DNA from: a virus
Virus record (IMG/VR): IMGVR_UViG_3300045988_163643
Span: 64,001 to 128,000 of that record
Strand: one strand, 5' to 3'
Length of the DNA stretch: 64,000 nt
Shown here: positions 1 through 64,000 of the stretch, in pieces
How positions within the stretch are numbered: the first letter of the stretch is position 1
Layout of the letters: each line of letters begins with the position of its first letter
The notes under the pieces: model-generated
The model's database searches: none
Seen by the model: only the letters and a program-made list of their open reading frames with translations
What the model was told of the DNA's origin: nothing
Position numbers and translations under genes: made by a program

Positions 1-188
1 TATTGTAGTATAGAAAAATCTTTGTATTACCCAATCTACTAAATTTTCATTTTCCATTAACATTTCTTCTATTCTTATTTCATTTTCAAATTTTTCCATC
101 TTTAATTTCCCCCATTCTTTATTATATAATAATTGTATTACATTTTTTATTCATTGTCAACAATTATCACCAACTTTATTTTTATTTT

Positions 189-937
189 TTATTTATCTTC
201 CCACATGAAGTTTATTTTCTTATTCAAAGTTTTACTTTTAGCACTTTTCCTTAATCCTTGACATATTTTCCTAATAGAGTTCTTATCAATACCTAATTCA
301 TCACTAGCCATTTGGAGATTATCATATTTTTTATAAAATTTTTCATCTATAAAAGCTATAACACCACCTTTACTTTTTCTAATTTCATATCTTATATTGA
401 AATTTTCTTTTAAGTTTTCTTTTATAAATAATATTTTTTTATTTATAATACGATAATTCTTATTTAATATTCCACTTATCTCCTTTCCATTGTATCCTCT
501 TAACATATAACAAAATACTATATAATAATCTTCACCTAATTTCTTTACGTATTTTAAATATGCTTCAATATATAAAGTTGTTTCATCGTCATAACTACCT
601 AAAATATCTTCAAGAGTTAATTTTTTATCTTCTTCATTATGTATAACTTCATTAAGTGATAAAATATTTTTACTATTTATTGTATATTTACTTCTAATGT
701 AGGTTATAATAGAATTATAGATACATTTACTACAATAGCAGATAAAGGATTTTTCATTATCTATATTATCAATAGGTTTATAAGAAGTATATGCTTTTAC
801 AATAGCCATTCTACCTTCTTGTAATAAATCATCATAATCATTACTATAAATAAAATTCGAAAAATGCCTTTTAATATTGGATTTAATTAGATATTCATAT
901 TTAATTATAACTTCATTTAAATCAACTGTACTATCCA
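189..937 (-). CDS. sigma-70 family sigma factor-like protein with extra C-terminal NUMOD1-like HTH
   Basis: Region-2-like DDLLQEGRMAIVKAYTSYKP and region-4-like YYIVFCYMLRGYNGKEISGILN. C-terminal LGIDKNSIRKICQGLRKSAKS. Start set to ATG 937 (AGGGGGA SD 6 nt upstream) instead of track start 956. Confidence 0.55.
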
Positions 938-974
938 TTTTCAATCCCCCTATCATTCTTATTTACTTACTTAT

Positions 975-1003
975 ATTATACTATTTTTCTTATTAAAAGT
1001 CAA
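975..1003 (-). promoter_or_regulatory. sigmaA-type promoter TTGACT-17-TATAAT
   Basis: Minus strand reads TTGACTTTTAATAAGAAAAATAGTATAAT. Member of the conserved ~34-nt promoter family. Confidence 0.6.
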
Positions 1004-1004
1004 T

Positions 1005-1038
1005 AATAAAAAATAAAAAAGGAGAAAATTTTCTCCTT
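1005..1038 (-). terminator. rho-independent terminator
   Basis: Hairpin AAGGAGAAAATTTTCTCCTT followed by a T-run on the minus strand. Confidence 0.6.
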
Positions 1039-1044
1039 ATAAAT

Positions 1045-1359
1045 TTATAAATAAGTTATTTCTAATCCTAAATTTTTAGCAACCCCAATAATTTGATAAA
1101 CTTCCTCATCTCTCTCAGGAAGTACATAAACTTCGTCAGCAAAGGTTAATATTTTTAATGAATAATTTATCAATTCATCCTTGTCAATGTCCTTAGAAAG
1201 CCAACCAACGGCTTTCAATGGACTTATATATAATATATGTTTTCTTCCATTTTTCAAATCATCCCTAATCAATTCCCTAATTAAGGATTCTATTGCTTTT
1301 TCTTGTCCCTCAGTATTACTACCCGTAATAAATATAACCTTATAATCATCTAATTTCAT
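1045..1359 (-). CDS. hypothetical protein (weak DUF4406 / nucleoside deoxyribosyltransferase-like resemblance)
   Basis: 104 aa. Start overlaps the upstream stop (TAATG coupling). C-terminal ADEVYVLPERDEEVYQIIGVAKNLGLEI pattern. The function call is weak. Confidence 0.45.
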   Translation of the reverse strand: MKLDDYKVIFITGSNTEGQEKAIESLIRELIRDDLKNGRKHILYISPLKAVGWLSKDIDKDELINYSLKILTFADEVYVLPERDEEVYQIIGVAKNLGLEITYL

Positions 1360-2024
1360 TATTTATCCTCCCCTTGTAAATTATTAGTTTTAAATCTTAT
1401 TAATTTCATTGCCATATTGTCAAGATGTTGAAATGATTCTCTTAATGTTTTAGAAAAATATTGTTCTTTTCCTAATTCTTTTTCTCCTAATTTAACTACA
1501 CTACCAACAAAATCAGTCTCTTCAAGTTTTTCATTTTCATCTAAACAATTTACCATTTTATTATATGAAACATCTGTCATAATTAATACTTCTTTATATT
1601 GTATTTCAAATACTAATTTCCATTTTCTTTTATCTTCAGTTCCATTTTTATTAATTTTAAGAGTTAGATAATCATTTACTTTATCTTTTATAGGTAAAAT
1701 TTCTATTAAACTTCTTTCAACAGATTTTTGTATATTATTATATGTTCTATATATATTACTATCATTTTCCATATTTCTCATTAACCATTTTTCATGAGCC
1801 TTAACATGACAAACACCAAACATTATATTAAGTGAATGGAATAACCATTTATTTTCTTTTTTACTTTGGTTTATTATTATTCTTATTTTAGATTTAAAGC
1901 TATTTTCTTTTGCTATTCTTCTTGTACCTTGATTACCATGTTGTTTATATTCTTCATAACTATCTAATTTTCTATAATCTCTTTCTTCTTTTACATTTAC
2001 ATTAGTTTCTAATTCTTTTTTCAT
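1359..2024 (-). CDS. hypothetical protein
   Basis: 221-aa ORF with SD GGGGAGAA. Co-oriented with and close to the upstream gene. Confidence 0.55.
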   Translation of the reverse strand: MKKELETNVNVKEERDYRKLDSYEEYKQHGNQGTRRIAKENSFKSKIRIIINQSKKENKWLFHSLNIMFGVCHVKAHEKWLMRNMENDSNIYRTYNNIQKSVERSLIEILPIKDKVNDYLTLKINKNGTEDKRKWKLVFEIQYKEVLIMTDVSYNKMVNCLDENEKLEETDFVGSVVKLGEKELGKEQYFSKTLRESFQHLDNMAMKLIRFKTNNLQGEDK

Positions 2025-2053
2025 AACTATTCTCCCCTTTTTATAATTTATTT

Positions 2054-2425
2054 TTATTTTTTACTTTTACTTTTATCCTTTAATTCTGATTCTTTTTCTT
2101 TTTCAGCTTTTTTTGATTTTTTAAGTTCTTCAAAATAAATTGGTAATATTTGTTTCATTTTTTTTCTAAATTCTTTTGCAAAATATTCTTTAATTTCTTT
2201 AACTTCTTTTTCTATTTCTTTAGGTATTTCATCACTTACATCAACATCTTTTAATATATCAAGATGTAATTTTCCAAAGTCATTATTATATCTTGCACTT
2301 TCTGCCCTAGTTTCGCTAAATCTAACTAGGTATTTATTTGTATATTCTTCGTTAAAACAGTATTTATATGCATCGACTTGTCTGTCAACAAAGTTATCTA
2401 ATTTTTCTTTATCACTTTTTTTCAT
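2054..2425 (-). CDS. hypothetical protein, K/E-rich C-terminus
   Basis: 123-aa ORF with SD AGGGAGAGA and a cassette promoter upstream (agtcaa at ~2515). Confidence 0.55.
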   Translation of the reverse strand: MKKSDKEKLDNFVDRQVDAYKYCFNEEYTNKYLVRFSETRAESARYNNDFGKLHLDILKDVDVSDEIPKEIEKEVKEIKEYFAKEFRKKMKQILPIYFEELKKSKKAEKEKESELKDKSKSKK

Positions 2426-2522
2426 AACTATCTCTCCCTTTTTATAATTTATTATATTTTAATTTTATTTTTTTATTTCTTATTTACTTATATTATACTA
2501 TCATTCTTATTAAAAGTCAATA

Positions 2523-3296
2523 TTAATTGTAAAAAAAATCTAATGCATTTATTACTTTTTCTTCGAGATTTTCAACATTATGAAAAGTTTTATGAATTAC
2601 TTCTAATGCTTCTATTTTATTTTTAGAAACTTCCATTATATCATAAATCTTTTTACATGATTTTCTTTTGAAATTTTTTCTTAATAATTTTATAACCAAT
2701 TCACATTTATTTGTTTTCAATTCCATACTATCAAAATAATAATCTAATATTTCATTAATTGCGTTTTTTATATCTATATTCTTGTAATATTTCATTAATT
2801 TCTCATTTGCATCTTTTCTATTTTCAGAATCTTTAATTATTTTCACTACTTTTATGCAAGTTTTTCTTTTATTAGCAACCTTTTTTAAATAATTTATCAT
2901 ATTTTTACTTCTTCTATATTCTTTAGGGTTAATTTTTCTTTCAATAGTTTCAAACAACCCAACACTTCTACCAGTACAGTTATATATAAGATTTATGGCA
3001 CTTAAGAATCCCTTATCTCCACTTATAATGTTATACTCACAATGTTCATTATTACCGATTAATAAACCAAGATAAGATACCAATTGAAAATCTAAACTAT
3101 TTTTTCCTTTTATTTGAGAAGTCATTTTTAATATTTTAGCTTTCGTAATTGATTTCTCAAATTCTAATTCTTTTTCATTAATTACTGAAAACTCACTGTC
3201 AAATAATATTATTACATCATCTTCTTTTAATAATTCACTTCCTAATAATCCACCTTCACTAACATTTTCATAATCAATTAAAAAACATCTTTTCAT
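2523..3296 (-). CDS. NYN/LabA-like (PIN-fold) nuclease domain protein
   Basis: N-terminal CFLIDYENV, then SLDFQLVSYLG and YNIISGDKGF, which match the NYN acidic motifs. Start set to ATG 3296 (GGGAGG SD). Confidence 0.45.
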   Translation of the reverse strand: MKRCFLIDYENVSEGGLLGSELLKEDDVIILFDSEFSVINEKELEFEKSITKAKILKMTSQIKGKNSLDFQLVSYLGLLIGNNEHCEYNIISGDKGFLSAINLIYNCTGRSVGLFETIERKINPKEYRRSKNMINYLKKVANKRKTCIKVVKIIKDSENRKDANEKLMKYYKNIDIKNAINEILDYYFDSMELKTNKCELVIKLLRKNFKRKSCKKIYDIMEVSKNKIEALEVIHKTFHNVENLEEKVINALDFFYN

Positions 3297-3400
3297 AATT
3301 TTAATACCTCCCATTTATTTTTATACTATTATTATAGTATAGTTTTTATATTATGTCAATAAATTTTAAAAAAACTGAGAAGAAAAAAATCTTCTTCTCT

Positions 3401-3688
3401 TTATAGATTTTCATATAGTTCTATGCAAATTCTACTTATTAGATTATCTATTTCTATTAAGTTGTCACTACATACAACATCCGTGTACTTCATTAGGTTA
3501 GTTAATGCATTTAAGACTCCTTTAATTTCTTCTTTTGATTTAAATATTATTCCATTTTTAACTCTATTATAAAGGAATAATAAATAATATTCGTCGTCAC
3601 TACTAAAACCTTTACCATATTTATTTAATGTTTTTCTTATAACATCTCCTAACATTTCACTTTCTACTAAATCTAAATTATATTTCAT
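3401..3688 (-). CDS. hypothetical protein
   Basis: ORF with AAGGAG 11 nt upstream of ATG 3688. The track start is a GTG only 2 nt from the SD. Confidence 0.5.
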   Translation of the reverse strand: MKYNLDLVESEMLGDVIRKTLNKYGKGFSSDDEYYLLFLYNRVKNGIIFKSKEEIKGVLNALTNLMKYTDVVCSDNLIEIDNLISRICIELYENL

Positions 3689-3766
3689 AATCCCCACAAC
3701 TCCTTTTTATTTTATTATTTTTTGTTGCTAACTGAGAAGAAAAATTTTCTTCTCTTTTAATTTAAA

Positions 3767-4066
3767 TTATAAGTTGACCATTTGTAAGAATGTATTAATT
3801 AAAAATATTACCATTATTATCACTCCCACAATCCCTAAAAACGCTCTCATTCTACTAAATTTGATTTGTTCTTCCATTGCCCATATTAATCTTTCTTTAT
3901 CCTCTTGTGCAGTGAATCCATCTTCTCTCATTTCTTCTATAAGAATATCTATATCGGCTGAGTATTCATTGTAGCATCTTCTATCTCTAATGTAATTAAC
4001 AATAGGTGAAAACGCTAAGTAAATACCAAATAATTCTAATGCACTACTTAATAATAATAATTTCAT
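3767..4066 (-). CDS. small membrane protein (2 predicted TM segments)
   Basis: Hydrophobic N- and C-terminal segments, SD GGAGGTA. Preferred over the antisense ORF 3774..3974. Confidence 0.5.
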   Translation of the reverse strand: MKLLLLSSALELFGIYLAFSPIVNYIRDRRCYNEYSADIDILIEEMREDGFTAQEDKERLIWAMEEQIKFSRMRAFLGIVGVIIMVIFLINTFLQMVNL

Positions 4067-4204
4067 ATAAATACCTCCAAGTTTAAAGTCCTATGGACTA
4101 TTTATTTTTTTTATTTTTATTTCTTTTATACTATTATTATATAATAGTTTTTATGTTATGTCAAGTACTTTTGTAAAAAACTGAGAAGAAATTTTTTCTT
4201 CTCT

Positions 4205-4804
4205 TTAAAATTCTAAGTTTAATAAACTTATTTGTTCTATTGTTTCTTTATCGTCAGTTAGGAAAACTTTTTTTCTTCTGTCATACAAAACGACATGACT
4301 ACCACATTTCTTACAACTCGCACCTCTAAATGCTTCTCTTTTACTTTCTGTTAATCTGCTAACTGTTCCTATGATACCATGTTTTGGACATATTACATAA
4401 TATTTATCATTTTTCTCTTTATATTCTACTTTCATTTTTAGGCTATCTGATATCTCTAAATGCTTACATACTTCTTTCCATCTATTATCATGATTACAAT
4501 TATCGTCATGTAATTCATTAGCTATATAATGTGCCAATTCATGTTTTAATACGTACTCAAGTCTTTCATCAGTTGTATTTCTAAAAAATGTTTTAGATAT
4601 TTCTATATCATAAGGTATTATTTTCTTTTCTCTATCTTTTATAAAATAAAATCTGTAACAAGCTATTTTTTTTCTATATCTTCCATTAAGATTTATGTCT
4701 TTTTCAAATAATGGTATTTCATTTCCTGTTTTCTCATTAAACATTTTTATGTTTCTATCTAAGAATTCCTTTACATCATTAACATTTTTTATTCTTCTTT
4801 CCAT
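4205..4804 (-). CDS. SprT-like zinc metallopeptidase with C-terminal zinc ribbon
   Basis: LKHELAHYIANELHDDNCNHDNRWKEVCKHL (HExxH plus a downstream H) and CPKHG...CKKCGSH. Start at the second ATG (SD spacing). Confidence 0.6.
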   Translation of the reverse strand: MERRIKNVNDVKEFLDRNIKMFNEKTGNEIPLFEKDINLNGRYRKKIACYRFYFIKDREKKIIPYDIEISKTFFRNTTDERLEYVLKHELAHYIANELHDDNCNHDNRWKEVCKHLEISDSLKMKVEYKEKNDKYYVICPKHGIIGTVSRLTESKREAFRGASCKKCGSHVVLYDRRKKVFLTDDKETIEQISLLNLEF

Positions 4805-4917
4805 TTTCATTCCCCCTATAAATTTTTTATTTTTATTTCTTTTATACTTATATTATATATTAGAATTTATCTATTGTCAAGTGTTTTTGAAAAAAACTGA
4901 GAAGAAATTTTCTTCTC

Positions 4918-5511
4918 TTATTTAATTCTAACCTCTATTTCTATTTTTATGAAGAGCTCTATTATTTCCTTTTCATATTTGTTGAAAAGTCTAACTGCTT
5001 TTTTATCTGCAATTCTTTCACACTCAATATTTCTATAATGTTCCATTTGCGTTTTACCATTCAACAATTCATTATAATAATATTCGCTTTGACTTTCAAT
5101 ATATATTTTATTATACCCATGAATATCAATAGATTTATTCATTGTTATAATGTGTCCTATCTCGTGTAATATAGATATCATACAATATACTTGATAGAAA
5201 TTCATTTCATATTTTTTCATTACATATAAATAATTGAATCCATAATGTTTTAAATAATCTACAAAATATTCATGACTTTTAACTACATCCCTTTTTTCAC
5301 TATAAACATTTTCAGGAACAAATAATATATTATATCTATTAAGTTCGTTTTGACCGCTACATGCAAATGATTTTCTTGAAAATTTTTTCATACAATAAGG
5401 TATTCCTTTTTTCAATTCCTTTTTTTCTATGAAAAACTTAAATATTGAATTCATAAAATCCTCTGTAATGTTTATATGTTTTTCTTGTTTTATAATTTTT
5501 TTACCTTCCAT
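4918..5511 (-). CDS. HExxH metallopeptidase-like protein
   Basis: Motif ISILHEIGHIITMN; SD AGGGGGAAG. Confidence 0.4.
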   Translation of the reverse strand: MEGKKIIKQEKHINITEDFMNSIFKFFIEKKELKKGIPYCMKKFSRKSFACSGQNELNRYNILFVPENVYSEKRDVVKSHEYFVDYLKHYGFNYLYVMKKYEMNFYQVYCMISILHEIGHIITMNKSIDIHGYNKIYIESQSEYYYNELLNGKTQMEHYRNIECERIADKKAVRLFNKYEKEIIELFIKIEIEVRIK

Positions 5512-5611
5512 TTATCTTCCCCCTTATTTATTTTTATACTATTATTATATAATAGTTTTTATGTTATGTCAATAATTATTGAAAAAAACTGAGAAGAAAT
5601 TTTCTTCTCTT

Positions 5612-5737
5612 TTAGAAAAATTTTTCTTTAATATAATCCTTTATTTCAATTAGTATTACTCCTATTAGTCCTACAGTCAATATTAGTGTTACAACTGCCA
5701 TGCATATCAATATAATATTTATACAAATATTCATCAT
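5612..5737 (-). CDS. 41-aa hydrophobic peptide
   Basis: MMNICINIILICMAVVTLILTVGLIGVILIEIKDYIKEKFF with SD AAGGGAG upstream. Below the ORF-track cutoff. Confidence 0.35.
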   Translation of the reverse strand: MMNICINIILICMAVVTLILTVGLIGVILIEIKDYIKEKFF

Positions 5738-5752
5738 GAGCAACCACTCCCT

Positions 5753-5965
5753 TTATATAAAATTAACTTCAGCATTTAAATCTTTCCACGTATCTAATTG
5801 ATAGGCTACATTATCATATAATTTTCCACTTTCCATTTCGTCCCTTGAATAAACGCAAATTTTATTTTCTAATTTATATGCAACTAAGTCGCATCTTTTT
5901 TCCAAGTATTCAACTAGCATTTTGAAAGTATGTTCATCTTTACATTTTATTTTCATTATATACAT
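5753..5965 (-). CDS. hypothetical protein
   Basis: 70-aa ORF with SD AAGGGAG 8 nt upstream. Confidence 0.5.
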   Translation of the reverse strand: MYIMKIKCKDEHTFKMLVEYLEKRCDLVAYKLENKICVYSRDEMESGKLYDNVAYQLDTWKDLNAEVNFI

Positions 5966-6031
5966 AACAACAACTCCCTTTTATTTCTTATTTACTTATA
6001 TTATACTATTGCTCTTGGTAAAAGTCAAGTA

Positions 6032-6634
6032 CTATTTTTTTAAAGAAATTTTCTTTATAGTATGATTTTTACCTTTCATGTATTCTACTTGTTCTTTAGT
6101 ATCTATTATATGCAATTCTCCATGACATTTATGACAATGGCAATTATGAATCCAATTCTCAAAAGTACTTTTTCTTAATCTATTTCTACGGTATTCGTAT
6201 CCACACTTTTGACATTTGCCAATGTATCTTTCTTCTACTTTAGATTTTGCAGTGAAATAAGTTTCATCTGAGATTCCTAGCATTCTACAATATTGTTTAA
6301 ACATCTTATCATGTCCATGATTTTCTTGTTTGTAAACATTTACTATAAAGTGTACACACTCATGTCTTATAGTTTGGATAATATCTTCATCATGATAATC
6401 ATTTAAAAGAGATTTTGAAATTTTAATTCCAACAGGTTCTATTGTAGTTTTACCTTTTTCCTTTGTAATTCTGAATTCAAATTTACCTTTTGCTACAGTC
6501 ATTCTAGTTGATATTGTTATTTGACAACTTTCTAATTCTCTTGTTGTTTCATATATATCTTTTCCTAATACCTTTCTAGTATGTTGAGCAAATTCATTTA
6601 CTTCTTTTTGTACTCTTTTTAAATTCCATTCCAT
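6032..6634 (-). CDS. SprT-like zinc metallopeptidase with C-terminal zinc ribbons (paralog of 4205..4804)
   Basis: IRHECVHFIVNVYKQENHGHDKMFKQYCRML plus CQKCGYEY...CHCHKCHGEL. Confidence 0.6.
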   Translation of the reverse strand: MEWNLKRVQKEVNEFAQHTRKVLGKDIYETTRELESCQITISTRMTVAKGKFEFRITKEKGKTTIEPVGIKISKSLLNDYHDEDIIQTIRHECVHFIVNVYKQENHGHDKMFKQYCRMLGISDETYFTAKSKVEERYIGKCQKCGYEYRRNRLRKSTFENWIHNCHCHKCHGELHIIDTKEQVEYMKGKNHTIKKISLKK

Positions 6635-6792
6635 TTTTCATTCCCCTTTTCTTTTATTTATACTATAATTATATCATATACTTTATCCATTGTCAAGTAC
6701 TTTTGAAAAAACTGAGAAGAAAAATTTTCTTCTCTTAAAAGTTTTCGCACGATTGTGGGCTACGTCTGTCTAAAAATGGGCGACCCCTATAC

Positions 6793-6809
6793 AATATTCC
6801 AATTTTATT
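6793..6809. repeat. 17-bp direct repeat, copy 1 (AATATTCCAATTTTATT)
   Basis: Identical to 7375..7391. The two copies bracket the HNH gene. Confidence 0.8.
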
Positions 6810-7350
6810 ACAATTTTTTAATCATATAATGCATAATTTTTCTTTTTCCTTTTTTCTTTCTTTTTAAATCATATCCATGCTCTTTTAATATTCTTTCTAA
6901 AGTCGGTAAACCTATTAATCTATTTCTATTATCTCTAAGATTATTTTTAATAATTATATCATTAAAAACAATATCTCTAGTAATCCATTTATTAAGTAGA
7001 TTATCTTCAATAGAAAGGTCAATTTTTATATGTTTATGTTTTCTATGAACAACACTAAGATGACAATGTATACATAATGTTTTATAAGTATAAAACAAGT
7101 GTTTTCCTAATACTTTTTCTTCTATGTTTTTCAACTCTAATTCTGTATAATTATCTATTGTTTTATATTCTTCTAGTCCTAACTCAACTAAAGTATCTTT
7201 TACCATATTAGCAAATGGATAAATGTGATGGACTTGTAAGTCTTCAATTCCACCACATTGTTCACATTTATCCTTCTTAACTAACTTTACAAACTTATGC
7301 CAAATTCTTATCCTTATATAATTATTTAATGTTTGTTTTCTTTTTTTCAT
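6808..7350 (-). CDS. HNH endonuclease
   Basis: CEQCGGIEDLQVHHIYPFANMV ... LCIHCHLSVVH. No promoter of its own. Confidence 0.75.
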   Translation of the reverse strand: MKKRKQTLNNYIRIRIWHKFVKLVKKDKCEQCGGIEDLQVHHIYPFANMVKDTLVELGLEEYKTIDNYTELELKNIEEKVLGKHLFYTYKTLCIHCHLSVVHRKHKHIKIDLSIEDNLLNKWITRDIVFNDIIIKNNLRDNRNRLIGLPTLERILKEHGYDLKRKKKGKRKIMHYMIKKL

Positions 7351-7374
7351 TATTTAACATTCCTTTTTAATCAT

Positions 7375-7391
7375 AATATTCCAATTTTATT
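7375..7391. repeat. 17-bp direct repeat, copy 2
   Basis: Identical to 6793..6809. Confidence 0.8.
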
Positions 7392-8454
7392 CTCTATTAT
7401 AAATATACATTTTATAGAAATTATCCCAAATTTGATAATATTCTTCAGAATATTGAAGTTGTCTTAATCTGCTTTCTTTCATAAGAATAGCATATTCAAC
7501 ATTGAATCCATTTCTAGATTTTATTTTTTCATCAATAGTTTTTTTATTTTTATCTTGTCTTCTTTGTGCTAAAGACTTCCTAATTTCATATATATCATTT
7601 TTAATTATATCTACATCAAAACCATTTAAATAGTTTTCCTTAATATATTCTATATTTTTAGTTAGAAAAATTTGAAATGCTTCATAAGTATATTTATAAC
7701 CTAATTCACAAGTTAATTCAAAACTCAATTCTTTATCAAAATCTTTCAATTTTTGAATATTACATTTTATATTTTCTCTTCTATTACCATATACTAAATC
7801 ATTTCTACTTGTAATATTATATTTTTCACATATTCTATTTTCAATATCTATTACTTTTCTTAATTGTATGGAATTTGTATTAAGATACACTTCGTTATTT
7901 TCCAAATCTACTGCAATTTTCACCTTATACCATTTTATTAAATTATCTTTTTTTTCAAGTTTATTTAAAGCAGATAAAAAATTTGAATATAAAGCAGAAT
8001 TTTCAACAGAGAAAAAATCTTTTTTAATTATATCTTCATCACTTAAGATAGGATATTGATAATTAATATTCTTTTTTTCAATTGGATACAACATTTCTAC
8101 CAAAGCCATACTAGTTAACCAATTGTCAAATGTTCTCACACAATATGTCTCATCCCTAAAATTACAATAACCTATAATAGAATTTAATAAAGTTTGTTTC
8201 ATTAAAAAACTCATACTCTTTTCATCCTCCTTAATATCATATACTTTCCTTTTGGCACTATCGAACTCTATCCCATTGCTCCCCATAAGAGTATAATATA
8301 CTCTATTTCCTATTTTATTTTTTTCCACTGCACATACTTTGGAAAGTTTATTGATTAAAGTTTTTTCTTTTTTTCTAAAATTATTATAACTGTAATCACA
8401 AAGTTCACAAAGTTCTTTTGATGTATAAGTTCCGTCTTGTAATATTACTTTCAT
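7387..8454 (-). CDS. hypothetical protein; N-terminus paralogous to 42281..43684
   Basis: YTSKELCELCDYSYNNF aligns with YTWKQICELTDVPYKTG. Start set to ATG 8454 (AGAGGAGAT SD); the track start is TTG. Confidence 0.5.
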   Translation of the reverse strand: MKVILQDGTYTSKELCELCDYSYNNFRKKEKTLINKLSKVCAVEKNKIGNRVYYTLMGSNGIEFDSAKRKVYDIKEDEKSMSFLMKQTLLNSIIGYCNFRDETYCVRTFDNWLTSMALVEMLYPIEKKNINYQYPILSDEDIIKKDFFSVENSALYSNFLSALNKLEKKDNLIKWYKVKIAVDLENNEVYLNTNSIQLRKVIDIENRICEKYNITSRNDLVYGNRRENIKCNIQKLKDFDKELSFELTCELGYKYTYEAFQIFLTKNIEYIKENYLNGFDVDIIKNDIYEIRKSLAQRRQDKNKKTIDEKIKSRNGFNVEYAILMKESRLRQLQYSEEYYQIWDNFYKMYIYNRE

Positions 8455-8476
8455 ATCATCATCATCTCCTCTTTTG

Positions 8477-8560
8477 TCCCCCAAACAGTTCTCTGTGTGT
8501 TATATATTATATTATTATATATTATATATATATATATATATTATAGAACTGTTTGGGGGA
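8477..8560. repeat. perfect 16-bp inverted repeat flanking a 52-bp TA-rich spacer
   Basis: TCCCCCAAACAGTTCT (8477-8492) and AGAACTGTTTGGGGGA (8545-8560). The spacer contains (TA)n. Confidence 0.85.
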
Positions 8561-8662
8561 CATTATTTTTATATGTTTATATATATTATACTATAAATAT
8601 TATTAAAAGTCAATAGTAAAAAACAAAAGAGAAAGGCTATTTTAAACCTTTCCCTTTTATAA

Positions 8663-9259
8663 TTAAATATTAAATGCTAAGTCACCTAAGCATAAAAGAA
8701 AATCTTTTTCTAATTGCCAATTATCAAATATCATAACGGTTTTATTTTCATTTTCATTTTCATAGCCATATTCATTTTTTGTATATCCTTCATATCCTTT
8801 TTCACAATATAACCAAGTTACTAATTCACCATTTATTTCATAAGTTGAACTATGTGCCACTACTGTTTTTAAATAAGTTGTTTCATGTAAAAAATCTTCA
8901 TTCTTTAAATCTTCTTCAGTTAATTTATCTTTTGCTATTTTTAAAACAAATATATCATTACAGGTTTCTATATCTTCATCTTTATAACCAAAAGTCACTG
9001 TTGCTTCATAGCTATCATCCAATTCTTCTATGTCTACATTAATCTTGTCTATGTCTTTAGCTGAATTTAAATACAATTTTTTGTTATCATTCAATTCATT
9101 ATATTGTGGCTGATATTCTTCAATATTTTTTTCGATTTCATTTTGTATATTTTCTTTTAATAATTCTTCGGCTTGTTCTATTTTGTTAGAGCATCCTATC
9201 ATAGACATAGCCATTAGACCTCCTAAAATCAATCCTAAGCCCTTTCTAAATACTTTCAC
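8663..9259 (-). CDS. lipoprotein
   Basis: GTG start 9259, 7 nt after AAGGAGGAA. Signal peptide with lipobox: VKVFRKGLGLILGGLMAMSMIGCSN. Confidence 0.55.
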   Translation of the reverse strand: MKVFRKGLGLILGGLMAMSMIGCSNKIEQAEELLKENIQNEIEKNIEEYQPQYNELNDNKKLYLNSAKDIDKINVDIEELDDSYEATVTFGYKDEDIETCNDIFVLKIAKDKLTEEDLKNEDFLHETTYLKTVVAHSSTYEINGELVTWLYCEKGYEGYTKNEYGYENENENKTVMIFDNWQLEKDFLLCLGDLAFNI

Positions 9260-9357
9260 GATAAATTCCTCCTTTAACTTTTTAAATTCATTTAAATTCA
9301 TTATATCCCATTATAGGAAATAATATACAACTGAGGAGAATATTCCCCTCTTTTATT

Positions 9358-9999
9358 TTATAAATATTTACTGTATTCTTTTTCAAGTTCTTTAAATGCA
9401 TTATATTTTTCTTCTCTTATTTCTTTTCCTTTTATTCTAGTTTTTTCCATTATTTCATTTTCTTCTATTTGATATTCACGTAATTTGTTTTTAAGTTCTC
9501 CTATTACCATTTTAATACCTTCTATTTGATTTGTTAATTCTTCTATTTTATCTTTTTTTCTTGATAATTTTTTGCGTTTTTCAAAAGCTTTTATTGTATC
9601 TAATAAATGAAGATGGCAATCACATAAATTATTATAATTATATTCTTCTTTTAATTTTTCTATTTGTGTTTTTTCATCATCATATAAATCAACCTTAAAT
9701 TTATCATTTTCATTTGTAACAACTTCTGCCTTAGCAAATAATTCTTCACCTTTAATTTTACAAAAGCTTTTTATTCTTTCTAAATTTTTTCCCATTGTTA
9801 TATAGTAATTAATGTTATCAGTTGTACTCATTAGACTACCACATTGTATTACTTCGCCTTTAGAATTTATTGTTACATTAAATTTATTCCATATAGTTTC
9901 ACTATCATCTATTATAAAAGATAAATCAAGTAAATTTTCATTTGAATTATTCCAACTATTTCTCATATCTCTAATTTCAAAACCATTTAATTTATTCAT
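9358..9999 (-). CDS. hypothetical protein, coiled-coil C-terminal half
   Basis: 213-aa ORF with SD GGAGG. Confidence 0.55.
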   Translation of the reverse strand: MNKLNGFEIRDMRNSWNNSNENLLDLSFIIDDSETIWNKFNVTINSKGEVIQCGSLMSTTDNINYYITMGKNLERIKSFCKIKGEELFAKAEVVTNENDKFKVDLYDDEKTQIEKLKEEYNYNNLCDCHLHLLDTIKAFEKRKKLSRKKDKIEELTNQIEGIKMVIGELKNKLREYQIEENEIMEKTRIKGKEIREEKYNAFKELEKEYSKYL

Positions 10000-10137
10000 A
10001 TAAACCTCCAGTTTAAAGTCCTTAAGACTATTTATTTTTTATATTATTATTATTATATCATGCAGTTTATATTATGTCAAGTGAAAACCTAAAAATAAAT
10101 TTTAAATTTTCATAACTGAGGATATTAAATATCCTCT

Positions 10138-10410
10138 TTATATCATATCTTCTTCATATTCTTTTAAGGTAAAAGGAAAATCATAATTATATGGCTCTTC
10201 TATTATATTCATATATATTTCTTTTTTTAAATTATCTATCACTATTCCATATAAATCTCCGTCTTTATCATAAAGTAAATCAAATTCAGTTTCTCCACAA
10301 GTCCAATTATAAATCTTATTAATATATTCACCATGTAAATATTGATTTAATTCTTTTTCTTTTTTATTTTCATTTATGATAATTCCATTCATTTTCATTA
10401 TTTTTCTCAT
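10138..10410 (-). CDS. hypothetical protein
   Basis: 90-aa ORF with SD GGAGGGTG; stop abuts the GAGGAT hairpin. Confidence 0.5.
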   Translation of the reverse strand: MRKIMKMNGIIINENKKEKELNQYLHGEYINKIYNWTCGETEFDLLYDKDGDLYGIVIDNLKKEIYMNIIEEPYNYDFPFTLKEYEEDMI

Positions 10411-10589
10411 TTATAATCACCCTCCTATATTTTTATACTATTATTATAGTATAGTTTTTATATTATGTCAATAGATTTTAAAAAAATATTTTGAATTTTT
10501 TATTTTATTTTTATGTTAATAACTGAGGATATATTAAATATCCTCTTTACACTATATATTATATATTAGATTATATATTATGTCAATAA

Positions 10590-11042
10590 CTATTTTTCAC
10601 TTTTTATATACAAAATTATAAAATTTTCAAAATTAGTTTCAAAACTGAAACAGAACTTATTTTTAAATGTATTAAATAAATTACTATTTATTGTATCCAA
10701 TTTTTCCATTTTCTCATTCAGTTCCTTATATTTCATAGTATTATTATAATTATCATACATTTCTATTTTTAACATTTCTATTTCATTTTTATTATATGTT
10801 ATTGTTTTCATAAAGTCAATTATAAATAAAAAAGAATCTTCACTTATAATACTTAAATCTTCTATATCTATTTTTAATATGTCATTAGTTAATACTAAGT
10901 TGTAACTTTCAAATATTGTTGTTGTTATTAAATTTATTGGAGTTACTTCTGTTGATATTGAATTAATGTAATAGTCGGCTAAGTTTATTTCTCCTAAGCT
11001 ATCATTATAAACTATTAAATTATGTTTAAAATTTAAAAACAT
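10590..11042 (-). CDS. hypothetical protein
   Basis: 150-aa ORF with SD GAAGGTG. Confidence 0.5.
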   Translation of the reverse strand: MFLNFKHNLIVYNDSLGEINLADYYINSISTEVTPINLITTTIFESYNLVLTNDILKIDIEDLSIISEDSFLFIIDFMKTITYNKNEIEMLKIEMYDNYNNTMKYKELNEKMEKLDTINSNLFNTFKNKFCFSFETNFENFIILYIKSEK

Positions 11043-11153
11043 ATAATCACCTTCTTATTTTATTTGTTATATATATTATATATTATATTATATATATTGT
11101 CAACATAATATTAAAAAATATAGAGAAAAAATTTCTCTATATTTTTCGTGAAC

Positions 11154-11993
11154 TTATGCTAATTGTTGTAAATCAGTTTTATTTATTTCTATTTTTAAAA
11201 TTTTACTTAATGCCATTATGCCTTTAGGAGTGATTTTAAGATTGCTATAATTATGACCTTCTTTCTCTCCGACTAGTATTTTAAACCATGTTTTATCAAC
11301 TTCAGAATAGGGAAGCCAATTTTTGCCTTGCTTGAATATAATTCTATTTTCGTTTAATACTTTGTTAAATTGCTGAGCAGATTTAAATTTAAATAATTTG
11401 GCAACTTGAGTTGATGTATATAATCCATTGCTATTCATAAAATCATCATACCAATTTACTTTTGGTTTTTGTATTTCTATTGTTTCAAGTAGTGGTTTTT
11501 TTTCTAGTTCTGCTAGTTGTTTAGATGCTACTACTCCTTCTTGTCCACCATTATAAATGTCTAATAATAATTTGGCTTTTAATTGTTCATCAGAATTTAT
11601 TACTTCTCTCATTGCAAAATATTCTCTTCTTAATTGTTTTCTTATTTCTTTTGCTTTTTCAGTTTTCATAAAACCAACTAATAACATATATCCTTGTTCA
11701 GATAATAAATAAATATTTTTAGCTCTGTTTAAAGCATTTTGAGTATATAATCCGTTATGGAGAATCTCCATCTCGAAAACTGAATTCCCTTTTAAGTCTA
11801 ATAAATCAACGCCTGTTTCAAACTCGTCTATATGTTCATTTATTTTTCTGTTAATTTCTGATAATTCGGTTTTATGTATTTCAGATATTGTTTTAGCTAA
11901 TACAACCTTTTTGTCTTCACCAAACCCACCTTCTATAATAGGTATTTCTTTACCCATAAAATCTTGTGTGCCATTAATTTTTAATTTATTCAT
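11154..11993 (-). CDS. phage antirepressor-like protein (N-terminal ORF6N/Bro-like domain, C-terminal KilAC-like domain)
   Basis: GYMLLVGFMKTEKAKEIRKQLRREYF, and C-terminal PKVNWYDDFMNSNGLYTSTQVAKLF...ITPKGIMALSKIL. Start at ATG 11993 (AAGGAG SD). Confidence 0.55.
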   Translation of the reverse strand: MNKLKINGTQDFMGKEIPIIEGGFGEDKKVVLAKTISEIHKTELSEINRKINEHIDEFETGVDLLDLKGNSVFEMEILHNGLYTQNALNRAKNIYLLSEQGYMLLVGFMKTEKAKEIRKQLRREYFAMREVINSDEQLKAKLLLDIYNGGQEGVVASKQLAELEKKPLLETIEIQKPKVNWYDDFMNSNGLYTSTQVAKLFKFKSAQQFNKVLNENRIIFKQGKNWLPYSEVDKTWFKILVGEKEGHNYSNLKITPKGIMALSKILKIEINKTDLQQLA

Positions 11994-12027
11994 ATTTACC
12001 AACTCCTTTTATTTCTTATTTACCTAT

Positions 12028-12056
12028 ATTATACTTATACCTTTATTAAAAGTCAA
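12028..12056 (-). promoter_or_regulatory. sigmaA-type promoter TTGACT-17-TATAAT
   Basis: Minus strand reads TTGACTTTTAATAAAGGTATAAGTATAAT. Confidence 0.6.
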
Positions 12057-12060
12057 TAAA

Positions 12061-12111
12061 AACCTAAAAATAAATTTTAGGTTTCCATAACTGAGGATAT
12101 TAAATATCCTC
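12061..12111 (-). terminator. double-hairpin cassette terminator
   Basis: Minus strand: GAGGATATTTAATATCCTC-AGTT, then AACCTAAAATTTATTTTTAGGTTTTT. Confidence 0.6.
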
Positions 12112-12510
12112 TTATTTTACTTTATGTCCATTGATGCTTATTGTATGAGTTTTACCTTTATTATCTATTCCTTTTACTACTACTTTATAAGTTCTATATT
12201 CTTTTAAGTCTTTTTCTATATTTGTTCCATGTAATTTGTTAGCTACTTGTTTTACTATCTTTTTAGTTTTAGAACTACTTAGGTTACTTCTAAATTTAAC
12301 TACATATTGTTTACTATTCATTCTTAAGTTATAACTTGTAATTCCAAAATATTTTAATACTTCTTTATTTTCTCTTTTTTCTATACTGTCAAGTGTTATG
12401 TAAGTTCTTCCTTTAGTTCCTTGAATTACTTTTGCTTGTGTCATACAAGGTACACTTATTAATATACTTGTTACCATAGCAAATACTAAACCTTTAATTA
12501 ATTTTTTCAT
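12112..12510 (-). CDS. secreted protein (signal peptide)
   Basis: MKKLIKGLVFAMVTSILISVPCMTQAKV. Confidence 0.55.
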   Translation of the reverse strand: MKKLIKGLVFAMVTSILISVPCMTQAKVIQGTKGRTYITLDSIEKRENKEVLKYFGITSYNLRMNSKQYVVKFRSNLSSSKTKKIVKQVANKLHGTNIEKDLKEYRTYKVVVKGIDNKGKTHTISINGHKVK

Positions 12511-12572
12511 AAAAACAACACTCCTTTTTATTTTTAATTATATTTTTCACCCTTTGAGGTGATAACTGAGGA

Positions 12573-12797
12573 TTATGCAATCCTCTTAAAATAGAAGTTG
12601 AAGTTAATTCTATTAATGTCGTCATGTATTATGTCGTCATTGACTTTTACCCATTCAGCTGATACACTATTTAATAAATCTTCTATTCCTTCATTGAAAT
12701 AATTTAAGTAAAAATCATCAAATTTAATCGCATTCATGTCTAGTTCTCTATTGTCGGAAAACATATTATTTTTTGGTTCTATTGTTAATAGTAACAT
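12573..12797 (-). CDS. hypothetical protein
   Basis: 74 aa, SD AAGGGAG. The stop codon lies in the loop of the GAGGAT hairpin. Confidence 0.5.
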   Translation of the reverse strand: MLLLTIEPKNNMFSDNRELDMNAIKFDDFYLNYFNEGIEDLLNSVSAEWVKVNDDIIHDDINRINFNFYFKRIA

Positions 12798-12923
12798 TAT
12801 ACCAACTCCCTTTTATTTATCTTTATATTATCATTATATACTAGTATTTATATATTGTCAATAGAAAACCTAAAAATAATTTTTATTTTTAGGTTTCAGT
12901 AACTGAGGATATTAAATATCCTC

Positions 12924-13178
12924 TTAATACCATTTACCATACCTGCTTTCATATTCAACTAGTGTTATTATACTAAAATCAATCTCTGAATCTACTTCTG
13001 ATATTTCAACTATATAAGGTTTTCTATTGATAAAAACTTTTGTATCTGAAACATATTTTATATTGTCTAAAACCTTTTTTAAATTTTGTTTATTAAGTTT
13101 ATCTAGTATATTATCATATATACCTAATGTATACCCTTCACTTTTTATTTTATTTATTATAACCTCTTTATTTTTCAT
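12924..13178 (-). CDS. hypothetical protein
   Basis: 84 aa, SD TAGGAGGA. Confidence 0.5.
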   Translation of the reverse strand: MKNKEVIINKIKSEGYTLGIYDNILDKLNKQNLKKVLDNIKYVSDTKVFINRKPYIVEISEVDSEIDFSIITLVEYESRYGKWY

Positions 13179-13290
13179 TTTTTAAAATCCTCCTAATTAA
13201 TTTTTATACTATAATTATATCATAGTACTTATCTATTGTCAAGTAAAAATTTAAATTTTATTTTTAAATTTTCATAACTGAGGATTATAA

Positions 13291-13710
13291 TTAATCCTCT
13301 AAAGATATCAATATTTGTTTGAATATATTATTATCATTTAAATCTTTTATTATATTCTTTAAGTTATCATTTTTATTGCTATCTCTTACTATTAATTCTA
13401 TGTCTTCTTCTATGTAGTCAATAGAATCATAAACATATTCTTCATAGTCATATTGTGTATAACTTATTAATTCTCCATTGTCATTAAAATGGAATAAATC
13501 ATCATTAGAATTAAAGTTACCTTTTTCAACTTGTTCTATTAATTCTAATGGGTCTAGTTCTTCCATTAATTCATTGAATTCTTCTATGTCATGAACCATT
13601 AACCAATCTAAGTAAAAACTATTATAACTTATAACTTCAACAAGTTCTAATAAATCAGTATAATTATTTCTATCCTCTAAAGTTTTTCTTAAAGATTCAA
13701 ATTTATTCAT
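13291..13710 (-). CDS. hypothetical strongly acidic protein
   Basis: 139 aa, D/E-rich. The C-terminal LED* is encoded by the hairpin arm GAGGATTAA. Confidence 0.5.
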   Translation of the reverse strand: MNKFESLRKTLEDRNNYTDLLELVEVISYNSFYLDWLMVHDIEEFNELMEELDPLELIEQVEKGNFNSNDDLFHFNDNGELISYTQYDYEEYVYDSIDYIEEDIELIVRDSNKNDNLKNIIKDLNDNNIFKQILISLED

Positions 13711-13869
13711 AATAACAACTCCCTTTTATTTATTTTTTTTATTTATCTTTATACTATGTATTATATACTAGTGATTATATTATGTCAAGTGAAAATCTAA
13801 ATTTTATTTTTAAATTTTCATAAAAGTATTTGACTTTCAGTAACTGAGAATATAAAATTATATTCTCTT

Positions 13870-14199
13870 TTATATATTTAAAAATTCATTATCTTCTAAC
13901 ATTGTTACTTTATAATCATAATATTTTTTTATGACATCAATATCTTTTTCATCATATGCTATTATATAAGTATTACCTTCTACTTCTGCAACTTCTCCAA
14001 TGATAAAATTATTAAATCGTTCCAATGTTAAATCTTCCAATACAGAATCATCTTCTTCAAATAATTTTTCTTTTTCTTTTTCATCTTTTGCTAATAAATC
14101 AACTAAACATTCAAAATGTAAACTATTTTCTATGAGTTTTCCATTAGCTATGACAAAAGCATTTTTTCTATATAATTCATAATCATATTCTATTTTCAT
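13870..14199 (-). CDS. hypothetical acidic protein
   Basis: Start at ATG 14199 (AAGGGGA SD). Confidence 0.5.
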   Translation of the reverse strand: MKIEYDYELYRKNAFVIANGKLIENSLHFECLVDLLAKDEKEKEKLFEEDDSVLEDLTLERFNNFIIGEVAEVEGNTYIIAYDEKDIDVIKKYYDYKVTMLEDNEFLNI

Positions 14200-14314
14200 A
14201 TTTATCAATCCCCTTTTATTTATCTTTATACTATGATTATATATAGATAATTATATATTGTCAATAGAAAATAAAAAAATCCATATATTTTTACATATAT
14301 GGATTTTAAATATT

Positions 14315-15247
14315 TTATTTAAAATAATAATTCATATTATTTACAATTAAATCGGTAACATATAATAAGCCTTTTTTAGTTATGTAGATACCCTTAGAAT
14401 TATTATTTTTTTCATACATAAATAAATTTTTCTTTTTATTTCTATCTGTTAACCTTTCACTTGTTTTAAATTGCTTTTGTTTTATCATAAATTTATTAAA
14501 TAATGTTATCCCTATTTTCTTATGATAAAATTCATATTTATTAAATAAGTCTATATATTCTTTTTTACTCATAGTTGTATTATCATCTAAACTATTTAAA
14601 TAGGTTTTAAACTTATCTAAGTTAGTTATATTAATTATTGTTACATCATTATTTTTAGTGGTTAGATTTTTAGAGTTCTTATTTAAATCATCAATTTTAT
14701 CAGATAAATCTTTTATTATTTTAGATAATTCATTTATTGTTTTATTTTGTTCTTCTATTTTATTGAATAATTCTGTATTGTTTATTATTAGTGTTTCATT
14801 ATCAGAATTTTCATTTAAAATTATGCTAAGTATTTTACCTCTTATTTCTTGAGCAACTTTACTATCTCTTAATAACATAGCTATATTTAAAAAACATCTT
14901 TTATTTACTAATGTATTACTTTTATTGGCAAATCTTCTATCATCTGATATAAAATAACCTCTGTAGTTAGTAAGGAGTATTTTGTTCTCTACTAAAATTT
15001 TTCTTGTTTTATTGCCATTTAATATTAATAAACCATTATTAATTAATTCTTCTTTATGTCTTTGTATTAATCTTTTTATGCAATCATAATCGACTTCAAA
15101 ATATTCAGCCACTCTGTCAAGTGTTTCATATTCCATATTATTAATTGTAGTTATAGTTTTATATTTATTCATTATATTTAAACTTTTATTGTTATTTAAT
15201 ATCTCTCGTCTTAATTCTTCTTTTTCTAAAATATCATTTAATACCAT
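14315..15247 (-). CDS. ORF6N-like DNA-binding domain protein
   Basis: MEYETLDRVAEYFEVDYDCIKRLIQRHKEEL ... CFLNIAMLLRDSKVAQEIRGKIL. Start at ATG 15247 (AAGGAG SD). Confidence 0.45.
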   Translation of the reverse strand: MVLNDILEKEELRREILNNNKSLNIMNKYKTITTINNMEYETLDRVAEYFEVDYDCIKRLIQRHKEELINNGLLILNGNKTRKILVENKILLTNYRGYFISDDRRFANKSNTLVNKRCFLNIAMLLRDSKVAQEIRGKILSIILNENSDNETLIINNTELFNKIEEQNKTINELSKIIKDLSDKIDDLNKNSKNLTTKNNDVTIINITNLDKFKTYLNSLDDNTTMSKKEYIDLFNKYEFYHKKIGITLFNKFMIKQKQFKTSERLTDRNKKKNLFMYEKNNNSKGIYITKKGLLYVTDLIVNNMNYYFK

Positions 15248-15308
15248 TATTACCAACTCCTTTTATATATTTGCTTATATTATACTTAATGTTTTATTAA
15301 AAGTCAAT

Positions 15309-15489
15309 AAATACTCATAAAAATATTTAATTTTCCATAAATATTTAGAGGTTTCCCTTTTTAAAAGGGAAAACAAAATATCTTTAGCTTTAATTAATGT
15401 TTTATTATATATTATTCCCTTCCCTTTTTAAAGGGAGGCAAAATATATTAACATAAAAATACTCATAAAAATATTTAATTTTCCATAAA
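15309..15489. repeat. 33-bp perfect direct repeat pair, each followed by a CCCTTTTTAAA(A)GGG palindrome
   Basis: AAATACTCATAAAAATATTTAATTTTCCATAAA at 15309-15341 and 15457-15489. No ORF lies between them. Confidence 0.8.
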
Positions 15490-15671
15490 AATATACTTCT
15501 CTAAGCTATTTAAATGGATTCTAAGGCAGTTGTAACTGTTCAATGGATAAGTTATTCATTGAACTACAAACTCATATTTAAAATTAACTTTTGTCAAATT
15601 TTGTCGATTAATACCAAATAAAAAAACCCAAAGTTAAATTTAATTTTAACTTTGGGTTAACTGAGGATTAA

Positions 15672-16019
15672 TTAAAACCCTCTATTTGGGAAGGATAGAC
15701 TTCTACAGCCTATTATTCTTCCCTTTTCGTCACGTACTGATTGATTAACAAGTGCTAAATCAGTTCTAGTTTTACAAGCATTGGCAACCATAGCTGATAC
15801 AATTAATATAGTGTCGTCTTGTTGTGGAGGTAATCCTACAACATCACCAAAAGTATTATCAGTTATTGGAATTGATATTCCATTTACTAATAATGAACCA
15901 GCATCAGTTGTTGTTTGTGATACTCTTATAAGAGTGTTAGAAGATGGTACAGTAAGTATAATATTATTATCACTATCCATTATATTTATGTCATGTGGTG
16001 TACAGTTTAATATTTTCAT
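15672..16019 (-). CDS. hypothetical protein
   Basis: Start MKILNCTPHD at 16019, after the conserved TAGGAGGG leader. The track extension MKIFRRVLY is leader-derived. Confidence 0.5.
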   Translation of the reverse strand: MKILNCTPHDINIMDSDNNIILTVPSSNTLIRVSQTTTDAGSLLVNGISIPITDNTFGDVVGLPPQQDDTILIVSAMVANACKTRTDLALVNQSVRDEKGRIIGCRSLSFPNRGF

Positions 16020-16135
16020 ATATAAAACCCTCCTAAATATTTTCATTTTTAAATTTAATTATCATGAAAGTTTTTAACTTTCACGATTACTGAAGAAGAA
16101 ACTTATTTCCTTCTTCTTAAACTTCTATTTTATCC

Positions 16136-16459
16136 TTATAATTCAAAATATCCTTGTTGTATTCTTTCATTTAGAAGTTTTAAACCATCCGTTAATATTT
16201 TTTTACTTCTTGTGCTTCTTTTTAATACATTTACTTTTTTTATGTTGTCTATATTAGCCACATATATATCTCCATCAGCTTTTTTATATTCAAGTTTCAT
16301 ATAATGTTCATAAGTTCTTCCACAACGTTCTGCATATCTTATAGCATTCATTTTACCTTCAACTATTTGTCCATCTGTAAAAGTTATTTGTATTAAATCA
16401 CCTTTTTTTAATTCCATTTCGTATATATCTTTAACCATTTTATAAAATCTCTCTCTCAT
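16136..16459 (-). CDS. hypothetical protein
   Basis: 107 aa, SD TAGGAGGG. Confidence 0.5.
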   Translation of the reverse strand: MRERFYKMVKDIYEMELKKGDLIQITFTDGQIVEGKMNAIRYAERCGRTYEHYMKLEYKKADGDIYVANIDNIKKVNVLKRSTRSKKILTDGLKLLNERIQQGYFEL

Positions 16460-16594
16460 AATATAAACCCTCCTAAAAATTTAATTTATATTTATTAACT
16501 ATATAATAACATAGTGTTTATATAAAGTCAATAAATATTTTAATTATCATGAAAGTTTTTAACTTTCACGATAACTGAGGATTAATATAATCCT

Positions 16595-16834
16595 CTATAA
16601 ATAATATTTGTAATTAATTTTACTGTTATTATAACAAGCTTTAGCAGTTTTATAAGCTGATAAACTTCTACTTATATGTATACCAAAAGTTTTATTTGCT
16701 ATTTTAACCGCTTGATTAAGACTTAATATTTTGTTGTTTACTGCAAAGTATAAACAAGGATATAATGTAACTATTGCCCATTTATTACTCTTAGCATTAA
16801 CCTTTTTACCATTAACAATATATATTTTATTCAT
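16595..16834 (-). CDS. hypothetical protein
   Basis: Start MNKIYIV at 16834, after the conserved leader. Confidence 0.5.
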   Translation of the reverse strand: MNKIYIVNGKKVNAKSNKWAIVTLYPCLYFAVNNKILSLNQAVKIANKTFGIHISRSLSAYKTAKACYNNSKINYKYYL

Positions 16835-16919
16835 ATATAAAACCCTCCTAAATATTTTCATTTTTCTAATTAATTTTCACAAAACCTTTTAACTTTCAGC
16901 AATAACTGAGGATTTATAA

Positions 16920-17099
16920 TTAATCCTCTACAAATATTTCTAAGATATCCTCTTTAAAATCCCACGCTTCAAGATGCTTATAGCTTACATTATGCTCTTT
17001 TGCCTCTTCTCCAACGTCTAAATCGGATATTCCTTTTATACTGTATCTATCTACTAAATTTTTAAATGTTTCAGTTACTTTAAATTGATATCTTTTCAT
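16920..17099 (-). CDS. hypothetical 59-aa protein
   Basis: MKRYQFKVTE...ILEIFVED, SD TAGGAGGA. The final ED* is encoded in the hairpin arm. Below the track cutoff. Confidence 0.45.
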   Translation of the reverse strand: MKRYQFKVTETFKNLVDRYSIKGISDLDVGEEAKEHNVSYKHLEAWDFKEDILEIFVED

Positions 17100-17242
17100 A
17101 ATATAAAATCCTCCTAAATTTTCATTTTTTTATTTAACTTTCATTTATATTATATATCAGCTTTTATATAAAGTCAATAAATGATATAAATGAAATTCCA
17201 AAGTTAGATTTAATTTTAACTTTGGAAATAACTGAAAAAGGA

Positions 17243-17509
17243 TTAATAAGTTAAAAATCCCTTTTCTTTATAACTTGTCATTTTAAAACCTAATTTTTCA
17301 TTTAATGTTTCTATATTGTCTAATATAAAAATTTTATCATTATGATTTAAATAAGATATTTCATACTCTTTTTCATTGTTTATACTCCAAGATAATATTA
17401 TATTATGTTCTTCCAGAGCATTTAATATAATATTAATATCCTTATAATCCTTTTCCTCTGCATAAAATACTTTTAAGTCTATTTTATTTATATTTATTTC
17501 TTTTTTCAT
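17243..17509 (-). CDS. hypothetical protein
   Basis: 88 aa, SD TAGGAGGG. Confidence 0.5.
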   Translation of the reverse strand: MKKEININKIDLKVFYAEEKDYKDINIILNALEEHNIILSWSINNEKEYEISYLNHNDKIFILDNIETLNEKLGFKMTSYKEKGFLTY

Positions 17510-17587
17510 ATATAACCCTCCTAAATAATTTCATTTTTTTAATTAATTTTCACAAAAGTTTTTAATTTTTGCTAACTGAGGATTATA

Positions 17588-17953
17588 TTAATCCTCTTCT
17601 ATTATTTCTTCATATTCTGCAATTGTAACTTCATTGTATATTTCATTTACCATGTACTCAAAAGCTAACCAACTTAGGTTATTAGCATCTACTTCAAAGT
17701 TAGGACTTAAGTTGTCTTTTACATTATTATATATTTCAAATATTTCTTCCATATGTTTAATAAAAAAGCATTTAGTTTCAGATAAGTAAATTAACTCTGA
17801 AACCATACCACTTGAACAACCATATTGAAGAACTTCTTCTAAAAATGCCATTGGATTTTCATAATCATCAATATGATTAAGAATTATATCAATAACATTA
17901 TCCTTTAGTTCGTTTTCTCCATACATATTTTCTAAAAAAGTATTTAATTTCAT
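17588..17953 (-). CDS. YGC(S/I)SG-motif acidic protein, paralog family member
   Basis: About 60% identical by eye to 21777..22133 (LQYGCSSGMVSELIY...NNLSWLAFEYM). Confidence 0.55.
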   Translation of the reverse strand: MKLNTFLENMYGENELKDNVIDIILNHIDDYENPMAFLEEVLQYGCSSGMVSELIYLSETKCFFIKHMEEIFEIYNNVKDNLSPNFEVDANNLSWLAFEYMVNEIYNEVTIAEYEEIIEED

Positions 17954-18034
17954 ATAAAACCCTCCTAAATATTTTCATTTTTTTATTTAATTTTCATAAA
18001 AGTAATTAACTTCTATGAGCAACTGAGGATTATA

Positions 18035-18385
18035 TTAATCCTCTATGCTATACGCCATGCACATATTAAAATCATCTTTACTGAAATCTATTATTATAAA
18101 ACTACCATTTTTATTATTATGTTTATACCATGTTGTGCCTGTTAGTCCATTTAGCCATGATTTTTTACCTTTTTTTTCGCCTTCTAATATTTCAAATACT
18201 ACTTCATTGTTACTGTATCGAATTCCTTTTCTCTTGCATATGTTTTTAGTTAATGAAACATATTTTTCATTTTCCATATTTAATAAACTTTCAGCTTTTT
18301 CTAGGTTAACATATCCATTTAAAACTAATTTTGATATACTCTCTCTTAATTCTATCATACCTTGTTTTTTAGTTATTTTATTCAT
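18035..18385 (-). CDS. hypothetical protein
   Basis: 116 aa, SD TAGGAGGG. Preferred over the antisense ORF 18045..18431. Confidence 0.5.
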   Translation of the reverse strand: MNKITKKQGMIELRESISKLVLNGYVNLEKAESLLNMENEKYVSLTKNICKRKGIRYSNNEVVFEILEGEKKGKKSWLNGLTGTTWYKHNNKNGSFIIIDFSKDDFNMCMAYSIED

Positions 18386-18532
18386 ATTATACCCTCCTAA
18401 AATTTTAATTATTAACTATATTATAGTTTAAGAGCTATATAAAGTCAATAAATATTTTAATTTTCATGAAAGTTTTTAACTTTCAGGAATAACTGAGGAT
18501 TAATTAAAACCCTCTATATTAGATAATACTAT

Positions 18533-18730
18533 TTAAAAGTTTACATTTATAACCTTATATTCTAGTATTAAACCTTTTCTACTTGTTATTTCAGCATGTA
18601 CTTTATAACCTTTTCTCTCTATTATAAAGCTTTTAGAAAAATTACTATCTTTAGTTTTTCCACTCATAGAAATTAACTTGAAACCGTCATTTTGTAATTC
18701 TTTAAAAAAATCATTTTCTTTCATTATCAT
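18533..18730 (-). CDS. hypothetical protein
   Basis: 65 aa, SD TAGGAGGG. Confidence 0.45.
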   Translation of the reverse strand: MIMKENDFFKELQNDGFKLISMSGKTKDSNFSKSFIIERKGYKVHAEITSRKGLILEYKVINVNF

Positions 18731-18846
18731 ATTATACCCTCCTAAATTTTATTTATTAACTATATTATAATATAATGCTTATATAAAGTCAATAAATATT
18801 TTAATTCTCATGAAAAATTTTAACTCTGAGCAACTGAAGAAGGATT

Positions 18847-19182
18847 TTATTTTCCTTCTTCTACTTCTTTATTAAATAAGCTTTTTATTTTTTTAGAAAA
18901 CTTTTTATCCTTTGTCACGTCATAAAATCTAAATTCATTATAAAAAGTATATTCTTTTATAGCTTCTAAATGCGAATTAATCGCTTGAGTTGTAGAACTT
19001 GTATCATAATTACAATTATCAACTATTATTTTATTTTCAAGAGTATCAATAATCATAATGATATTTCCATGATATGTTAAATAGTAACTATCTTGAAGTT
19101 TTTCCATTTTATGATTACCTACTTTAATCATAATATCACCATTCATAATAGATTTAAATATTTTTTCACTATATTTTCTCAT
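18847..19182 (-). CDS. hypothetical protein
   Basis: 111 aa. The C-terminal EEGK* is encoded by the hairpin arm GAAGAAGGAAAATAA. Confidence 0.5.
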   Translation of the reverse strand: MRKYSEKIFKSIMNGDIMIKVGNHKMEKLQDSYYLTYHGNIIMIIDTLENKIIVDNCNYDTSSTTQAINSHLEAIKEYTFYNEFRFYDVTKDKKFSKKIKSLFNKEVEEGK

Positions 19183-19304
19183 AATAAAAACCCTCCTAAA
19201 TATTCATTTATTAACTTCATTGTAACATAATGTTTATATAAAGTCAATAAATATTTTAATTTTTACCAAAAGTTTTTTAAACTTTCAGTTACTGAAGAAG
19301 GATT

Positions 19305-19523
19305 TTATTTTCCTTCTTCTAATTTTTCATTTATATTATTCAACCAATCAAATATTTTGTCTTGTTGGTCGTATAAATCATTATTGAAAGGGTACTGCTC
19401 TGTAATTAATTCATTTATATTAATATTGTTTTCCCTTTCAGCTTTTTCTAATTGCATTGTAAAAATATATAAACTTTCCTTCAATTCTGAAATACTATTC
19501 ATTAATTCTTTTTTATTTTTCAT
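19305..19523 (-). CDS. hypothetical protein
   Basis: 72 aa with the same EEGK* hairpin-encoded tail. Confidence 0.5.
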   Translation of the reverse strand: MKNKKELMNSISELKESLYIFTMQLEKAERENNININELITEQYPFNNDLYDQQDKIFDWLNNINEKLEEGK

Positions 19524-19640
19524 ATTATACCCTCCTAAAACTCATTTATTAACTTTATTGTAGTATAACTATTATATAAAGTCAATAAATATTTTAATTT
19601 TCACAAAAGTTTTTTTAACTTTTGTTACTGAAAAAGAGAA

Positions 19641-19961
19641 TTAATTCTCTTTTTCTTTTCTAAAACGGAATTCAATTATATTTTTATCTCTATGATTTTT
19701 TATTAGATTTATTTCAGCTTCAGCTTGTTGGTCGTTGTCATACATGAATAACTTGTCAATGTCTGTTCTGTGGTTTAAACAATAAACTAAAAAACCGACT
19801 CTTGTTGCACCTTCATATTGAAAATAAATTAATTCATTTTCAAGATTAATTCTAACTTTAGTTATCCATATTTTTTCATTTATTTTCTTTTCATATTTTA
19901 TCATGTCGATTATTTTATCCATATTCTTTAATAATTCACTTCTTATTTCTTTTTTATTCAT
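19641..19961 (-). CDS. hypothetical protein
   Basis: Start MNKKEIRS at 19961, after the TAGGAGGG leader. Confidence 0.5.
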   Translation of the reverse strand: MNKKEIRSELLKNMDKIIDMIKYEKKINEKIWITKVRINLENELIYFQYEGATRVGFLVYCLNHRTDIDKLFMYDNDQQAEAEINLIKNHRDKNIIEFRFRKEKEN

Positions 19962-20047
19962 ACAAAACCCTCCTAAAAATTTCATTTTCAAGATTAATTT
20001 TAATTTTAATCTTGTAACTGAAAAGGGGAAACTTAATTCCCCTTTTC

Positions 20048-20230
20048 TTAAAGTGTATCTAAAAAATCATTAACCATTGTAACTTCTTCAGGAGATAATA
20101 ATATCTCCATATGGCAATAATTAGAGTTAATATAACTATTTTCAAAAGTTATATTAATTTCATGTAAAAAGTTCATTAATAAATTAGCTTCTTTTTTACT
20201 TAATTCAATATTATAATATTTTTTATTCAT
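20048..20230 (-). CDS. hypothetical protein
   Basis: 60 aa, SD TAGGAGGG. Confidence 0.45.
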   Translation of the reverse strand: MNKKYYNIELSKKEANLLMNFLHEINITFENSYINSNYCHMEILLSPEEVTMVNDFLDTL

Positions 20231-20355
20231 ATATAAAACCCTCCTAAAATTTTAATTATTAACTATAATATAATCATTATATAAAGTCAATAAATATTTT
20301 AATTCTCATGAAAAATTTTAATTCTGAGCAACTGAAGAAGGAAAAACCCTTCTTC

Positions 20356-20595
20356 TTATAAATTTTCAACTTCTATGCTTATAATTGTATTACAGTTACA
20401 AGTTATTAAGAATCCTACTTTACTTTTTAAAGACTTTACAAATAGTCCTTGAAAATAATCACCTTTACAATATGAATTTTTAGGACTATAGCCTATAGTA
20501 TTCATAAAAGGTATTATTCTTTTTTCACCTTTTGCAATATTTATTTCTTTTATTTCCTCTTCATTAAATTTTTCCATTAATTCATAATTTTTCAT
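20356..20595 (-). CDS. hypothetical protein
   Basis: 79 aa, SD TAGGAGGG. Confidence 0.45.
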   Translation of the reverse strand: MKNYELMEKFNEEEIKEINIAKGEKRIIPFMNTIGYSPKNSYCKGDYFQGLFVKSLKSKVGFLITCNCNTIISIEVENL

Positions 20596-20673
20596 ATATA
20601 AAACCCTCCTAAATTTTTAATTATCATGAAAGTAATTAACTTTCAGCAACTGAAGAAGGAAAAACCTTTCTTC

Positions 20674-20853
20674 TTAGTCAATGAAAAAATCAATTGAATT
20701 TTTAGAAAATAATACATTAAATTTATGAAAAAATTCAATATCTATTTGAGAATTTTTTTCATTGAAAAATGATTGAATATTATAATCTTCAAAATATACT
20801 TTTGTATTTACTACTATTGTTAATAATAATATTATATTTATTATTTTTTTCAT
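20674..20853 (-). CDS. 59-aa protein with N-terminal hydrophobic segment
   Basis: MKKIINIILLLLTIVVNTKV..., SD TAGGAGGG. Below the track cutoff. Confidence 0.4.
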   Translation of the reverse strand: MKKIINIILLLTIVVNTKVYFEDYNIQSFFNEKNSQIDIEFFHKFNVLFSKNSIDFFID

Positions 20854-20918
20854 ATATAAAACCCTCCTAAAATTTTAATTTATTCAGTAATTTAAATTAC
20901 TGTAACTGAAGAAGAAAA

Positions 20919-21713
20919 TTAAATTTCTTCTTCTTCCATACTTTCTATATTATTTACTTTATTTTCAATAATCAAAAAGAATTCGTTTGCTATTGATTCA
21001 AAAGTTGCCCATACTATTTCAGTATAATTGAATTTATTGATAGATATTTCATCTTTTTCAATTAATGTATTAAAGTAATTTTGTATTTCATCTAAATTAT
21101 TTATGAAGAATTTTTTTATATTAGTATTATATTTTAACTCAAATATTGCTTCAGAGCAACCATTTTTTCTAAATTCATCTATGAATTCTTTAACATGATT
21201 TAAGCATTCAAAAGTCTTAATATATTTTTCTAATATATCTAATACTTCATTTTTTAAATTACTTTTACTTCTTAATTCTTCTTCCATTGTAATTAATAAA
21301 GTGTCCATTTTTTTATTATTGTCTATGTCTTCTTCCATGCTCTCGACAAAATTTATTTCATCTTCTATTTCATAGAAAAATTCTTTTGCTATGAATTCAA
21401 AAGTTACGGAAGCTATTTCAGTATAATTGAATTCATAGATAGATATTTCACCTTTTTCAATTAATGTATTAAAGTAATTTTGTATTTCATCTAAATTATT
21501 TATGAAGAATTCTTTTCTATTATTATAACGCATTAATTCAGGTATTACACCTATTAAGCTGACACCTTCCATAAAGTCCCTAACTTCTTCTAAATCTTTA
21601 CATTCTTTAATATGATTTATTAACATATCTAATACTTCATTTTTCAAATTACTTTCTTCCTTCATGTCTTCTATACCATTTAATAACATTTCTATTTTTT
21701 CACTATTTCTCAT
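20919..21713 (-). CDS. tandemly duplicated YGC-family-related protein
   Basis: Two internal repeats (NEVLDM/ILINHIKE...FFINNLDEIQNYFNTLIEK(G/D)EISI) related to 17588 and 21777. Confidence 0.55.
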   Translation of the reverse strand: MRNSEKIEMLLNGIEDMKEESNLKNEVLDMLINHIKECKDLEEVRDFMEGVSLIGVIPELMRYNNRKEFFINNLDEIQNYFNTLIEKGEISIYEFNYTEIASVTFEFIAKEFFYEIEDEINFVESMEEDIDNNKKMDTLLITMEEELRSKSNLKNEVLDILEKYIKTFECLNHVKEFIDEFRKNGCSEAIFELKYNTNIKKFFINNLDEIQNYFNTLIEKDEISINKFNYTEIVWATFESIANEFFLIIENKVNNIESMEEEEI

Positions 21714-21776
21714 ATAAAACCCTCCTAAAAATTTAATTTATTCAGTAATTTAAATTACTGTTACTGAAGAAGAAAA

Positions 21777-22133
21777 TTAAACTTCTTCTTCTTCCATTGT
21801 TTCAACTTCATTATATATTATACTTGTCATATATTCAAAAGCTAACCAACTTAAATTATTTGCGTTTACTTCAAAATCAGGACTTAAATTATCTTTAAGT
21901 TGATTGTAAATGTCGAATATTTCTTCTATATGTTTAATGAAGAAACATTTTGTTTCATTAAAGTATATTAATTCAGGCACTGTACCACTAATACAACCGT
22001 AATTCATAACATCTTCTAAAAATCCTTTTTCTACTTCATAATTTTCTATATTGTTTAAGATTATATCAATAACACTATCCTTTAATTCGCTTTCTCCATA
22101 TAAATTATTTAATAATTCACTATATTTTTTCAT
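21777..22133 (-). CDS. YGC(S/I)SG-motif acidic protein, paralog family member
   Basis: MNYGCISGTVPELIYFNETKCFFIKHIEEIF...NNLSWLAFEYM. Confidence 0.55.
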   Translation of the reverse strand: MKKYSELLNNLYGESELKDSVIDIILNNIENYEVEKGFLEDVMNYGCISGTVPELIYFNETKCFFIKHIEEIFDIYNQLKDNLSPDFEVNANNLSWLAFEYMTSIIYNEVETMEEEEV

Positions 22134-22249
22134 AATAAAAACCCTCCTAAAAATTATAAATTTTATTCAGAGCAACTCAAATATCAATTTTGAATTACTG
22201 TTACTGAAAAAGTATAGGACTTATAAAATCCCTTGTTTTTTCTATATTC

Positions 22250-22582
22250 TTATTCTTCAATTTTAAAATTCTTTATCTCAAGTCCATAATTGACTTGAGA
22301 CTTTCTATTTGTGTATTTTTTAACTTTTGCCCTAAATGTCAACTTTTGTCCTTCTTTAATGTTTTCCTTAAATATTTTCTTTGTAACACTACTTATCATG
22401 TCACAAAGACAATGACAACATATAAAATCATTGTTTTGATATATATTGTTTATCAATGCAACTTTTCTACACCCTCTTTTTTCAATTCGGTTAAAAGTTC
22501 CTTTGAATTCGACAATACTATCATTTAGTTTTTCAAGTTCTTTTCTATATTCATATCTTCCGTTTTTAGAATTAATATACAT
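22250..22582 (-). CDS. hypothetical protein (first gene of the leftward arm)
   Basis: 110 aa, SD AAGGGGGA. Confidence 0.5.
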   Translation of the reverse strand: MYINSKNGRYEYRKELEKLNDSIVEFKGTFNRIEKRGCRKVALINNIYQNNDFICCHCLCDMISSVTKKIFKENIKEGQKLTFRAKVKKYTNRKSQVNYGLEIKNFKIEE

Positions 22583-22599
22583 TTAAAATCCCCCTTTTT

Positions 22600-23040
22600 T
22601 TAACAAACAAGGGATTTTATAATTCCTATACCTTTTCCTATAACTGAAAAGGAAAAAATCCTTTTCCGTTTTTTTTAGGAGGAGGGAACATATTTAATTA
22701 TATAATAGGATTTTTATCATTGACCTCCTATGCCCTTGTAAATAGTCAATGACTGTTAAGTACTAAAACCTAACTTTTGATTATTACCTTATAACCCTCT
22801 GAGCACTTTTCAAAAGTTCCGACTTAAAAAGTATGAGTTCGTAAGTACTTATTAGAATTAATCTAACAGTTTACCTATATAACCTTTGATAATAGGGTTT
22901 TTATCAAAAGCACCTTTTAAGTTTTCCCTTTTGCCAGTTACCTAAAAGTTGTAAGATAATGCTTAATTCTATCAGGTGATATATTAAGCTTCTATTATAT
23001 ACCCTAAGCGTATAGCTTAAGGATTTTTTATTTCTTTTAT
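22600..23040 (-). other. ~0.4-kb untranslated leader / candidate structured RNA downstream of the triple promoter
   Basis: No ORF on either strand. Visibly higher GC than its surroundings. Several local hairpins (CCTTAAGC..GCTTAGGG, CTTTGATAATAGGGTTTTTATCAAAG, GGAGG..CCTCC). Confidence 0.3.
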
Positions 23041-23047
23041 TACCTTA

Positions 23048-23076
23048 ATTGTATCAGGTCTTTTATTTAATGTCAA
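23048..23076 (-). promoter_or_regulatory. early promoter P1, TTGACA-17-TACAAT
   Basis: Exact -35; part of a ~100-bp module repeated three times. Confidence 0.6.
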
Positions 23077-23150
23077 GTACTTTTTAAAAATCTTTTAAAA
23101 CTTTTTAAGTAGCTCCTAAGTTGTTTTCCTAAGTTGTTATTTATACTTAT

Positions 23151-23179
23151 ATATTATCATGTCTTTTATCTAATGTCAA
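23151..23179 (-). promoter_or_regulatory. early promoter P2, TTGACA-17-TAATAT
   Basis: Same module, including the AAACTTTTAAAACTTTTTAAGT...CCTAAGTTGTT repeat. Confidence 0.55.
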
Positions 23180-23249
23180 CTATTTTTTTTAAAAAACTTT
23201 TAAAACTTTTTAAGTGCTTTCCTAAGTTGTTATTTATTTTATTAACTTA

Positions 23250-23278
23250 ATTGTATTTAACCTCTTATCTAATGTCAA
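23250..23278 (-). promoter_or_regulatory. early promoter P3, TTGACA-17-TACAAT
   Basis: Third copy of the module. Confidence 0.6.
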
Positions 23279-23299
23279 CTATTTTTTTTATGTTTTTTT

Positions 23300-23420
23300 A
23301 TGTTTTTTGTATACATTAAAATGAATATTGTATTTTTTATATTGTATACATTATTTTGTATATTGTATTTTGAATAATGAATTTTGTATATTGTTTAATG
23401 TATACAGTATACCTATACTC
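23300..23420. repeat. TGTATA(C/T)-type short-motif array, block 1
   Basis: TGTATACA, TGTATATTGTAT and ATGTATACAGTATAC motifs, closely spaced. Confidence 0.7.
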
Positions 23421-23596
23421 TTTTATATTGATTTTCAAAATTCATATTTCTATTTTATTTTTTTCTAATATTGCCGTGTGACGTGATATAAGGCAATTTA
23501 AGGATTTTCAGAGCAGTTACTGTATAATTTATTCAATTGATTAATATATCCTCTTATATTGCCTTATATGGATACATGAAAACTTTTAAAAAATTA

Positions 23597-23624
23597 TTGA
23601 CATTAAATAAAGTTATGCTATCAT
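23597..23624 (+). promoter_or_regulatory. candidate promoter TTGACA-16-TATCAT
   Basis: Exact -35, imperfect -10. About 45 nt upstream of the small ORF. Confidence 0.4.
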
Positions 23625-23667
23625 TATATTAAATATTAATAAAATTAAATAAAGGTGGTTGATTGAA

Positions 23668-23865
23668 TTGAAGAAATATAGTATAGAAATAAAAGGCAAT
23701 ATATGGACAAGAGAATTAATTATAAATATATGCAGGGAAAAATCAATTAAATATAATGTAACAGAGTTATTAAGTGGATTAAAATATTGTATGCAATTAA
23801 ATGATTTAGGCTTTTGGGACTATCATTATTTCAATAGACTTAAAAAAATAGAAGAGAAAAAATAG
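23668..23865 (+). CDS. 65-aa hypothetical protein (TTG start)
   Basis: GGTGG SD 9 nt upstream of TTG 23668. Followed directly by a terminator. Confidence 0.4.
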   Translation: MKKYSIEIKGNIWTRELIINICREKSIKYNVTELLSGLKYCMQLNDLGFWDYHYFNRLKKIEEKK

Positions 23866-23891
23866 TAGAGACTGCTCTGCTATTTTTTTTA
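23865..23891 (+). terminator. rho-independent terminator
   Basis: AGTAGAG-ACTG-CTCTGCT stem followed by a T8 run. Confidence 0.6.
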
Positions 23892-24090
23892 TTGTATATA
23901 TGAATAACTGTTCATATGTTTATATGTTTAATTGTATGCAATATACTATATAATGCATCATGTATACAATATAATATATCATGTATTGTTTATTATGTAT
24001 AGTGTATAATGTATGCAATATTATGCATATTGTATCTTGTATGCAATATATAATATACTGTATGTAATATTATGTATATTGTATTATATT
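23890..24090. repeat. TGTAT(A/G)CAATAT array, block 2
   Basis: TGTATACAATATAAT at 23961. TGTATGCAATAT at 23933, 24010 and 24040. Confidence 0.75.
23897..23916. promoter_or_regulatory. palindrome ATATGAA-TAACTG-TTCATAT (SOS-box-like)
   Basis: 7-bp perfect arms. Related copies at 24528-24549, 24602-24622, 24662-24681 and 24929-24948. Confidence 0.5.
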
Positions 24091-24424
24091 AGTTAACTTG
24101 TAAACTATTATCATATTGATAATAAATAATACTTGACAAATAAACAGTTGTTCTGTAATCGAACGTAGCATATTTTATAATGTTTGTCAACAGTTATTTT
24201 TAGCTAAAAAGTTTAGTATAAGTAAACAATGCAAGTGTGAAACCATTGAAAATACTATATTATCATATTGATAAATTTACAAATACTAAGAAAAAATCAT
24301 GACCCATTTAAATCGATTCTAAGAGGGCGAACAAAATCCCTCTTTATAGTTAATCCTTTATATGAAGTCACTCTATACAGAGCTTTAAAATCGACGGTAA
24401 AAGGTCGGTATATATTTTTAAAAA

Positions 24425-24900
24425 GGTGACTATACATTTTATTGTATGTAATATATTGTATACAATTTATTATCATAATGATAATATATGAATAGATATT
24501 CAGGTATTCATATATAGAATTGTATAACATATGAATAACTGTTCATATGTTTAATTATTCAATCGTATTAGTTGATTTGTGAACTACTATCAATATGATA
24601 ACATATGAGTGATTGTTCATATAATATGTATAATGTATACAATATAATGTACTATGTATACGTATGAGTAACTGTTCATATATTCATATATATACTGTAT
24701 AGTGTATAATGTTTATTGTATACAATATAATATACTATGTATGATATATTATGTATGTTGTACTATGTATACAATATAATGTATAGTGTACTATGTACTA
24801 TGTATGGTGCATGATATGTAGTGTACTATGTATGGTGTATACAATATAATGTACTATGTATGATATACTATGTATGTTGTACTATGTATACAATATAGTT
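24425..24900. repeat. TGTATACAATATA array with ~115-bp tandem duplication, block 3
   Basis: TGTATACAATATA at 24634, 24717, 24766, 24836 and 24886. Long repeat GTACTATGTATGATATA(T/C)TATGTATGTTGTACTATGTATACAATATA occurs twice. Confidence 0.8.
24528..24549. promoter_or_regulatory. palindrome CATATGAA-TAACTG-TTCATATG
   Basis: 8-bp perfect arms. Confidence 0.5.
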
Positions 24901-24969
24901 GATAAGTGAACTATTATCAATATGATAACATATGAGTTACTGTTCATACGTTCATATGATAGTATGATA

Positions 24970-24981
24970 GAACAACTGTTC
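24970..24981. promoter_or_regulatory. perfect GAAC-N4-GTTC (Cheo/LexA-box-like)
   Basis: Reads GAACAACTGTTC. A reverse-orientation GAACAACTGTTT lies at ~24145-24156. Confidence 0.4.
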
Positions 24982-25173
24982 CTATGATGTTCTATGTTAG
25001 TAGAACATATGGTACAATAATCGAACTGCATAGAATTGATTGTAAGGCGTTTGCGTGATGTTCTTCTTATGTTACATCGTTGATAGTGTTCCTTCTCTTA
25101 TATTGCCTTGTATTGCCTCATAAGGTTACATTGAAAAAATTAGTGTATTAGAGAAAAAATTTTCATAGGATTG

Positions 25174-25202
25174 TTGACACGGAAAAGGGTAACTGCTATA
25201 AT
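25174..25202 (+). promoter_or_regulatory. consensus sigmaA promoter TTGACA-17-TATAAT
   Basis: Both hexamers perfect, 17-nt spacer. Confidence 0.7.
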
Positions 25203-25239
25203 TATGTTAATAAAAGATAAATAAAAGGGAGTTGATAGT

Positions 25240-25401
25240 ATGAAGAAGTTATTATTTGTTTTGGTGATTTTAGGAGTTATGGTGATTTTTAAGGACTGCT
25301 TATTAATAGGTTTAATGGATATTGTTGATTTTGTGGGTAACTTGTTTAACTTGAATACCGTTGTATTAATTGACTTCTTAAATAATTTATATTATTTATA
25401 A
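25240..25401 (+). CDS. 53-aa hydrophobic peptide
   Basis: MKKLLFVLVILGVMVIFKDCLLIGLMDIVDFVGNLFNLNTVVLIDFLNNLYYL. SD AAGGGAG. Perfect promoter and strong terminator. Below the track cutoff. Confidence 0.5.
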   Translation: MKKLLFVLVILGVMVIFKDCLLIGLMDIVDFVGNLFNLNTVVLIDFLNNLYYL

Positions 25402-25408
25402 GAGGAAT

Positions 25409-25441
25409 AAGTGGGATATATTTTATCCCACTTATTTTTTT
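25409..25441 (+). terminator. rho-independent terminator
   Basis: AAGTGGGA...TCCCACTT stem followed by a T-run. Confidence 0.7.
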
Positions 25442-25464
25442 ATGAAATATGCTCAGGTGATTTT

Positions 25465-25615
25465 ATGTATATTGTATGGTGTGTGGTGAATAGTGTATAC
25501 AGTATTTTTTATTATGTATAATGTATTGTTTATTGTATTGTATATTGTATTATGTATTGTATTATGTTTATTGTATAATGTATTGTATAATGTATAATGT
25601 ATATTATGTATATAT
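25465..25615. repeat. TGTAT-type array, block 4
   Basis: Runs of ATTGTAT, ATGTATAATG and TTGTATAATG. Confidence 0.7.
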
Positions 25616-25685
25616 GGTGATATAAAAGAATTTTATATATTTTTATAAAATATTATATTTTAAAAAGCCAGTGCTCTGTATAAAA

Positions 25686-25770
25686 TTTTAGGGAATTTTG
25701 TGGGGAATTTTAGGGAATTTTAGGGAATTTTAAGGATTTTATAGGGGGACTCTGAAAATTTTGTGGGATA
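25686..25770. repeat. helically phased GGGAATTTT(A/G) repeats
   Basis: Six to seven units at 10-12 bp spacing (TAGGGAATTTT, GTGGGGAATTTT, ...). Confidence 0.75.
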
Positions 25771-26160
25771 TATAATAGGGGGTGGGTCGGGAAAAATCCC
25801 ACCAAGGATTTTATATGTACAGGATTTTAAAAAACAGTTCTTAGAGAACTATTTACAAATTCGACACGAAGGGGGTAGTTTATGTATAATTCGACAAAAT
25901 TCTACACAAATATGAGTCTAGTCCCTTTATCTACACACTATTAAATTTCATCAAAATATTATTAAATTTCACTAATATTTCATCAATATTAAATTTACAA
26001 GATTAATCATATATAAAAATAATACTCTAAAACGCACTATAAAAATACATCACATTGTATACACAACATTGTATACACGATTGTACATTACCACACCACC
26101 ATCCATACACCACCTATTCCCCTATAACAAGCAATGAAATAAAAAGGAGGGGGGTACTTT

Positions 26161-26271
26161 ATGATAATATCAATTATCAAATCAATAATATCACTTCCCC
26201 TTATATACACTATCCCAATAAAATCCAATAAAAATAACTTAAAAATAACTATAAAAAACGTACTATTTTAA
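26161..26271 (+). CDS. candidate 36-aa peptide
   Basis: Strong AGGAGGGGGG SD ~10 nt upstream of the ATG. No promoter identified. Confidence 0.25.
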   Translation: MIISIIKSIISLPLIYTIPIKSNKNNLKITIKNVLF

Positions 26272-26409
26272 ATCAATTTCAGTATATTTTTAATCAAAAA
26301 CATACCATTTTCGACCAATTTTGTTACATTTTTGTACCATTTTAACCTAAAATAATCATAAAATATACGATATACCATATAAAAAGTAATGTATCAAAAT
26401 CATATAAAG

Positions 26410-26454
26410 TTATCCACAATTTCAACAAAGTTATCCACAGAATAATGTGGATTA
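26410..26454. promoter_or_regulatory. DnaA-box cluster
   Basis: Two perfect TTATCCACA boxes (26410-26418, 26431-26439) and one inverted 8/9 box, TGTGGATTA (26446-26454). Confidence 0.6.
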
Positions 26455-26538
26455 AAAATAACGATAAATCACGAAAATATTAATATGTCTATTTTTATAA
26501 TCCCTCAAATCTCATTTTTTAAAGGTAAATAAAAAAAA

Positions 26539-26592
26539 TGTACGGTTAACCGAATAAGAAAAAATCCTACAAAAAATACATGGTTAACCGTA
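26539..26592. repeat. 12-bp inverted repeat GTACGGTTAACC / GGTTAACCGTAC
   Basis: Perfect arms, 30-bp spacer. Each arm contains the palindrome GGTTAACC. Confidence 0.8.
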
Positions 26593-26667
26593 CTCAAGAA
26601 ATTAAAACAAATAAAATACATGATTAATGATATATAAAAACGATATAACATTATTGATGCTTAAAAA

Positions 26668-26700
26668 GAGTAAAAAAATAACCTACTTATAATAGTAGGC
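26668..26700 (-). terminator. terminator downstream of the fibre operon
   Basis: CCTACT...AGTAGG stem with a T-run on the minus strand. Similar to the hairpin at 36962. Confidence 0.55.
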
Positions 26701-26749
26701 TATCTTAATTTATCTTTTTTCTTACGCAATTGATTCATATTGTGTAAAT

Positions 26750-29700
26750 TTATTCACTTGTTGTAAAATCACCTGTTCCTAAATTATTATAATAAATCTT
26801 ATTTACAGTATCATACATACAAATAACATTAGCTTTAGTCTTTACAGGTATTAAGTCTAATATCTGTTGCCCATTTCTAGTTATTGTACAAGCATATAAT
26901 TTCATTGCACATTTTGTACTATTTTCACAACTTCCATTACTTGAATGTTGTCCGAATAAATATAAAGATAGTGTATTGTTGTCATTAAGTAATTGACAGT
27001 TATAAGTTTGACCATTGAATGATATTACTCTATTATTTAATGAATACTCATCAATATCATTAGAAATAGTTTCATCATAAGTGTTTGTGCTTACCATATC
27101 AATTCTATATTTATTATTAATAACTACTAATTGGCATCCCTGGTTCTCAAGACCATTACCATAAGCATCACCAAAAGGTATTGACGTTTTTATAAAGTTT
27201 AAAGGTTTAAATTTCACATACAAGCTATCTGTGTCAAAATTCAAAGTAACTCCAGTATCTATATATTGATTTCCATCACTTTGAATATAATTTAATTGAG
27301 TAAAATCATCTGATGTAATAGTACTTTTACAAGACACATTTATTACTATATCTCCGGTAACATTATTTATATTAATATTTCCTTGTGAATAAACTGTACT
27401 TGTAATATCAGTTCCACCCATAGTTACTGTTACTGTGTCATAAGTGCATCCACTGACAGGTGTGATTGTTGCACTATAAGACCCCCCTATTTTACAATAA
27501 GTACTATTGTTACTTGTTGTACATTTATTTAAAGTATTAACTACTTTTGCAAAAGTACCGTTTTTACTTGTTTCATATAAATACATTTTATTTAATTCTT
27601 CACTAGTTAAAACCCTATTATATATTTCATGTGAATAATAAATAAAGTTTACCCCTTCTCCTATTTTACCAATTATAAAATCAAGAGTGTTATCTGTAGT
27701 TAATGAATATCTATCATTTGTTCCTTCGTATTTTAATTCGCCATTCACATACACTTTACCACTATTCCCTTGTCTAGTCATTGCAATACTCATAAATCTA
27801 TCATATTTCATATCGCTTAAAGGATTATTACCCTCGTTTTCTCCATTTATGAACACAGGAGAAGTGACGCCGGTTTGCATAGCTTTCAATGACCATCCTG
27901 ATTCCGAAGCAGATTGATTAGCTCTTTTACCACATATAATGTGAGTAGCATTACTAAAACCGTGTACATTTATAATTACTGTAAAATCATTAGTTCCAAA
28001 ATTAAAATTATCACCAAAATTAATAGTTGCACTTGAATTTGTTAAATCTAAACCTCCCTTAGTCAATGTAGTTCCTATATAAGAACCTGTTCCAACAATT
28101 GAAGAATTTACTTTATCAACAATTTTATTTGTACTGAAATCATAATCTTCAACATCACAATGTCCTATTAGCCCTTGCGATACAAAACTATTAGATATTC
28201 CACTAACAGTAATATTACAAGTTGCACTTTGACTTCCACAAGTTGCAGTAATAGTACATTGTCCATTTGATGTAGGTGTCACAACTCCATTTTCAACAGT
28301 ACATATACCAGTAGGATTTGCTGACCAAATAACTTCGTCTGTAGTATCACTAGGAGTTAATGTAGCAGTTATCGTTTGTGGTGTTGTATCAGTAAATGTT
28401 AAAGTATTATTATTTAATACAATATTAGTACAAGGCTTATCTTCTTTAACTCCACTTACAGTAACATTACAAGTAGCAGTTTTAGTTCCACAAGTAGCAG
28501 TAATAGTACAATTTCCATCTTTAATCGGTGTTACAACACCTTTATTGACAGTTACTATACCAGTAGGAGTTACACTCCATGTAACTGTATCTGTTGTATT
28601 AGTAGGAGCTAATGTAGCGGTTAATGTTTGACTGTCTGTTGTTGTAAATGATAATGTTGTATTATTTAAAGTTATATTAGTACAAGCTACAGTTTCTTTA
28701 TATTTATTGTCTAAATAAGATATTCTTTGTTTAATCCACGTATACATACTATCAATATCATCTGTTTTATTAATTCTATTTGACCATTTACTTCTTTCTT
28801 TGGTTATATTTTCAGTCCCCCAAATTGATTGAAATGCTCTAAATTGATTTATAATCCTACTTACATTTATTGTCCCATTATTTCTTAATTCCCAATATCT
28901 TTGGCTTATTTCATTAAAATAATTACTATATAATTTATTCCATACTGGATTAGTCTTAGTATATTGACAATTAAGTAAATCTGTTGTAGGTTTGCTTGGA
29001 TGATAAGATATACCAGCATTTTGGAATAACCCAAATATTATGTCTAAATCATACCAGCACATATACCATTTTGACCCATCCCATGTAGCAATAGTCCAAT
29101 TGTTAATCATACTATCAGTTGCACAAGCTAAATCTGCAAATACCCAATAATTAATCGCATTTTGTAAAATTAGATGTTCCTCAAAATGTGCTTTAAAATC
29201 ACTATCACTTGAATTATTTATAAAATTTAGCAAATCAGTTAATTTACCTTGAATTTCTGATGTTTCAGTTCCATCACTTCTATATTCAAAATTAGATAAT
29301 ACTAGACTTCCTAAACCACTTCTATATACTATATTTGTTAATGGATTTTTTTTACTGTTCATTCCAAATAAATCATCATCCTGTTTTATATTAAGAGTAT
29401 AACACCCATTAAATTCTCCGTTTAAATATAAAATAACAGGCTTAGATTTTACTGTAATCGGAGCGTCTACTGGAAATGTAGTATTATCAAAATCCCACAC
29501 CATTTGTGCTCCTACAGAATTTCTTACCATTGAATAATCAGCATAATTACATTTTAAATGGTATGTGCTTGTAGCATAATCAAATATTTTTATTTTTTTC
29601 TTATTTCCTTCAACGTCTTTAAGTTTTAAACTTAAATTTTTATTAGGATATTGTAAACTTCCGCTACCTTGCCATGTGGTTGTTGATTTTCCTTGAAATA

Positions 29701-29989
29701 CTGTAGAACCATATTCATCAACATACAAAATATCTAATTGTACTGGATTAGTTTTGCTTATACCTGTAGTATCACCATCTAAATAAATTATTCCACATGG
29801 ATATGATTGAATTTTAGGTACTATACCATTCTCAACTTTCTTCGCAATATCTTTATATTGCGTATTAAGTTTGTCAACATCACTTTTAATATTATTTATG
29901 TCAGTTTTAATATTATCTAATCCTTCAATATTATTATTTGAATTCTCATTATTATTAATAAAACCAAATTTATTATCTTTATCAAACAT
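26750..29989 (-). CDS. tail fibre / receptor-binding protein with CotH-like, 2x Big_2 and LamG-like domains
   Basis: CotH-like KNLSLKLKD...YHLKCNYADYSMVRNSVGAQM...ILYLNGEFNGCY...WYDLDIIFG. Two TxTATLxPxxTTDxVxWS...TITATCG Ig-like repeats. LamG-like FTVIINVHG...VYVNGELKYEG...IYNRVLTSEELNKMY. N-terminal MFDKDNKFGFI shared with 30011..31654. Confidence 0.7.
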   Translation of the reverse strand: MFDKDNKFGFINNNENSNNNIEGLDNIKTDINNIKSDVDKLNTQYKDIAKKVENGIVPKIQSYPCGIIYLDGDTTGISKTNPVQLDILYVDEYGSTVFQGKSTTTWQGSGSLQYPNKNLSLKLKDVEGNKKKIKIFDYATSTYHLKCNYADYSMVRNSVGAQMVWDFDNTTFPVDAPITVKSKPVILYLNGEFNGCYTLNIKQDDDLFGMNSKKNPLTNIVYRSGLGSLVLSNFEYRSDGTETSEIQGKLTDLLNFINNSSDSDFKAHFEEHLILQNAINYWVFADLACATDSMINNWTIATWDGSKWYMCWYDLDIIFGLFQNAGISYHPSKPTTDLLNCQYTKTNPVWNKLYSNYFNEISQRYWELRNNGTINVSRIINQFRAFQSIWGTENITKERSKWSNRINKTDDIDSMYTWIKQRISYLDNKYKETVACTNITLNNTTLSFTTTDSQTLTATLAPTNTTDTVTWSVTPTGIVTVNKGVVTPIKDGNCTITATCGTKTATCNVTVSGVKEDKPCTNIVLNNNTLTFTDTTPQTITATLTPSDTTDEVIWSANPTGICTVENGVVTPTSNGQCTITATCGSQSATCNITVSGISNSFVSQGLIGHCDVEDYDFSTNKIVDKVNSSIVGTGSYIGTTLTKGGLDLTNSSATINFGDNFNFGTNDFTVIINVHGFSNATHIICGKRANQSASESGWSLKAMQTGVTSPVFINGENEGNNPLSDMKYDRFMSIAMTRQGNSGKVYVNGELKYEGTNDRYSLTTDNTLDFIIGKIGEGVNFIYYSHEIYNRVLTSEELNKMYLYETSKNGTFAKVVNTLNKCTTSNNSTYCKIGGSYSATITPVSGCTYDTVTVTMGGTDITSTVYSQGNININNVTGDIVINVSCKSTITSDDFTQLNYIQSDGNQYIDTGVTLNFDTDSLYVKFKPLNFIKTSIPFGDAYGNGLENQGCQLVVINNKYRIDMVSTNTYDETISNDIDEYSLNNRVISFNGQTYNCQLLNDNNTLSLYLFGQHSSNGSCENSTKCAMKLYACTITRNGQQILDLIPVKTKANVICMYDTVNKIYYNNLGTGDFTTSE

Positions 29990-30010
29990 TCTATTTCTCC
30001 TTTCTGTTTA

Positions 30011-31654
30011 TTATTCTTTAGGAACAAAAGTTTTACTAACTCCATTGATAGTAACTACTAGTTCTCCACTTTCATTAAAGGTAAACTGAGGTAAATTAGA
30101 AACTTTATCATCTACGTATTTTTTATGGGCTGGATTATAATCATTGGTTACATCGTATTCATATGTATTATCTGGACTAATTGAACTTAATTTTGTTTGC
30201 ATTAATTTCCATTTACCATTTTCTTTAGTTATACTTAAATATTTGCAATAATTGTTTATACAATTCATATTAATTGCTATAAATGTATCACTTTTTAATT
30301 GAATACATATTGAAGTACTAAGCATACTACTCCAACCAATTGTATTTGACCCATCGTCAACAGTGAACCAAGTTCCATCATCATTAGGTGCTTTTAAACT
30401 AACTTTAAAGAATCCACTAACTATTGATGAATTTACTCTATAATTAGTTCCCTTTTCTAAAGTTGTTATATCCACATATCCTTTAGGTAGATTTGGGTCA
30501 TCATATAATATAGTAGGTGTTTTAAAATAATAATCTCTACTATCATCTACATATTTTTTAGTAGTTAAATCTTTATCTTCAGTAGGAGTACCTTCTTGAG
30601 ATAATTTACCTGCATACCAAGCATTACCTTGCCAGTCTAAAGTATGAGCATTAGCTCTTTTCTTATCACTACTACCATTACCTACTATATGTGCATATTT
30701 ACCTTCAGTATCTTCTATATTATATTTACCTTGTACATGCTGGTTGATAGAAGAAGCTTTAGTATATTTACCTTCTGCATGAGAATTTTCACCTGAAGCT
30801 GTTGTACCATTACCTTCTGCATGTGAATACAAACCTGAAGATATTGCATTAAAACCTTCTGCATGTGAACAATAACTTGAAGCTACTGTATACCAACCTT
30901 CAGCGTGTGAAGAAGTACCTGAAGCTTTTGTTTTATGACCTTCTGCATGTGAATTATCAGCTGATGCAGTTGTATATTTACCTTCTGCATGTGAACCATA
31001 ATCACCTGAAGCTGTTGTATTCAGACCTTCAGCATGTGAACAGTTACCTGAAGCTATTGTAAAACATCCCATAGCAGTAGAATATTCACCTATTTTACTA
31101 TTAGGGTCACGTCGTATACTTAAACTATTATAAATATCAACATCTTTTCCAAGTAATAATGTATTAAATTTATTAATAGATATTTCAAATAATTTAATTC
31201 CTCCAGTAAATACAGGTGGTTTATTATCATTAATTCTATTTAGTACCATTAATGCTACATTCTCATTATACTCTTCTGTTTTATCATAAAAAGTCTGTAC
31301 ATCCCCTCCACCTATATTATTAACAGTATCATTTATGCCAAAAAATTCCATAATTACTCTAGTTTTATTTTGCTTAGTTAATTCTTTAGTATATACTGAA
31401 TCTAATCTGTAACGTTTATTATTAATTTCAATAAAAAACAAAGTATCGTCTTTAATTGTAAAATTAGGAATTTCAATATACATAGATGTATCATCACTAG
31501 CTTGGCACTCAGCCCATGCTTTATTTAATTGGTCTACTGTTATATTTAATAGTGCAGTTTCTGATTTAATATATGGTAAATCGGTATTCTTTATATTATT
31601 TGATTCATTATTGTTGTTAATAATAAATCCAAATTTATTATCTTTATCAAACAT
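30011..31654 (-). CDS. tail fibre protein with 7 SHAEG repeats
   Basis: SHAEGxxTxASGxx period of 13-14 aa. The block QHVQGKYNIEDT..NAHTLDWQGNAWYAGKLSQEGTPTEDKDLTTKKYVDD is shared with 38199..39476. Confidence 0.7.
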   Translation of the reverse strand: MFDKDNKFGFIINNNNESNNIKNTDLPYIKSETALLNITVDQLNKAWAECQASDDTSMYIEIPNFTIKDDTLFFIEINNKRYRLDSVYTKELTKQNKTRVIMEFFGINDTVNNIGGGDVQTFYDKTEEYNENVALMVLNRINDNKPPVFTGGIKLFEISINKFNTLLLGKDVDIYNSLSIRRDPNSKIGEYSTAMGCFTIASGNCSHAEGLNTTASGDYGSHAEGKYTTASADNSHAEGHKTKASGTSSHAEGWYTVASSYCSHAEGFNAISSGLYSHAEGNGTTASGENSHAEGKYTKASSINQHVQGKYNIEDTEGKYAHIVGNGSSDKKRANAHTLDWQGNAWYAGKLSQEGTPTEDKDLTTKKYVDDSRDYYFKTPTILYDDPNLPKGYVDITTLEKGTNYRVNSSIVSGFFKVSLKAPNDDGTWFTVDDGSNTIGWSSMLSTSICIQLKSDTFIAINMNCINNYCKYLSITKENGKWKLMQTKLSSISPDNTYEYDVTNDYNPAHKKYVDDKVSNLPQFTFNESGELVVTINGVSKTFVPKE

Positions 31655-31673
31655 TTTATTTTCTCCTTTCTAT

Positions 31674-31723
31674 ATAAAAAAAATAAAGGGAAATATATAG
31701 AATTATATCTATTATTTCCCTTT
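31674..31723 (-). terminator. hairpin terminator/attenuator
   Basis: AAAGGGAAATA...TATTTCCCTTT stem plus a T8 run on the minus strand, only ~20 nt upstream of the fibre gene start. Confidence 0.55.
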
Positions 31724-31731
31724 ATATAAAA

Positions 31732-31995
31732 TTAATTTAACCCTATATATCTAACTTTTGAACCACTTTCAACAACAACTATTGATTCTATTACTACATT
31801 TCCTAAACTTAAAGTTTCATTAGCACGTATTAATATTTTATCTCCATCGTTAAATACAACGTTTATTTCTCCTTCGCCCATATTTTGGACTTGAACATTA
31901 GTTATTGATTCTATAGTTCCTTCGTTACCATCAGATAATACTTCTTGATATTCTCTTTCAGTTGTAACTACTTTACCTCTAACTTTAACTGCCAT
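31732..31995 (-). CDS. small beta-rich protein (paralog of 49672..49941)
   Basis: Start MAVKVRGK at 31995 (GAGGAGGTG SD). NMGEGEINVVFNDGD aligns with NLGEADVEIQFNEEGD. Confidence 0.5.
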   Translation of the reverse strand: MAVKVRGKVVTTEREYQEVLSDGNEGTIESITNVQVQNMGEGEINVVFNDGDKILIRANETLSLGNVVIESIVVVESGSKVRYIGLN

Positions 31996-32039
31996 TATAA
32001 TCACCTCCTCATTTACATTATACATATATAATATAATAC

Positions 32040-32068
32040 TTGACTTTTAATATTTTTATTAGTATAAT
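32040..32068 (+). promoter_or_regulatory. sigmaA-type promoter TTGACT-17-TATAAT
   Basis: TTGACTTTTAATATTTTTATTAGTATAAT. Confidence 0.65.
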
Positions 32069-32089
32069 AAATATAAAAGGAGAAAATTA

Positions 32090-32257
32090 ATGAAAGAAAA
32101 GAAAGTAAGTTGTGGATTTTGCAAATATTTCAGAGTAAAAGATTTAGGCAATGGATTTTGTGAAATCCTATGTGATAAAGATGAAGTAAATTTACCTTAT
32201 AAACCTTGTGAAGTTTATGAAGAAAAAATAAAAAACAATGAACAGAATGGAGAATAA
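32090..32257 (+). CDS. 55-aa Cys-rich protein
   Basis: MKEKKVSCGFCKYFRV...GFCEILCD...KPCEVYEE, SD AAAGGAG. Below the track cutoff. Confidence 0.45.
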   Translation: MKEKKVSCGFCKYFRVKDLGNGFCEILCDKDEVNLPYKPCEVYEEKIKNNEQNGE

Positions 32258-32259
32258 AC

Positions 32260-32502
32260 ATGGATAAAAAATATGACGGAATAGATATGGAAATGTTAAA
32301 TCTACCTTGTGGTAGTGTTACTATGGAATTTGAAAAAGATGGAAAAGAATATAAAGCTGAGATAATAAAAATACCTATTAAATATTTTTTAATAACAGAT
32401 ATGTTAGATGGATTTATGAAAAGAATTATAGAAGATTTATATGAACAAGGTTGGGATTTTTCTAAAGAAATAGATTTTACAGAAATAGTTAATGAAGATT
32501 AG
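32260..32502 (+). CDS. hypothetical protein
   Basis: 80 aa, tightly coupled to the upstream ORF. Confidence 0.5.
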   Translation: MDKKYDGIDMEMLNLPCGSVTMEFEKDGKEYKAEIIKIPIKYFLITDMLDGFMKRIIEDLYEQGWDFSKEIDFTEIVNED

Positions 32503-32526
32503 AGAGGATACATCCTCTCTTTTTAT
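32501..32526. terminator. bidirectional hairpin
   Basis: AGAGAGGA-TACA-TCCTCTCT between convergent genes. Confidence 0.55.
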
Positions 32527-33473
32527 TTATAATCTCTAAATACCATAATGATACCATTATTTCTTAAGACTACATAACCTGTTTTTACAGTAAAAGAATA
32601 TTCATATCTACTTCTAAATAATCTCATGTCTTTTACATCAGTTCTAAGACCTAAGTTATTCATCTTTAAAAGATAATCTTCATGTTTATGACAAGGAATA
32701 CCATATAATGTATATGCCATTTGAATGAAATCTAAACTATCTTTATCTTTAGGTATTATTTTATTCTTCATATCATTTAATCTATCTAATTTATCAACTA
32801 TAAATCTTATTTCATCATAGGAATAATTAAGTATACTCTTAAGAAATACATCTTTATCTCTGGGCAAACTAAAACTTAATGTTCTCCAACGAACATCTTT
32901 TTTATATCTTACCTTACATTTATTTAATAAAACTTCCCAAGGTTTCATAGTTTTTTCAAATTTTTCAATAGGTTCATCTCTCATATCTAAAGTACATACA
33001 TTAGATTTATCTATATCTCCATACATTATACTTCTTAACATTAGTTCCATTTTATTTTCTGTTAATTGGCTATTGTTATTAGAAATATAAGTAAAAGTAT
33101 TTATAAATAAAAAATGAGAAAATATTGATTTTTTAAGTGGAATATCTTTAGTCATAATATCCATATATCTATTGTCATGTCTAAATATCACATCTCCATA
33201 TTCATTCATACAAGTATCTCTATATTTGCCAAAGAATATTCCTTCATCATTTATTAATATATCTAATTTTCTTTGAAAGATAACTCTATTTAATCCTTTA
33301 GATTTTCTTTTAATATAATTAAGTGGTAATAATAATTCAACATGTTTATCTTTAGGAAAATATGTTAATATCTTTTCTCCTTTTTTATAATCTTTTATAT
33401 ATTTCCATTCTTGCCCGTTAAAATATTCCATATTTTCTCCAAAGAAAGTATTTCTTGTTTCTAATCTTGGCAT
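32523..33473 (-). CDS. hypothetical protein, possibly Hint/intein-like with LAGLIDADG-like segments
   Basis: N-terminal FNGQEWKYIKDYKKGEKILTY, C-terminal YSFTVKTGYVVLRNNGIIM. Central MLRSIMYGDID and FLKSILNYSYDEI. Weak motif-level call only. Confidence 0.45.
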   Translation of the reverse strand: MPRLETRNTFFGENMEYFNGQEWKYIKDYKKGEKILTYFPKDKHVELLLPLNYIKRKSKGLNRVIFQRKLDILINDEGIFFGKYRDTCMNEYGDVIFRHDNRYMDIMTKDIPLKKSIFSHFLFINTFTYISNNNSQLTENKMELMLRSIMYGDIDKSNVCTLDMRDEPIEKFEKTMKPWEVLLNKCKVRYKKDVRWRTLSFSLPRDKDVFLKSILNYSYDEIRFIVDKLDRLNDMKNKIIPKDKDSLDFIQMAYTLYGIPCHKHEDYLLKMNNLGLRTDVKDMRLFRSRYEYSFTVKTGYVVLRNNGIIMVFRDYK

Positions 33474-33551
33474 TAATATCAATCCTTTCTATTTTATTTA
33501 CATATATTTAATAAGACAATAAAATTTTATACGATTTTTCAAGTAATTTAT

Positions 33552-33580
33552 TTTACTTTTAATAAAATTCTAAGTATAAT
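33552..33580 (+). promoter_or_regulatory. phage-family promoter TTTACT-17-TATAAT upstream of tnpB
   Basis: TTTACTTTTAATAAAATTCTAAGTATAAT, the same module as other early promoters. Confidence 0.6.
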
Positions 33581-33618
33581 ATATATAAAATAAATAAAAT
33601 AAAGGGGGTGATGAATGA

Positions 33619-34725
33619 ATGTTAAAAGCATATAAATTTAGATTATATCCAAATAAAGAACAAGAAGAACTAATTCAAAAAACTTTTGGTTGTTGTAGAT
33701 TTGTCTATAATCAAACATTATCTTATAGAAAAGAAATATATGAAACACAAAAAAAATCTATGAATAAAACTTCTTGTAACGATTATTGCAATCAAGTTCT
33801 TAAAAAGGAATATAAATGGTTAAAAGAAGTTGATAAATTTGCTCTTACAAATGCAATTTATAATATGAATTCTGCATATCAAAGATTTTTCAAAGGATAT
33901 TCTAATTATCCAAAATTCAAAAGTAAACGAAATAATAAAAAATCATATTCTACTAATTTTACTAATAACAATATTGAAATATCCTTTGAGAGCAATAAAA
34001 TCAAACTTCCAAAACTTAAATGGGTTAAAACTAAAATTCATCGTGAGTTTGTAGGTAAAATTAAATCAGCAACTGTTTCACAAGTTTCTAGTGGTAAATA
34101 TTATATATCTATATTAGTAGAGCAAGAAATAAAAGAATTACCTAAAAATGAATTTACAGTTGGTATAGATTTAGGATTGACTGATTTTGCTATAACTAGC
34201 GATGGAGTTAAGTATAGTAATCCTAGATATTTACGAAAATCATTAAATAAATTAGCTAAAGAACAAAGAAAATTATCTAGGAAGAAAAAAGGTAGTAAAA
34301 ATAGAAATAAACAAAGAATAAAAGTTGCTAGGGTGCATGAGAAAATAACTAATCAAAGAAAAGATTTCTTACATAAATTATCTTCTGAACTTATAAACGA
34401 AAACCAAGTAATATGTTTAGAAGATTTACAAGTAAAAGAGATACAACAAAATAAATATTTATCTCAATCTGTATCAGATGTTGGTTGGTATGAATTTAGA
34501 AGACAATTAGAGTATAAAGCTAAATGGTATGGTAGAACAATATCTTTTGTTGATAAATGGTATCCTTCTAGTCAAATATGTAGTAATTGTGGAAATAATA
34601 CTGGTAAAAAAACATTAGATATAAGAGAATTTGATTGTCCATATTGCGGAAGACATCATGATAGAGATATAAATGCAAGTATTAATATATTAAATGAAGG
34701 ATTGAGAATATTAAATAATAAATAA
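33619..34725 (+). CDS. tnpB: TnpB (IS200/IS605-family OrfB, RuvC-like RNA-guided nuclease)
   Basis: MLKAYKFRLYPNKEQEELI N-terminus. RuvC D (GIDLGLTDFA), E (ICLEDLQV), zinc finger CSNCG...CPYCG, and D (HDRDINASINI). Confidence 0.85.
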   Translation: MLKAYKFRLYPNKEQEELIQKTFGCCRFVYNQTLSYRKEIYETQKKSMNKTSCNDYCNQVLKKEYKWLKEVDKFALTNAIYNMNSAYQRFFKGYSNYPKFKSKRNNKKSYSTNFTNNNIEISFESNKIKLPKLKWVKTKIHREFVGKIKSATVSQVSSGKYYISILVEQEIKELPKNEFTVGIDLGLTDFAITSDGVKYSNPRYLRKSLNKLAKEQRKLSRKKKGSKNRNKQRIKVARVHEKITNQRKDFLHKLSSELINENQVICLEDLQVKEIQQNKYLSQSVSDVGWYEFRRQLEYKAKWYGRTISFVDKWYPSSQICSNCGNNTGKKTLDIREFDCPYCGRHHDRDINASINILNEGLRILNNK

Positions 34726-34830
34726 AACAATTAGAGGTTGGAACAACCTTATAAGCCTAGTAAATTAGTTGCAATAGTAACCTTACCTAGGAAGCACATA
34801 GCTTTAGCCTATGTGTAGTTCACGACCAAC
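34600..34830 (+). ncRNA. candidate omega/reRNA scaffold overlapping the tnpB 3' end and right end
   Basis: GC-richer tail with hairpins AGGTTG-GAA-CAACCT and CACATAG-CTTTAGC-CTATGTG just after the stop. Boundaries not determined. Confidence 0.35.
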
Positions 34831-35023
34831 TTAAAGAAATAAGAAGAAAACAAAGGTAATAGTTAAAAATAAAGTATTTGCTAAAGCATTTGCTGATGGA
34901 ATAGAGGATGCAGGGTTATATCCATTCAAGGTAAATTTATTGTAATTAGATTAGATAAAATGATTGATAAAATTAATAACCTGCATACGAAAAATGGGGG
35001 TAAAAAGTAAGGAGGATAACACA

Positions 35024-35485
35024 ATGAGTTTTTTCAAAGAAAAAAAAGATAGAAAAAATGAAGAAAAAAGAATGAAAGAATATATTAGGGAATATATAAA
35101 AGTATGTGATACAATATGTTATGAAGATATTTATATGAAAGAAATTATTATACAATATGATGAATTAATACCTGATATGTTTATTAGTATACCTGTTGAT
35201 AGTAAAACAATAGATAAAGTTTTATATGATATATACAATAGGAGATTACATAAAGTTTTATTAAAGTTCCCAAATGGACTTGAAGAAAAATGCAAGGTTG
35301 ATGGAAAAATAGAGAAACGTATTGTTGATGAATTAAATGAAATAACATGGGAAGAACCTTTAGTGAAATTAAAACATTATAAAATAGATATATCATTATT
35401 TGATTTAATAGCTCAAGATGTTAAAGTATATATATTAGATTATGATTTGGAGGGAATAGATATAGATGAAGACACAAGAAGATAG
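35024..35485 (+). CDS. hypothetical protein
   Basis: Start at ATG 35024, 8 nt after AAGGAGGA. Confidence 0.5.
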   Translation: MSFFKEKKDRKNEEKRMKEYIREYIKVCDTICYEDIYMKEIIIQYDELIPDMFISIPVDSKTIDKVLYDIYNRRLHKVLLKFPNGLEEKCKVDGKIEKRIVDELNEITWEEPLVKLKHYKIDISLFDLIAQDVKVYILDYDLEGIDIDEDTRR

Positions 35486-35975
35486 AAGTATATGTTCAAC
35501 TTGTAAACATTTAAAAGGAATATTTACTTATACCGAAGAAGGTATTAAACCTAGTTATATATGTATGGCTAATGATGACTGTTGGATAACAATAACAGAA
35601 TTATGTACTAATAAAGATTTTGCTGAATGTGAAGATTATGAAAGTTTTGATAGATTACTAACAGAAGATGTGTCAATATGTGCAATTAAATATGATTATA
35701 ATGGTGAGATTAACTCAACTGATTGTACTAATTGTGCATATTTTTTAACTACACCAATTCAATTTCCTTGTGGACATTGTATGATAAAACCTGACTTAAA
35801 TATTGGTAGCTTTAGATTTTGTGAACACTTTACAACAGAAAGACCAAAAATGCAATTACGAATTGAAGCAAATGATATGGATTTACAAAAACTTTATATA
35901 CAAAGAAATCAATTAATATTAAAGAAAATAACTGAAAATAAAAGAAAGGATAATGAAGATGATGGAAGTAACTAA
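35466..35975 (+). CDS. Cys-rich protein (two CxxC...C modules)
   Basis: CSTCKHLKG...ICMANDDC...CEDYE and CTNCAYF...CGHCMI...FCEHF, related to 32090..32257. Confidence 0.5.
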   Translation: MKTQEDRSICSTCKHLKGIFTYTEEGIKPSYICMANDDCWITITELCTNKDFAECEDYESFDRLLTEDVSICAIKYDYNGEINSTDCTNCAYFLTTPIQFPCGHCMIKPDLNIGSFRFCEHFTTERPKMQLRIEANDMDLQKLYIQRNQLILKKITENKRKDNEDDGSN

Positions 35976-36438
35976 TGTAGATAAATATTATTCATTGTTA
36001 GGCATAAGACCTTCAATGATAAGCGATTCAATATTTGGAAATGTATATGTATTAGCAAATTTAGATAAGTCAAATTATCCTAAAGTATTCATAGGATATT
36101 CAACTAAAAAAGAAAAATTTTATTTATTTAACTGTATATATCTTGAAGAGGCTATTTATCCTTTTGGGAAATTAGTAGAATATATAGTAGTTGATTTAAC
36201 ATCAGAAGATTTATTTGAGATAAAAAATGAAGGAATGAAAATGGAAGAATTATATAATAATAAAACAATATTTTCATATGTAATAGATGATACAGATGGC
36301 GATTTAGAACAAGTGCAAATAAGTTATTTGTCTAAAGAAGAAGATATATCAAATGTAGATTTTTATGATACTTTAGAAATGGAACTTAAATTAACAAGTG
36401 AACAATTTAATGAAATTATCTTATTATATACTCTTTAG
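35953..36438 (+). CDS. hypothetical protein
   Basis: 161-aa ORF overlapping the upstream stop. Confidence 0.5.
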   Translation: MKMMEVTNVDKYYSLLGIRPSMISDSIFGNVYVLANLDKSNYPKVFIGYSTKKEKFYLFNCIYLEEAIYPFGKLVEYIVVDLTSEDLFEIKNEGMKMEELYNNKTIFSYVIDDTDGDLEQVQISYLSKEEDISNVDFYDTLEMELKLTSEQFNEIILLYTL

Positions 36439-36448
36439 AAAATAAAAA

Positions 36449-36478
36449 AAAGAAGAGATTAATCCTCTTCTTTTTTAT
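36449..36478. terminator. bidirectional hairpin
   Basis: AGAAGAG...CTCTTCT stem with flanking A- and T-runs. Confidence 0.55.
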
Positions 36479-36647
36479 CTAAACATTCTCCAAAAACTAA
36501 TAAAGGATAAATAAAAATCATAACAACATTACTAAGTAAATCTAATAAATTTAGATATATATTATGTATGTTTTTTATAATATCTTTTAATAAATTTAAA
36601 ATAATTTCAAAATGAAAATTTTTAATATAATTTTTTATAAACTTCAT
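36459..36647 (-). CDS. 62-aa hydrophobic protein
   Basis: SD AAGGAG and its own promoter at 36676..36704. Confidence 0.45.
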   Translation of the reverse strand: MKFIKNYIKNFHFEIILNLLKDIIKNIHNIYLNLLDLLSNVVMIFIYPLLVFGECLDKKEED

Positions 36648-36675
36648 TTTATCAACTCCTTTGGATTTTATATAA

Positions 36676-36704
36676 ATTATACTAGAAATTTTATTAGAAG
36701 TAAA
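36676..36704 (-). promoter_or_regulatory. promoter TTTACT-17-TATAAT
   Basis: Minus strand reads TTTACTTCTAATAAAATTTCTAGTATAAT. Confidence 0.55.
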
Positions 36705-36743
36705 TAAAAATAAATTAAAAAAAATAAAGAAAGGTGAAATAAT

Positions 36744-36950
36744 ATGAGAAAATTTTTAGAAAAAATAGGAAAGAAATTATGTAAGGATTATTTACAGACT
36801 GTGAATGCAGAATCAGAAAACTTAAAAATGATGTTAGAAAAAACTAATAAAGATTTTGAGATGTTACATAAAGAAATAGAAGAATTAAGATGTGAATTAA
36901 ACGTAGAAGAACCTAAAGAAATAATTGAAAAATTAGATAAAGAAGAATAA
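36744..36950 (+). CDS. small coiled-coil protein
   Basis: 68 aa, SD AAAGGTGA. Confidence 0.45.
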   Translation: MRKFLEKIGKKLCKDYLQTVNAESENLKMMLEKTNKDFEMLHKEIEELRCELNVEEPKEIIEKLDKEE

Positions 36951-36961
36951 TAATAATTAAA

Positions 36962-36988
36962 ATAGCCTACTATTAAGTAGGCTATTTT
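36962..36988. terminator. 10-bp-stem bidirectional terminator
   Basis: ATAGCCTACT-ATTA-AGTAGGCTAT. Confidence 0.65.
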
Positions 36989-37004
36989 AATTTATCTTTA
37001 AAAC

Positions 37005-37139
37005 TTATACTAAGGGGTCTCCATATCCATCATACCCATCTTGTTCTAATATCTTAAGAGTTTCATCTTTAAACATTTTAGGTACTTGTTCTATTGTTCT
37101 ACGTTTCTTTATAATTAAATTAGCATATATTCTTGCCAT
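37005..37139 (-). CDS. 44-aa tail-module protein (XkdX-like position and size)
   Basis: MARIYANLIIKKRRTIEQVPKMFKDETLKILEQDGYDGYGDPLV. TAATG overlap with the upstream gene. Below the track cutoff. Confidence 0.4.
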   Translation of the reverse strand: MARIYANLIIKKRRTIEQVPKMFKDETLKILEQDGYDGYGDPLV

Positions 37140-37504
37140 TATTTAACGCCTCCTTCTTGCAAAGCTATTATCATATCAGTTAGTTGTGCCATTGCTTCCT
37201 CGTGTTCTGTGTCAACTTGTTTTAGTTGAGCTATTTTATCATCTATAGTTAATTCTTGTTCTACTAAATCCATTTGTTTTACTGCGTACACAATTGTTAT
37301 TACTGTGTCCTGTTCTGTATATCCAGTTATAATAAGATATTCAGTTTCTGTGTTGTATGTAGGTTGTTGGTCTACAACCTCTTTAAATCCATATCTAGTC
37401 ATTAGTGCAATAGACTTATTAAATCCCACTATTGTTCTTCCATCATTTAATTTATAATTTTGTGGAGCGTATTCTAATACCCCATTATTTAATTTTGCAT
37501 ACAT
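37139..37504 (-). CDS. tail-fibre-associated protein (possible assembly factor)
   Basis: 121 aa, immediately downstream of the fibre/LamG genes. MYAKLNNGVLEYAP N-terminus. Confidence 0.45.
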   Translation of the reverse strand: MYAKLNNGVLEYAPQNYKLNDGRTIVGFNKSIALMTRYGFKEVVDQQPTYNTETEYLIITGYTEQDTVITIVYAVKQMDLVEQELTIDDKIAQLKQVDTEHEEAMAQLTDMIIALQEGGVK

Positions 37505-37525
37505 TTATTTATCACTCCTATTAAT

Positions 37526-38206
37526 TTATATTTTATATCTTAATTTGTCATTATTGTAATTTTGTAATAACTCATTTTGTGTTAACTTCCCTTGATATAA
37601 TCGAATTGCTTTTATATTACCCTGATAAAAATTAGAGTTCGACCCATTTCTACCTATATATGAACCTTTTGTATTATCAAAATAGTCTATAGTTTGGCTG
37701 TTTTTAGGTATGGACTCCATATTTATGTATAAACTATTATTATATTTATGCGTTTCGTCATAAACTTCAGCTGTTATGATTCTATTATGTCCCTGGAACG
37801 GACTTATTTCAAAACCGTTATCGTTATAGGATGATATAAAAGCCTTAAAAGTATAATACCCAAAACTAGCACAACTAATGAAAATTGGTTTAACCATTGT
37901 ATTACCTTCATTTGTTACATCAGCTATTATTTGTAAGGTCATACATTCTTTGTTAGTAATACAACTACTAAATTTATCTAAATCTATTAGAGTTAGACAT
38001 CCACCCTGTTTAATGTGTACATTACCAGCAGTAAATATAATATTATCATTATCAACAGAAAAATCGTTATTATTACCGGAAATATCTTCCCATATTTTTG
38101 TATTTGCATTAAACCCATTTCTCGTATTATATAAACTGTCCAAATTTAAGATTAAATTTTCTTGTACATATCCCAAAGAATTATTCATTAATAATTTTTT
38201 ACTCAT
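37526..38206 (-). CDS. LamG/concanavalin-like lectin domain protein
   Basis: NFYQGNIKAIRLYQGKLTQNELLQNY. Start at ATG 38206 (GGGTGGTG SD), overlapping the fibre stop. Confidence 0.55.
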   Translation of the reverse strand: MSKKLLMNNSLGYVQENLILNLDSLYNTRNGFNANTKIWEDISGNNNDFSVDNDNIIFTAGNVHIKQGGCLTLIDLDKFSSCITNKECMTLQIIADVTNEGNTMVKPIFISCASFGYYTFKAFISSYNDNGFEISPFQGHNRIITAEVYDETHKYNNSLYINMESIPKNSQTIDYFDNTKGSYIGRNGSNSNFYQGNIKAIRLYQGKLTQNELLQNYNNDKLRYKI

Positions 38207-39476
38207 ACTGTATAACACCACCCAACCATTCTGTTACATATGTGAAAATAAATTCATATGTTTTATTAGCTAATATAGTTGGTGTATTCCCATTTTGCCA
38301 TTTGCAAGCTGGTAGTGTTAATATTAAATCTGTTGTTGTACTAAAAAATAAATGAATTTCTGTAAAATAAGTAACTGTTGGTAATGTAATTTCAGTACCA
38401 TCTACAATAGTAGTAGTTTGATATTTATCTTTTGTTAATGTTAAAGTAGTACCTACTATATTAGTAGTTAATAGAGTATCTTTAACTTTATCATCTACAT
38501 ATTTTTTAGTAGTTAAATCTTTATCTTCAGTAGGTGTACCTTCTTGAGATAATTTACCTGCAAACCAAGCATTACCATTCCAATCCAAAGTATGTGCATT
38601 AGACCTTTTATTATATTCCCCATTACCTACTATGTGAGCATATTTATTAGCAGTATCTTCTATATTATATTTACCTTGCACATGTTGATTTTCAGAAGAA
38701 GCTTTAGTATTATAACCTTCTGCATGTGAAGTTTCACCTGAAGCTGTTGTACCACCACCTTCTGCATGTGAACCGTCACCTGAAGCTGTTGTATAATCAC
38801 CTTCTGCATGTGAAGATTCACCTGAAGCTACTGACTGACTACCTTCAGCGTGTGAACCGTCACCTGAAGCTGTTGTGCTAGCACCTTCCGCATGTGAATC
38901 ATTACCTGAAGCTGTTGTGCCTCCACCTTCCGCATGTGAATACCCACCTGAAGCTGTTGTACCACCACCTTCTGCATGTGAACAATCACCTGAAGCTATT
39001 ACACTACTACCTATAGCACTACTTCCTGCACCTATATCTCCTGCTCTTCCTAAACTTATACTATTTTGCAATACTAAATCAGTTTCTAAATACTTATTAT
39101 CTAAATATTTAACTTCTTCTTCATAAATAACTAAATCAGTAAAAGTATCTGTAGTATCAGTTGTATTTATTTTATCGATAACTAATATCATATTAGTTGA
39201 ATCATTATATGCTTGTATAATATAATTACCTATACCGCATGCAATACCATTGCCCAGTCCTTCACTTATTAATAAACTACATAATTTCTTACTACCTAAA
39301 AATTCTATATAATATCTTCTATCTTTATTAATAGAAGCATTATTTACAGTAATTTCATCATCTATTACTACATTACTAGCAGGTATAGTAGCTAATACTT
39401 TACTAGAAATAGTTTTTATTTCACTATTATTATTATTATTTCCATTGGTTTTATTATCTTCTCTAATAAACCCCAT
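38199..39476 (-). CDS. tail fibre protein with 7 SHAEG repeats
   Basis: Seven SHAEGxxTTASG units. Conserved NAHTLDWNGNAWFAGKLSQEGTPTEDKDLTTKKYVDD. Start MGFIREDNK at 39476 (AAGGAG 9 nt upstream). Confidence 0.7.
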   Translation of the reverse strand: MGFIREDNKTNGNNNNNSEIKTISSKVLATIPASNVVIDDEITVNNASINKDRRYYIEFLGSKKLCSLLISEGLGNGIACGIGNYIIQAYNDSTNMILVIDKINTTDTTDTFTDLVIYEEEVKYLDNKYLETDLVLQNSISLGRAGDIGAGSSAIGSSVIASGDCSHAEGGGTTASGGYSHAEGGGTTASGNDSHAEGASTTASGDGSHAEGSQSVASGESSHAEGDYTTASGDGSHAEGGGTTASGETSHAEGYNTKASSENQHVQGKYNIEDTANKYAHIVGNGEYNKRSNAHTLDWNGNAWFAGKLSQEGTPTEDKDLTTKKYVDDKVKDTLLTTNIVGTTLTLTKDKYQTTTIVDGTEITLPTVTYFTEIHLFFSTTTDLILTLPACKWQNGNTPTILANKTYEFIFTYVTEWLGGVIQYE

Positions 39477-39497
39477 TAAATTCATCTCCTTCAAAGA

Positions 39498-39509
39498 TAT
39501 TTTACATAT
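39498..39509 (-). promoter_or_regulatory. candidate late-promoter motif ATATGTAAAATA
   Basis: 12/12 identical to 46055..46066. Lies ~21 nt upstream of the fibre start. Confidence 0.35.
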
Positions 39510-39586
39510 CTTAATTTTTTTATAATCTACATTACGATTATAAGACCAACCTATTATATTAAATTATGATTTATCATACATTTTAT

Positions 39587-39615
39587 TTGACTTTTAATAA
39601 TCGCCTTAGTATAAT
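39587..39615 (+). promoter_or_regulatory. promoter TTGACT-17-TATAAT
   Basis: TTGACTTTTAATAATCGCCTTAGTATAAT. Confidence 0.65.
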
Positions 39616-39645
39616 TTATATAAAATATAATTTGGTGGTGATGGA

Positions 39646-41958
39646 ATGGGTAAACTTATAAGATTAGATAATCCTATTGAAATAGAATTTACTTTGGATA
39701 AAAAGGTATATAAAAGTCCTAATAGTAACTTTATGATATTAAGAGTATTTAGTGATACAATGGAAATTAAACCTTACTTAAACCCTATATATAATAATGT
39801 TAGTATGAAAGTAAATACAGTAGGTGAAATAAAATATAAAGTAAAATATAAAGCTAAAGTAACTGAATTAGAATATGATGGAAAATGGGGATATTCAATC
39901 AAAGGACAAGAGATAATACCTTCTGACTTTTCAGCAGATTCCATTAATGATGATAACACAATGTTAAATTTTATAGAATTATTTATCGGTGAAAGCATAG
40001 CAGATAAATTAAAAAATGTAATTGGCATATGTGATATAATAAAAAATAAAAATACCGATGAACTATTAAAAGTACGTGGAATAGGAGAAAAGACAGTAAA
40101 TAAAATATATAATTCTTATCAAGAGAATGTTGAAAATGCACATTATCTTATAACATTAAAACAATTAGGATTTACAGATAATGCTATAAATAAATTAAAC
40201 TCAGTATATGATAAAAACTTATATGAAGCATGTCAACAAATAAAAGAGAATATATTTGAATTAGTGTTTAAAGGATTTAGATTAGATATTATAGACAATA
40301 TATTCTTAAGCAAAATGGAGGGCGACAAAAGAGATGAAAGAAGATTAGAATGTTATACTTATAAAGCTATTAATGATGTATTATATGAAGACTTTGAAAG
40401 TTTTATAAGTATTAGTAGATTTATGAGATTACCAATAATAGAGAATACAGTAGATAATGTCGGAGATGAAATATTTAATAAATGTATAAACAAATTAATA
40501 AAAGATAGAAAAATTTATATCATAGAAGATAAATATATAACAACTTATGGTATTTATAATTGTGATGTTAATCTATATAGAAATTTAAGAAGATTAATAA
40601 ATGGAGATAACAAAAGTAATGTAGACATAGATATAGATAAAGAAATAGATTATGAAGAAGAAAGATTGGGAGTAAAATTAAACAAAGGACAAAGAAATTG
40701 TGTTAAATCTGTATTAACTCATAACATATCTTTATTAACAGGTGGTGGAGGTGTTGGTAAGACTTTCACATTAAACATAATATTAAACATAATGGATAGA
40801 TTATATGAACCATTCTTCCCTACTTTAGTAGCTTTAAGTGGTAAAGCTAGTGGAGTATTAGCTGAATCAACTAATAGAGAAGCAAGTACAATTCATAGAG
40901 CATTAGGTTTCTCAGGTGGATTTTTTATGTATGATGCAACCAATCCATTAAAAACTGATATGTTAGTTATAGATGAAGTTTCTATGGTATCAAATGGATT
41001 AATGTTAAGTTTATTAAGTGCTATTGAAACTGGAACTAAAATATTATTTATAGGAGATGAAAAACAATTAACTAGTATTGGACATTCTAATACTATAAAT
41101 GATTTAAATAAATTACCAATAAATAAATGTCAATTAAATGAACCTATGAGACAAGCGATGAAAAGTGGTATATTAAATGTATGTACTGATATAAGAAATG
41201 ATAAGAATCCATTTGTAAATAAAAAATTTGCATTATATGGTGAATTAAAAGATATGTCAGTTACTATAGGTGATGATAAATATTGGGAAATGATTAATGA
41301 TTATGTAGAAAATTTTGATGTTAATAATAAATTAGATTATACAGTTTTAGCTTGTACTAAAAAAGAAACAAGTAGAATAAATATAGATATTCAAAACGAA
41401 TTAATAAAAAAAGGTAAACTTAATAAAGACAGTAATTATATAGAAATTAGTACTGACCTTAAGGAAGATGATAAGAAAGTTAAAATGAAAGTATATCCAG
41501 GAAGTGTATTACTTATAACAACAAATAAATATAACTTATTATCTGAAGAAGATTATTATAATAATAGAAAAGACGGAAAAAAATGTTTATTCAATGGTAA
41601 CACAGTAATAGTAAAAGAAATATATTCTGATGCAATTAAAGTTAGTTTCAATAATGAAAACTTTATAATTCTTAGTGAATTTTATGATATATTAAGTGGT
41701 GGCTATAGCTACTCAATACATCGTTCTCAAGGAAGTACTATAAAATATTTATATATCTACTTAAGCAACACATATGTTGTAAAAGAAATGCTATTAGTAA
41801 ATGAAGCATTATATACTGCTGTATCAAGAGGGAAAACAAGTTGTAAATTATATGCAGAAAATTATATTATATTGACAAAAGCAATAAACAACAGAGAGAT
41901 AAACAAAAGACAAACAGTATTAGAATTATTAATAGATGGAAAAATAGCTCTTAAATAA
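39646..41958 (+). CDS. RecD-like SF1B DNA helicase
   Basis: HhH LLKVRGIGEKTVNKIY. Walker A LTGGGGVGKTFTL. Walker B MLVIDEVSMV. YSIHRSQGSTIKY, and C-terminal ALYTAVSRGK. Confidence 0.8.
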   Translation: MGKLIRLDNPIEIEFTLDKKVYKSPNSNFMILRVFSDTMEIKPYLNPIYNNVSMKVNTVGEIKYKVKYKAKVTELEYDGKWGYSIKGQEIIPSDFSADSINDDNTMLNFIELFIGESIADKLKNVIGICDIIKNKNTDELLKVRGIGEKTVNKIYNSYQENVENAHYLITLKQLGFTDNAINKLNSVYDKNLYEACQQIKENIFELVFKGFRLDIIDNIFLSKMEGDKRDERRLECYTYKAINDVLYEDFESFISISRFMRLPIIENTVDNVGDEIFNKCINKLIKDRKIYIIEDKYITTYGIYNCDVNLYRNLRRLINGDNKSNVDIDIDKEIDYEEERLGVKLNKGQRNCVKSVLTHNISLLTGGGGVGKTFTLNIILNIMDRLYEPFFPTLVALSGKASGVLAESTNREASTIHRALGFSGGFFMYDATNPLKTDMLVIDEVSMVSNGLMLSLLSAIETGTKILFIGDEKQLTSIGHSNTINDLNKLPINKCQLNEPMRQAMKSGILNVCTDIRNDKNPFVNKKFALYGELKDMSVTIGDDKYWEMINDYVENFDVNNKLDYTVLACTKKETSRINIDIQNELIKKGKLNKDSNYIEISTDLKEDDKKVKMKVYPGSVLLITTNKYNLLSEEDYYNNRKDGKKCLFNGNTVIVKEIYSDAIKVSFNNENFIILSEFYDILSGGYSYSIHRSQGSTIKYLYIYLSNTYVVKEMLLVNEALYTAVSRGKTSCKLYAENYIILTKAINNREINKRQTVLELLIDGKIALK

Positions 41959-41996
41959 TTATCTTATTGTATTTGCTTTAGGCATTATTCATTAAA

Positions 41997-42023
41997 AAGG
42001 AGAGTAAAATACTCTTCTTTTTT
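41997..42023 (+). terminator. rho-independent terminator
   Basis: AGAGTA-AAA-TACTCT stem plus a T-run. Confidence 0.55.
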
Positions 42024-42195
42024 AAAAGAAAATTAAATAACTTTATGGGCTTAAGCAATAGAAAAAATTTTATAAGACTGTCAGTATGAATTGTACATAA
42101 TCTAAAGAAAACTCGTACATCTTTTAAAAAATGTAAAAAAAATAATTACTAATGTCTTATAATATATATGAAAACAAATAAAGGTAGGTGAAAAA

Positions 42196-42270
42196 TTTGT
42201 ACAGAAACTAAAATCTTTATATATATAGTATATATATAATAATATATAGAGAAATTAGTTTCTGTACAAA
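42196..42270. repeat. perfect 16-bp inverted repeat flanking a 43-bp TA-rich spacer
   Basis: TTTGTACAGAAACTAA and TTAGTTTCTGTACAAA. The right arm ends 10 nt before the ATG at 42281. Confidence 0.85.
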
Positions 42271-42280
42271 AATAATAAAT

Positions 42281-43684
42281 ATGAATATAGAAAATCTAGA
42301 GCTAAATAAGGAATATACATGGAAACAAATTTGTGAATTAACAGATGTGCCATATAAAACAGGCAATACAAAAATAAAACAAATGAAACAGTTTGAAAGT
42401 CTATGTAGGTTTACTAAAGAAAAAACTAAATTTACAATACATGAGATATATAATAAACCTAAAGAAATAGAAGATGGTAGAAAAAATAATAGGGGTTCTG
42501 ATATTCGTTTATCTAAATATGAACCACTAGATGACCAATTGTTTGCAATGTTTGATGATATACTTGAGAATAATTCCAATTTACCTGTTATAGAAGACAA
42601 AACAAATGAATTATATAAAGTGTATCTTTGGACGAGTGAAATGAAGAAAGTGACTGGAATGGTTAATAGTGAATTTAAAGGAAATAAAAATGATAATACT
42701 ACAAGAACACATATTAAAGAAAGTGTAAAAAATATTACTCCTTATGAAAAATATAAAAAAAATGTTAAAGAAGATATAAAAAAAGAGGAGGAGATACTTA
42801 TAAAAGAATATGAAAAATATGTTGATGAGAGTGTTGATTTAATATTTAATGATATATTTCCAACTTGCAAACAAAGAACTGATGAGATGTTACATGGAGC
42901 TTTAGGGAGATTAGAAAAACAACATATAATATTTGTAAATAGAGCTTATATGTTGCAGTTTAAATATGAGACTGGAGAATATGATGAAGATGGAAATGAA
43001 ATAGTTTTATATTATCAACAATATACAAATGGAACAAAAGAAACAGCTGTAATAGATAACATAAAATTATCTGTAATTGAAGATTGGAATAAAATACTTG
43101 ATAGAAAAAAATTTTTTAAAGGAACTGAATTAAAAATATATAAATATTTTAAAAATAAAAAAGATGAGAATGGTAATATAAAAAAAATATCTAATATGAA
43201 TGATATACCTAATGATTTATTAGGTATATTTAATAGATGCTTTAAAGAAAAAATGATAAAAAAATTTGGAGATTCTGCAATGTATTTTGATTGTGCTTTT
43301 GCTTGTAATGAAGTATTAATTAATAAAAAAATGATGAATTTCAAATATGATGATAGCAAAAGAAAACAAATAATAACTTGTAAAAAAGATTTAACTAATA
43401 AAAAGAAAATTAATCAATTAGTTACAGCTAGTTTAGTTAATACCTTCAAAAAGAAAATAAAAAACTCTAAAAATGATACCTCATCTTTTAGTAATAAAAA
43501 ATACGATAAGGTAAGAAATGATTTTGAAGAAATATATCTAACAACAGTTGAAGATAAAGTAAGAATAGATTTTAAGAAAGATAATTCAGAAATACTTAGA
43601 TTGTCATCACCAAAAATAAAAAATGAAAATGATACAATAATTAATTTACTTAAAGATGATGATGATAGTAAAAATACTAAATAA
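42281..43684 (+). CDS. hypothetical protein; N-terminus paralogous to 7387..8454
   Basis: 467-aa K-rich ORF with no obvious SD. Confidence 0.5.
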   Translation: MNIENLELNKEYTWKQICELTDVPYKTGNTKIKQMKQFESLCRFTKEKTKFTIHEIYNKPKEIEDGRKNNRGSDIRLSKYEPLDDQLFAMFDDILENNSNLPVIEDKTNELYKVYLWTSEMKKVTGMVNSEFKGNKNDNTTRTHIKESVKNITPYEKYKKNVKEDIKKEEEILIKEYEKYVDESVDLIFNDIFPTCKQRTDEMLHGALGRLEKQHIIFVNRAYMLQFKYETGEYDEDGNEIVLYYQQYTNGTKETAVIDNIKLSVIEDWNKILDRKKFFKGTELKIYKYFKNKKDENGNIKKISNMNDIPNDLLGIFNRCFKEKMIKKFGDSAMYFDCAFACNEVLINKKMMNFKYDDSKRKQIITCKKDLTNKKKINQLVTASLVNTFKKKIKNSKNDTSSFSNKKYDKVRNDFEEIYLTTVEDKVRIDFKKDNSEILRLSSPKIKNENDTIINLLKDDDDSKNTK

Positions 43685-43696
43685 ATTATTAATAAA

Positions 43697-43760
43697 AAGG
43701 GGACAGAAATTGTATGTAAGCTATAAAGGAAGGGGACAGAAATTGTATGTAAGCTATAAA
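43697..43760. repeat. 31-bp tandem direct repeat (period 33)
   Basis: AAGGGGACAGAAATTGTATGTAAGCTATAAA twice. A third partial copy (AAGGAACAGAAAATT) forms the terminator arm. Confidence 0.85.
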
Positions 43761-43763
43761 AAA

Positions 43764-43793
43764 AGGAACAGAAAATTAATCTGTTCCTTTTTT
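43764..43793. terminator. bidirectional terminator
   Basis: AGGAACAG...CTGTTCCT stem plus a T-run. The stop codon of 43776..44519 lies in the loop. Confidence 0.6.
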
Positions 43794-44519
43794 ATTATCT
43801 AAAACCTTATTAATTATATTCATTCCATTTTTCTCTTTATGTTTATTAAATGATAAGAGATAATCTTTGGCACTTTGTTTTTTAGGTTTTTTTAATAACT
43901 TATCAATTATTCTTTTATTTGTTTTTTTAGTGTTTGTTTTTTTAACAGTGACACTCGCATGTTTTTCTTTTTTAGATTTTTTTTCTTTAGGAGTTTTATC
44001 TTCTATTGATGTAATTCTATGCATTTGCTTTAACAACATATGATAATATCCGTGGTCACATCCATTTTCTACCCAGTACATATCTCCTAAATCTTGTATA
44101 TAATAACACGAATTAAAATAATAAGTGTTGGATTTTCTAACGCCAGACATTACAGCAAGTTTATCAATCATTGCTTTATAACCATCTTTGATGTTTTTAA
44201 ATCTCATCCAACCATGTTTGGCTTTTAAACCTCCAGGGTTGTTATAGCTTCTAAAAAGATGACTTTTACCATAGCCTGTTTCTATACTTGTCATTGCTAT
44301 AACTAATGTTGCATTTACTCCTACTTCATCACAGTATTCGTAGATATAGTCAACACAACCCATTAATTTTTTACTAGTATTTCTATTGTATAAAAATACT
44401 TTAGCTTGATAAGGTGTTGATGTATTATCGGTTGCTATTATTGGTTTACTCGCATAACTGGAGCAAGGAAGTAAAACCATTAACATACATAAGAATAAAG
44501 TAAATATTTTCTTTTTCAT
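43776..44519 (-). CDS. secreted N-acetylglucosaminidase-domain peptidoglycan hydrolase
   Basis: Signal peptide MKKKIFTLFLCMLMVLLPCSSYA. VIAMTSIETGYGKSHLFRSYNNPGGLKA. Confidence 0.65.
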   Translation of the reverse strand: MKKKIFTLFLCMLMVLLPCSSYASKPIIATDNTSTPYQAKVFLYNRNTSKKLMGCVDYIYEYCDEVGVNATLVIAMTSIETGYGKSHLFRSYNNPGGLKAKHGWMRFKNIKDGYKAMIDKLAVMSGVRKSNTYYFNSCYYIQDLGDMYWVENGCDHGYYHMLLKQMHRITSIEDKTPKEKKSKKEKHASVTVKKTNTKKTNKRIIDKLLKKPKKQSAKDYLLSFNKHKEKNGMNIINKVLDNKKGTD

Positions 44520-45406
44520 TATTTATCATCTCGATAAAAAATATTCATATCAACTTTACCTATACCATCAATATAACCCTTATCAGTGTATTGCCACATT
44601 CTAAATTTACCTAGTTTTATACATTTTCCATTCCATGAAGCAATCCATGTATAATGACTATTCAATAAATCTTCTGTAAAATAATTATCACTAAAATCTA
44701 AATTTGTATATATACCACTATCGTATCCATCTTTTTCTACTATTCTACAAAATTCGTTTCCAAGAGATGTAACTAACTTTTTAGTGGGTCTAACTCCAAA
44801 TTGAGTAGAATATCGTACTGAATCATATTCATAATCAAACCATACTCCTAATGTTATATGCTTTCTGTATGGTTCAATTAATTTTAAACAGAAATTTGTC
44901 TCTTTCTTGACATCATTTAAATCCATAGCATAACTAAAATGATATACACCTATTTCCATATCATTTTTTATAGCTTGTTCTATATTATATTTAAATTTAT
45001 AATCTTCTGTTTTAGCATATCCAGTTCTTATTATACAAAAGTCTATCCCTGCCTTTTTAACTCTCTTCCAATCTATAGTCCCATTCCATTTAGAAACATC
45101 TATTCCTTTAAGTTGTTTCTTGTCTGATTTTATATTACCCTTCTTTTTAGATTCTTTCTTTATCTCTTTTTCCAATTCTATATTGTTGCTTATTACTTTA
45201 GTTTTCTCTTCTTTGTTTTTTCTACTTTCTTCAACTTTAGAATTCTTTCCGATAAGAGAATTTATCAAATCTAAACCATTATTTTTTGGTCTTTGATTAC
45301 TGTTGTCTAAAATATTGTAAATAATGTCAGTTGGTTGGGCATTAATTGTTTGTATTGGGAAAGTTAATACACATAATGCAATTAAAAAAGACAGTATCTT
45401 TTTCAA
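44519..45406 (-). CDS. secreted GH25 muramidase (lysozyme)
   Basis: Signal peptide MKKILSFLIALCVLTFPIQTINA. GIDVSKWNGTIDWKRVKKAGIDFCIIRTGY. Confidence 0.7.
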   Translation of the reverse strand: MKKILSFLIALCVLTFPIQTINAQPTDIIYNILDNSNQRPKNNGLDLINSLIGKNSKVEESRKNKEEKTKVISNNIELEKEIKKESKKKGNIKSDKKQLKGIDVSKWNGTIDWKRVKKAGIDFCIIRTGYAKTEDYKFKYNIEQAIKNDMEIGVYHFSYAMDLNDVKKETNFCLKLIEPYRKHITLGVWFDYEYDSVRYSTQFGVRPTKKLVTSLGNEFCRIVEKDGYDSGIYTNLDFSDNYFTEDLLNSHYTWIASWNGKCIKLGKFRMWQYTDKGYIDGIGKVDMNIFYRDDK

Positions 45407-45407
45407 T

Positions 45408-46019
45408 CTAGTCGTCTTCTTTATCTTTTGGTATTATTACTCTGAAAGTTAATACACCAGCAACAACAAATAATCCCATTTTAAACAAATCAACCAAAAT
45501 ATTAACAAAGCTTTCTTGTAAAGTTGTAAACCATGCTCCTTGTGGTGATATGCCTAAAGCTAAAATGAACATAATTATCCACATTATTCCTACTGCTAGT
45601 TTTTGTTTGTTTCTTTGAAACCAAGTTTTTTTAGGATTAGGACAACATTTTTCACAATGGCATCCTGTTGGATGTTGTTCAGTTTTAGGGGATTCAACAA
45701 CCATTTTCTTTTCCACAATACAAGATTCAACACCTTTGCAAGTAAGATGCTCATATTGTTCTTGTTGAATTTCACCATTAATAGGACAACCTATTCCATT
45801 TTTACTTGTGCTATTTAAGATGTTGTTTATTTCATCTAGTTTTTTCATTTCAGCACATAACTCATCTTTTTTCAATCTTATGTCTAAATTTTGAGTTTCT
45901 CTTATTCTTTTTTCTTCTAAAGCTTCTTTAATCTCACGAATGTTTTCATTTCTATCTTTCTCATTCATAGTAATTTTTTCAGCTCCTTCTAACATGTTTT
46001 TGATTTTTAGAGATTTCAT
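45408..46019 (-). CDS. holin-like membrane protein (coiled-coil, Cys-rich region, two C-terminal TM segments)
   Basis: C-terminal AVGIMWIIMFILALGI...GLFVVAGVLTFRVII. First gene of the lysis cassette. Confidence 0.4.
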   Translation of the reverse strand: MKSLKIKNMLEGAEKITMNEKDRNENIREIKEALEEKRIRETQNLDIRLKKDELCAEMKKLDEINNILNSTSKNGIGCPINGEIQQEQYEHLTCKGVESCIVEKKMVVESPKTEQHPTGCHCEKCCPNPKKTWFQRNKQKLAVGIMWIIMFILALGISPQGAWFTTLQESFVNILVDLFKMGLFVVAGVLTFRVIIPKDKEDD

Positions 46020-46054
46020 GCTTCCACCTCACAATCTCTTATTTTTTTGATAAT

Positions 46055-46066
46055 TATTTTACATAT
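46055..46066 (-). promoter_or_regulatory. candidate late-promoter motif ATATGTAAAATA
   Basis: Identical 12-mer to 39498..39509. Lies ~37 nt upstream of the lysis cassette start. Confidence 0.35.
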
Positions 46067-46103
46067 ATTTAATAATACATTTTTATTAATTTTATTAAAA
46101 CTA

Positions 46104-46132
46104 TTTACTTTTAATAAAAGTTTTAGTATATT
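46104..46132 (+). promoter_or_regulatory. promoter TTTACT-17-TATATT
   Basis: First of two tandem copies of the promoter module. Confidence 0.55.
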
Positions 46133-46157
46133 ATATATATAAAATTTTTTAAATATG

Positions 46158-46186
46158 TTTACTTTTAACAAAAGTATTAGTATAAT
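46158..46186 (+). promoter_or_regulatory. promoter TTTACT-17-TATAAT
   Basis: Second tandem copy. Confidence 0.6.
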
Positions 46187-46212
46187 ATATATAAAAGGAA
46201 GGAGATGAAGGT

Positions 46213-46536
46213 ATGAAGAATCCAGTTAATCAAATTCACAAAAAAATGTTAGAAGAATTTGAAAGTAAAAGAAAATATAATAAAAGAATGATAGAAGAAG
46301 ATGTATCATGGAGAAAAGTACCGTTTGAAATAAAAAAAATATTTTACGAAGCATACGATTTAACAAATGAATTATCAGATGAATTGTTAATAAAAATAGA
46401 AGATAGTAAAGAAGAATTTGATTATGAGATAGATGAATACTTTAATTATATTATGTTGGAGGAAGAATGGTATAATTTAATATTTTTCTCATTATGCAAA
46501 AAATATGGAATAGATAAAAATGTTCTATCAATTTAG
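46213..46536 (+). CDS. hypothetical protein
   Basis: 107 aa, SD GGAAGGAG. Confidence 0.5.
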   Translation: MKNPVNQIHKKMLEEFESKRKYNKRMIEEDVSWRKVPFEIKKIFYEAYDLTNELSDELLIKIEDSKEEFDYEIDEYFNYIMLEEEWYNLIFFSLCKKYGIDKNVLSI

Positions 46537-46590
46537 TGAAATATAAAATAAAAATAAAGTAAATATAGTTAAAAAATGGAGAGATAATGA

Positions 46591-47616
46591 ATGGAAGAAA
46601 AAGAAAAAAGAGCAATAGATATAGAAGATATGTTTGAAGTCTGTACTATAAAAGATGAACATGGGGAAGACGGTTATAGTTTAGGAACATATAAGGACAG
46701 ACAAGCTTTAAGTGGTTTTTATATAAAAGCTAAAAGAGATAGCTTATTAGAGAGAGTAGAAGGTTTCTTTTGTGGTAAATTTAAATTAGAAAATGACCCT
46801 GAAAATTATAGACAAGAAGCGAGGATAGAGCTTTGGTTATCAATAGATAAATATTATAATAAACTTGGCTATGATGATAGTGTTAAAGGAGATGGATTAA
46901 TATTTACAAATTGCAAATATAAAGCAATGGATATGGCTAAATTGGCAAAGGGAAATGTATCTGTTTGTGATAGAACAACTGGCAAATATTATATAAATAA
47001 AATAGAATCATTTGAACAGAAGTTCATTGAAGAAAATGATAAAATGAGAAATCAAAAAGATGAGAAATATTTAAGTGAAAAATATAATATTGAAGATTTT
47101 AATAAAGTATTTACTGGAGAATATGAAACAACAAATGAATTTATTCGATGGTTTGAAAAAAATAAAAGTTATATATTAACAAAAAAACAAATAGATTATT
47201 TAAATGGAGATGCAATAATAAAAAACGCAAGTGGCGTTTGGATAATAAATAAAAATATAAGAAAAAGAGTAGAAAGTTGTTATGCAAATGATAAATTAAA
47301 AAAAGAAAGAATTAAGAAATTAAATAAAAAATTAAAGAGTGTAAATTATTTATTAGAATTTAGTGATGAAGAAGATTTGATTAATAGACTTAAAAGAATG
47401 TCAAAAAGAAAAGATGATAGAATTTTAATGAAATTATTTGAATATCTAAGTAAAGATGAATGTATTCTATTAACTAGAATATTAAATGATAAAGATTATG
47501 AAGTTGAAAGTAAAAAGTTTTATTATAACATAATAGAAATATTAATAAATGAAGAAGTATACATAAATAATTTAATTGAAAACATGAAAAAGGAAGGTGA
47601 AATCCCTTGGGATTAA
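46591..47616 (+). CDS. possible second sigma-70-like / transcription factor
   Basis: Region-2-like YRQEARIELWLSIDKYYNK...FTNCKYKAMDMAKLA. Possible region-4-like ILTKKQIDYLNG. Weak. Confidence 0.35.
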   Translation: MEEKEKRAIDIEDMFEVCTIKDEHGEDGYSLGTYKDRQALSGFYIKAKRDSLLERVEGFFCGKFKLENDPENYRQEARIELWLSIDKYYNKLGYDDSVKGDGLIFTNCKYKAMDMAKLAKGNVSVCDRTTGKYYINKIESFEQKFIEENDKMRNQKDEKYLSEKYNIEDFNKVFTGEYETTNEFIRWFEKNKSYILTKKQIDYLNGDAIIKNASGVWIINKNIRKRVESCYANDKLKKERIKKLNKKLKSVNYLLEFSDEEDLINRLKRMSKRKDDRILMKLFEYLSKDECILLTRILNDKDYEVESKKFYYNIIEILINEEVYINNLIENMKKEGEIPWD

Positions 47617-48062
47617 AAAGAAGAAATGTTAGAAGCATTAATGAAAAAGAAAATAATAAAATAGAGATATGTGCTTCAGAGGAAAATAAAGAAGATGTAA
47701 AGGAAGTTACTACTGAAAAGGTAGAATTAGCTAACGATATGATTAAAACTCCAATAGAGCCAATTAACGAGCTTACAGATACAATTGAAGAAGATACTAA
47801 TGTTGCAGAAGAAAAAGAAGTAGAAAATTCAAATGTAGAAAAAGAAGATATAGCAAAAATAATAGAAGAAGAAAATAATAAATCTGAAGAAGATAAAAAA
47901 GTTATATGTTTGGATACTGGAATAGTATATGAAAACAGTAAAGATGCAGAAAGTAAAACTGTTGCTAAATCCAATGCTATAACTAGGTGTTGTAATGGAA
48001 ATTGTAAAAAAGCTGGTAAATTAAGATGGCAATATTATAAAGATTATTTACTTGAAAAATAA
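47607..48062 (+). CDS. acidic protein with C-terminal NUMOD1-like DNA-binding motif
   Basis: TTG start after GGAAGGTGA. VICLDTGIVYENSKDAESKTVAKSNAITRCCNGNCKKAGKLRWQYY. Confidence 0.45.
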   Translation: MGLKRRNVRSINEKENNKIEICASEENKEDVKEVTTEKVELANDMIKTPIEPINELTDTIEEDTNVAEEKEVENSNVEKEDIAKIIEEENNKSEEDKKVICLDTGIVYENSKDAESKTVAKSNAITRCCNGNCKKAGKLRWQYYKDYLLEK

Positions 48063-48073
48063 AATAAAAATAT

Positions 48074-48102
48074 TTGACTTTTAATGAAAATATTAGTATT
48101 AT
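48074..48102 (+). promoter_or_regulatory. promoter TTGACT-17-TATTAT
   Basis: TTGACTTTTAATGAAAATATTAGTATTAT. Confidence 0.55.
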
Positions 48103-48221
48103 ATAAGTAAAGCTACGATAAATCAATAAAAAACATATATAGTTGTCTTACATAAAAAATGTAATATTTCAATTAATGCACCATAAACGGTATATTAATT
48201 AATATGTAAGGAGAGATAACA

Positions 48222-49010
48222 ATGACTGAAAAAGAATTTGTAAGGGCATTGGTAGCAGAATGTAAAAGGAATGGATATAGAATATCGCAACCTAATGTTA
48301 AAAAAGTAATAAAATCTTTAAGAAATTTGACATTTAAAACTTGTTTAGAAGGAGAAGAAGTTAGATTGTTAGGGTTTTGCACATTTACACCTGAAGAAAC
48401 AAGAGATGTAATCCTACCAAATGGAGAACACAATAAAAAGAGAACTGTCATAAGAGTAAAATTAACAGAAGTATTTAAAAGAAGGTTTAGAGATACAGCA
48501 GTATTAGTAAGAGATGGAGCTATGGATATATCAGATATTCATTATAATATGTTCTTTGAAGATGATGAGGAATATGATGATTTGTTTGATGATTTAGATG
48601 AAGAAATAGAGGAAATAGAAGAACAGATAGCAGAACTAGAAGATGAAGACGAAGAAGATGAAATTGACGACGACGACGATGATGAAGACGATAATATAGA
48701 AGATGATGAAGATGAAGAATTGGATAGCGAAGAAGATGAAGATGATACTGATGATGACAATATAGACAATGAAGAAACTGTTGTTGATGAGGAAGAAGAT
48801 GACAACTTAAACACAGAAGAAATGGAAGAAAATAACGATGATGAAGATACAGATGATGATACTGATTCTGAAGACGAGGAAGAAGATGAAACCGACGATG
48901 AAGATGATGAATCAGATGAAGAAGAAGAAAATTCTGAAACAGAAGAACTAATAGAAAAATTAAATAGTTTGTATGAAGAATTTAAAAGTAATTTAAGAGG
49001 TGGAAAATAG
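48222..49010 (+). CDS. HU/IHF-fold DNA-binding protein fused to a ~170-aa poly-D/E tail
   Basis: N-terminal ~90 aa align to the HU pattern (EFVRALVAE...VRLLGFCTFTPEETRD...IRVKLTEVFKRRF). Residues ~110-250 are almost entirely D/E. Confidence 0.6.
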   Translation: MTEKEFVRALVAECKRNGYRISQPNVKKVIKSLRNLTFKTCLEGEEVRLLGFCTFTPEETRDVILPNGEHNKKRTVIRVKLTEVFKRRFRDTAVLVRDGAMDISDIHYNMFFEDDEEYDDLFDDLDEEIEEIEEQIAELEDEDEEDEIDDDDDDEDDNIEDDEDEELDSEEDEDDTDDDNIDNEETVVDEEEDDNLNTEEMEENNDDEDTDDDTDSEDEEEDETDDEDDESDEEEENSETEELIEKLNSLYEEFKSNLRGGK

Positions 49011-49402
49011 TGGAATTAAGGGCTATAAACAATATTAGTGCTGTAATTATAAGTACCGAAAATTGTAGTGAATATTTATTAAAAACAATTAACTTTATAA
49101 AATTAATTTATTACAATAATGAAATCTATATTAAACTATCTATTGAAGTATTTTCAGAAAAAGAAATAGAATTATATAAAAAGTTCATACAAAAAACAAT
49201 AGAAAAAGAAAAAAGTGAAGTATTTATAGATTTTTGTATAAAGGAAATAGATGCAAATGGTAAAAACCATAATAAATATAATCATTTAAGTTGTTCTTAT
49301 GGTATACCAAATAATATATGTTTATTAGAATTAAATTACACTGAAATTACATCAATAGATTATTATTTTAAAATTAATGATATTAATGAATTAAATTTAT
49401 AA
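49010..49402 (+). CDS. hypothetical protein (GTG start overlapping the upstream stop)
   Basis: 130 aa, SD AAGAGGTGGA. Confidence 0.45.
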   Translation: MELRAINNISAVIISTENCSEYLLKTINFIKLIYYNNEIYIKLSIEVFSEKEIELYKKFIQKTIEKEKSEVFIDFCIKEIDANGKNHNKYNHLSCSYGIPNNICLLELNYTEITSIDYYFKINDINELNL

Positions 49403-49424
49403 TTAAAAAAGGAGAGATGTTATT

Positions 49425-49634
49425 ATGGCAAAAATTTCAAAGAGTATGAGTTTTAAAAATTTTAGTTTTCGTATTAATAAAGATGAAGTGTTAAATAAAG
49501 ATGTTATATATTTAGTTGAAGAAACTAAAGATGACCAATTATTCCATTCATTAGATGAAATATTAGAATATTTTGCTGATGAAGATGGATTATCAATGAC
49601 TATAAAAATAGAAAAGAACCTTGGCGAAGAATAG
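49425..49634 (+). CDS. hypothetical protein
   Basis: 69 aa, SD AAGGAGAG. Confidence 0.5.
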   Translation: MAKISKSMSFKNFSFRINKDEVLNKDVIYLVEETKDDQLFHSLDEILEYFADEDGLSMTIKIEKNLGEE

Positions 49635-49671
49635 TAATTAAAAAAGAAAAAATAATCGAGGTGAAATAATA

Positions 49672-49941
49672 GTGATAACAAGTCCAAAAAGATTAAGAAG
49701 TAAACATGGGGTATTTAAAAAAGAATATGATATGATAGAATATCCTGAAGGTGTAGATATACAATTAGCTTATGAATTTAATGTTTATAACTTAGGTGAA
49801 GCAGATGTAGAAATACAATTTAATGAAGAAGGAGATTTCTTAACCTTAGAACCAGGTGAAGGATTTGAAGTTTCTCTACCTATAACTCATGCTGTAGTTA
49901 AAACAGATAATAGTAGGTTAAAATATTCTTATTGGTTTTGA
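49672..49941 (+). CDS. small beta-rich protein (paralog of 31732..31995), GTG start
   Basis: GAGGTG SD 8 nt upstream. Confidence 0.45.
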   Translation: MITSPKRLRSKHGVFKKEYDMIEYPEGVDIQLAYEFNVYNLGEADVEIQFNEEGDFLTLEPGEGFEVSLPITHAVVKTDNSRLKYSYWF

Positions 49942-49958
49942 TTTTTTCAAAAAAAGAG

Positions 49959-49987
49959 TTTACAAAAGTGGGTAAAAATGTTATATT
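49959..49987 (+). promoter_or_regulatory. candidate promoter TTTACA-17-TATATT
   Basis: Immediately upstream of the tandem RNA units. Confidence 0.45.
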
Positions 49988-50013
49988 ATATATATAAGAT
50001 AAAATTAAAATAA

Positions 50014-50110
50014 GGCTAAAACAATTATTCCTTCTATATATCAAAAAACAATTAAAATTAGATTTTTCACCGTCTTACGGTGAAGTTAAAAAGTATAATT
50101 GTTAATCCCC
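50014..50110 (+). ncRNA. structured RNA unit 1 (GGCTA-stem-TCCTTCT-loop-stem-TCC)
   Basis: Stem AACAATTAT / ATAATTGTT. Inner hairpin CACCG-TCTTA-CGGTG. Confidence 0.45.
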
Positions 50111-50134
50111 TTATTAATAAATAAAATTATGTTT

Positions 50135-50206
50135 GGCTATATTAATTATTCCTTCTAATTGGTGATAATAAAGGTATCGATTGTAAAAGTATAATTAATG
50201 ATTTCC
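50135..50206 (+). ncRNA. structured RNA unit 2
   Basis: Stem ATTAATTAT / ATAATTAAT, which covaries with unit 1. Confidence 0.45.
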
Positions 50207-50261
50207 AAACAATATAATTTTATAATAAATATTTCATATACATCACCCCCTTTTATATATT

Positions 50262-50294
50262 ATATCCACTCAGTTCGTTTGAGTGGATATTTTT
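50262..50294 (+). terminator. rho-independent terminator between units 2 and 3
   Basis: ATATCCACTC...GAGTGGATAT stem followed by TTTT. Confidence 0.6.
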
Positions 50295-50299
50295 CGAAA

Positions 50300-50360
50300 G
50301 GCTATAATCAGTTTTCCTTCTATATATAATACATGTGGATGATTTAAATTGATTAATTCC
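50300..50360 (+). ncRNA. structured RNA unit 3
   Basis: Stem TAATCA / TGATTA. Confidence 0.4.
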
Positions 50361-50386
50361 TTTTGATAGTATGTCGCATTATATAT

Positions 50387-50443
50387 GGCTATGTTTACTC
50401 TTCCTTCTTTTCTATTGGCTGAGATTTAGAATAAACAATTTCC
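50387..50443 (+). ncRNA. structured RNA unit 4
   Basis: Stem TGTTTA / TAAACA. The unit is enclosed by the 13-bp helix ATGTCGCATTATA (50371-83) / TATAATGCGACAT (50450-62). Confidence 0.4.
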
Positions 50444-50554
50444 ATTAATTATAATGCGACATTTTATTATTTATATGTTGAATAGATGGTTATAATAATC
50501 TTTATCTCCATGTATTGAATATATAAAATATTAAAATTAAGGAGTTGGTATTTA

Positions 50555-52660
50555 ATGAAAGAAATGAACACTATATATTTAAGAAGAAGAAATAAGGTAA
50601 TAGTTAATCTTAATAGTGATGATAGTGAAAAAGTGAGCGAACAAATAATAGCAACTTCATTAGTAAATTTAGAAAGTTATGGGTATACATTTTCAGAAAA
50701 ACTTATGGAAGAATTAAAATTATTATCTGTTGAACAATATATGGATTTTTATAATATGATAACATCAATAATTAAAGAATTAGTAGGAGTAGATAAAATT
50801 ACAGAACCTATGTATCCTAATTTTCCACAGCAAGTAATGGAAATGGATGAAGTTGAATTATATCTTAATGCAATAATTCATTATATTACTGATGGTCAAT
50901 TAGTTCCTGAGTATGAGAAAAAAGAAAGATTTCCTTTAATAGGAAATTATGACTTAACTGTTATAGACTTAGGAAGTGTTGAAGATTTCAATACAATATT
51001 TACTAATTTAGTATCATCTAAAGTAAGTATATCTGCTTCAGATAAATTAGATGTATCATGGTTTTTAAAAAAATTCAATAAAGAGTATTTAAAAGAAATC
51101 ATGCCTAAAGAAATTCCATTTAAAGAAATATTAAGTTATGTTACTATGGAATTATGGTATGGTGAATATGATAGTGACATTAAAGAAATATTAATACCTT
51201 ATTATAAAACAGCAACAGATGTCTTAAGATTAGCAACAGCTTTAAGCGATGGAGATGAAAGTCTATCAGAGTCTTGTTGTTATAATTCATTTAAAAGAAA
51301 AGATAGAAGAATACTATTAACAATGTTAGAAAATGCAAACAACATAGAAGAAGATATGCTTAGATATAAAGACAGATGGATAAGATTAGGAGAAGTATTG
51401 CATCCAGGTGAATATAAGAAATTTAAAAAAGTTAATAGAGCATTTGACAAAATAAGAAATGGTAAAAAAATAGATACATTTAATAGCAATATAGAAAAGG
51501 CATTTGAAGAAGAAGATTTAGATAAAGTTCTTGAATTATTAACTAGTAGACCTGGTGAATTTGCTAGAAGATTAGACAGGACTCTTAGATTAGCAATAAA
51601 TAAAGATGAAAGCAACAAAATAGTATTAGCATTTAGTCAAATAGCTGAAAAAATTCCTACACCTCTTTTATTACAGATTAGAAGTTATTTCATAAAAAGA
51701 AAAGAAAATAACAGCTTAAGAGTTTTCTCAATAAAAGGTTCAGGAAAATTATATGGTAAAGAAAATGACTTAAAAGAATTAGATGAAGTTACTTGTACTA
51801 GAATAGAAAACATTTGTAATCTTAGATTAATGAATGAATATTCTAAAAGAGATTATTTGGGTAAAGTTTATATAGATGAAGAATTAAAAGATTATATAGC
51901 TCCAATGTCTCAAAGAAATTCCAGTAAAGCATTAAAATCAGTTGCAAAAGGTAGTAAGATGAAAATAAAAGATGGAGCAAAATTTTTAAGAAATTTTGTA
52001 TATTGGAAACAAAAAGACGGCTATAGAGTAGATTTAGACTTGAGTGCAGTGTGTTTTGATAATGAATTAGAAGTTATTGATGAAATATGGTATCGTAATT
52101 TAAGAGGTTACAAAACAAATATTTGTCATAGTGGAGATTTTGTATCAGCCAAAGATGGAGCAAGTGAATTCATTGACATTGATATTGAAAAACCTAAAGA
52201 TTGTGGAGTTAGATACATCTTAGTTTCAATAAATAGTTTTACAGAATATCGCTTTAGCGAATTAGAAGATTGTTTTATGGGTTATATGGAATTAGACAAT
52301 AATACAACTGGTGAAGTATTTGAACCAAAAGCAGTAGCAAATAAATCTGATTTAAGTTCTGATTGTGAACAAGTAATTGCTAATATAATAGATTTAGAAG
52401 AAATGTGTATTTATTGGGCAGATGTCCCAGTAACAAAGAGTTTTGGATGTAACGACATAAAATTTAATAGAAAAAATTTAACATATACTTTAGAATCAAT
52501 AATAAACATATGCAAACCTAATTTATACGATGTAATATTTATGAATGCAATTGCTAGAGGAGAAATAGTAGATAATAAAGAAGAAGCAGAAGTAGTCTAT
52601 TCAATAGATGGAGACGTTACACCATTCGATGTAGATATAATTGTCGGAGAATATATATAA
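50555..52660 (+). CDS. large protein with C-terminal TerD-like domain
   Basis: RVDLDLSAVCFD...ICHSGDFVSAKDGASEFIDIDIEK...VRYILVSINSFT...FMGYMELDN matches TerD-family motifs. The N-terminal ~480 aa are unassigned. Confidence 0.55.
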   Translation: MKEMNTIYLRRRNKVIVNLNSDDSEKVSEQIIATSLVNLESYGYTFSEKLMEELKLLSVEQYMDFYNMITSIIKELVGVDKITEPMYPNFPQQVMEMDEVELYLNAIIHYITDGQLVPEYEKKERFPLIGNYDLTVIDLGSVEDFNTIFTNLVSSKVSISASDKLDVSWFLKKFNKEYLKEIMPKEIPFKEILSYVTMELWYGEYDSDIKEILIPYYKTATDVLRLATALSDGDESLSESCCYNSFKRKDRRILLTMLENANNIEEDMLRYKDRWIRLGEVLHPGEYKKFKKVNRAFDKIRNGKKIDTFNSNIEKAFEEEDLDKVLELLTSRPGEFARRLDRTLRLAINKDESNKIVLAFSQIAEKIPTPLLLQIRSYFIKRKENNSLRVFSIKGSGKLYGKENDLKELDEVTCTRIENICNLRLMNEYSKRDYLGKVYIDEELKDYIAPMSQRNSSKALKSVAKGSKMKIKDGAKFLRNFVYWKQKDGYRVDLDLSAVCFDNELEVIDEIWYRNLRGYKTNICHSGDFVSAKDGASEFIDIDIEKPKDCGVRYILVSINSFTEYRFSELEDCFMGYMELDNNTTGEVFEPKAVANKSDLSSDCEQVIANIIDLEEMCIYWADVPVTKSFGCNDIKFNRKNLTYTLESIINICKPNLYDVIFMNAIARGEIVDNKEEAEVVYSIDGDVTPFDVDIIVGEYI

Positions 52661-52668
52661 TAATTTAT

Positions 52669-52698
52669 GGTAGAAAAGTAATTTTCTACCTTTTTTTT
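52669..52698 (+). terminator. rho-independent terminator
   Basis: GGTAGAAAA...TTTTCTACC stem plus a T8 run. Confidence 0.7.
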
Positions 52699-52699
52699 A

Positions 52700-52728
52700 T
52701 TTACTTTTAATAAGAGTTTTAGTATAAT
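52700..52728 (+). promoter_or_regulatory. promoter TTTACT-17-TATAAT
   Basis: TTTACTTTTAATAAGAGTTTTAGTATAAT. Confidence 0.6.
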
Positions 52729-52770
52729 ATAAGTAAAGGATAATAGTAGATATAAAAGGAGAGATTGTAT

Positions 52771-54018
52771 ATGTTAGATGAAAAGTTCTTAAAAAGAGAA
52801 GATGAAACATTAGAAGAATATCAACTGAGATTATCCGTAATGAAACTAAAAGATGGAGAAGACATAGAATGGCAAGATATTAAAGAATTATTAAACAGTG
52901 ATGAACATAGAGATACGCTTAGAAGAAAAGGAAAAGGTCTTGTCATGGCTTATGATATATATGAAGAAAAGATAGCAAAATTAGAAGATGAATATTATTA
53001 TAAACTTAAAAAAATGAAAGAAAAAGTCGATGAAGAAATAGAAGATAAAAGATTGAGAGACATACAAAATAAAGTAAATCAATTGCAAAAAGAAAAACAA
53101 AAACTTAAAGATGAAAGAAATCATATAAATGCAGAAAGAAGAATAGTAGCTAGAGTAGAGCATTTAATTGAATGCACTAAAGATGAAATAGAAGAATTAA
53201 ATAAAACTAAACCATTACTTGGAAATATTGATTTAGTAAAAACAGTTTCAGAAAAAGAAGGAGTAGTTTTATTATCAGATATACATTATGGAGCTGAAAC
53301 AGATAATATATTAGATTGTTATAATCCACAAATATGTGAAAAGAAATTAAATTATTATTGTAAAAAAGTAATAGAATATGGAGAGTTAAACAATCTTTCT
53401 ACAATTCATATGTTGGGATTAGGTGATTTTATATCAGGATTAATACATAATGTAAATAGATTTGATTCAAGACTATTAATAACAGAACAAGTTGTAAAAA
53501 TAAGTGAGCTTATAGCAGAATTTATAAATGAATTAAGTAAACATTTTTATGTTAAATATGCAATAATAAATGGTAATCATAGTAGAATAGTTGCTGAAAA
53601 AGATAATAGTAGAGAAGAAGAGAATTTTACAGAATTTATTAGACCATTTGTAATGAATAGATTAGCTGAAAATAAAAATGTAGAATATATAAATCATAAA
53701 GATTGTGGAATTATTGAAGTGGATGTTTTAGGAAATAAATGTTTAGCAATACATGGAGATAATGATAGAGATAGAAATTTAGATAGATTAATACAAATGT
53801 ATGATTATCCTATTGATTATATATTTAGAGGACATTTCCACCAATCAAAACAATTTGATGTTAATAATACTACAGTTGTTTGTTCAGGTGCATTCGGAAG
53901 TGAGGGTTATGCAAAGAAAGGAAGACTTTATAATAAACCTATTCAAAAATTCCTAGTATTCAATAAAGAAGGAATGATATGTTCTTATGACATAAATTTA
54001 AATAATTATAAAAAATAA
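52771..54018 (+). CDS. calcineurin-like metallophosphoesterase with N-terminal coiled coil
   Basis: LLSDIHYG, GLGDFISG, INGNHS, AIHGDND and RGHFHQ motifs in canonical order. Start at ATG 52771 (AAAGGAGAG SD). Confidence 0.7.
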   Translation: MLDEKFLKREDETLEEYQLRLSVMKLKDGEDIEWQDIKELLNSDEHRDTLRRKGKGLVMAYDIYEEKIAKLEDEYYYKLKKMKEKVDEEIEDKRLRDIQNKVNQLQKEKQKLKDERNHINAERRIVARVEHLIECTKDEIEELNKTKPLLGNIDLVKTVSEKEGVVLLSDIHYGAETDNILDCYNPQICEKKLNYYCKKVIEYGELNNLSTIHMLGLGDFISGLIHNVNRFDSRLLITEQVVKISELIAEFINELSKHFYVKYAIINGNHSRIVAEKDNSREEENFTEFIRPFVMNRLAENKNVEYINHKDCGIIEVDVLGNKCLAIHGDNDRDRNLDRLIQMYDYPIDYIFRGHFHQSKQFDVNNTTVVCSGAFGSEGYAKKGRLYNKPIQKFLVFNKEGMICSYDINLNNYKK

Positions 54019-54096
54019 ATATTATATAGTGAGAGATTAATCAAAAATATTAAAAATGTAAAAAGTAGTCTTATAAAAATAGTGTAAGTTAATGTG

Positions 54097-54134
54097 GAAG
54101 GACGGTTTCACAGCTTACAATTTCCTTCTTTTTT
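54097..54134 (+). terminator. hairpin GAAGGA...TCCTTC plus T-run
   Basis: 6-bp stem, 20-nt loop, T6. Confidence 0.4.
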
Positions 54135-54185
54135 ACTATACTATTCTTATAATAATCTATATTTACTTTAATATCTCTCCGATTT

Positions 54186-54223
54186 GGGTATCATAGTCCT
54201 TTCAACTATGATACCCTTTTTTT
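54186..54223 (+). terminator. 11-bp-stem terminator just upstream of terS
   Basis: GGGTATCATAG...CTATGATACCC stem plus a T7 run. Confidence 0.65.
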
Positions 54224-54250
54224 ATTATATAAAACAGAAAGGAGAAAAAT

Positions 54251-54733
54251 ATGGCAAAAGCAAAAAAAGAAATAAAGAAAATAATATGTACTACTTGTGG
54301 AAGAGAATTGCCTGAAAAAGATTTTGGTAAATCTTACTCATTTAGAGACAAACTAAATGGAAGGTTACCAATTTGCAAAGACTGTTGTGCTAGTTTATAT
54401 GATAAGCTAATGGTAGATTATCAAGATGAAATGAAAGCATTATATAGATTTTGTATGATATTAGATTTATATTTTTCTAAGGATACAGTTATGGGATTAA
54501 TAAGTAAGAATAGAAATTCCGAAAGTAATCTTGGATATTTATATGTATTAAAATATAACTTAGTACAATATAAAAATAAAACATTCCAAGATACAACGGC
54601 ATTTGTAAATATATTTGGTATGACTGAAGAAGAAATGGAAGAAGCATTATATTTGAATACTGAAAAAACAAAAGAAGAAATAGAAAGAAAAACTAAAAAA
54701 ATAGTTACACCAGAAGTAATCAAACGTTGGGGT
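54251..54733 (+). CDS. terS: putative terminase small subunit, exon 1
   Basis: Lies directly upstream of and overlaps terL after splicing. N-terminal CTTCG...CKDCC zinc ribbon. The ORF ends a few codons into intron sequence. Confidence 0.45.
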
Positions 54734-55072
54734 AATTGCCCCCTATGTTTATAAAAAACATAGCAAACCTTTTGAATTGCTGGAAACCCCTAAAGCTTAA
54801 CACACTACAACGTGGCTAGAAATGGCGAACGTGAATGTTACGAAAGTAGAAAAAAGTTGTTAAGATGATATATGGTTAAATCCTAAGTATCTACAATAAT
54901 GGGCAATCAGCAACTAAGATTCTAAGTGATGATTTGTCATATGAATAAAGTCCAACGACTAGATAGGAATATCGTACACTCAAGCGAGTGGAAGTGGAAG
55001 GTATCCTATAAATATAGGATAATGATATAGTCTAATCTCATATGAAAGTATGAGCAGTCGAAAGACGGTATG
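54734..55072 (+). mobile_element. group I-like intron A (ORF-less, ~339 nt)
   Basis: P1 hairpin GGGGU|AAUU-GCCCC with U.G at the 5' splice site. Core-like ACTACAACG and GATATAGTCT. Homologous to intron D. The 3' end ..GGTATG restores the frame. Confidence 0.65.
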
Positions 55073-55618
55073 TATGTAGCGAATACATATGAATATAAAT
55101 GTTCTGATTTAGAGTTAGACGATTATATTTTTCTCGAAGATAGATATAATCAGATGCTTTTAGCCTATGATGATAAGAATCCTTCATCCCTGTGGTCATA
55201 TCAAGAAATATGTATGAATTATTTACTCCTTAGAAAAGATAGGGGAAATGTTCAACTTCAAAAAAGTATCCAAGAAATTAATAGTAAATTACAAGCAGAT
55301 TGTAAAATGAAGTTATCGCAAATAGATAATGATGATGATGATAATGCTTGTTTTGGAAAGTTTATAGATAAAATAGAATTATATGAACCATGTAATAAAA
55401 AATTACCATTCTTTGAAGATATAGATGGAATAAGACAATACTTAAAAAGATGGTTCGTTTTGCCTTTTGCGAAACAGTGGAAACTAGCTAAAAATGATGT
55501 ATTAGAAGGAGAGGAAGGAATAGAAGATTATGAGGATGTAGATAAAATATATAATGAACAAAATAAGAATAAAGCTGAAGTAGAGAATGAAGTAGGTGAG
55601 GAAGACAATGACAAGTAG
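55073..55618 (+). CDS. terS: putative terminase small subunit, exon 2
   Basis: Frame is open from 55046. Junction gives ..VIKRWG|YVANTYEYKCSDLELDDY. The exact 3' splice site is uncertain by up to 9 nt. Confidence 0.45.
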   Translation, partial: YVANTYEYKCSDLELDDYIFLEDRYNQMLLAYDDKNPSSLWSYQEICMNYLLLRKDRGNVQLQKSIQEINSKLQADCKMKLSQIDNDDDDNACFGKFIDKIELYEPCNKKLPFFEDIDGIRQYLKRWFVLPFAKQWKLAKNDVLEGEEGIEDYEDVDKIYNEQNKNKAEVENEVGEEDNDK

Positions 55619-56158
55619 TGTAAAAGAAAATATTGAAGAAGAAAAAATACTTTCTGACGAAGTCATGAAAAGTCCTCATAAAAAAAGAAGAAATTTATCC
55701 CAAAGAAAAAAAGATAGATTAAATGAAGGTATGAAAATATGGACTGCATTTTATCGTTTGAATATCCATAGATTCGCACTGGATTTTTTGGGACTTAATT
55801 TATATCCGTTCCAAATTATATTGCTTTATATGATGAATATAATGTATAGCACTTGCCTAATATGTGCCAGAGGGTTATCGAAATCATATATGACAGCAAT
55901 ATTTCTTTGTTGTAAAGCAATATTATATCCAAATAGTTTAATTGTAGTTTCTTGTTCAACTAAGGAACAAGCCAGAAATCTTATAAAGGAGAAGATAGCT
56001 AAAGAACTATGTTCTCAGTCGAAAATGTTAAATAGAGAAATTGCTAAAGTAGTCACCGGTACTAATGAAACAGTGGTAATCTTCAATAACGGTAGTACTA
56101 TTCAAGCAGTAAATGCTTCTCAAAATACAAGAGGTCTTCGTTGCCATGTACTCGTGGT
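55608..56158 (+). CDS. terL: terminase large subunit, exon 1
   Basis: YPFQIILLYMM...ICARGLSKSYMTAIF (Walker A-like) ... NTRGLRCHVLVV. Start at ATG 55608 (GGTGAGGAAG SD). Confidence 0.75.
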
Positions 56159-56481
56159 AGTTATCTGCCTAGATATACATATATATAAAAGTATATCCGT
56201 AATTGGGTAAAATCGGTAAAAGCTAAGTTCTTATAGAATATGCCAATACCGAGTTAACTGATAAAATTAAAAAGTTATCAGCAATGTAGAGCATAGTAGG
56301 TGAACCTTGCGAACTATTATTAGATAGTTCTTTTTAATTGCAAGAATATAATCTTACCAAGAGTACCCAACACCTTATTGTATAAGGTGAAAATGTATGC
56401 CAAGCTTGTAGGAAACTATAAGAGGTGGATGTGTGAATTGACACACTATTAATAGATAAAAAGCTCCACGATAAAACTTTG
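56159..56481 (+). mobile_element. group I-like intron B (ORF-less, ~323 nt)
   Basis: P1 GGU|AG-UUAU-CUGCC with U.G at the splice site. Ends ..CTTTG. Splicing joins HVLVV|DEYRMI, restoring Walker B DE. Homologous to intron C. Confidence 0.65.
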
Positions 56482-56645
56482 AGATGAGTACAGAATGATA
56501 CAAGGAGGTTTTGATACTTTAAACTCAGTATTAAGACCATTCTTAAACTGTGTTAGAATACCAAAATTTAAAAATAGAGATGATGGAAAATACGCAGATT
56601 ATCCAACTGAGGAAAACCAAGAAATTTACTTAAGTAGTGCGTGGT
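56482..56645 (+). CDS. terL: terminase large subunit, exon 2
   Basis: DEYRMIQGGFDTLNSVLRPFLNCVRIPKFKNRDDGKYADYPTEENQEIYLSSAW. Not reported as an ORF because it is only 54 codons. Confidence 0.7.
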
Positions 56646-56751
56646 AAATTCGTGCCACTTTATATAGCGATATATAAAACAAATTGGGCAAAATCGGTCA
56701 TAGTAAATCGTGAGATTAAGCTGATAAGAGAGACTAAGTATTGTTTAAAAT

Positions 56752-56780
56752 TTTACTTTTAATAAAAAATATAGTATAAT
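56752..56780 (+). promoter_or_regulatory. phage-family promoter TTTACT-17-TATAAT inside intron C
   Basis: TTTACTTTTAATAAAAAATATAGTATAAT, upstream of the endonuclease ORF. Confidence 0.55.
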
Positions 56781-56805
56781 ATAAGTAATGGGGGTGAATA
56801 TTAAA

Positions 56806-57537
56806 ATGAATAAAATAACTACAGAAATAGCATTAAAACGAATTAATGATAAAATAAAAGAAACTAATACAACATTATATGTTGTTAATTTTGAATATGT
56901 AAAAAAGAAAAGTATAATTTATATGAAATGTAGAGTATGTGGAAAAGAAGTTGAAAGAGATTATTGGAGATTTATTCATGCAGGTGGAAAATGTGAATGC
57001 CAATATAAATATAGAAGATGGACTGAAGAAAGATGCATAGAATTAATAAAAAATAATGATTATAATGATGAATATGAATTTGTAAATTTCAATACAGGAG
57101 CTAATATTACAATAAAACATAACATATGTAATCATGAATTTACTAGAGCTTCTTGGAATATAAAAGACAATGGTTTAAAATGTCCATCATGTTATCCACT
57201 TGATAGTGCAGGAGAATTGAATATTGAGAATTATTTAAAATCAAAAAATATTTTATATCAAAAACAGAAAAGATTTAAAGGATGTAAAAATAAAAAGACA
57301 TTACCATTTGATTTTTATTTACCACAATATAATTGTTGTATAGAATTCGATGGCGAACAACATTTTAAACCTGTCGAACACTTAGGTGGAGAAAAACACT
57401 ATAATAATACAGTCATAAATGATGGAATAAAAAATGAATTTTGTAGAAAAAATAATATACTTTTATTAAGAGTACCTTTTTATAAAATAAATGATGTAAA
57501 TGATATTATTGAAAATTTTTTAAACAATATAAGTTAA
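56806..57537 (+). CDS. intron-encoded endonuclease, Vsr/PD-(D/E)xK-like C-terminal domain with zinc-ribbon repeats
   Basis: LPFDFYLPQYNCCIEFDGEQHFKP...NNILLLRVPFYK. CRVCGKEV and CPSCY modules. Start at ATG 56806 (GGGGGTG SD). Confidence 0.55.
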   Translation: MNKITTEIALKRINDKIKETNTTLYVVNFEYVKKKSIIYMKCRVCGKEVERDYWRFIHAGGKCECQYKYRRWTEERCIELIKNNDYNDEYEFVNFNTGANITIKHNICNHEFTRASWNIKDNGLKCPSCYPLDSAGELNIENYLKSKNILYQKQKRFKGCKNKKTLPFDFYLPQYNCCIEFDGEQHFKPVEHLGGEKHYNNTVINDGIKNEFCRKNNILLLRVPFYKINDVNDIIENFLNNIS

Positions 57538-57777
57538 TACCGAGGTAAGATAGAAAATTAAAAAGTTCTATCCACCGTAACGCATAGAGATTGAACCTTT
57601 GTAAGAACTATTATATAATAGTTCTTTTTTGATTACAAAGAATAAAATATCTCCAAGAGTGCCCACTTCTATATTGTATAGAAGAAAATATATGCTGGAC
57701 TGGGTATGAATCGACATACCATAATGCGAGGAAACTCCCAGAACTAGAGGATAAAAAGCCTTTAGGGTAACAAAACG

Positions 57778-58862
57778 TTGAGAATCATTGGAGTTACGAC
57801 CTTTATTCTTCTCATGTTAAGAAAATGTTAGCAGGTGATGATTATTTTGTATGTAATCTACCTTATCAATTATCTGCCTATCATGGAATATTAACTAAAA
57901 AAAGAATACAAGATATTTTATCAGATGAGAATATGTCGGAAATATCATTTACAATGGAATTTGAAGCATTATTTTATTCTGATAAAGATACTAGTTATTT
58001 TAAATCAAGTGATATATTACCTTGTAGAACATTGGAATATGCATGGTATCCTCCAACACCAGAGGAATATTATAGAAATAAAAATAAAGAGAAAAAGAGT
58101 TATTATTTAAAGAGATTAAATGATAAAGAACTTAGAGTAATCAGTTGTGATATAGCTTTAATGAACAGTAAAAATGGGCATGACAATGATAATGCCGTAT
58201 TTACTTTTATAAGAAGTATTCCAAAGAATCAAAATTATATATCACAAGTTTTATGGCAACAGACTCACGAAGGATATAAAGCTAAGCAATTAGCATTAAA
58301 TATAAAAAGATTATATTTTGATACTCAAAGTGATTATATAGTACTAGATACTGCCGGTAGTGGTATATCTGTATTAGATGAGTTAGGTGAATACACAACT
58401 GATGTAGAAAGAGGAATAGTTTATCCTCCATTAAAAGCAATGAATGATGAAAAATATGAAGAACGTTGTGGTTATTCAGAAGCACAAAAATCTATATTTT
58501 GTGTTAATGGTAGTACAAAGTTTAACCATGAAATTGCAGTAACTCTTAAAACAGCATTCCAAAATAAAACCATTAGATTATTAAAAACACAATTTGAAGC
58601 AGATGATTTTATAGAGGGATATAATAAAATGTCTCCTAAAGAACAAGCTGATAAATTGATGCCTTATGTTCAAACTTCTTTAATGCAAGATGAAATAACT
58701 CAATTGGAATATGAAGTAAAAGATTCTTATATTAAACTTTATGAAACAACAGGTAAACGTAAAGATAGATATTCAAGTTTAGCTTATGGTAATTATTTTA
58801 TAAGAGAAAGAGAAAAAAAATTAAAGAAAAAGAAAAAAGGTGGATTAGCTAATCTATGGTAG
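57778..58862 (+). CDS. terL: terminase large subunit, exon 3 (nuclease half)
   Basis: Junction ..SSAW|FENHWSYDLYSSHVKKM. Frame is open only from 57771. Continues to ISCDIALMNS...YIVLDTAGSG. Confidence 0.7.
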
Positions 58863-58899
58863 TCTTATTAAAATATTGAGAAAGAAAGGGATGATATAA

Positions 58900-60360
58900 G
58901 TGAGTGAAGAAAAAAAGCAAAAGAAGTTATTTGCCGAAACTTCTGTAGCTAACAATGCACAAAAATATACAACTAAACCAGTTAAATATAGTGCTAGTGA
59001 AATAATGGGATTCTTAGAAGACCCACAATCAAATGCACTTAACTTACAAAAAGCTAGTATTTGGTTGTATTATAATAGTGGTATCTATAATAGATTAATT
59101 AATAATTATGCTGGTATGAATATCTATGATTTATATTTGTATCCAACTACAATTAGTAAATTTTCTAAATCAAAAAGAAAAATAACTCCTGAAAAATTAT
59201 ATAAAGATTATTTAGATATAAGTAATTTATTAGAAAGAATTAGTTGGAAGTCTAATTATCGTAATATAGGAATTAATCTTATGATACAAGGAGAAGTTTT
59301 CTTATATGATGTATCTGATAATCAAGGTACTATATTAAAAGAGATACCAACAGAAATATGTAAAATATGCAAGGTTATAAATGATAATTTATATAAATAT
59401 GCAATTAATGTTAATAAATTAGGTACAGTTGATTATTATTCAATGATGCCTATAGGATTACAAAGATTATATGACCAACATAAGGCAGGTACATTACTAC
59501 CTGAACAATATTTAGGAACTGCTGGTTCTGGTTATGTAATAGTAGATGACCCTGAAGCAATATGTTTAAGTTTAAATAATATGACTTCAACAAAATCTGT
59601 TCCACCTTTATCTTATTTATTTCCTTCATTATTAAGATTAATGGAAGAAGAAGAAAATGAAGTTGTGGAAAATAAAGCTAATAACTTAAAAATGATACAT
59701 ATGCAATATGATGTAGATGATGAAGGTGAGTCAAAAATAGCAGAAGCAGACCTTATAAAAATGCATAATTCAGCTAAAGCTAATTTGCCAGTAGGAGTTT
59801 GTGTGAATACCAATCCTTTAAAAGTACAAGCGTTAACATTACAAAGAACTGGTAATGTAAATGCAAGTAATAGACAAACATTAACTGAATTAGTTTATAA
59901 TAATTCAGGTGTTAATAGTGAAATATTCAATGGTAATCAAAGTAATAACCAAGCTATTCTTACTGGAGTAACAGCAGATGAAATATATTGTGATACTTTA
60001 AATAATATATTTGAAAACTATACTAAATATAGAATAAAACAATTAAAAAGAAATCCTTTATGGATGGTTAGATTTGTAAGAAATACTCAATACAATAAAC
60101 AAATTTTAATAACTGAATCAATGCAAGGTTGTACCGTAGGATTATCAAGAATGAAATTTTTAGCTTGTAATCATTATGCACCATTAGAAGCATTATCATT
60201 ACTTGAATTTGAAACTGAAAATGGTATAGATGAATTTTTTGTACCTCTAGCTACTTCTTATACTCAAAGTGGAGATGAGGAAGATTTAGGTAGACCTAAA
60301 AATTCAGATAACCCTGATAATCAAAAAGATGTTGGTGAGAATCCTGATAGCACTAAATAA
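58900..60360 (+). CDS. portal protein (putative)
   Basis: 486 aa, immediately after terL, GTG start after AAAGGGA. Called from size and position. Confidence 0.55.
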   Translation: MSEEKKQKKLFAETSVANNAQKYTTKPVKYSASEIMGFLEDPQSNALNLQKASIWLYYNSGIYNRLINNYAGMNIYDLYLYPTTISKFSKSKRKITPEKLYKDYLDISNLLERISWKSNYRNIGINLMIQGEVFLYDVSDNQGTILKEIPTEICKICKVINDNLYKYAINVNKLGTVDYYSMMPIGLQRLYDQHKAGTLLPEQYLGTAGSGYVIVDDPEAICLSLNNMTSTKSVPPLSYLFPSLLRLMEEEENEVVENKANNLKMIHMQYDVDDEGESKIAEADLIKMHNSAKANLPVGVCVNTNPLKVQALTLQRTGNVNASNRQTLTELVYNNSGVNSEIFNGNQSNNQAILTGVTADEIYCDTLNNIFENYTKYRIKQLKRNPLWMVRFVRNTQYNKQILITESMQGCTVGLSRMKFLACNHYAPLEALSLLEFETENGIDEFFVPLATSYTQSGDEEDLGRPKNSDNPDNQKDVGENPDSTK

Positions 60361-60372
60361 TACTTCGTTTTT

Positions 60373-60400
60373 CGATATTTTATTAAAAATATCGTCTTAT
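60373..60400 (+). terminator. hairpin CGATATTT..AAATATCG
   Basis: 8-bp stem with a weak T tract. Confidence 0.35.
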
Positions 60401-60405
60401 AAATA

Positions 60406-60416
60406 ATATGTAAGAT
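60406..60416 (+). promoter_or_regulatory. candidate late-promoter motif ATATGTAAGAT
   Basis: Related to the ATATGTAAAATA 12-mers. Lies ~30 nt upstream of the 60447 start. Confidence 0.3.
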
Positions 60417-60446
60417 TGACATTTTTCAAAGGAGAGTGTTGCTTTT

Positions 60447-60641
60447 ATGCTTGTTTATACGACTGATGAAAGTATAAAAGATAAATTGTTAGATAATAAA
60501 CAAGTCTTAAGAAAACAAAAAGAAGTTAATGGAGAAATGATTTATGTATTCTTTATTAATGATATGAGTTTATTAAATAGAAAATTTAGTAAAGAAGAAA
60601 ATAGTAAAATAATATTAGTAAATAACAAATTTACCTTCTAA
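60447..60641 (+). CDS. hypothetical head-module protein
   Basis: 64 aa, SD AAAGGAGAG. Confidence 0.45.
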   Translation: MLVYTTDESIKDKLLDNKQVLRKQKEVNGEMIYVFFINDMSLLNRKFSKEENSKIILVNNKFTF

Positions 60642-60660
60642 TTTGAAAGGAGGTGTAATT

Positions 60661-61217
60661 ATGGATAACAAGCTTAGACTACCTATTAAAAGATTTGAAA
60701 GTACAGATGAAGTTTTAGCTAATACAAATTTTAAAAAAGTTAAAATATACATTATGCATACAGGTGAAAATCTTAATCATTCTGTATTTTCATTAGATAG
60801 TATAAATGATTCAATAGATACACTTGCAAACATTCCAATATTGGCATTTGTTGAAAAAACTGATGGACAAGATAATAAAGATTTTGCAGGACATGAAACT
60901 GATTTAGATATATTCACAGATAAAGATGGAACAATTAAAGTAAGAGAATATTATAAAGAAGTACCTATTGGAGTAATACCTGAAAGTAATGAATATTTCT
61001 TTGAAGAAAAAGATGGAGAAACATACTTAGGGTGTTATGGTTACATATGGAAATGTTATTCTAATGATGCTTATGACATATTAGAAGAAGACCAAGAAAA
61101 AGAAGTTTCTATGGAAATTTATATAAATAATTGTTCTTATGATAGAAAACAAAGATGTAATATTAATAAATTTGAATTTCTTGGAGTAACAGTTTTAGGT
61201 GCAAAATATCCAGGAGT
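60661..61217 (+). CDS. head scaffold/maturation-protease-like protein, exon 1
   Basis: Start at ATG 60661 (GAAAGGAGGTG SD). Lies between the portal and capsid genes. The ORF runs 6 codons into the intron before a stop. Confidence 0.45.
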
Positions 61218-61612
61218 AATTAGCTCCCTATATTAAGTGATTAGTATAGAAAATTCTCTGAATTGCTTGTAATCCCTAAAGTCAACTAAACTACAACGTG
61301 ATTGGAAACGATGAGCGTGAACGTGGCGAAAGCAGAAAAAATTAGTTGAATGGTATATGGTTAAACCCTAAGTACCATTGCAATGGGTGTCTAGCAGGTA
61401 AGATTCTAAGTTACTATATAAGTAATATGAATAAACTTCAACGACTATTGAAATAATTGTAAGAACCTTATTACAATTAAAGTAAAGTACTCTTAAGTAA
61501 GAGGAAGTAGAGAATGTCTTATTTAGTTAATGTAAGATAATGATATAGTCTCAACGTTTAGCGAAAGCTAAAGAAGTTCATAAGAGAACTGCGTAAGAAT
61601 AACGAACTTATG
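61218..61612 (+). mobile_element. group I-like intron D (ORF-less, ~395 nt), paralog of intron A
   Basis: P1 GGAGU|AAUUA-GCUCC, covarying with intron A. Shared blocks CCCTAAAG, ACTACAACGTG, ATGGTATATGGTTAAA, TAAGATTCTAAGT and TAATGATATAGTCT. Ends ..CTTATG. Confidence 0.6.
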
Positions 61613-62837
61613 TGAAGATATTGCTATGGGGGAAGATTGTATACTTAGTATGAATTTTTCCAAAGAAGATGGTGAATATAAAGAATATTTATCTTCTGTT
61701 GAAAAATTAAATAAATTATTAAAATGTCAAAGAGAGGAGGGATTAAGTGTGGATGTAAATAAAGAAACTTCTACTGTTGAAAACAAAGAAGAATTTGCTG
61801 AAGAAAATAAAGACGAAGAAGTTTGTCCTACTTGTGGAAAAAATCCTTGCGAATGCAAAAAAGAAAATCATGCAGTTAATGATGATGAAGAAGATAAAGC
61901 AGATGACAAAGTAGATGATGATGAAGAAGATAAAGACAAGGATAAAGAAGATGAATCTTGCAAAAAGAAAAATCATGCAACTGAAGATAAAGCAGATGAT
62001 GATAAAAAAGAAGATAAAGAAGATGATGAATCTGACGATGACAAAGATAAAGAAGAAGATGATGATGATAAGTCAGATGAAGATGACAAAGATAAAGAAG
62101 ATGAATCTTGCAAAAAGAAAAATCATACAGTAGAAGATGACAAAGCAGACTTTGGACTTTCTTTAAATAATACATTTAAAGCCATAAGAAAGCAATTAGA
62201 ATCTTACACTTACGAATATGTGAGCTATTGGGGTGACACTTATACTTGGAGAAAATATTATGTAGTAGAATTAATCCCTGAAGATTCAGTTGTTGTTATA
62301 GAAGATGAAGAAGAAAATGAATTCTATGGAATAACTTATTCTATAAATAATGATGATGTTGCTTTAGATTTGGATAATAAAGTATTATATATTCAAGAAT
62401 GGAGAGCCAAAGAAACCAGTTCTGCTAGATTTGAAAATACTGATAAAAAAGAAAAATATACTACTAAAGATGAAGTATATCAAGCAGTTGGAAAAGAATT
62501 AAAAGAACTTAGACAATTTAAAGCTGATATAGAAGCTCAAGAAGAAAAAGCTCAATTCGATGAAAAAGTTAATACTATTTTATCACAATTTGAATTTAGT
62601 GAAGAAGAAACTTCTGATTTAGTAGAAAAAGTTTATAACAAATCAATTAATTTAGATATGTTTGAAACTTGCTTATTTGCTTTAGAAGCTAAAAAGAATA
62701 GAGCTGAAAAAGAAAAATTTGCTAAAATAGAAAAAGAAAACAGTTTAAATATAGTTGATTCTAAAAAAGAAGAACCAGCAAAACCAAAATCAAGATTTGA
62801 TTATCTATTAAAAGAATTTGGAAACAAAAATAAATAA
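61613..62837 (+). CDS. head scaffold-like protein, exon 2 (acidic repeats plus coiled-coil C-terminus)
   Basis: Junction ..LGAKYPGV|EDIAMGEDC. Three C(E/K)KK(E/K)NH(A/T) repeats in a D/E/K-rich region. Scaffold-like helical C-terminal part. Confidence 0.45.
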
Positions 62838-62856
62838 TAAAAGGAGCATGAAAAAC

Positions 62857-63381
62857 ATGGATGTAAAAAATATAGTTAGATTAGACATAATCGAAGGTAA
62901 ACCAAGAACTTTCGTTTATGACAAAAACTTAGAAAATGGATTTTTCCTAGAAATAGATGGAAAAGCTGAAAATGCTGTACTAGGAGTTCAAGCTGATTAC
63001 GAAGCTTATAAAGTTAAATTAGCTACTGCTGATACTAAAAGAGCTAATTTATTATTCCATTGCAGTGTTGCAAACCAATATGATGAAAGAAAATTACCTT
63101 GTGAATTTGAATTAGAAGCAGGTAGACCAGGAAGAGGATATCAACCAGTTTTAGGTGATATAGTTACAATACCAGCAAAATTAGTTGCTGACGAAGTAGT
63201 TGAAAAAGACGAATTAAAATTAGGAGCAGATGGTAAATTAGCTAAAGCTACTACTGGTGACACTGTATTAGCTGTTGTTGAAGCTAAAGAAGACATAGTA
63301 ATACCTATGTATAAATATGAATTTGGAAAACAAGGTGTAGACGATACAGTACAAAAATCATTAGTAATAAGATTTGTATAA
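62857..63381 (+). CDS. head-module protein (decoration or scaffold-associated?)
   Basis: Start at ATG 62857 (AAGGAG 10 nt upstream). GC-richer, biased codon use typical of highly expressed late genes. Confidence 0.5.
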   Translation: MDVKNIVRLDIIEGKPRTFVYDKNLENGFFLEIDGKAENAVLGVQADYEAYKVKLATADTKRANLLFHCSVANQYDERKLPCEFELEAGRPGRGYQPVLGDIVTIPAKLVADEVVEKDELKLGADGKLAKATTGDTVLAVVEAKEDIVIPMYKYEFGKQGVDDTVQKSLVIRFV

Positions 63382-63426
63382 AATATAAAATAAATAAAAT
63401 ATAAGATAAAAAGGAGAATGAGACGA

Positions 63427-64000
63427 ATGTCAGAATTAAATATAACTGATGTAAGAGATATGGCTTACAGTCTATATAAAGGTAAAACTGCTAATTTCGA
63501 TGCAGAATCTGCAAATGAAGCTATAAAAAATATAATACTTAAAACAGCTGGATGTGAAGATGGTTGGGATATGTATAAATTCATGGATAACAAATACAAA
63601 GTATTTGCTATAATGAGAGAAATATTAACTCCAGTTGTAGCTGAAAATGTTTTAGCTAGATTTGAATCTTGGGTAGACATAGAAGATATAGCTTTAGGTG
63701 ACACTAAAGACTTTGAAGTTATGAACCAAGAATTATTTGAAATAGGATATGTAGCTGATGGTACTTCTGAATTAAGAAGACAAAACTTAACTCATGGTAA
63801 AATTACTATGACTGGTTTCCAATTAGGTGCTAAATTATATACTGAATTTGACGATTTTAGAAGAGGTAGAACTGATTTTGCTGAATGGATAAGCAGATTA
63901 GGAAAATCTTTTGAAGTTAAAATAGGTGAATATATAGTTAGAGGTATAGAAGATGCTTACACTAGCTTAGGTGCTAAATTTGGTGTAACTGGTGCATACC
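63427..64000 (+). CDS. major capsid protein (putative), 5' partial - runs off the window
   Basis: Open frame from ATG 63427 (AAGGAG SD) to the window end with no stop. Called from position after the scaffold and from biased codon usage. Confidence 0.5.
   Translation, partial: MSELNITDVRDMAYSLYKGKTANFDAESANEAIKNIILKTAGCEDGWDMYKFMDNKYKVFAIMREILTPVVAENVLARFESWVDIEDIALGDTKDFEVMNQELFEIGYVADGTSELRRQNLTHGKITMTGFQLGAKLYTEFDDFRRGRTDFAEWISRLGKSFEVKIGEYIVRGIEDAYTSLGAKFGVTGAY

Follow-up and report, generated by a model that had tools for sequence, protein, structure and literature searches.

Contiguous 7-bp repeat arrays in the main control region of an SPβ-like gut phage and their possible role in cooperative protein binding

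What fills the large non-coding region of this viral DNA, and what might its dense AT-rich repeats be for? The question is raised by positions 23290–25620 of a 64,000-nt stretch that was analysed as a whole (the window), which a preliminary description presented as a 2.3-kb non-coding region packed with recurring motifs in four blocks. The element is an ~198-kb SPβ-like temperate phage, part of a clade from the human gut whose family carries a tyrosine integrase and SPβ-type lysogeny genes. The non-coding gap actually extends from 22583 to 26749 (4.2 kb); a late (tail-fibre) operon ends on one side of it, and a long early operon with three or four tandem strong promoters starts on the other. 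The genes on either side point in the same direction, and the local GC skew passes from positive to negative near 25900. Neither a host or isolate genome nor an integrated copy was found among the 185,579 species-representative genomes of GTDB, and no GenBank phage or plasmid matched the region in near-identity searches.

The blocks consist of gap-free arrays of 7-bp units, ~100 in total, with the consensus TWNTGTA and the core TGTA/TACA. The majority of units are forward, and lone inverted units share the same register. This strict 7-bp register with mixed unit orientation is the key anatomical feature that the preliminary description missed. Specifically, the unit logo reads T (.75), R, T (.87), A (.80), T (.80), W, N, giving the consensus T-R-T-A-T-W-N, or TWNTGTA in the frame of the arrow maps used below. 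Positions 1, 3, 4 and 5 of the unit are 0.91–0.93 identical and positions 2, 6 and 7 are 0.77–0.83 identical; the heptad core is constrained and the spacer free, a difference that could be inflated by mis-registered alignment within the repeats. The meeting point of a forward and an inverted unit (TGTA|TACA) forms the palindromic 8-mer TGTATACA, and such junctions are spaced 28–70 bp apart, always by a multiple of 7, in every genome. It is this 8-mer that recurs (14 copies in the window versus 2 expected, 13 of them in the gap), rather than the 10-bp palindrome TTGTATACAA proposed earlier as the core, which has only two copies.

Base composition does not explain this organization. Trained on the region itself, a first-order Markov model predicts 0.76 lag-7 TGTA pairs, with a maximum of 5 in 500 simulations, versus 25 observed, and the top lags in the self-similarity of the region are all multiples of 7. 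At least six exact copies had been claimed for TGTATACAATATA; we counted eight (six on the + strand and two on the − strand) against 0.00 expected, all inside 23338–24897, and the three copies reported for TGTATGCAATAT are likewise present against 0.02 expected. Of the half-sites, put at dozens earlier, TGTAT has 59 forward and 14 reverse copies within 23290–25620, an interval that accounts for 3.6% of the window length and 29% of its forward TGTAT copies. Promoter-like hexamers within the arrays show no excess over shuffled sequence (54 versus 48.5). The arrays are far beyond chance and are not random AT-rich DNA.

Arrays were called only in the gap, with none in the other ~60 kb of the window on either strand. 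There are five to seven of them (+ strand throughout) instead of four blocks, summing to roughly 0.75 kb. Array 1 (23284–23409), present in all relatives, comprises 18 contiguous units with the arrow map ).)><)>)><>>))>)>< and, preceded by two 10-bp T-tract repeats, starts ~30 bp upstream of the −35 element of the outermost leftward early promoter. Array 2 (23923–24090, 24 units) begins right after the terminator of a 68-aa gene and holds all three TGTATGCAATAT copies, which are degenerate inverted units. Two mini-arrays of five units each follow: 3a (24433–24467; <>.><), which includes one of the two TTGTATACAA palindromes, and 3b (24624–24658; >><>>). Array 3c (24693–24902) is built of 30 units, mapped as >>)><)>)>>><>>>>).>>><>>)>>><, with inverted units spaced by 49, 70 and 49 bp. 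It carries the tandem duplication previously estimated at ~115 bp, whose size is 119 bp (17 × 7, or 17 units), with 82% identity over 97 nt and 88% over the best 75 nt. Array 4 (25456–25624, ~24 units, one frame slip near 25538) lies directly after the terminator of a 53-aa gene, and mini-array 5 (26053–26080; ><><, with two TGTATACA 14 bp apart) falls beyond the coordinates of the preliminary description. Both mini-gene terminators are therefore followed immediately by an array, another array lies upstream of the outermost early promoter, and the strong promoters at 23597, 25174 and 23048–23278 are all outside the arrays.

The gap also carries two or three small rightward units. Both of the tiny gene islands recognized earlier contain genes that are intact in all relatives, and they are joined by a third, non-coding island. 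The first gene encodes a 68-aa protein, p68 (23659–23865, + strand), with a TTGACA-16-TGnTATCAT promoter at 23597–23624 and a terminator at 23855–23890. The second encodes a 53-aa hydrophobic peptide, p53 (25240–25401, + strand), preceded by a perfect consensus promoter, TTGACA-17-TATAAT with TG (25174–25202), and followed by a hairpin terminator at about 25405–25445. In the non-coding island (24133–24420, + strand), which is 93% conserved, a GAAC-N4-GTTT box (24142–24153) overlaps a TTGACA promoter, and two hairpin terminators follow at about 24322–24349 and 24390–24409. A structured RNA in this central island was unsupported (z = −0.6), and Rfam and tRNA scans of the gap gave nothing above threshold. 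The early operon is driven leftward by three tandem sigma-A-type promoters (23048–23278, − strand; TTGACA-17-TACAAT or TAATAT) arranged in ~100-bp repeats; relatives have four.

Two more families of sites, absent from the preliminary description, are confined to the gap. The palindrome TATGAR-N6-TTCATA has seven matches versus 0.23 expected, with copies at 23899, 24530, 24604, 24663 and 24931 and a degenerate copy near 24487; all window copies fall within 23899–24948 and are conserved in relatives. The palindrome TATCA-N3-TGATAA has nine matches versus 0.25 expected, with copies at 24108, 24260, 24470, 24588 and 24914 (span 24108–24928). Three palindromes of the second family abut one of the first, generating a composite module of ~55–76 bp that brackets array 3 (24546–24621 and 24873–24948). 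A perfect LexA/Cheo-box-like GAACAACTGTTC at 24970–24981 keeps its position across all of the eight genomes mapped. Further right, a DnaA-box cluster (26410–26454) consists of two perfect TTATCCACA boxes 21 bp apart and one inverted box matching at 8 of 9 positions; it lies in a non-coding segment (26283–26583) that is the best conserved of the gap, with pairwise identities of 96–98%.

Nine related genomes have the same five to seven array positions, motif and polarity, with 360 strong units forward and 107 inverted. Array copy number turns over and neighboring genes swap, yet the array sites persist. Within the gap, conservation is lowest and indels are most frequent in arrays 1 and 4, of which array 4 varies most among relatives; mini-array 3a is invariant in length at 35 bp. 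The lengths of array 2 in L001–L005 differ by multiples of 7, array 2 in these closest relatives being the one array for which this indel test was clean. Wider relatives for a covariation test were not found, and the families of p68 and of the first early gene product, p110 (110 aa), are narrow (at least 74% and at least 80% identity, respectively).

The layout would imply an as yet undiscovered reader protein. p68 has no Pfam or PHROG family match, and its AlphaFold model (pLDDT 74) predicts a β-hairpin and three helices. Foldseek searches of this model against the PDB and BFVD gave nothing at E<0.001 and no match to a DNA-binding fold, and a profile search retrieved a single remote homologue, ~30% identical, in L134, where it takes the place of p68. 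Because this natural replacement leaves the heptads unaltered, p68 is disfavored as the reader, and in view also of the missing fold match we rejected it as the leading RHH or omega-like candidate. The OB fold typically binds ssDNA or RNA. p110 has this fold and is therefore improbable as a reader of duplex heptads. Pfam and PHROG searches of the ~80 window proteins revealed no RHH, HTH, partition or initiator domain; precomputed Pfam hits for the 10 kb past each window end of the ~198-kb genome included none of these either; and the larger unannotated window proteins had no ParM-, TubZ- or ParA-like match among PDB sequences. Proteins 42281 and 7387, put forward earlier as binders alongside the HU-like protein (48222–49010), belong to no detectable family. 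Candidate readers are an unrecognized small protein encoded elsewhere in the genome, either of the two paralogous MrpR-like repressors, or a host factor.

The earlier proposal that the region is a multi-site binding array agrees with its exceptional statistics, confinement, conservation, constrained core and resemblance in layout to known arrays, although no single function emerges: centromere, origin iterons, silencer or scaffold, and packaging signal were all suggested, and none of the four could be singled out. We tentatively favor a reading in which the arrays serve as cooperative protein-coating platforms that organize a control hub, with one dimer of a small protein per 7-bp unit. Binding would nucleate at the forward/inverted junctions, at the palindrome TGTATACA, and coating would then spread over the degenerate in-register units between them. 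Because each 7-bp step turns the next site by ~240°, the protein would coil along ~0.75 kb of DNA, divided into five to seven segments. Each of the three small rightward units would be bracketed by these nucleoprotein stretches, which would also border the tandem early promoters on their upstream side. They would form a switchable scaffold, architectural or insulating, within the main control hub lying between the late operon and the early one; this hub would also integrate the LexA-like site, the DnaA boxes and the two palindromic operator families. What the sequences show is the layout with its statistics, confinement, conservation and turnover; that a protein binds, that each unit takes one dimer and that the segments insulate or silence are inferences. 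Among the observations that speak against coating, the strong promoters lie clear of the arrays and have other candidate operators, the arrays exceed any known omega-type site in length by far, and the window with its 10-kb flanks yielded no reader.

Among the alternatives, an unlikely one attributes the arrays to MrpR-like master repressors with a tyrosine-recombinase fold. The arrays would be expanded operator clusters, the heptads multimerized half-sites of the SPBRE type, and coating would maintain lysogeny. Such repressors are at hand in this SPβ-like element: L170 encodes two MrpR-like paralogues (Pfam MrpR_N_CB and MrpR_C_cat) with 24–26% identity to SPβ YopR over ~220 aa, and the MrpR of SPβ binds the repeated SPBRE element (PMC10516654). 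The SPBRE consensus that we derived from nine of ten published peak regions, TATACATATTWTTTGTATTTGT, reads ATACA-N7-TGTAT and has the TGTAT/ATACA core in common with the arrays, and ATACA-N6-TGTAT (for example TATACATTATTTTGTAT) occurs five times in the window versus 0.65 expected, always in the gap. However, the half-site spacing is off by 1 bp, and a matrix of SPβ sites misses the arrays, with a best window score of 16 bits versus 22–30 for true sites and only one of its top 50 hits in the gap. We therefore rejected the arrays as copies of SPBRE, with which they share the half-site alone. Nor are they a general trait of the SPβ family, as 95 kb of SPβ scanned contain no 7-bp periodic array. 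Furthermore, the SPβ element is scattered over some ten promoters and not concentrated; a separate, dispersed promoter/operator cassette of this phage, the palindrome TGAAAGTT-N5-AACTTTCA, suits the operator role better; and proteins of the recombinase fold usually require half-sites of 11–15 bp, not 7 bp.

It is quite unlikely that the gap is a replication origin in which the arrays act as iterons or as an easily unwound element, together with the DnaA boxes and transcription from the small rightward units. Firmicute phage origins are often repeat-rich non-coding stretches between gene clusters, and the DnaA-box cluster sits in the best conserved non-coding DNA of the gap. TGTATA heptads also accompany a cluster of DnaA-like boxes, arranged forward-forward-inverted, in L006, a viral contig of 102 kb that is unrelated to this phage. 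Iteron origins combine direct repeats with a neighboring initiator gene and an AT-rich unwinding element, and often contain DnaA boxes. Against an origin, known iterons are usually 17–22 bp long and helix-phased rather than contiguous 7-mers, no initiator gene adjoins the gap, and the DnaA boxes lie 0.8 kb past the last large array. The flanking genes are co-directional and the sign change of the skew near 25900 is the opposite of the origin pattern, and SPβ-type phages encode their own replisome.

Very unlikely is a partition centromere of a plasmid-like prophage, a parS of type Ib (omega/delta-like) or type II/III whose bound protein would also regulate neighboring promoters. The layout fits the parS of pSM19035, with contiguous heptads in both orientations and several arrays, the genome is large, and the GTDB search described above found no integrated copy. 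Nevertheless, the window and its 10-kb flanks yielded no ParA, ParM, TubZ or RHH protein, the consensus is not WATCACW, the arrays are clear of partition-gene promoters, and the integrase and SPβ-type lysogeny genes of the family point to integration.

Highly improbable, in our estimate, are neutral by-products of replication slippage in an AT-rich spacer, devoid of binding function. Copy number is variable, with arrays 1 and 4 rich in indels, array 3c contains its internal duplication, and unrelated viral contigs commonly carry TGTATNN runs. Outside these phages, 102 of 117 generic matches to five consecutive TGTATNN units are perfect microsatellites; because the pattern is common and mostly of this kind there, we dropped it as a family marker. 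L006 and the other contigs with such runs were also rejected as relatives because they share no genes with this phage. A microsatellite would have near-identical units and uniform variation; here, 76 units comprise 32 distinct heptads with no exact fivefold run, constraint is position-specific, and inverted units keep the register. Slippage duplicates whole units, yet here differing spacers surround a constrained core. Moreover, sites and polarity are the same in nine genomes, and equally AT-rich DNA (60 kb) has no arrays. Should the arrays prove neutral, they would caution that conserved position and motif are insufficient to infer function.

Least probable is a feature of virion DNA (packaging start, terminal-repeat boundary or T5-like injection stop, with repeats that bind terminase or hold entering DNA), for although the gap lies where the late operon ends and the early operon starts, much as the ~1.7-kb conserved non-coding injection-stop region of T5 adjoins the pre-early genes (bioRxiv 10.1101/866236), it is internal in every long contig, the terminase is expected ~30 kb away by SPβ synteny (the SPβ terminase gene yonF lies between yonG and yonD), and the T5 mechanism is itself a hypothesis.

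A more ambitious form of the coating model, which we regard as doubtful, has a so far unrecognized small DNA-binding protein, encoded by phage or host, polymerizing on the ~100 contiguous heptads of this integrative phage into ~0.75 kb of omega-like filament in five to seven segments. The filament would provide chromatin-like boundary or silencing functions around autonomous units expressed from the prophage and would link the LexA, DnaA and repressor inputs of the lysis–lysogeny hub. If true, it would represent a new phage regulatory architecture, and its protein would either found a new family or put the MrpR fold to a new use. The gap is a compact, conserved 4.2-kb control hub in which early promoters and autonomous mini-genes are combined with operator families and with boxes of the LexA-like and DnaA types.

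Among known systems, the iss region of T5 is likewise a large non-coding region near the earliest genes, with conserved element order, variable neighboring coding regions, dense direct repeats, palindromes and DnaA boxes. However, it has no similarity to the gap in sequence or layout, its repeats are not contiguous heptads, and T5 is virulent, infects Gram-negative hosts and has known terminal repeats; the function of its region is hypothetical too. Closer in phage lineage, the yonR–yonX region of SPβ separates the late from the early operon and is occupied by small autonomous units that each carry a promoter and a terminator of their own. These include a small toxin-type peptide gene (yonT/spbT), and the p68, non-coding and p53 units are similarly arranged, although their proteins lack homology to those of SPβ and no repeat arrays separate the SPβ units. 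SPBRE belongs to the same lineage and, as here, repeated cis-elements with a TGTAT/ATACA half-site accompany MrpR-like proteins and are tied to lysogeny control; unlike the arrays, each SPBRE is a single site of ~15–22 bp that overlaps a promoter.

To our knowledge, only one plasmid family (Inc18/omega) has contiguous heptad arrays in which a single dimer reads each unit; there they couple gene control to segregation. The omega/ParB sites of pSM19035 comprise 7–10 consecutive heptads in either orientation, each bound by one RHH dimer, with at least four contiguous units required (PMC9499535). The arrays here differ in their consensus (TWNTGTA instead of WATCACW), in their size (5–30 units per array), in lying after terminators or at least ~30 bp upstream of a −35 element rather than overlapping copy-control or partition promoters, and in belonging to an SPβ-like phage with an integrase, in which no RHH or ParA partner was found in the window and 10-kb flanks. 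What they have in common with omega sites is the low-GC Firmicute setting, the contiguous, gap-free 7-bp units (well over four in a row), forward and inverted in one register, in several arrays per replicon and, possibly, a cooperative coat of one dimer per unit. The heptad layout recurs here at about ten times the scale, in a large temperate phage of the gut with no recognizable omega or ParA in the window and its 10-kb flanks, which suggests that cooperative coating of short contiguous units is perhaps a more general organizer of mobile-element control regions.

The heptad arrays occupy a 4.2-kb non-coding gap (22583–26749) that separates two minus-strand gene blocks in a window of very low GC content (~24%). 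On the left lies a long operon of small genes, the first of which, p110, has its end at 22582. On the right lies a 1079-amino acid tail-fibre-like protein (CotH/Big_2/LamG), and relatives carry differing genes on this side. The order of all element classes is kept across the eight genomes mapped. Inserted among the tail-fibre genes is an IS605-family OrfB/TnpB gene (33619–34725, plus strand) with HTH_OrfB_IS605, OrfB_IS605, and Cas12f1-like TNB domains; the related contig L011 carries a related copy at another location.

The window has no near match among GenBank phages and plasmids; its match is a 197,676-bp scaffold from a human-gut metagenome, where the gap falls near 78–82 kb. Genes past one window end encode homologues of YonG, YonD, YonB, YomX, YomW, YomV, and YomN together with a tape-measure protein, and the early operon onward carries an antirepressor, sigma-like genes, YopX, a tyrosine integrase, two MrpR-like proteins, and a ligase. 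In L170, a sequence reaching past the window's left end, positions 15601–18459 hold a tyrosine integrase, two tandem MrpR-like paralogues, and then an ATP-dependent DNA ligase. Because of this integrase, paralogue, and ligase set, we assign the element to the SPβ-like temperate phages (~198 kb, human-gut metagenomes), and the gene calls past both window ends show an SPβ-like temperate siphophage.

A strict 7-bp register is visible once the array blocks are laid out seven bases per row. Measured against a Markov background fitted to this very region, a check proposed in the preliminary description, 25 TGTA pairs occur at lag 7 versus 0.76 expected, with similar enrichment at lags 14, 21, 28, 35, and 42. 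The unit logo, with each heptad called from its neighbours only, reads T (.75), G/A (.56/.29), T (.87), A (.80), T (.80), W, N, and this neighbour-called set comprises 79 plus-strand versus 7 minus-strand units. The motif counts first reported stand: TGTATACAATATA occurs eight times versus 0 expected, always within 23338–24897, TGTATGCAATAT occurs three times, and TGTAT is found 59 times forward and 14 times in reverse in 23290–25620. In the frame TWNTGTA, the exact 13-mer of that description is a forward unit (…TGTA) adjoining an inverted unit (TACA…). Its 10-bp palindrome, TTGTATACAA, exists in just two copies, and the recurrent palindrome is instead the 8-mer TGTATACA, for which the window has 14 copies versus 2 expected, 13 lying in the gap. 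A tandem repeat described as ~115 bp is present as well, at a length of 119 bp, or 17 units. Arrow mapping (>, forward; <, inverted) reveals gap-free arrays of mainly forward units, among which single inverted ones keep to the register, as in array 3c, >>)><)>)>>><>>>>).>>><>>)>>><. Forward/inverted junctions (TGTATACA) are spaced 28–70 bp apart within arrays, every spacing being a multiple of 7 in all genomes examined. An automatic array caller places arrays in the gap only, with none in the remaining ~60 kb on both strands.

The arrays lie downstream of the rightward-unit terminators and upstream of the outermost early promoter, never overlapping strong promoters, a placement that fits an architectural or insulating role in a control hub. 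We tentatively prefer, as a serious possibility short of a probable one, a cooperative binding platform with such a role; we infer both the binding and the function. A cooperative protein would coat the arrays, one dimer per heptad unit, and the coated arrays would be architectural or insulating elements of the hub.

Three tandem leftward sigma-A promoters (23048–23278; four in relatives) drive the early operon. Between them and the first early gene is a 458-nt leader (22583–23040, minus strand) that folds at −125.9 versus −85.2 kcal/mol for shuffled controls (z = −7.5), is 89–96% conserved in eight genomes, and has no match in Rfam. For the ~20-kb early operon it may serve as a large structured leader with a regulatory role, possibly of the antitermination type. 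The two tiny gene islands of the preliminary description are borne out as conserved ORFs, p68 (68 amino acids, 23659–23865, plus strand) and p53 (53 amino acids, 25240–25401, plus strand), each a rightward unit that runs from a near-consensus promoter to a hairpin terminator. The p53 gene encodes a hydrophobic peptide and is oriented against the flanking operons, with a promoter of perfect consensus and a terminator of its own. This layout is reminiscent of the SPβ prophage type-I toxin gene yonT/spbT, or of a moron, and no antisense RNA was found. A third island (24133–24420), likewise with a promoter and terminators, lacks both an ORF and significant RNA structure. Two palindrome families occur in the gap only, TATGAR-N6-TTCATA (7 matches versus 0.23 expected) and TATCA-N3-TGATAA (9 versus 0.25), and often adjoin to form a composite module on both sides of array 3. 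Two LexA-like GAAC-N4-GTTY boxes are fixed in position in 8/8 mapped genomes, and TATTGCC direct repeats lie upstream of the p68 and p53 promoters.

It is unlikely that the arrays are a multi-operator of the MrpR type. The two MrpR-like paralogues are true, distant homologues of the SPβ repressor (24–26% identity to SPβ YopR). From 9 of 10 published MrpR peak regions we derived the SPβ operator, SPBRE, as TATACATATTWTTTGTATTTGT, whose TGTAT/ATACA half-site is common to the arrays and favours this reading; all five ATACA-N6-TGTAT sites of the window are in the gap. However, the SPβ-site matrix fails to pick out the arrays (its best score on the window is 16 bits versus 22–30 for true sites, and just one of the 50 top matches is in the gap), and the arrays are therefore rejected as SPBRE copies, leaving the half-site resemblance only as a lead. 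An SPBRE-like role is better suited to a dispersed ~150-bp early-operon cassette, which contains a hairpin terminator, the palindrome TGAAAGTT-N5-AACTTTCA, a TTGACT-17-TATAAT promoter, AGTTAATAAAT, and an TTTAGGAGGG RBS. At least eight copies are found among the small early genes (~12800–21800), for example at 16440–16610, 18360–18535, 18710–18870, 19150–19335, 19495–19660, and 20210–20350, a distribution analogous to that of SPBRE as a dispersed promoter/operator element in SPβ.

At the right of the gap, a DnaA-box cluster (26410–26454) consists of two perfect copies of the box TTATCCACA at a spacing of exactly 21 bp, together with an inverted 8/9 box, invariant in 8/8 mapped genomes. The segment that holds it (26283–26583) is the most conserved non-coding part of the gap, and its 96–98% pairwise identity exceeds that of the p68/p53 mini-genes and neighbouring genes. 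Origin-associated repeats acting with these boxes are an improbable account of the arrays.

An inverted pair, GTACGGTTAACC…GGTTAACCGTAC, lies ~100 bp right of the DnaA boxes. At 25684–25746, four to six copies of a AATTTTAGGG-type 10-bp repeat (one to four in relatives) spell the canonical G-quadruplex motif G3-N7-G4-N7-G3-N7-G3 in a genome of 24% GC, followed by a G-free, C-containing tract (~25900–26400). When 2.9 million viral contigs were scanned for the forward-forward-inverted-forward layout, extended arrays turned up in this phage family alone; the one other hit was the unrelated contig L006 (IMGVR_UViG_3300033741_000108, 102.5 kb), with two short arrays. These TGTATA heptad arrays (1350–1680), one reading >>><>>, lie ~90 bp from a forward-forward-inverted DnaA-like box cluster, followed by a long G-free, C-rich tract. 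Since L006 and the window have no common genes, the heptad/DnaA-box association may recur independently.

Contiguous 7–8-bp units are a known signature of ribbon-helix-helix proteins, e.g., omega (PMC9499535). A partition centromere is a doubtful explanation, and against it no ribbon-helix-helix, HTH, or partition domain was found by Pfam in 48 further window proteins. p68 has no family, and nothing matches its fold significantly; among 1.8 billion proteins, a profile search picked up a single remote full-length homologue, P0041. In the relative L134 (5800–6200 versus window 23480–23870), a cassette swap exchanges p68 and promoter-adjacent DNA for the ~30%-identical P0041, yet the heptads, both palindrome families, and all flanking repeats are retained, which argues against p68 as the sequence reader. 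The basic 110-amino acid p110 (22250–22582, minus strand), of a very narrow family (at least 80% identity), has a CCHCLC motif and a predicted OB fold, with Foldseek matches to Stn1/Ten1, SSB, RPA, and tRNA-synthetase anticodon domains (probability 1.0, TM ~0.5); because of this fold it is unlikely to read duplex DNA.

Neutral slippage is very unlikely to have produced the arrays, as unit diversity, conservation in relatives, and position-specific constraint, all drawn from sequence, argue against a neutral microsatellite. Runs of TGTATNN x5 are frequent in unrelated viral contigs (at least 119), and 102 of 117 such contigs hold a perfect single-spacer microsatellite; the window has zero exact runs and 32 distinct heptads among 76 units. 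Relatives drawn from IMG/VR, ENA, NCBI, and Logan assemblies (L001–L005, L010–L012, and L134) have the same five to seven array positions with logo and polarity unchanged (nine genomes together yield 360 strong units in forward and 107 in inverted orientation), and unit copy number differs between them. Array 2 measures 211, 211, 204, 162, and 204 bp in the five closest relatives, differences that are all multiples of 7, although this length test is not clean for the other arrays. In a multiple alignment, identity is 0.91–0.93 at heptad positions 1, 3, 4, and 5 versus 0.77–0.83 at 2, 6, and 7, which we read as core constraint across units, not strict orthologous-position conservation, because mis-registered repeat alignment would yield the same pattern. 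A T5-like packaging, terminus, or injection-stop signal is the most remote of the explanations considered. Overall, the sequence data support arrays that are under selection and laid out as a cooperative platform binding one dimer per unit.

In SPβ, small autonomous units (yonR–yonX), among them the toxin gene yonT/spbT, lie between the late and early operons, in parallel to the three rightward units here. SPβ differs in that a motif-agnostic detector, one that does pick up the arrays of the window, finds no 7-bp periodic arrays across 95 kb of SPβ. Contiguous heptads are already known as a type of cooperative-binding element; in this instance no partner proteins are recognisable, and the motif, the number of units (~10 times more), their position relative to promoters, and the type of replicon all differ.

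What the first reader, a model, noticed from the sequence alone, without database searches (positions are those of the whole stretch)
25860..26700. DnaA-box cluster in a G-poor, ORF-free stretch - candidate origin or DnaA trap
Two perfect TTATCCACA boxes lie 21 bp apart, with an inverted 8/9 box within 45 bp (26410-26454). They are embedded in ~0.8 kb that is strikingly G-poor on the + strand and lacks ORFs of 60 aa or more. The phased repeats lie upstream and a 12-bp GGTTAACC-containing inverted repeat lies downstream. DnaA boxes combined with iterons and AT-rich DNA are the organisation of plasmid/P1-type theta origins. In a phage this would imply recruitment or titration of host DnaA, or a phage-plasmid lifestyle.
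Basis: partly seen in the sequence, partly recalled or inferred. Interest (0 to 1): 0.65.

Follow-up and report, generated by a model that had tools for sequence, protein, structure and literature searches.

The report
Conserved DnaA-box trio in gut phage
A ~200-kb phage common in human gut metagenomes keeps three binding sites for the host's replication initiator DnaA, unchanged across relatives and next to strongly curved DNA, so the sites are real, but the sequence cannot say whether they act as a replication origin, a regulatory switch or something else.

Summary
Two perfect TTATCCACA boxes sit at 26410 and 26431, each inside a 12-bp AAGTTATCCACA repeat. An inverted 8/9 box sits at 26446-26454. 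Chance does not explain this: 0 of 400 simulations gave two perfect boxes within 50 bp.

In ten distinct relatives about 80% identical, 0 of 27 box bases vary, while 4 of 18 spacer bases do. The boxes adjoin the strongest helically phased A/T-tract signal in the 64-kb window (26200-26400). The same box geometry occurs in 35 bacterial genomes, 19 of them beside dnaA.

Not supported:
- The G-poverty is ordinary for this genome (27th percentile).
- There are no DnaA-trios, no outstanding unwinding element, and no rep or par gene in the window.
- The heptad repeats lie 0.8 kb away.
- phiCD211 has no perfect box or cluster, and a 50-kb stretch of a c-st-like plasmid has none.

My best reading (0.36) is a DnaA-loading site of a plasmid-type origin complex. 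The rivals are a DnaA-responsive transcription switch, a T5-iss-like element, and a DARS- or datA-like modulator. It is a new member of a known kind. AAGTTATCCACA pairs occur in more than 119 unrelated phage contigs.

The parts
26407..26418 (+). DnaA box 1: perfect TTATCCACA at 26410-26418, with an AAG 5' flank
   Evidence: Invariant in 10 distinct relatives.
26421..26429 (+). Possible weak middle box TTCAACAAA (5/9). If real, it would make a contiguous array spaced 10-11 bp.
   Evidence: Read from the sequence. Only 1 of the 12 spacer bases varies. Many unrelated phage loci have a degenerate or perfect box in this middle position. This part is an inference.
26428..26439 (+). DnaA box 2: perfect TTATCCACA at 26431-26439, with an AAG flank
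   Evidence: Invariant.
26446..26454 (-). DnaA box 3: TAATCCACA (8/9), convergent with box 2 across a 6-bp spacer
   Evidence: The box is invariant while 3 of the 6 spacer bases vary (GAATAA, GAATGA, AGATAA).
26445..26487 (.). Longest invariant run in the aligned 26140-26715 block (43 nt): box 3 plus 33 nt to its right (26455-26487), of unknown role
26200..26400 (.). About 16 A/T-tracts spaced 10-11 bp, predicted to be intrinsically curved DNA, directly left of box 1
   Evidence: The five strongest phased 120-bp windows of the whole 64 kb all start at 26201-26281. 26250-26400 is 78-92% conserved.
26391..26400 (.). 10-bp segment present only in this window (GTATCAAAAT), between the curved DNA and box 1. 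It is one helical turn long.
   Evidence: Alignments.
26540..26593 (-). 12-bp inverted repeat GTACGGTTAACC / GGTTAACCGTAC. On the - strand it is followed by T8, so it looks like a terminator. It also forms two of three units of about 20 bp spaced about 40 bp apart (26530-26549, 26572-26590, 26610-26630).
   Evidence: (D15). It lies in the invariant runs 26532-26556 and 26558-26593, broken only at 26557. No compensatory changes were found.
26675..26706 (-). Intrinsic terminator of the 1079-aa CotH-domain gene (26750-29989, - strand)
26161..26271 (+). Small hydrophobic ORF behind a strong SD (AAAGGAGGGGGG). It is 36 aa here and 21 aa in 8 of 10 relatives.
25955..26140 (.). Poorly conserved, indel-rich segment. 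One relative carries an ORF-bearing insertion of about 700 bp here.
25836..25850 (-). Conserved palindrome AGTTCTTAGAGAACT at the GC-skew flip. On the - strand it forms an 8-bp stem followed by a T-run, so it looks like a terminator.
25460..25731 (+). The 'phased repeats upstream': a 7-bp TGTATNN array (25460-25620) and GGGAATTTT repeats (25684-25731)
   Evidence: D1, D14.
22583..26749 (.). The 4.1-kb ORF-poor regulatory gap that holds all of the above. It is about as conserved as the flanking genes.

Best explanation
The three boxes (perhaps four) form a high-affinity landing pad for the host initiator DnaA. I think this pad most likely nucleates a plasmid-type (theta) replication-origin complex of this ~200-kb phage.

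Proposed mechanism:
1. DnaA binds boxes 1 and 2 on one face of the helix, and binds box 3 head-to-head with box 2.
2. The adjoining ~200 bp of phased A/T-tracts supplies a fixed bend. This would stand in for IHF, which Firmicutes lack according to my own knowledge, and would wrap the complex.
3. DnaA then recruits the host helicase-loading proteins DnaD, DnaB and DnaI, or phage equivalents encoded outside the window.
4. The palindromic GGTTAACC repeats to the right would be sites for a phage-encoded partner.

Shown: the boxes, their conservation, their geometry, the curvature and the insulating terminators.

Inferred: DnaA binding, unwinding, helicase loading and any link to a plasmid state.
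For: - Two perfect boxes within 50 bp never arose in 400 simulations.
- 0 of 27 box bases vary in 10 distinct relatives, against 4 of 18 spacer bases (Fisher p = 0.02). The background rate in the conserved block is 61 of 354, giving P = 0.006 for 0 of 27.
- The strongest phased A/T-tract signal in the 64 kb abuts the boxes. The only indel between the curved DNA and the boxes is 10 bp, one helical turn.
- The exact geometry TTATCCACA-N12-TTATCCACA-N6-TGTGGAT occurs in 35 bacterial genomes. Among the nearest large ORFs, 19 are dnaA and 15 are dnaN. One case lies inside the dnaA-dnaN oriC of a 22%-GC Clostridium MAG.
- Terminator-like hairpins bracket the block.
- Portal homologues lie in 26 non-mobilizable plasmids of roughly 120-210 kb in Clostridioides, Clostridium, Bacillus and lactobacilli (sizes from the 15 records listed), so this phage's distant kin live as plasmids (PMC5786514).
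- Contigs of about 200 kb start at arbitrary points, as expected for a circular or circularly permuted genome.
- Around box pairs in 71 unrelated phage loci, phased A-tracts and low-stability DNA are enriched: 38% fall in the top decile (p = 3e-10). The control was not matched for intergenic DNA.
Against: - No DnaA-trio-like run was found anywhere in the gap. The textbook Firmicute arrangement (two boxes, CTA trios, AT-rich DNA) is clear in the Clostridium oriC but absent here.
- DNA next to the boxes is not unusually easy to melt. The least stable 40-mer in the gap lies 750 bp away.
- There are only three boxes, against 10 + 5 in clostridial oriC (PMC5749712).
- No initiator, helicase loader or partition gene lies in the 64-kb window.
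- phiCD211 has no perfect box and no cluster, and a 50-kb stretch of a c-st-like plasmid has none.
- The local GC-skew flip has terminus polarity. The cumulative skew minimum of the window is near 33 kb.
- In 127 ORFs flanking box pairs in other phages, packaging genes (about 10) outnumber replication genes (about 6).
Confidence: 0.36

Rival explanations
1. DnaA-responsive transcription switch. Host DnaA, acting as a transcription factor, represses or blocks a small transcription unit in the gap. This would let the phage sense the host's replication state, alongside the LexA-like boxes elsewhere in the same gap.
For: - The gap is a regulatory hub. It holds strong sigma-70-type promoters, terminators and small ORFs. 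By my own reading of those sequences it also holds GAAC-N4-GTTC motifs.
- Two or three boxes is typical of DnaA-regulated promoters (PMC11317965, PMC8203912).
- A -10-like hexamer (AATAAT, GATAAT or AATGAT) persists between boxes 2 and 3 in all variants.
- On the - strand, TTAATA-17-TATTTT (8/12) would start transcription inside box 3, read by eye.
- A leftward terminator at 25836-25853, downstream of the strong leftward terminator at 26520-26593, implies that some transcript starts between them.
Against: - No candidate promoter reaches 9/12 at the boxes.
- The -35 candidates are poor and there is no extended -10.
- The curved DNA has no clear promoter downstream of it.
- The 43-nt invariant run goes well beyond what operator sites need.
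Confidence: 0.24
2. T5-iss-like boundary element. The boxes would bind membrane-associated DnaA to pause or anchor the entering genome at the inner edge of a first-expressed block of small genes, or mark the edge of a terminal repeat.
For: - T5-like phages carry 8 DnaA boxes in a large, conserved, repeat-rich untranslated region next to their pre-early genes (bioRxiv 10.1101/866236).
- Here a 4.1-kb repeat-rich untranslated gap borders more than 35 small genes. These genes are all transcribed away from three tandem strong promoters at 23048-23278.
- The boxes lie beyond those promoters, as a stop signal would need.
- In other phages, box pairs often sit beside terminase or portal genes, which is near genome ends.
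Against: - The role of DnaA in T5 is itself an untested proposal.
- The T5 layout, four pairs spaced 3 bp apart inside inverted repeats, is not found here.
- The terminase and portal genes are about 30 kb away.
- The physical genome ends are unknown.
Confidence: 0.12
3. Host-DnaA modulator. The element would be either a DARS-like sequence that regenerates ATP-DnaA or a small datA-like sink. In either case it would act once the phage genome is present in many copies, to disturb or exploit host initiation.
For: - The topology equals the E. coli DARS1 core read from the genome: TTATCCACT-5-TGTGGATAA-3-TGTGTATTA.
- In both, a perfect central box has a convergent 8/9 partner and a third box in the same direction (PMC6868365).
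Against: - The spacings differ: 6 and 12 bp here against 5 and 3 bp in DARS1.
- To my knowledge DARS has not been reported in Firmicutes.
- Three boxes would titrate little DnaA.
- Neither idea explains the curved DNA or the invariant flank.
Confidence: 0.1
4. Operator for a phage-encoded DNA-binding protein that only happens to resemble the DnaA box, or a hairpin acting at the RNA or ssDNA level.
For: - Box 2 and box 3 form a 7-bp palindrome, ATCCACA-N6-TGTGGAT. The terminator scan reported it as a hairpin.
- The invariant flank suggests further contacts.
Against: - The sequence is an exact 9/9 consensus twice, with the G-flank of clostridial oriC boxes.
- The same 12-mer pair occurs in more than 119 unrelated phage contigs of 24-63% GC.
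- No T-run follows the hairpin.
- No compensatory changes and no Rfam match were found, although the RNAalifold run began at 26448, just right of this hairpin.
Confidence: 0.08

Closest known systems
DnaA-box arrays of Firmicute chromosomal origins (oriC around dnaA-dnaN, including the basal unwinding system)
   Same: It has consensus TTATCCACA boxes with a 5' G. The identical box-N12-box-N6-inverted-box geometry occurs in 35 bacterial genomes, mostly beside dnaA or dnaN.
   Different: There are only 3 boxes. There are no DnaA-trios, no GC clamp plus AT-rich unwinding element next to the boxes, and no dnaA or dnaN gene.
DnaA-assisted plasmid and phage-plasmid theta origins (P1 oriR, pSC101, F, RK2 type)
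   Same: A few DnaA boxes sit beside bent DNA and other repeated protein sites in a mobile element whose distant relatives live as plasmids.
   Different: There is no adjacent rep gene and no tandem 17-22-bp iterons. The repeats present are three ~20-bp units 40 bp apart, plus 7-bp arrays 0.8 kb away.
Injection-stop (iss) region of phage T5 and relatives
   Same: DnaA boxes lie in a large, conserved, repeat- and palindrome-rich untranslated region beside a block of small early-type genes.
   Different: T5 has 8 boxes in pairs spaced 3 bp apart within inverted repeats in the terminal repeat. Here there are 3 boxes in another layout, and the genome ends are unknown.
E. coli DARS1/DARS2 core
   Same: There are three boxes. 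The central box is perfect, it is convergent with an 8/9 partner, and the third box is co-directional (PMC6868365).
   Different: The spacers are 6 and 12 bp instead of 5 and 3 bp. The host phylum is different and no activity data exist.

Membership tests
Chromosome-type oriC with basal unwinding system (Firmicutes) | Two adjacent co-directional DnaA boxes followed by a run of DnaA-trios (5'-CTA/TTA repeats on the box strand) | tested here: not met
   No run of 5 or more [C/T/A]TA triplets was found on either strand in 22500-27000. The Clostridium MAG oriC shows the expected TACTACTACTACTACTAA run.
Chromosome-type oriC with basal unwinding system (Firmicutes) | AT-rich unwinding element directly next to the boxes or trios | tested here: not met
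   40-bp stability next to the boxes lies at the 16th-93rd percentile of the window. The least stable 40-mer in the gap is at 25620-25660.
Chromosome-type oriC with basal unwinding system (Firmicutes) | Many boxes (about 10 + 5 in clostridia) flanking dnaA/dnaN | tested here: not met
   There are three boxes with at most 1 mismatch and no local excess of boxes with at most 2 mismatches. No dnaA or dnaN gene is in the window. The box count for clostridia comes from PMC5749712.
DnaA-assisted iteron-plasmid / P1 oriR-type origin | One or more consensus DnaA boxes at the edge of the origin | tested here: met
DnaA-assisted iteron-plasmid / P1 oriR-type origin | Tandem iterons bound by a Rep protein encoded next to them | tested here: not met
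   Only three ~20-bp units at 40-bp spacing are present (D15). No rep-like Pfam or PHROG hit was found among 62 window ORFs. A Rep protein encoded outside the window is not excluded.
DnaA-assisted iteron-plasmid / P1 oriR-type origin | Supports autonomous replication | not testable with these tools
   This needs a cloning experiment in a suitable host.
T5-type injection stop region | Large conserved untranslated repeat-rich region beside small early genes | tested here: met
   The 4.1-kb gap is 60-100% conserved per 50 bp, similar to the flanking genes. For the repeats and for the gene block.
T5-type injection stop region | Eight boxes as four pairs spaced 3 bp apart, placed in inverted repeats | tested here: not met
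   Three boxes with spacers of 12 and 6 bp. For the T5 layout.
T5-type injection stop region | Lies inside a long terminal repeat | not testable with these tools
   No reads or virion end data are available. Contig start points vary.
DARS (DnaA-reactivating sequence) | Three boxes, with I and II convergent, II perfect, and III co-directional with II | tested here: met
   Compared with MG1655 DARS1 read directly from the genome.
DARS (DnaA-reactivating sequence) | 5-bp and 3-bp spacers; promotes ADP release from DnaA | tested here: not met
   The spacers are 6 and 12 bp. The activity cannot be tested here.
datA / DnaA-box-cluster titration site | Cluster of at least 4-5 high-affinity boxes able to hold many DnaA molecules | tested here: not met
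   Three boxes and no weak-box enrichment.
DnaA-regulated promoter | Boxes overlapping or just downstream of a functional promoter | tested here: inconclusive
   Only weak matches of 8/12 or less overlap the boxes. No expression data are available.

The most novel reading that the evidence does not exclude
The boxes would belong to a widespread, essentially unstudied phage strategy. Consensus AAGTTATCCACA pairs 21 bp apart occur in more than 119 unrelated viral contigs of 24-63% GC. They are almost always intergenic, often lie beside packaging genes, and in three separate lineages lie close to DUF7222 genes. In this reading phages use membrane- or origin-associated host DnaA for something other than classical origin firing. 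Candidates are anchoring or pausing the incoming genome (as proposed for T5), sensing the host replication cycle, or DARS-like recharging of DnaA.
Probability: 0.15. Interest if true: 0.8.

Novelty: new member of a known kind. Interest (0 to 1): 0.45.

Why it matters
This phage family is abundant in human gut metagenomes: one of its proteins is indexed in 559 blocks of the collection, on many contigs of about 200 kb, including Hadza samples and sets that look like infant-gut or Western cohorts. Nothing is known about how it replicates or persists.

A strictly conserved host-DnaA site gives a concrete, testable handle. Read-depth profiles from existing metagenomes could show whether replication starts here. 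DnaA dependence would tie phage replication or gene control to the host cell cycle.

More broadly, the survey shows that consensus DnaA-box pairs are common in phage intergenic DNA. The open literature I could search discusses them mainly for T5, as an untested model, and in passing for phage G as an origin prediction.

Tried and rejected
- **Sequence similarity.** Megablast and blastn of the gap against 50,697 phage records found no match. Blastn of 26140-26720 against plasmids gave only a 65-bp low-value hit.
- **RNA families.** Rfam on 20-30 kb gave only a chance miRNA hit.
- **Structured RNA in 26448-26660.** The z-score is about -3 on both strands, but it is driven by the 12-bp inverted repeat. 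No pair shows a compensatory change and the covariation term is unfavourable.
- **Coding potential.**
  - The 38-aa minus-strand ORF across the GGTTAACC repeats has no SD. By my reading of the peptides, its changes are mostly non-synonymous.
  - The 34-aa minus-strand ORF is frameshifted in the window.
  - Both were rejected as genes.
- **DnaA-trios and wider weak-box enrichment.** Both were absent.
- **More distant relatives through the flanking 110-aa protein.** All 20 homologues are at least 80% identical, so nothing more distant was reached.
- **Family-wide trait.** phiCD211 has no perfect box and no cluster. The 150-200 kb stretch of C. botulinum p1, which includes tubZ/tubR, has none.
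- **Prophage or plasmid copy in isolates.** The three-box pattern found no copy of this phage in 185,579 species genomes.
- **DUF7222 function.** The AlphaFold model is confident (pLDDT 89.6), but there is no PDB fold match (best E = 1.4) and no sequence match.
- **Circularity check with the ORF at 189-956.** It failed because the product is not on record. The ORF at 1045-1359 was used instead.
- **First simulation script.** It timed out and was rerun.

Full report
**What the window is**

The window is phage DNA of about 24% GC. It encodes a portal protein, a RecD-like helicase, an SbcD-like exonuclease, endolysins, anti-repressors, a sigma factor and an HU-like protein. The same sequence lies on a 197,740-bp metagenome scaffold. 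Close relatives lie on contigs of 147-208 kb from many human gut metagenomes, with the homologous genes at arbitrary positions along the contigs. That pattern fits a circular or circularly permuted genome of about 200 kb.

The portal is only 21-31% identical to any deposited phage. The nearest are the large plasmid-like siphoviruses of C. difficile (phiCD211 group) and SPbeta-like phages. Homologues also sit in 26 non-mobilizable plasmids; the 15 listed run from about 120 to 210 kb and include C. botulinum c-st-like elements.

**Checking the observation**

- TTATCCACA occurs at 26410 and 26431 on the + strand, and TAATCCACA at 26446-26454 on the - strand.
- The direct repeat is 12 bp, AAGTTATCCACA, 21 bp start to start.
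- The window has 3 perfect boxes, against a simulated mean of 0.88. None of 400 simulated sequences had two within 50 bp.
- No ORF of 60 aa or more lies in 25860-26700.
- The 12-bp inverted repeat is at 26540-26551 and 26582-26593.
- The G-poverty is not special. The stretch is 8.1% G, the 27th percentile of all windows of that size, and no lower than the + strand over any minus-strand gene block.
- What is unusual is a sharp skew flip at about 25850, centred on a conserved palindrome.
- The stretch is the right-hand fifth of a 4.1-kb ORF-poor gap (22583-26749). The gap is full of 7-bp repeat arrays, strong promoters, terminators and two small expressed-looking ORFs.

**Conservation**

Ten distinct versions of the region were aligned, about 77-86% identical overall.

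- All 27 box bases are invariant.
- 4 of the 18 spacer bases vary. In particular, 3 of the 6 bases between boxes 2 and 3 vary.
- The background in the conserved block is 61 variable sites of 354. This gives P = 0.006 for no variation in the boxes, and Fisher p = 0.02 for boxes against spacers.
- In 50-bp bins across the 4.1-kb gap and its left flank (six sequences), 26400-26499 is among the best conserved at 98-99%.
- In the ten-sequence alignment of 26140-26715, the longest invariant run is 43 nt (26445-26487), covering box 3 and 33 nt to its right.
- By contrast, 25955-26140 is riddled with indels, and one relative has an ORF insertion of about 700 bp there.

The boxes are under selection.

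**Anatomy around the boxes**

- The strongest 10-11-bp phased A/T-tract signal in the whole 64 kb is at 26200-26400, directly left of box 1. The top five 120-bp windows are all there. This predicts strongly curved DNA.
- The only indel between this segment and the boxes is 10 bp, one helical turn.
- To the right lie three ~20-bp units about 40 bp apart. Two of them form the GGTTAACC inverted repeat.
- On the minus strand that inverted repeat is followed by T8, so it looks like a second terminator behind the terminator of the CotH-domain gene.
- A further leftward terminator-like hairpin sits at 25836-25853.
- No DnaA-trio run and no excess of weak boxes were found. No unusually meltable DNA lies next to the boxes.
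- No convincing promoter overlaps the boxes.
- Neither Rfam nor covariation analysis supports a structured RNA.

**Comparison with bacteria**

The exact geometry box-N12-box-N6-inverted box occurs in 35 of 185,579 species genomes, where I estimate about 0.001 would be expected by chance. Among the nearest large ORFs at these loci, 19 are dnaA and 15 are dnaN.

In a 22%-GC Clostridium MAG the module lies in the dnaA-dnaN spacer. It sits upstream of a textbook unwinding unit of two boxes, a GC clamp, (CTA)n trios and AT-rich DNA.

The phage element therefore looks like the DnaA-binding part of a clostridial origin without the unwinding part. None of the 35 hits is the phage itself, so the species-representative genome set holds no copy of this element.

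**Comparison with known DnaA elements**

- **DARS1.** E. coli DARS1, read from the MG1655 genome, is TTATCCACT-5-TGTGGATAA-3-TGTGTATTA. Its topology matches the phage trio, but its spacers differ (PMC6868365).
- **T5-like phages.** They carry eight boxes in a large conserved untranslated repeat region next to their pre-early genes, and these boxes are proposed, though not shown, to stop DNA injection. The setting here is alike: the gap borders more than 35 small genes driven leftward by three tandem strong promoters. The box layout differs.
- **Related phage-plasmids.** phiCD211 has no perfect box and no cluster of three near-matches, and a 50-kb stretch of a c-st-like plasmid around tubZ/tubR has no perfect box or close pair. 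The trait is therefore specific to this lineage.

**Survey of other phages**

- In most of the 94 non-redundant loci no ORF of 90 aa or more spans the pair, so the pairs are largely intergenic.
- Many loci have a further box in the middle of the 21-bp interval.
- The flanking ORFs are diverse. Packaging genes (about 10) are somewhat more frequent than replication genes (about 6).
- The surroundings are enriched for phased A-tracts and low-stability DNA (38% in the top decile, p = 3e-10), though the control was not matched for intergenic DNA.
- DUF7222 genes lie within 1 kb of the boxes in two unrelated lineages, and at the edge of the gap here.
- The DUF7222 fold is confidently predicted as all-helical but matches nothing solved.

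**Verdict**

The boxes are real, selected and almost certainly DnaA sites. Their function is not settled by sequence.

| Reading | Weight |
|---|---|
| Landing pad of a plasmid-type origin complex | 0.36 |
| DnaA-responsive transcription control | 0.24 |
| T5-like boundary or anchoring element | 0.12 |
| DARS- or datA-like modulation of host DnaA | 0.10 |
| Site for a phage protein, or a hairpin | 0.08 |

The origin-complex reading rests on the box geometry shared with oriC regions, the helical phasing, the adjoining curved DNA, the palindromic repeats, the flanking terminators and the plasmid-living relatives.

Read-depth profiling of this abundant phage in existing gut metagenomes would be the quickest decisive test.

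Noticed in passing
window 21777-22133(-), 20919-21713(-), 17588-17953(-); L024 152-505; L020 6282-6644; also L085, L113, L057, L082: DUF7222 (PF23864) small acidic proteins sit at the edge of the gap here. In two unrelated phage lineages of 38-41% GC they lie 0.4-1 kb from AAGTTATCCACA pairs and near terminase genes. No paper mentions the family. The AlphaFold model is confident (pLDDT 89.6, six helices) but has no PDB fold match.
   Followed up: partly
IMG/VR loci L005-L123: The 12-mer pair AAGTTATCCACA-N9-AAGTTATCCACA occurs in more than 119 unrelated viral contigs of 24-63% GC. It is largely intergenic and often has a third box in the middle. Arrays reach 19 near-consensus boxes (at most one mismatch) on one strand within about 630 bp (L034).
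   Followed up: partly
window 24950-24999 and 23896, 24484, 24527, 24601, 24660, 24928: LexA (Cheo-box)-like GAAC-N4-GTTC motifs. A perfect one (AGAACAACTGTTCC, about 24968-24981) lies in the only 50-bp bin of the gap that is 100% conserved. There are also six copies of an ATGA(A/G)TAACTGTTCAT family. This suggests SOS control in the same gap.
   Followed up: no
window 23048-23278 (-): Three tandem repeats of about 100 bp each carry a near-consensus promoter (TTGACA-17-TACAAT or TAATAT). All point at the block of more than 35 small minus-strand genes (1-22582).
   Followed up: no
window 23270-23400, 23920-24090, 24680-24920, 25460-25620, inverted at 26045-26095: Arrays of 7-bp TGTATNN repeats (spacings of 14 and 21 bp) recur about every 600-700 bp through the gap. 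Two of them follow the terminators of the small ORFs. They resemble heptad operator arrays, but no binding protein is known.
   Followed up: no
window 25400-26100, centre about 25845: There is a GC-skew flip from +0.69 to -0.6 around the conserved palindrome AGTTCTTAGAGAACT. The two arms carry mirrored repeat families (heptads, GGGAATTTT / AAATTTCA, GGTGTGTGGTG / CCACACCACC), forming an imperfect palindrome of about 800 bp. The right arm is poorly conserved.
   Followed up: partly
window 25240-25401 (+), 23659-23865 (+), 26161-26271 (+): These are small hydrophobic ORFs of 53 aa, about 66 aa and 21-36 aa. The first two have their own consensus promoter, and the first and third a strong SD. They look like moron-type or toxin-type genes. 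The third lies where a leftward (antisense) transcript is inferred, since a leftward terminator sits downstream at 25836-25853, which recalls type I toxin-antitoxin loci.
   Followed up: partly
window 24130-24420 (+): An 86-95% conserved noncoding stretch lies between a TTGACA-containing promoter-like site and a terminator (24390-24409). It is a candidate small RNA with no Rfam match.
   Followed up: no
window 33619-34725 (+): A TnpB / IS605 OrfB-family gene (HTH_OrfB_IS605, OrfB_IS605, Cas12f1-like TNB) lies at the point where gene orientation switches. Relatives carry further copies elsewhere (L181, L182).
   Followed up: no
L133 (= L040) at window about 25955-26140: One relative has an insertion of about 700 bp that encodes an ORF (starting MSLKNKHIGKEKYNNYN...), possibly a homing-endonuclease-like gene, inside the variable arm next to the conserved block.
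   Followed up: no
window 26750-29989 (-) versus L173-L177, L129-L133: The gene directly right of the conserved block is swapped between relatives: a 1079-aa protein with CotH kinase, Ig-like and laminin-G domains here, and a Glyco_transf_92 cassette in others. The boundary of the swap is at about 26650.
   Followed up: partly
whole phage family: The family is widespread in human gut metagenomes. Record names suggest Hadza, infant-gut and Western cohorts. The 104-aa protein of 1045-1359 is indexed in 559 blocks of the collection. No copy was seen in 185,579 species-representative genomes through the three-box pattern. The host is unknown, presumably a low-GC Firmicute.
   Followed up: partly

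What the first reader, a model, noticed from the sequence alone, without database searches (positions are those of the whole stretch)
33552..34830. Solo tnpB with intact RuvC triad, omega-RNA-like tail and a phage-type promoter
The TnpB has the D (GIDLG), E (CLEDL) and D (HDRDINAS) residues and the zinc finger, so it is probably catalytically active. No tnpA is adjacent. Its upstream region is not an IS left end but a copy of the phage promoter module (TTTACTTTTAATAA..AAGTATAAT). The GC-richer 100 nt after the stop has the hairpins expected of an omega/reRNA scaffold. An RNA-guided nuclease wired into the phage early programme could act in homing or retention, in inter-phage competition, or against host DNA.
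Basis: partly seen in the sequence, partly recalled or inferred. Interest (0 to 1): 0.62.

Follow-up and report, generated by a model that had tools for sequence, protein, structure and literature searches.

The report
Immobilised chimeric TnpB nuclease in phage
A 198-kb human-gut phage carries an intact RNA-guided DNA nuclease (TnpB) with its guide RNA but without the parts needed to transpose; the guide matches the uninterrupted version of the same gene in nine related phages, so it probably behaves like a homing endonuclease, and the half of the protein that reads the target motif was swapped in from another TnpB lineage.

Summary
Window 33619-34725 (+) encodes a 368-aa TnpB that aligns over its full length to ISDra2 TnpB (E 4e-99). 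The D184/E268/D350 triad and the zinc finger are intact. The 98 nt after the stop (to 34823) are a genuine omegaRNA scaffold. It shows strong covariation, and a model built only from distant relatives scores it 50.7 bits.

The complete 197.8-kb genome has no tnpA, and this copy has no left end. Sister phages show that everything upstream of the ribosome-binding site is resident phage DNA, including the promoter, which recurs 36 times in the genome.

Nine related phage contigs have the site unoccupied. There, TTGAA followed by a 19/20 or 18/20 match to the guide lies 177 bp into a DUF4041-T5orf172 gene. That gene is destroyed in this phage.

New here: the gene is a recombinant. Residues 18-156 (REC and WED domains, with all TAM-reading residues) come from a lineage whose elements insert at TTGAA. 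The rest of the protein and the omegaRNA come from a phage-restricted lineage that inserts at TTTAA.

The most likely function is TnpA-independent homing or exclusion against co-infecting sister phages. No activity or RNA has been shown. This scan has reported similar immobilised phage TnpBs on other DNA. The lobe swap appears in none of the earlier notes retrieved.

The parts
33552..33580 (+). Resident phage promoter module (TTTACT, 17 nt, TATAAT) that now drives tnpB
   Evidence: Found 10 times in the window against 0 expected and 36 times in the genome, all co-oriented with local genes. The same sequence stands at the same locus in sister phages that lack this tnpB.
33601..33618 (+). Left junction inside the ribosome-binding site. 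Resident AAAGGGG is fused to the element's GTGAT...ATG. No left-end hairpin and no TAM remain.
   Evidence: Sister-phage homology runs to 33612-33616. Homology to the L010 tnpB cassette starts at 33605. The best match of the right-end hairpin to the 260 nt upstream is noise.
33619..34725 (+). tnpB ORF, 368 aa, with D184/E268/D350 and zinc finger C321/C324/C340/C343
   Evidence: dN/dS is 0.14 against the nearest relative in each segment.
33670..34085 (+). Lineage-B patch (aa 18-156): REC domain plus most of WED, with all TAM-reading positions (K50, N54, K73, F74, T77, T115, N116)
   Evidence: 78-92% nt identity to L012 against 55-75% to L010. Breakpoint from 419 informative sites. The segment tree places it in lineage B. 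Residue table; domain limits from PMC10097598.
34089..34823 (+). Lineage-A part: RuvC and TNB domains plus the omegaRNA/right end
   Evidence: 87-98% nt identity to L010 against 50-74% to L012. The segment tree places it inside lineage A at 100/98 support.
34716..34823 (+). omegaRNA scaffold as matched by the covariance model. Helix 1 is 34735-34749, helix 2 is 34755-34791, the terminal hairpin is 34794-34815, and the conserved terminus TAGTTCAC ends at 34823. The 5' limit inside the ORF is not defined.
   Evidence: A model built from distant members only scores 50.7 bits, E 2e-11, over the full model length. 14 of 19 pairs show compensatory change. 92.6% of cells are paired against 27-45% when the partners are slid.
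34824..34843 (+). Predicted guide (16-20 nt, GACCAACTTAAAGAAA...), the flank directly 3' of the right end
   Evidence: All family tails diverge right after ...TTCAC. The filled/empty junctions of L010 and L018 lie exactly there. It matches the sister-phage target TTGAA+AA[C/T]CAACTTAAAG....
34824..34874 (+). 51-bp remnant of the resident DUF4041-T5orf172 gene, the only part left in this phage
   Evidence: About 90% identical to codons about 60-76 of the intact 380-aa gene in sister phages.
34868..34980 (+). 3' remnant (last ~25 codons plus ~35 nt) of a second, unrelated TnpB-type element. It replaces about 910 bp of the resident gene.
   Evidence: 87% identical to the 3' end of the 405-aa TnpB-like gene at G000:C1:44911-46128(-).

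Best explanation
This is an immobilised derivative of an IS605-family (ISDra2-like) element. Only the RBS, tnpB and the right end that encodes the omegaRNA survive (33605-34823). An ancestor inserted 3' of a TTGAA motif, 177 bp into a phage DUF4041-T5orf172 gene. A later deletion removed the gene's 5' part, the TAM and the left end, and fused tnpB to the resident phage promoter at the RBS. By analogy with ISDra2, the promoter would give one transcript, and TnpB would process its 3' part into an omegaRNA whose last ~16 nt are the flank GACCAACTTAAAGAAA. The complex cannot cut its own genome, because the flank is preceded by the right end and not by a TAM. It should cut co-infecting sister phages, where TTGAA directly precedes the same sequence. 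Repair from the tnpB-bearing genome would copy the cassette in (homing); failure to repair would remove a competitor. The protein is a recombinant. Its TAM-reading REC/WED lobe comes from a TTGAA-type lineage. Its nuclease lobe and omegaRNA come from a TTTAA-type, phage-restricted lineage. So its TAM reader fits the TAM of its own site. Shown here: identity, anatomy, boundaries, RNA covariation, filled/empty polymorphism, the chimera and purifying selection. Inferred: transcription, RNA processing, cleavage, TAM preference and homing. The confidence given (0.55) is for the whole statement including function; the identity and anatomy alone I hold at about 0.95.
For: The protein is a full-length ISDra2 TnpB homolog with an intact triad. 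The omegaRNA is supported by covariation and by an independent model hit. The tail is 83-88% identical to relatives whose proteins are only 66-75% identical overall. The right-end boundary is exact in three filled/empty comparisons. Four IMG/VR sister phages and five metagenome contigs, one titled human gut metagenome, all carry the unoccupied site TTGAA+AA[C/T]CAACTTAAAGAAATAAGAAG. The TAM TTGAA/TTTAA is read from about 10 independent left-end flanks and resembles ISDra2's TTGAT (PMC8612924). The genome holds no other site within 2 mismatches of the 16-nt guide, and its own flank lacks a TAM. There is no TnpA in the genome. dN/dS is 0.14 in each segment against its nearest relative. Sister phages carry lineage-A copies at other sites that are empty here, also without intact left ends. 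The chimera and the matching TAM residues are shown. K73 corresponds to ISDra2 K76, which reads the G of the TAM (PMC10097598). It is K in TTGAA-type members and S in TTTAA-type members.
Against: Guide position 1 is G where all nine empty alleles have A, and position 3 differs in five of nine. Seed mismatches may weaken cutting. Only 1 of 10 sampled relatives is occupied, so there is no sign of a sweep. The WED domain (lineage B) must bind a lineage-A omegaRNA, and this compatibility is untested. The lineage-A TAM rests on three sites, and the fourth, the L018 site, reads TATTA. Pairwise dN/dS includes time before immobilisation. The flanking deletions mean a homing event would also have to carry over a rearranged locus.
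Confidence: 0.55

Rival explanations
1. It is a decaying relic. An IS605-type element landed in a dispensable phage gene and lost its left end and transposase. It is now an inert passenger that has not yet accumulated disabling mutations, and the promoter fusion is accidental.
For: The left end and tnpA are gone. The locus is heavily rearranged, with a second element's remnant next door. Decayed relatives exist: a scaffold relic at G000:C1:46253-46330 and an internally deleted copy in L147. The site is occupied in 1 of 10 relatives. The guide has a position-1 mismatch to every empty allele.
Against: The ORF is intact with all catalytic and zinc ligands. dN/dS is 0.14 against the nearest relative in both segments. 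The non-coding tail is better conserved than the coding sequence and keeps its base pairs through compensatory changes. Other left-end-less copies (L010, L011, L015, L018) also keep intact ORFs and scaffolds.
Confidence: 0.25
2. It is a domesticated weapon rather than a selfish homing element. The phage keeps the TnpB-omegaRNA to destroy competitors that carry the intact T5orf172 gene, or to cut host DNA. The benefit goes to the phage, and the cassette is not copied.
For: Same target evidence as the best explanation. It is wired to a strong resident promoter. The flanking deletions make clean gene conversion harder. Sister phages carry reciprocal TnpB/target pairs.
Against: A fixed single guide against one non-essential gene is a weak weapon. 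The guide is simply the insertion flank, as in any IS605 element. Cutting and homing are two outcomes of the same act and cannot be told apart from sequence.
Confidence: 0.12
3. The chimeric gene is an artefact of metagenome assembly that joined reads from two tnpB paralogs.
For: The genome is a metagenome-assembled IMG/VR record. Both lineages occur in the same metagenome, 3300045988.
Against: The lineages share only about 14 identical bases at the junction. Neither part is identical to any sequence found: the B part is 78-92% identical to L012 and the A part 87-98% to L010. The first ~50 nt of the ORF are again A-like, which fits an internal conversion tract. The reading frame is preserved.
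Confidence: 0.03

Closest known systems
ISDra2 TnpB with its reRNA/omegaRNA (Deinococcus radiodurans, IS200/IS605; PDB 8EXA, 8BF8, 8H1J; PMC8612924, PMC10097598)
   Same: Full-length homology (E 4e-99) and the same domain order. The D/E/D triad and zinc finger are conserved. The RNA scaffold is encoded by the 3' end of the gene plus the right end, and the guide is the flank. The 5-nt TAM TTGAA resembles TTGAT. The TAM readers K76, F77, T123 and N124 are conserved.
   Different: There is no TnpA and no left end, so it cannot transpose. It is driven by a phage promoter and sits in a virulent-looking 198-kb phage. The residues equivalent to Y52, S56 and Q80 differ (K, N, T), in line with a different base at TAM position -1. 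The REC/WED lobe and the nuclease lobe have different ancestries.
TnpB-driven transposon retention and homing (Meers et al., bioRxiv 10.1101/2023.03.14.532601; 'non-restorative homing' in review PMC13565253)
   Same: The guide targets the TAM-flanked empty site. Break repair from an occupied copy would reinstate or spread the element.
   Different: In the described system TnpA creates the empty site on a sister chromosome. Here the empty sites are alleles in other phage genomes and no TnpA is involved. The review lists spread into co-infecting phages as a theoretical case, and I found no experimental demonstration.
Free-standing phage homing endonucleases (T4 SegF, SegB, Mob; intronless homing)
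   Same: It is a nuclease gene wedged between conserved phage genes. Its presence is polymorphic among close relatives. It is predicted to cut the allele that lacks it during co-infection.
   Different: Recognition is by RNA guide plus TAM rather than by protein. Self is told from non-self by the insertion itself, which separates the TAM from the target.
TldR, nuclease-dead TnpB derivatives in prophages that act as RNA-guided repressors (bioRxiv 10.1101/2023.11.30.569447)
   Same: It is a phage-borne TnpB relative that has left the transposon life style and keeps a guide RNA.
   Different: TldR has lost the catalytic residues and targets host promoters. This protein keeps all three, and its guide is still the insertion flank.

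Membership tests
TnpB (IS200/IS605-type RNA-guided nuclease) | HTH_OrfB_IS605 + OrfB_IS605 (RuvC) + TNB/zinc-ribbon domain architecture | tested here: met
   All three Pfam models score well above their cut-offs. Full-length alignment to ISDra2 TnpB.
TnpB (IS200/IS605-type RNA-guided nuclease) | RuvC D-E-D catalytic triad and CxxC...CxxC zinc finger | tested here: met
   D184/E268/D350 align with D191/E278/D361. C321/C324/C340/C343 are present and conserved in 9 homologs.
TnpB (IS200/IS605-type RNA-guided nuclease) | Structured omegaRNA scaffold encoded at the 3' end of the gene and the right end, followed by a flank-derived guide | tested here: met
   Covariation is 0.589 against at most 0.135 in slid controls, and 14 of 19 pairs are compensatory. 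The independent model hit is 50.7 bits. The boundary is exact at 34823. Rfam has no matching family.
TnpB (IS200/IS605-type RNA-guided nuclease) | RNA-guided, TAM-dependent DNA cleavage | not testable with these tools
   Needs expression and a cleavage or interference assay.
Mobilisable IS200/IS605 element | Y1 (HUH) TnpA in the element or the genome | tested here: not met
   No PF01797 hit in the complete genome, although the control genomes ring. tblastn with family TnpAs finds nothing. There is also no serine recombinase.
Mobilisable IS200/IS605 element | Left-end subterminal hairpin resembling the right-end hairpin | tested here: not met
   Resident phage sequence runs up to the RBS, and nothing like the right-end hairpin lies in the 260 nt upstream. 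Relatives L012, L014, L016, L017, L038 and L048 do have one.
Mobilisable IS200/IS605 element | Insertion 3' of a short target motif without target duplication | tested here: inconclusive
   The right junction fits: empty alleles read TTGAA directly before the flank. The left junction was destroyed by a later deletion, so the original insertion cannot be fully rebuilt.
Homing endonuclease (functional class) | Recognition site present in the cognate allele that lacks the gene, and disrupted in the allele that carries it | tested here: met
   Nine of nine relatives carry TAM plus target. The phage's own flank is preceded by the right end and not by a TAM, and there is no other near match in its genome. 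Caveat: 1-2 mismatches at guide positions 1 and 3.
Homing endonuclease (functional class) | Biased inheritance in mixed infection | not testable with these tools
   Needs co-infection or a two-replicon assay.
TldR / nuclease-dead domesticated TnpB | Loss of RuvC catalytic residues | tested here: not met
   The triad is intact.
IStron (group I intron carrying TnpB) | Group I intron ribozyme flanking tnpB | tested here: not met
   No Rfam intron hit in 33000-35500 even at E up to 10.

The most novel reading that the evidence does not exclude
Recombination between TnpB lineages exchanges the whole TAM-reading REC/WED lobe as a module. In this phage, a TTGAA-type lobe was grafted onto a TTTAA-type nuclease lobe and omegaRNA that sit at a TTGAA site. 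This would retune the nuclease to the motif of its own insertion site. It would allow a transposase-less cassette to keep spreading between co-infecting phages by RNA-guided homing alone.
Probability: 0.3. Interest if true: 0.75.

Novelty: new variant of a known kind. Interest (0 to 1): 0.58.

Why it matters
Most tnpB genes in nature are solo, and how they persist without a transposase is unsettled. This locus gives a natural test bed. It offers one occupied and nine empty alleles with TAM and target in place. It offers reciprocal TnpB/target pairs between sister phages, and several copies without an intact left end whose ORFs and scaffolds are nonetheless preserved. The chimera adds a direct prediction for nuclease engineering: TAM specificity travels with residues ~18-156 and can be swapped onto another lineage's RuvC lobe and guide RNA. 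The three natural proteins (window, L010-type, L012-type) form a ready-made parent/chimera set for TAM assays.

Tried and rejected
- **Rfam:** a scan of 33000-35500 at E up to 10 gave only a chance miRNA hit.
- **Related records:** searching the records behind L010 and L018 for neighbour genes failed because those records are not held. I reached the sister phages through the search for related loci instead.
- **Age of the copies:** I first read the whole-gene dS (0.46-0.58 against backbone 0.17-0.23) as showing independent, older acquisitions. I rejected this once the gene proved mosaic. The lineage-A segment has dS 0.22 to L010, the same as the backbone.
- **Whole-protein tree:** it left the window unresolved on a long branch. 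This is explained by recombination.
- **More lineage-A copies:** a search with a scaffold motif found only one new copy, and it is internally deleted. The lineage-A TAM therefore still rests on three sites.
- **TAM from multicopy bacterial elements:** the attempt stopped at their intact tnpA genes, because the left ends lie further upstream.
- **Gene B dN/dS:** the calculation was out of frame and is disregarded.

Full report
**Setting.** The window is bases 64001-128000 of a complete 197,824-bp phage record with direct terminal repeats and 26% GC. One sister contig comes from a record titled human gut metagenome. The finding lies where leftward genes meet rightward genes. The leftward genes encode CotH/Ig-like/lectin, tail-fibre-like proteins. 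The rightward genes include a RecD2-like helicase.

**The gene.**
- ORF 33619-34725 (+) encodes 368 aa.
- It hits HTH_OrfB_IS605, OrfB_IS605 and Cas12f1-like_TNB strongly.
- Residues 3-362 align to the solved ISDra2 TnpB at E 4e-99.
- D184, E268 and D350 correspond to the catalytic D191, E278 and D361 of ISDra2 (PMC10097598).
- Both CxxC pairs are present, and all of these residues are conserved in nine homologs.
- It is the only copy of this family in the genome.

**The RNA.**
- The 98 nt after the stop codon have GC 0.37 against 0.24 for the ORF.
- Window 34640-34823 is 83-88% identical to the tails of relatives whose proteins are only 66-75% identical overall.
- Every family tail ends in a hairpin followed by GTAGTTCAC and then diverges, so the right end is at 34823.
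- On 24 sequences, RNAalifold predicts 19 pairs, and 14 of them show compensatory change.
- 92.6% of cells are paired, against 27-45% when the partners are slid. The covariation score is 0.589 against at most 0.135, and 0 of 500 shuffles reach it.
- A covariance model built only from 17 distant members matches 34716-34823 over its full length at 50.7 bits, E 2e-11.
- The genome holds one other hit, a degenerate relic outside the window.
- In ISDra2 the RNA is about 150 nt and its last ~16 nt come from the flank (PMC8612924). By analogy the guide here starts at 34824 (GACCAACTTAAAGAAA).

**What is missing.**
- No Y1 transposase and no serine recombinase occurs anywhere in the genome.
- Many bacterial relatives are full IS605 elements with tnpA directly upstream: 32 of 80 loci, against 4 of 34 viral loci.
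- Relatives L012, L014, L016, L017, L038 and L048 have a left-end hairpin like their right-end hairpin. The window has none.

**Sister phages define the insertion.** Four IMG/VR contigs are 91-94% identical to the window across this region.
- In two of them (L129, L130) the same promoter and RBS drive a 380-aa DUF4041-T5orf172 gene. The sequence TTGAA followed by AA[C/T]CAACTTAAAGAAATAAGAAG lies 177 bp into that gene.
- In the window, homology runs to 33612-33616 and resumes at 34824-34827. The segment from the RBS to the right end is therefore the insert.
- The first 177 bp of the resident gene, the TAM and any left end have been deleted. The junction lies inside the RBS.
- Only 51 bp of the resident gene survive (34824-34874). 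The remaining ~910 bp are replaced by a 110-bp 3' remnant of an unrelated TnpB-type element.
- Two other sisters (L128, L131) carry a third, different tnpB between the RBS and the ATG of the same gene. The locus is a hot spot.
- Searches for the target found it only in these four phages and five further metagenome contigs. All nine are unoccupied and all have TTGAA.

**TAM.** About ten independent left-end flanks in the family place TTGAA (six cases), TTTAA (two), TTAAA or CTGAA at a fixed distance upstream of the left-end hairpin. The close homolog ISDra2 uses TTGAT.

**Self and non-self.** In the phage's own genome the guide-matching flank follows the right end and not a TAM. No other site lies within 2 mismatches of the 16-nt guide. 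The empty alleles match the 20-nt guide at 19/20 or 18/20. The differences are at position 1 (G in the window, A in all others) and at position 3 (T in five of nine).

**Reciprocity.**
- Sister phage _152729 carries the closest tnpB (L010) at a site that is empty in the window. There, TTTAA precedes a 15/16 match to L010's guide at 46148-46168.
- Sister _156249 carries another copy (L018) at a site that is empty at G000:C1:~11,880.
- Neither copy has an intact left end. L010 has none, and L018 keeps half a hairpin.

**The chimera.**
- Sliding identity shows that ORF nt ~52-467 are 78-92% identical to lineage B (L012 and relatives, found in phages and Lachnospiraceae) and 55-75% to lineage A (L010, L018, L014, L015, L011 and L016, all phage contigs).
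- From nt 471 to the right end the pattern inverts: 87-98% to L010 and 50-74% to L012.
- Of 419 informative sites, the switch falls between nt 467 and 471. The first ~50 nt are again A-like, as expected for an internal conversion tract.
- Separate trees put aa 18-156 with lineage B (the A/B split has 100/98 support, and the window is sister to L012). They put aa 157-368 inside lineage A (100/98 support).
- In ISDra2 numbering, the patch covers roughly residues 20-164. That is the REC domain (13-116) and most of WED (117-176), which together bind the TAM duplex.
- At the seven TAM-reading positions (Y52, S56, K76, F77, Q80, T123, N124) the window and lineage B have K, N, K, F, T, T, N. Lineage A has N, Q, S, L, A, then Q/N/S, then K/Q.
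- K76 reads the G of TTGAT. It is kept where the inferred TAM is TTGAA and lost where it is TTTAA (the L010 site, L014 and L016).
- The window's site has TTGAA, so the grafted lobe fits it. This correlation rests on few, related sequences and is an inference.

**Selection.** The window has dN/dS 0.14 against L012 in segment 1 and 0.14 against L010 in segment 2. The lineage-A segment has dS 0.22 to L010, about the same as backbone genes between the two phages (0.17-0.23).

**Promoter.** The TTTACT-17-TATAAT module at 33552-33580 occurs 36 times in the genome. All copies are co-oriented with local genes: on the minus strand up to 79.3 kb and on the plus strand from 97.55 kb. It occurs 10 times in the window against 0 expected. 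It is the resident promoter of the destroyed gene and was not brought in by the element. Its near-consensus sigma-70 form is compatible with early expression, but its timing is unknown.

**Interpretation.** What the object is can be stated with high confidence. It is an ISDra2-like TnpB-omegaRNA cassette, immobilised by loss of the left end and tnpA, and driven by a captured phage promoter. Function is inferred. The most likely function is RNA-guided cutting of the intact T5orf172 allele in co-infecting relatives, leading to homing or exclusion. The main rival is an inert relic. A 2026 review lists transposon homing into co-infecting phages as a theoretical category (PMC13565253), and I found no experimental demonstration. 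Earlier notes of this scan describe similar immobilised phage TnpBs with empty sister sites on other DNA. The REC/WED lobe swap appears in none of those retrieved notes.

Noticed in passing
G000:C1:44911-46128 (-), outside the window (L002:1527-2744); remnant at window 34868-34980: A second, divergent TnpB-like gene (405 aa; Pfam OrfB_IS605 + TNB). It lacks the CxxC zinc finger and has IGNNKNWKQ where the canonical glutamate motif would be. A full copy sits at yet another locus in sister phages L129 and L131, between the homologs of window ORFs 31732-32025 and 32090-32257. This family is therefore also polymorphic among these phages.
   Followed up: partly
G000:C1:46253-46330 (-), L002:2869-2946: A degenerate copy of the family's omegaRNA scaffold, internally deleted (26.5 bits, ends GGTAGTTTAC). 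It has no tnpB and lies about 125 nt upstream of the second TnpB-like gene. It is a relic of an earlier element of the same family.
   Followed up: partly
L128:3056-4405 and L131 (sister phages _156249, _159628): A third TnpB (376 aa, MIKSFT..., full Pfam architecture) is inserted between the RBS and the ATG of the same DUF4041-T5orf172 gene. A GGAGATA repeat stands at both junctions. Its upstream region resembles that of the second TnpB-like gene.
   Followed up: partly
window 46148-46169: This is the empty site for the sister phage's tnpB (L010): TTTAA followed by a 15/16 match to L010's guide, between two tandem promoter modules. In L010 the flank carries a ~25-nt deletion that begins at target position 16, inside the 15-21 bp zone where ISDra2 TnpB cuts (PMC8612924). 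This is a single observation and may be coincidence.
   Followed up: partly
L016:4760-4990: A lineage-A copy that still has a left-end hairpin, followed by an N-terminal relic of tnpA (MNKYDSINHSKFLLRYHIVFVCKYRKK...) and then a phage promoter module before tnpB. It looks like an intermediate stage between a full IS605 element and the promoter-fused cassettes.
   Followed up: no
L147 (IMGVR_UViG_3300000360_000211): An internally deleted lineage-A copy. The coding sequence stops just after the CLEDLQVK motif and runs straight into an intact-looking omegaRNA scaffold and right end.
   Followed up: no
window 15300-33550 (genome 79.3-97.5 kb): The 36-copy promoter module is absent from this stretch, which holds the large CotH/Ig-like/lectin and tail-fibre-like genes. 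Its copies switch strand on either side of the stretch. This suggests the module marks one temporal class of genes.
   Followed up: no
window 34824-35024 against L129:4412-5554: The DUF4041-T5orf172 gene (a GIY-YIG-like domain often linked to mobile DNA) is intact in nine relatives and reduced to 51 bp here. It is therefore dispensable for this phage.
   Followed up: partly
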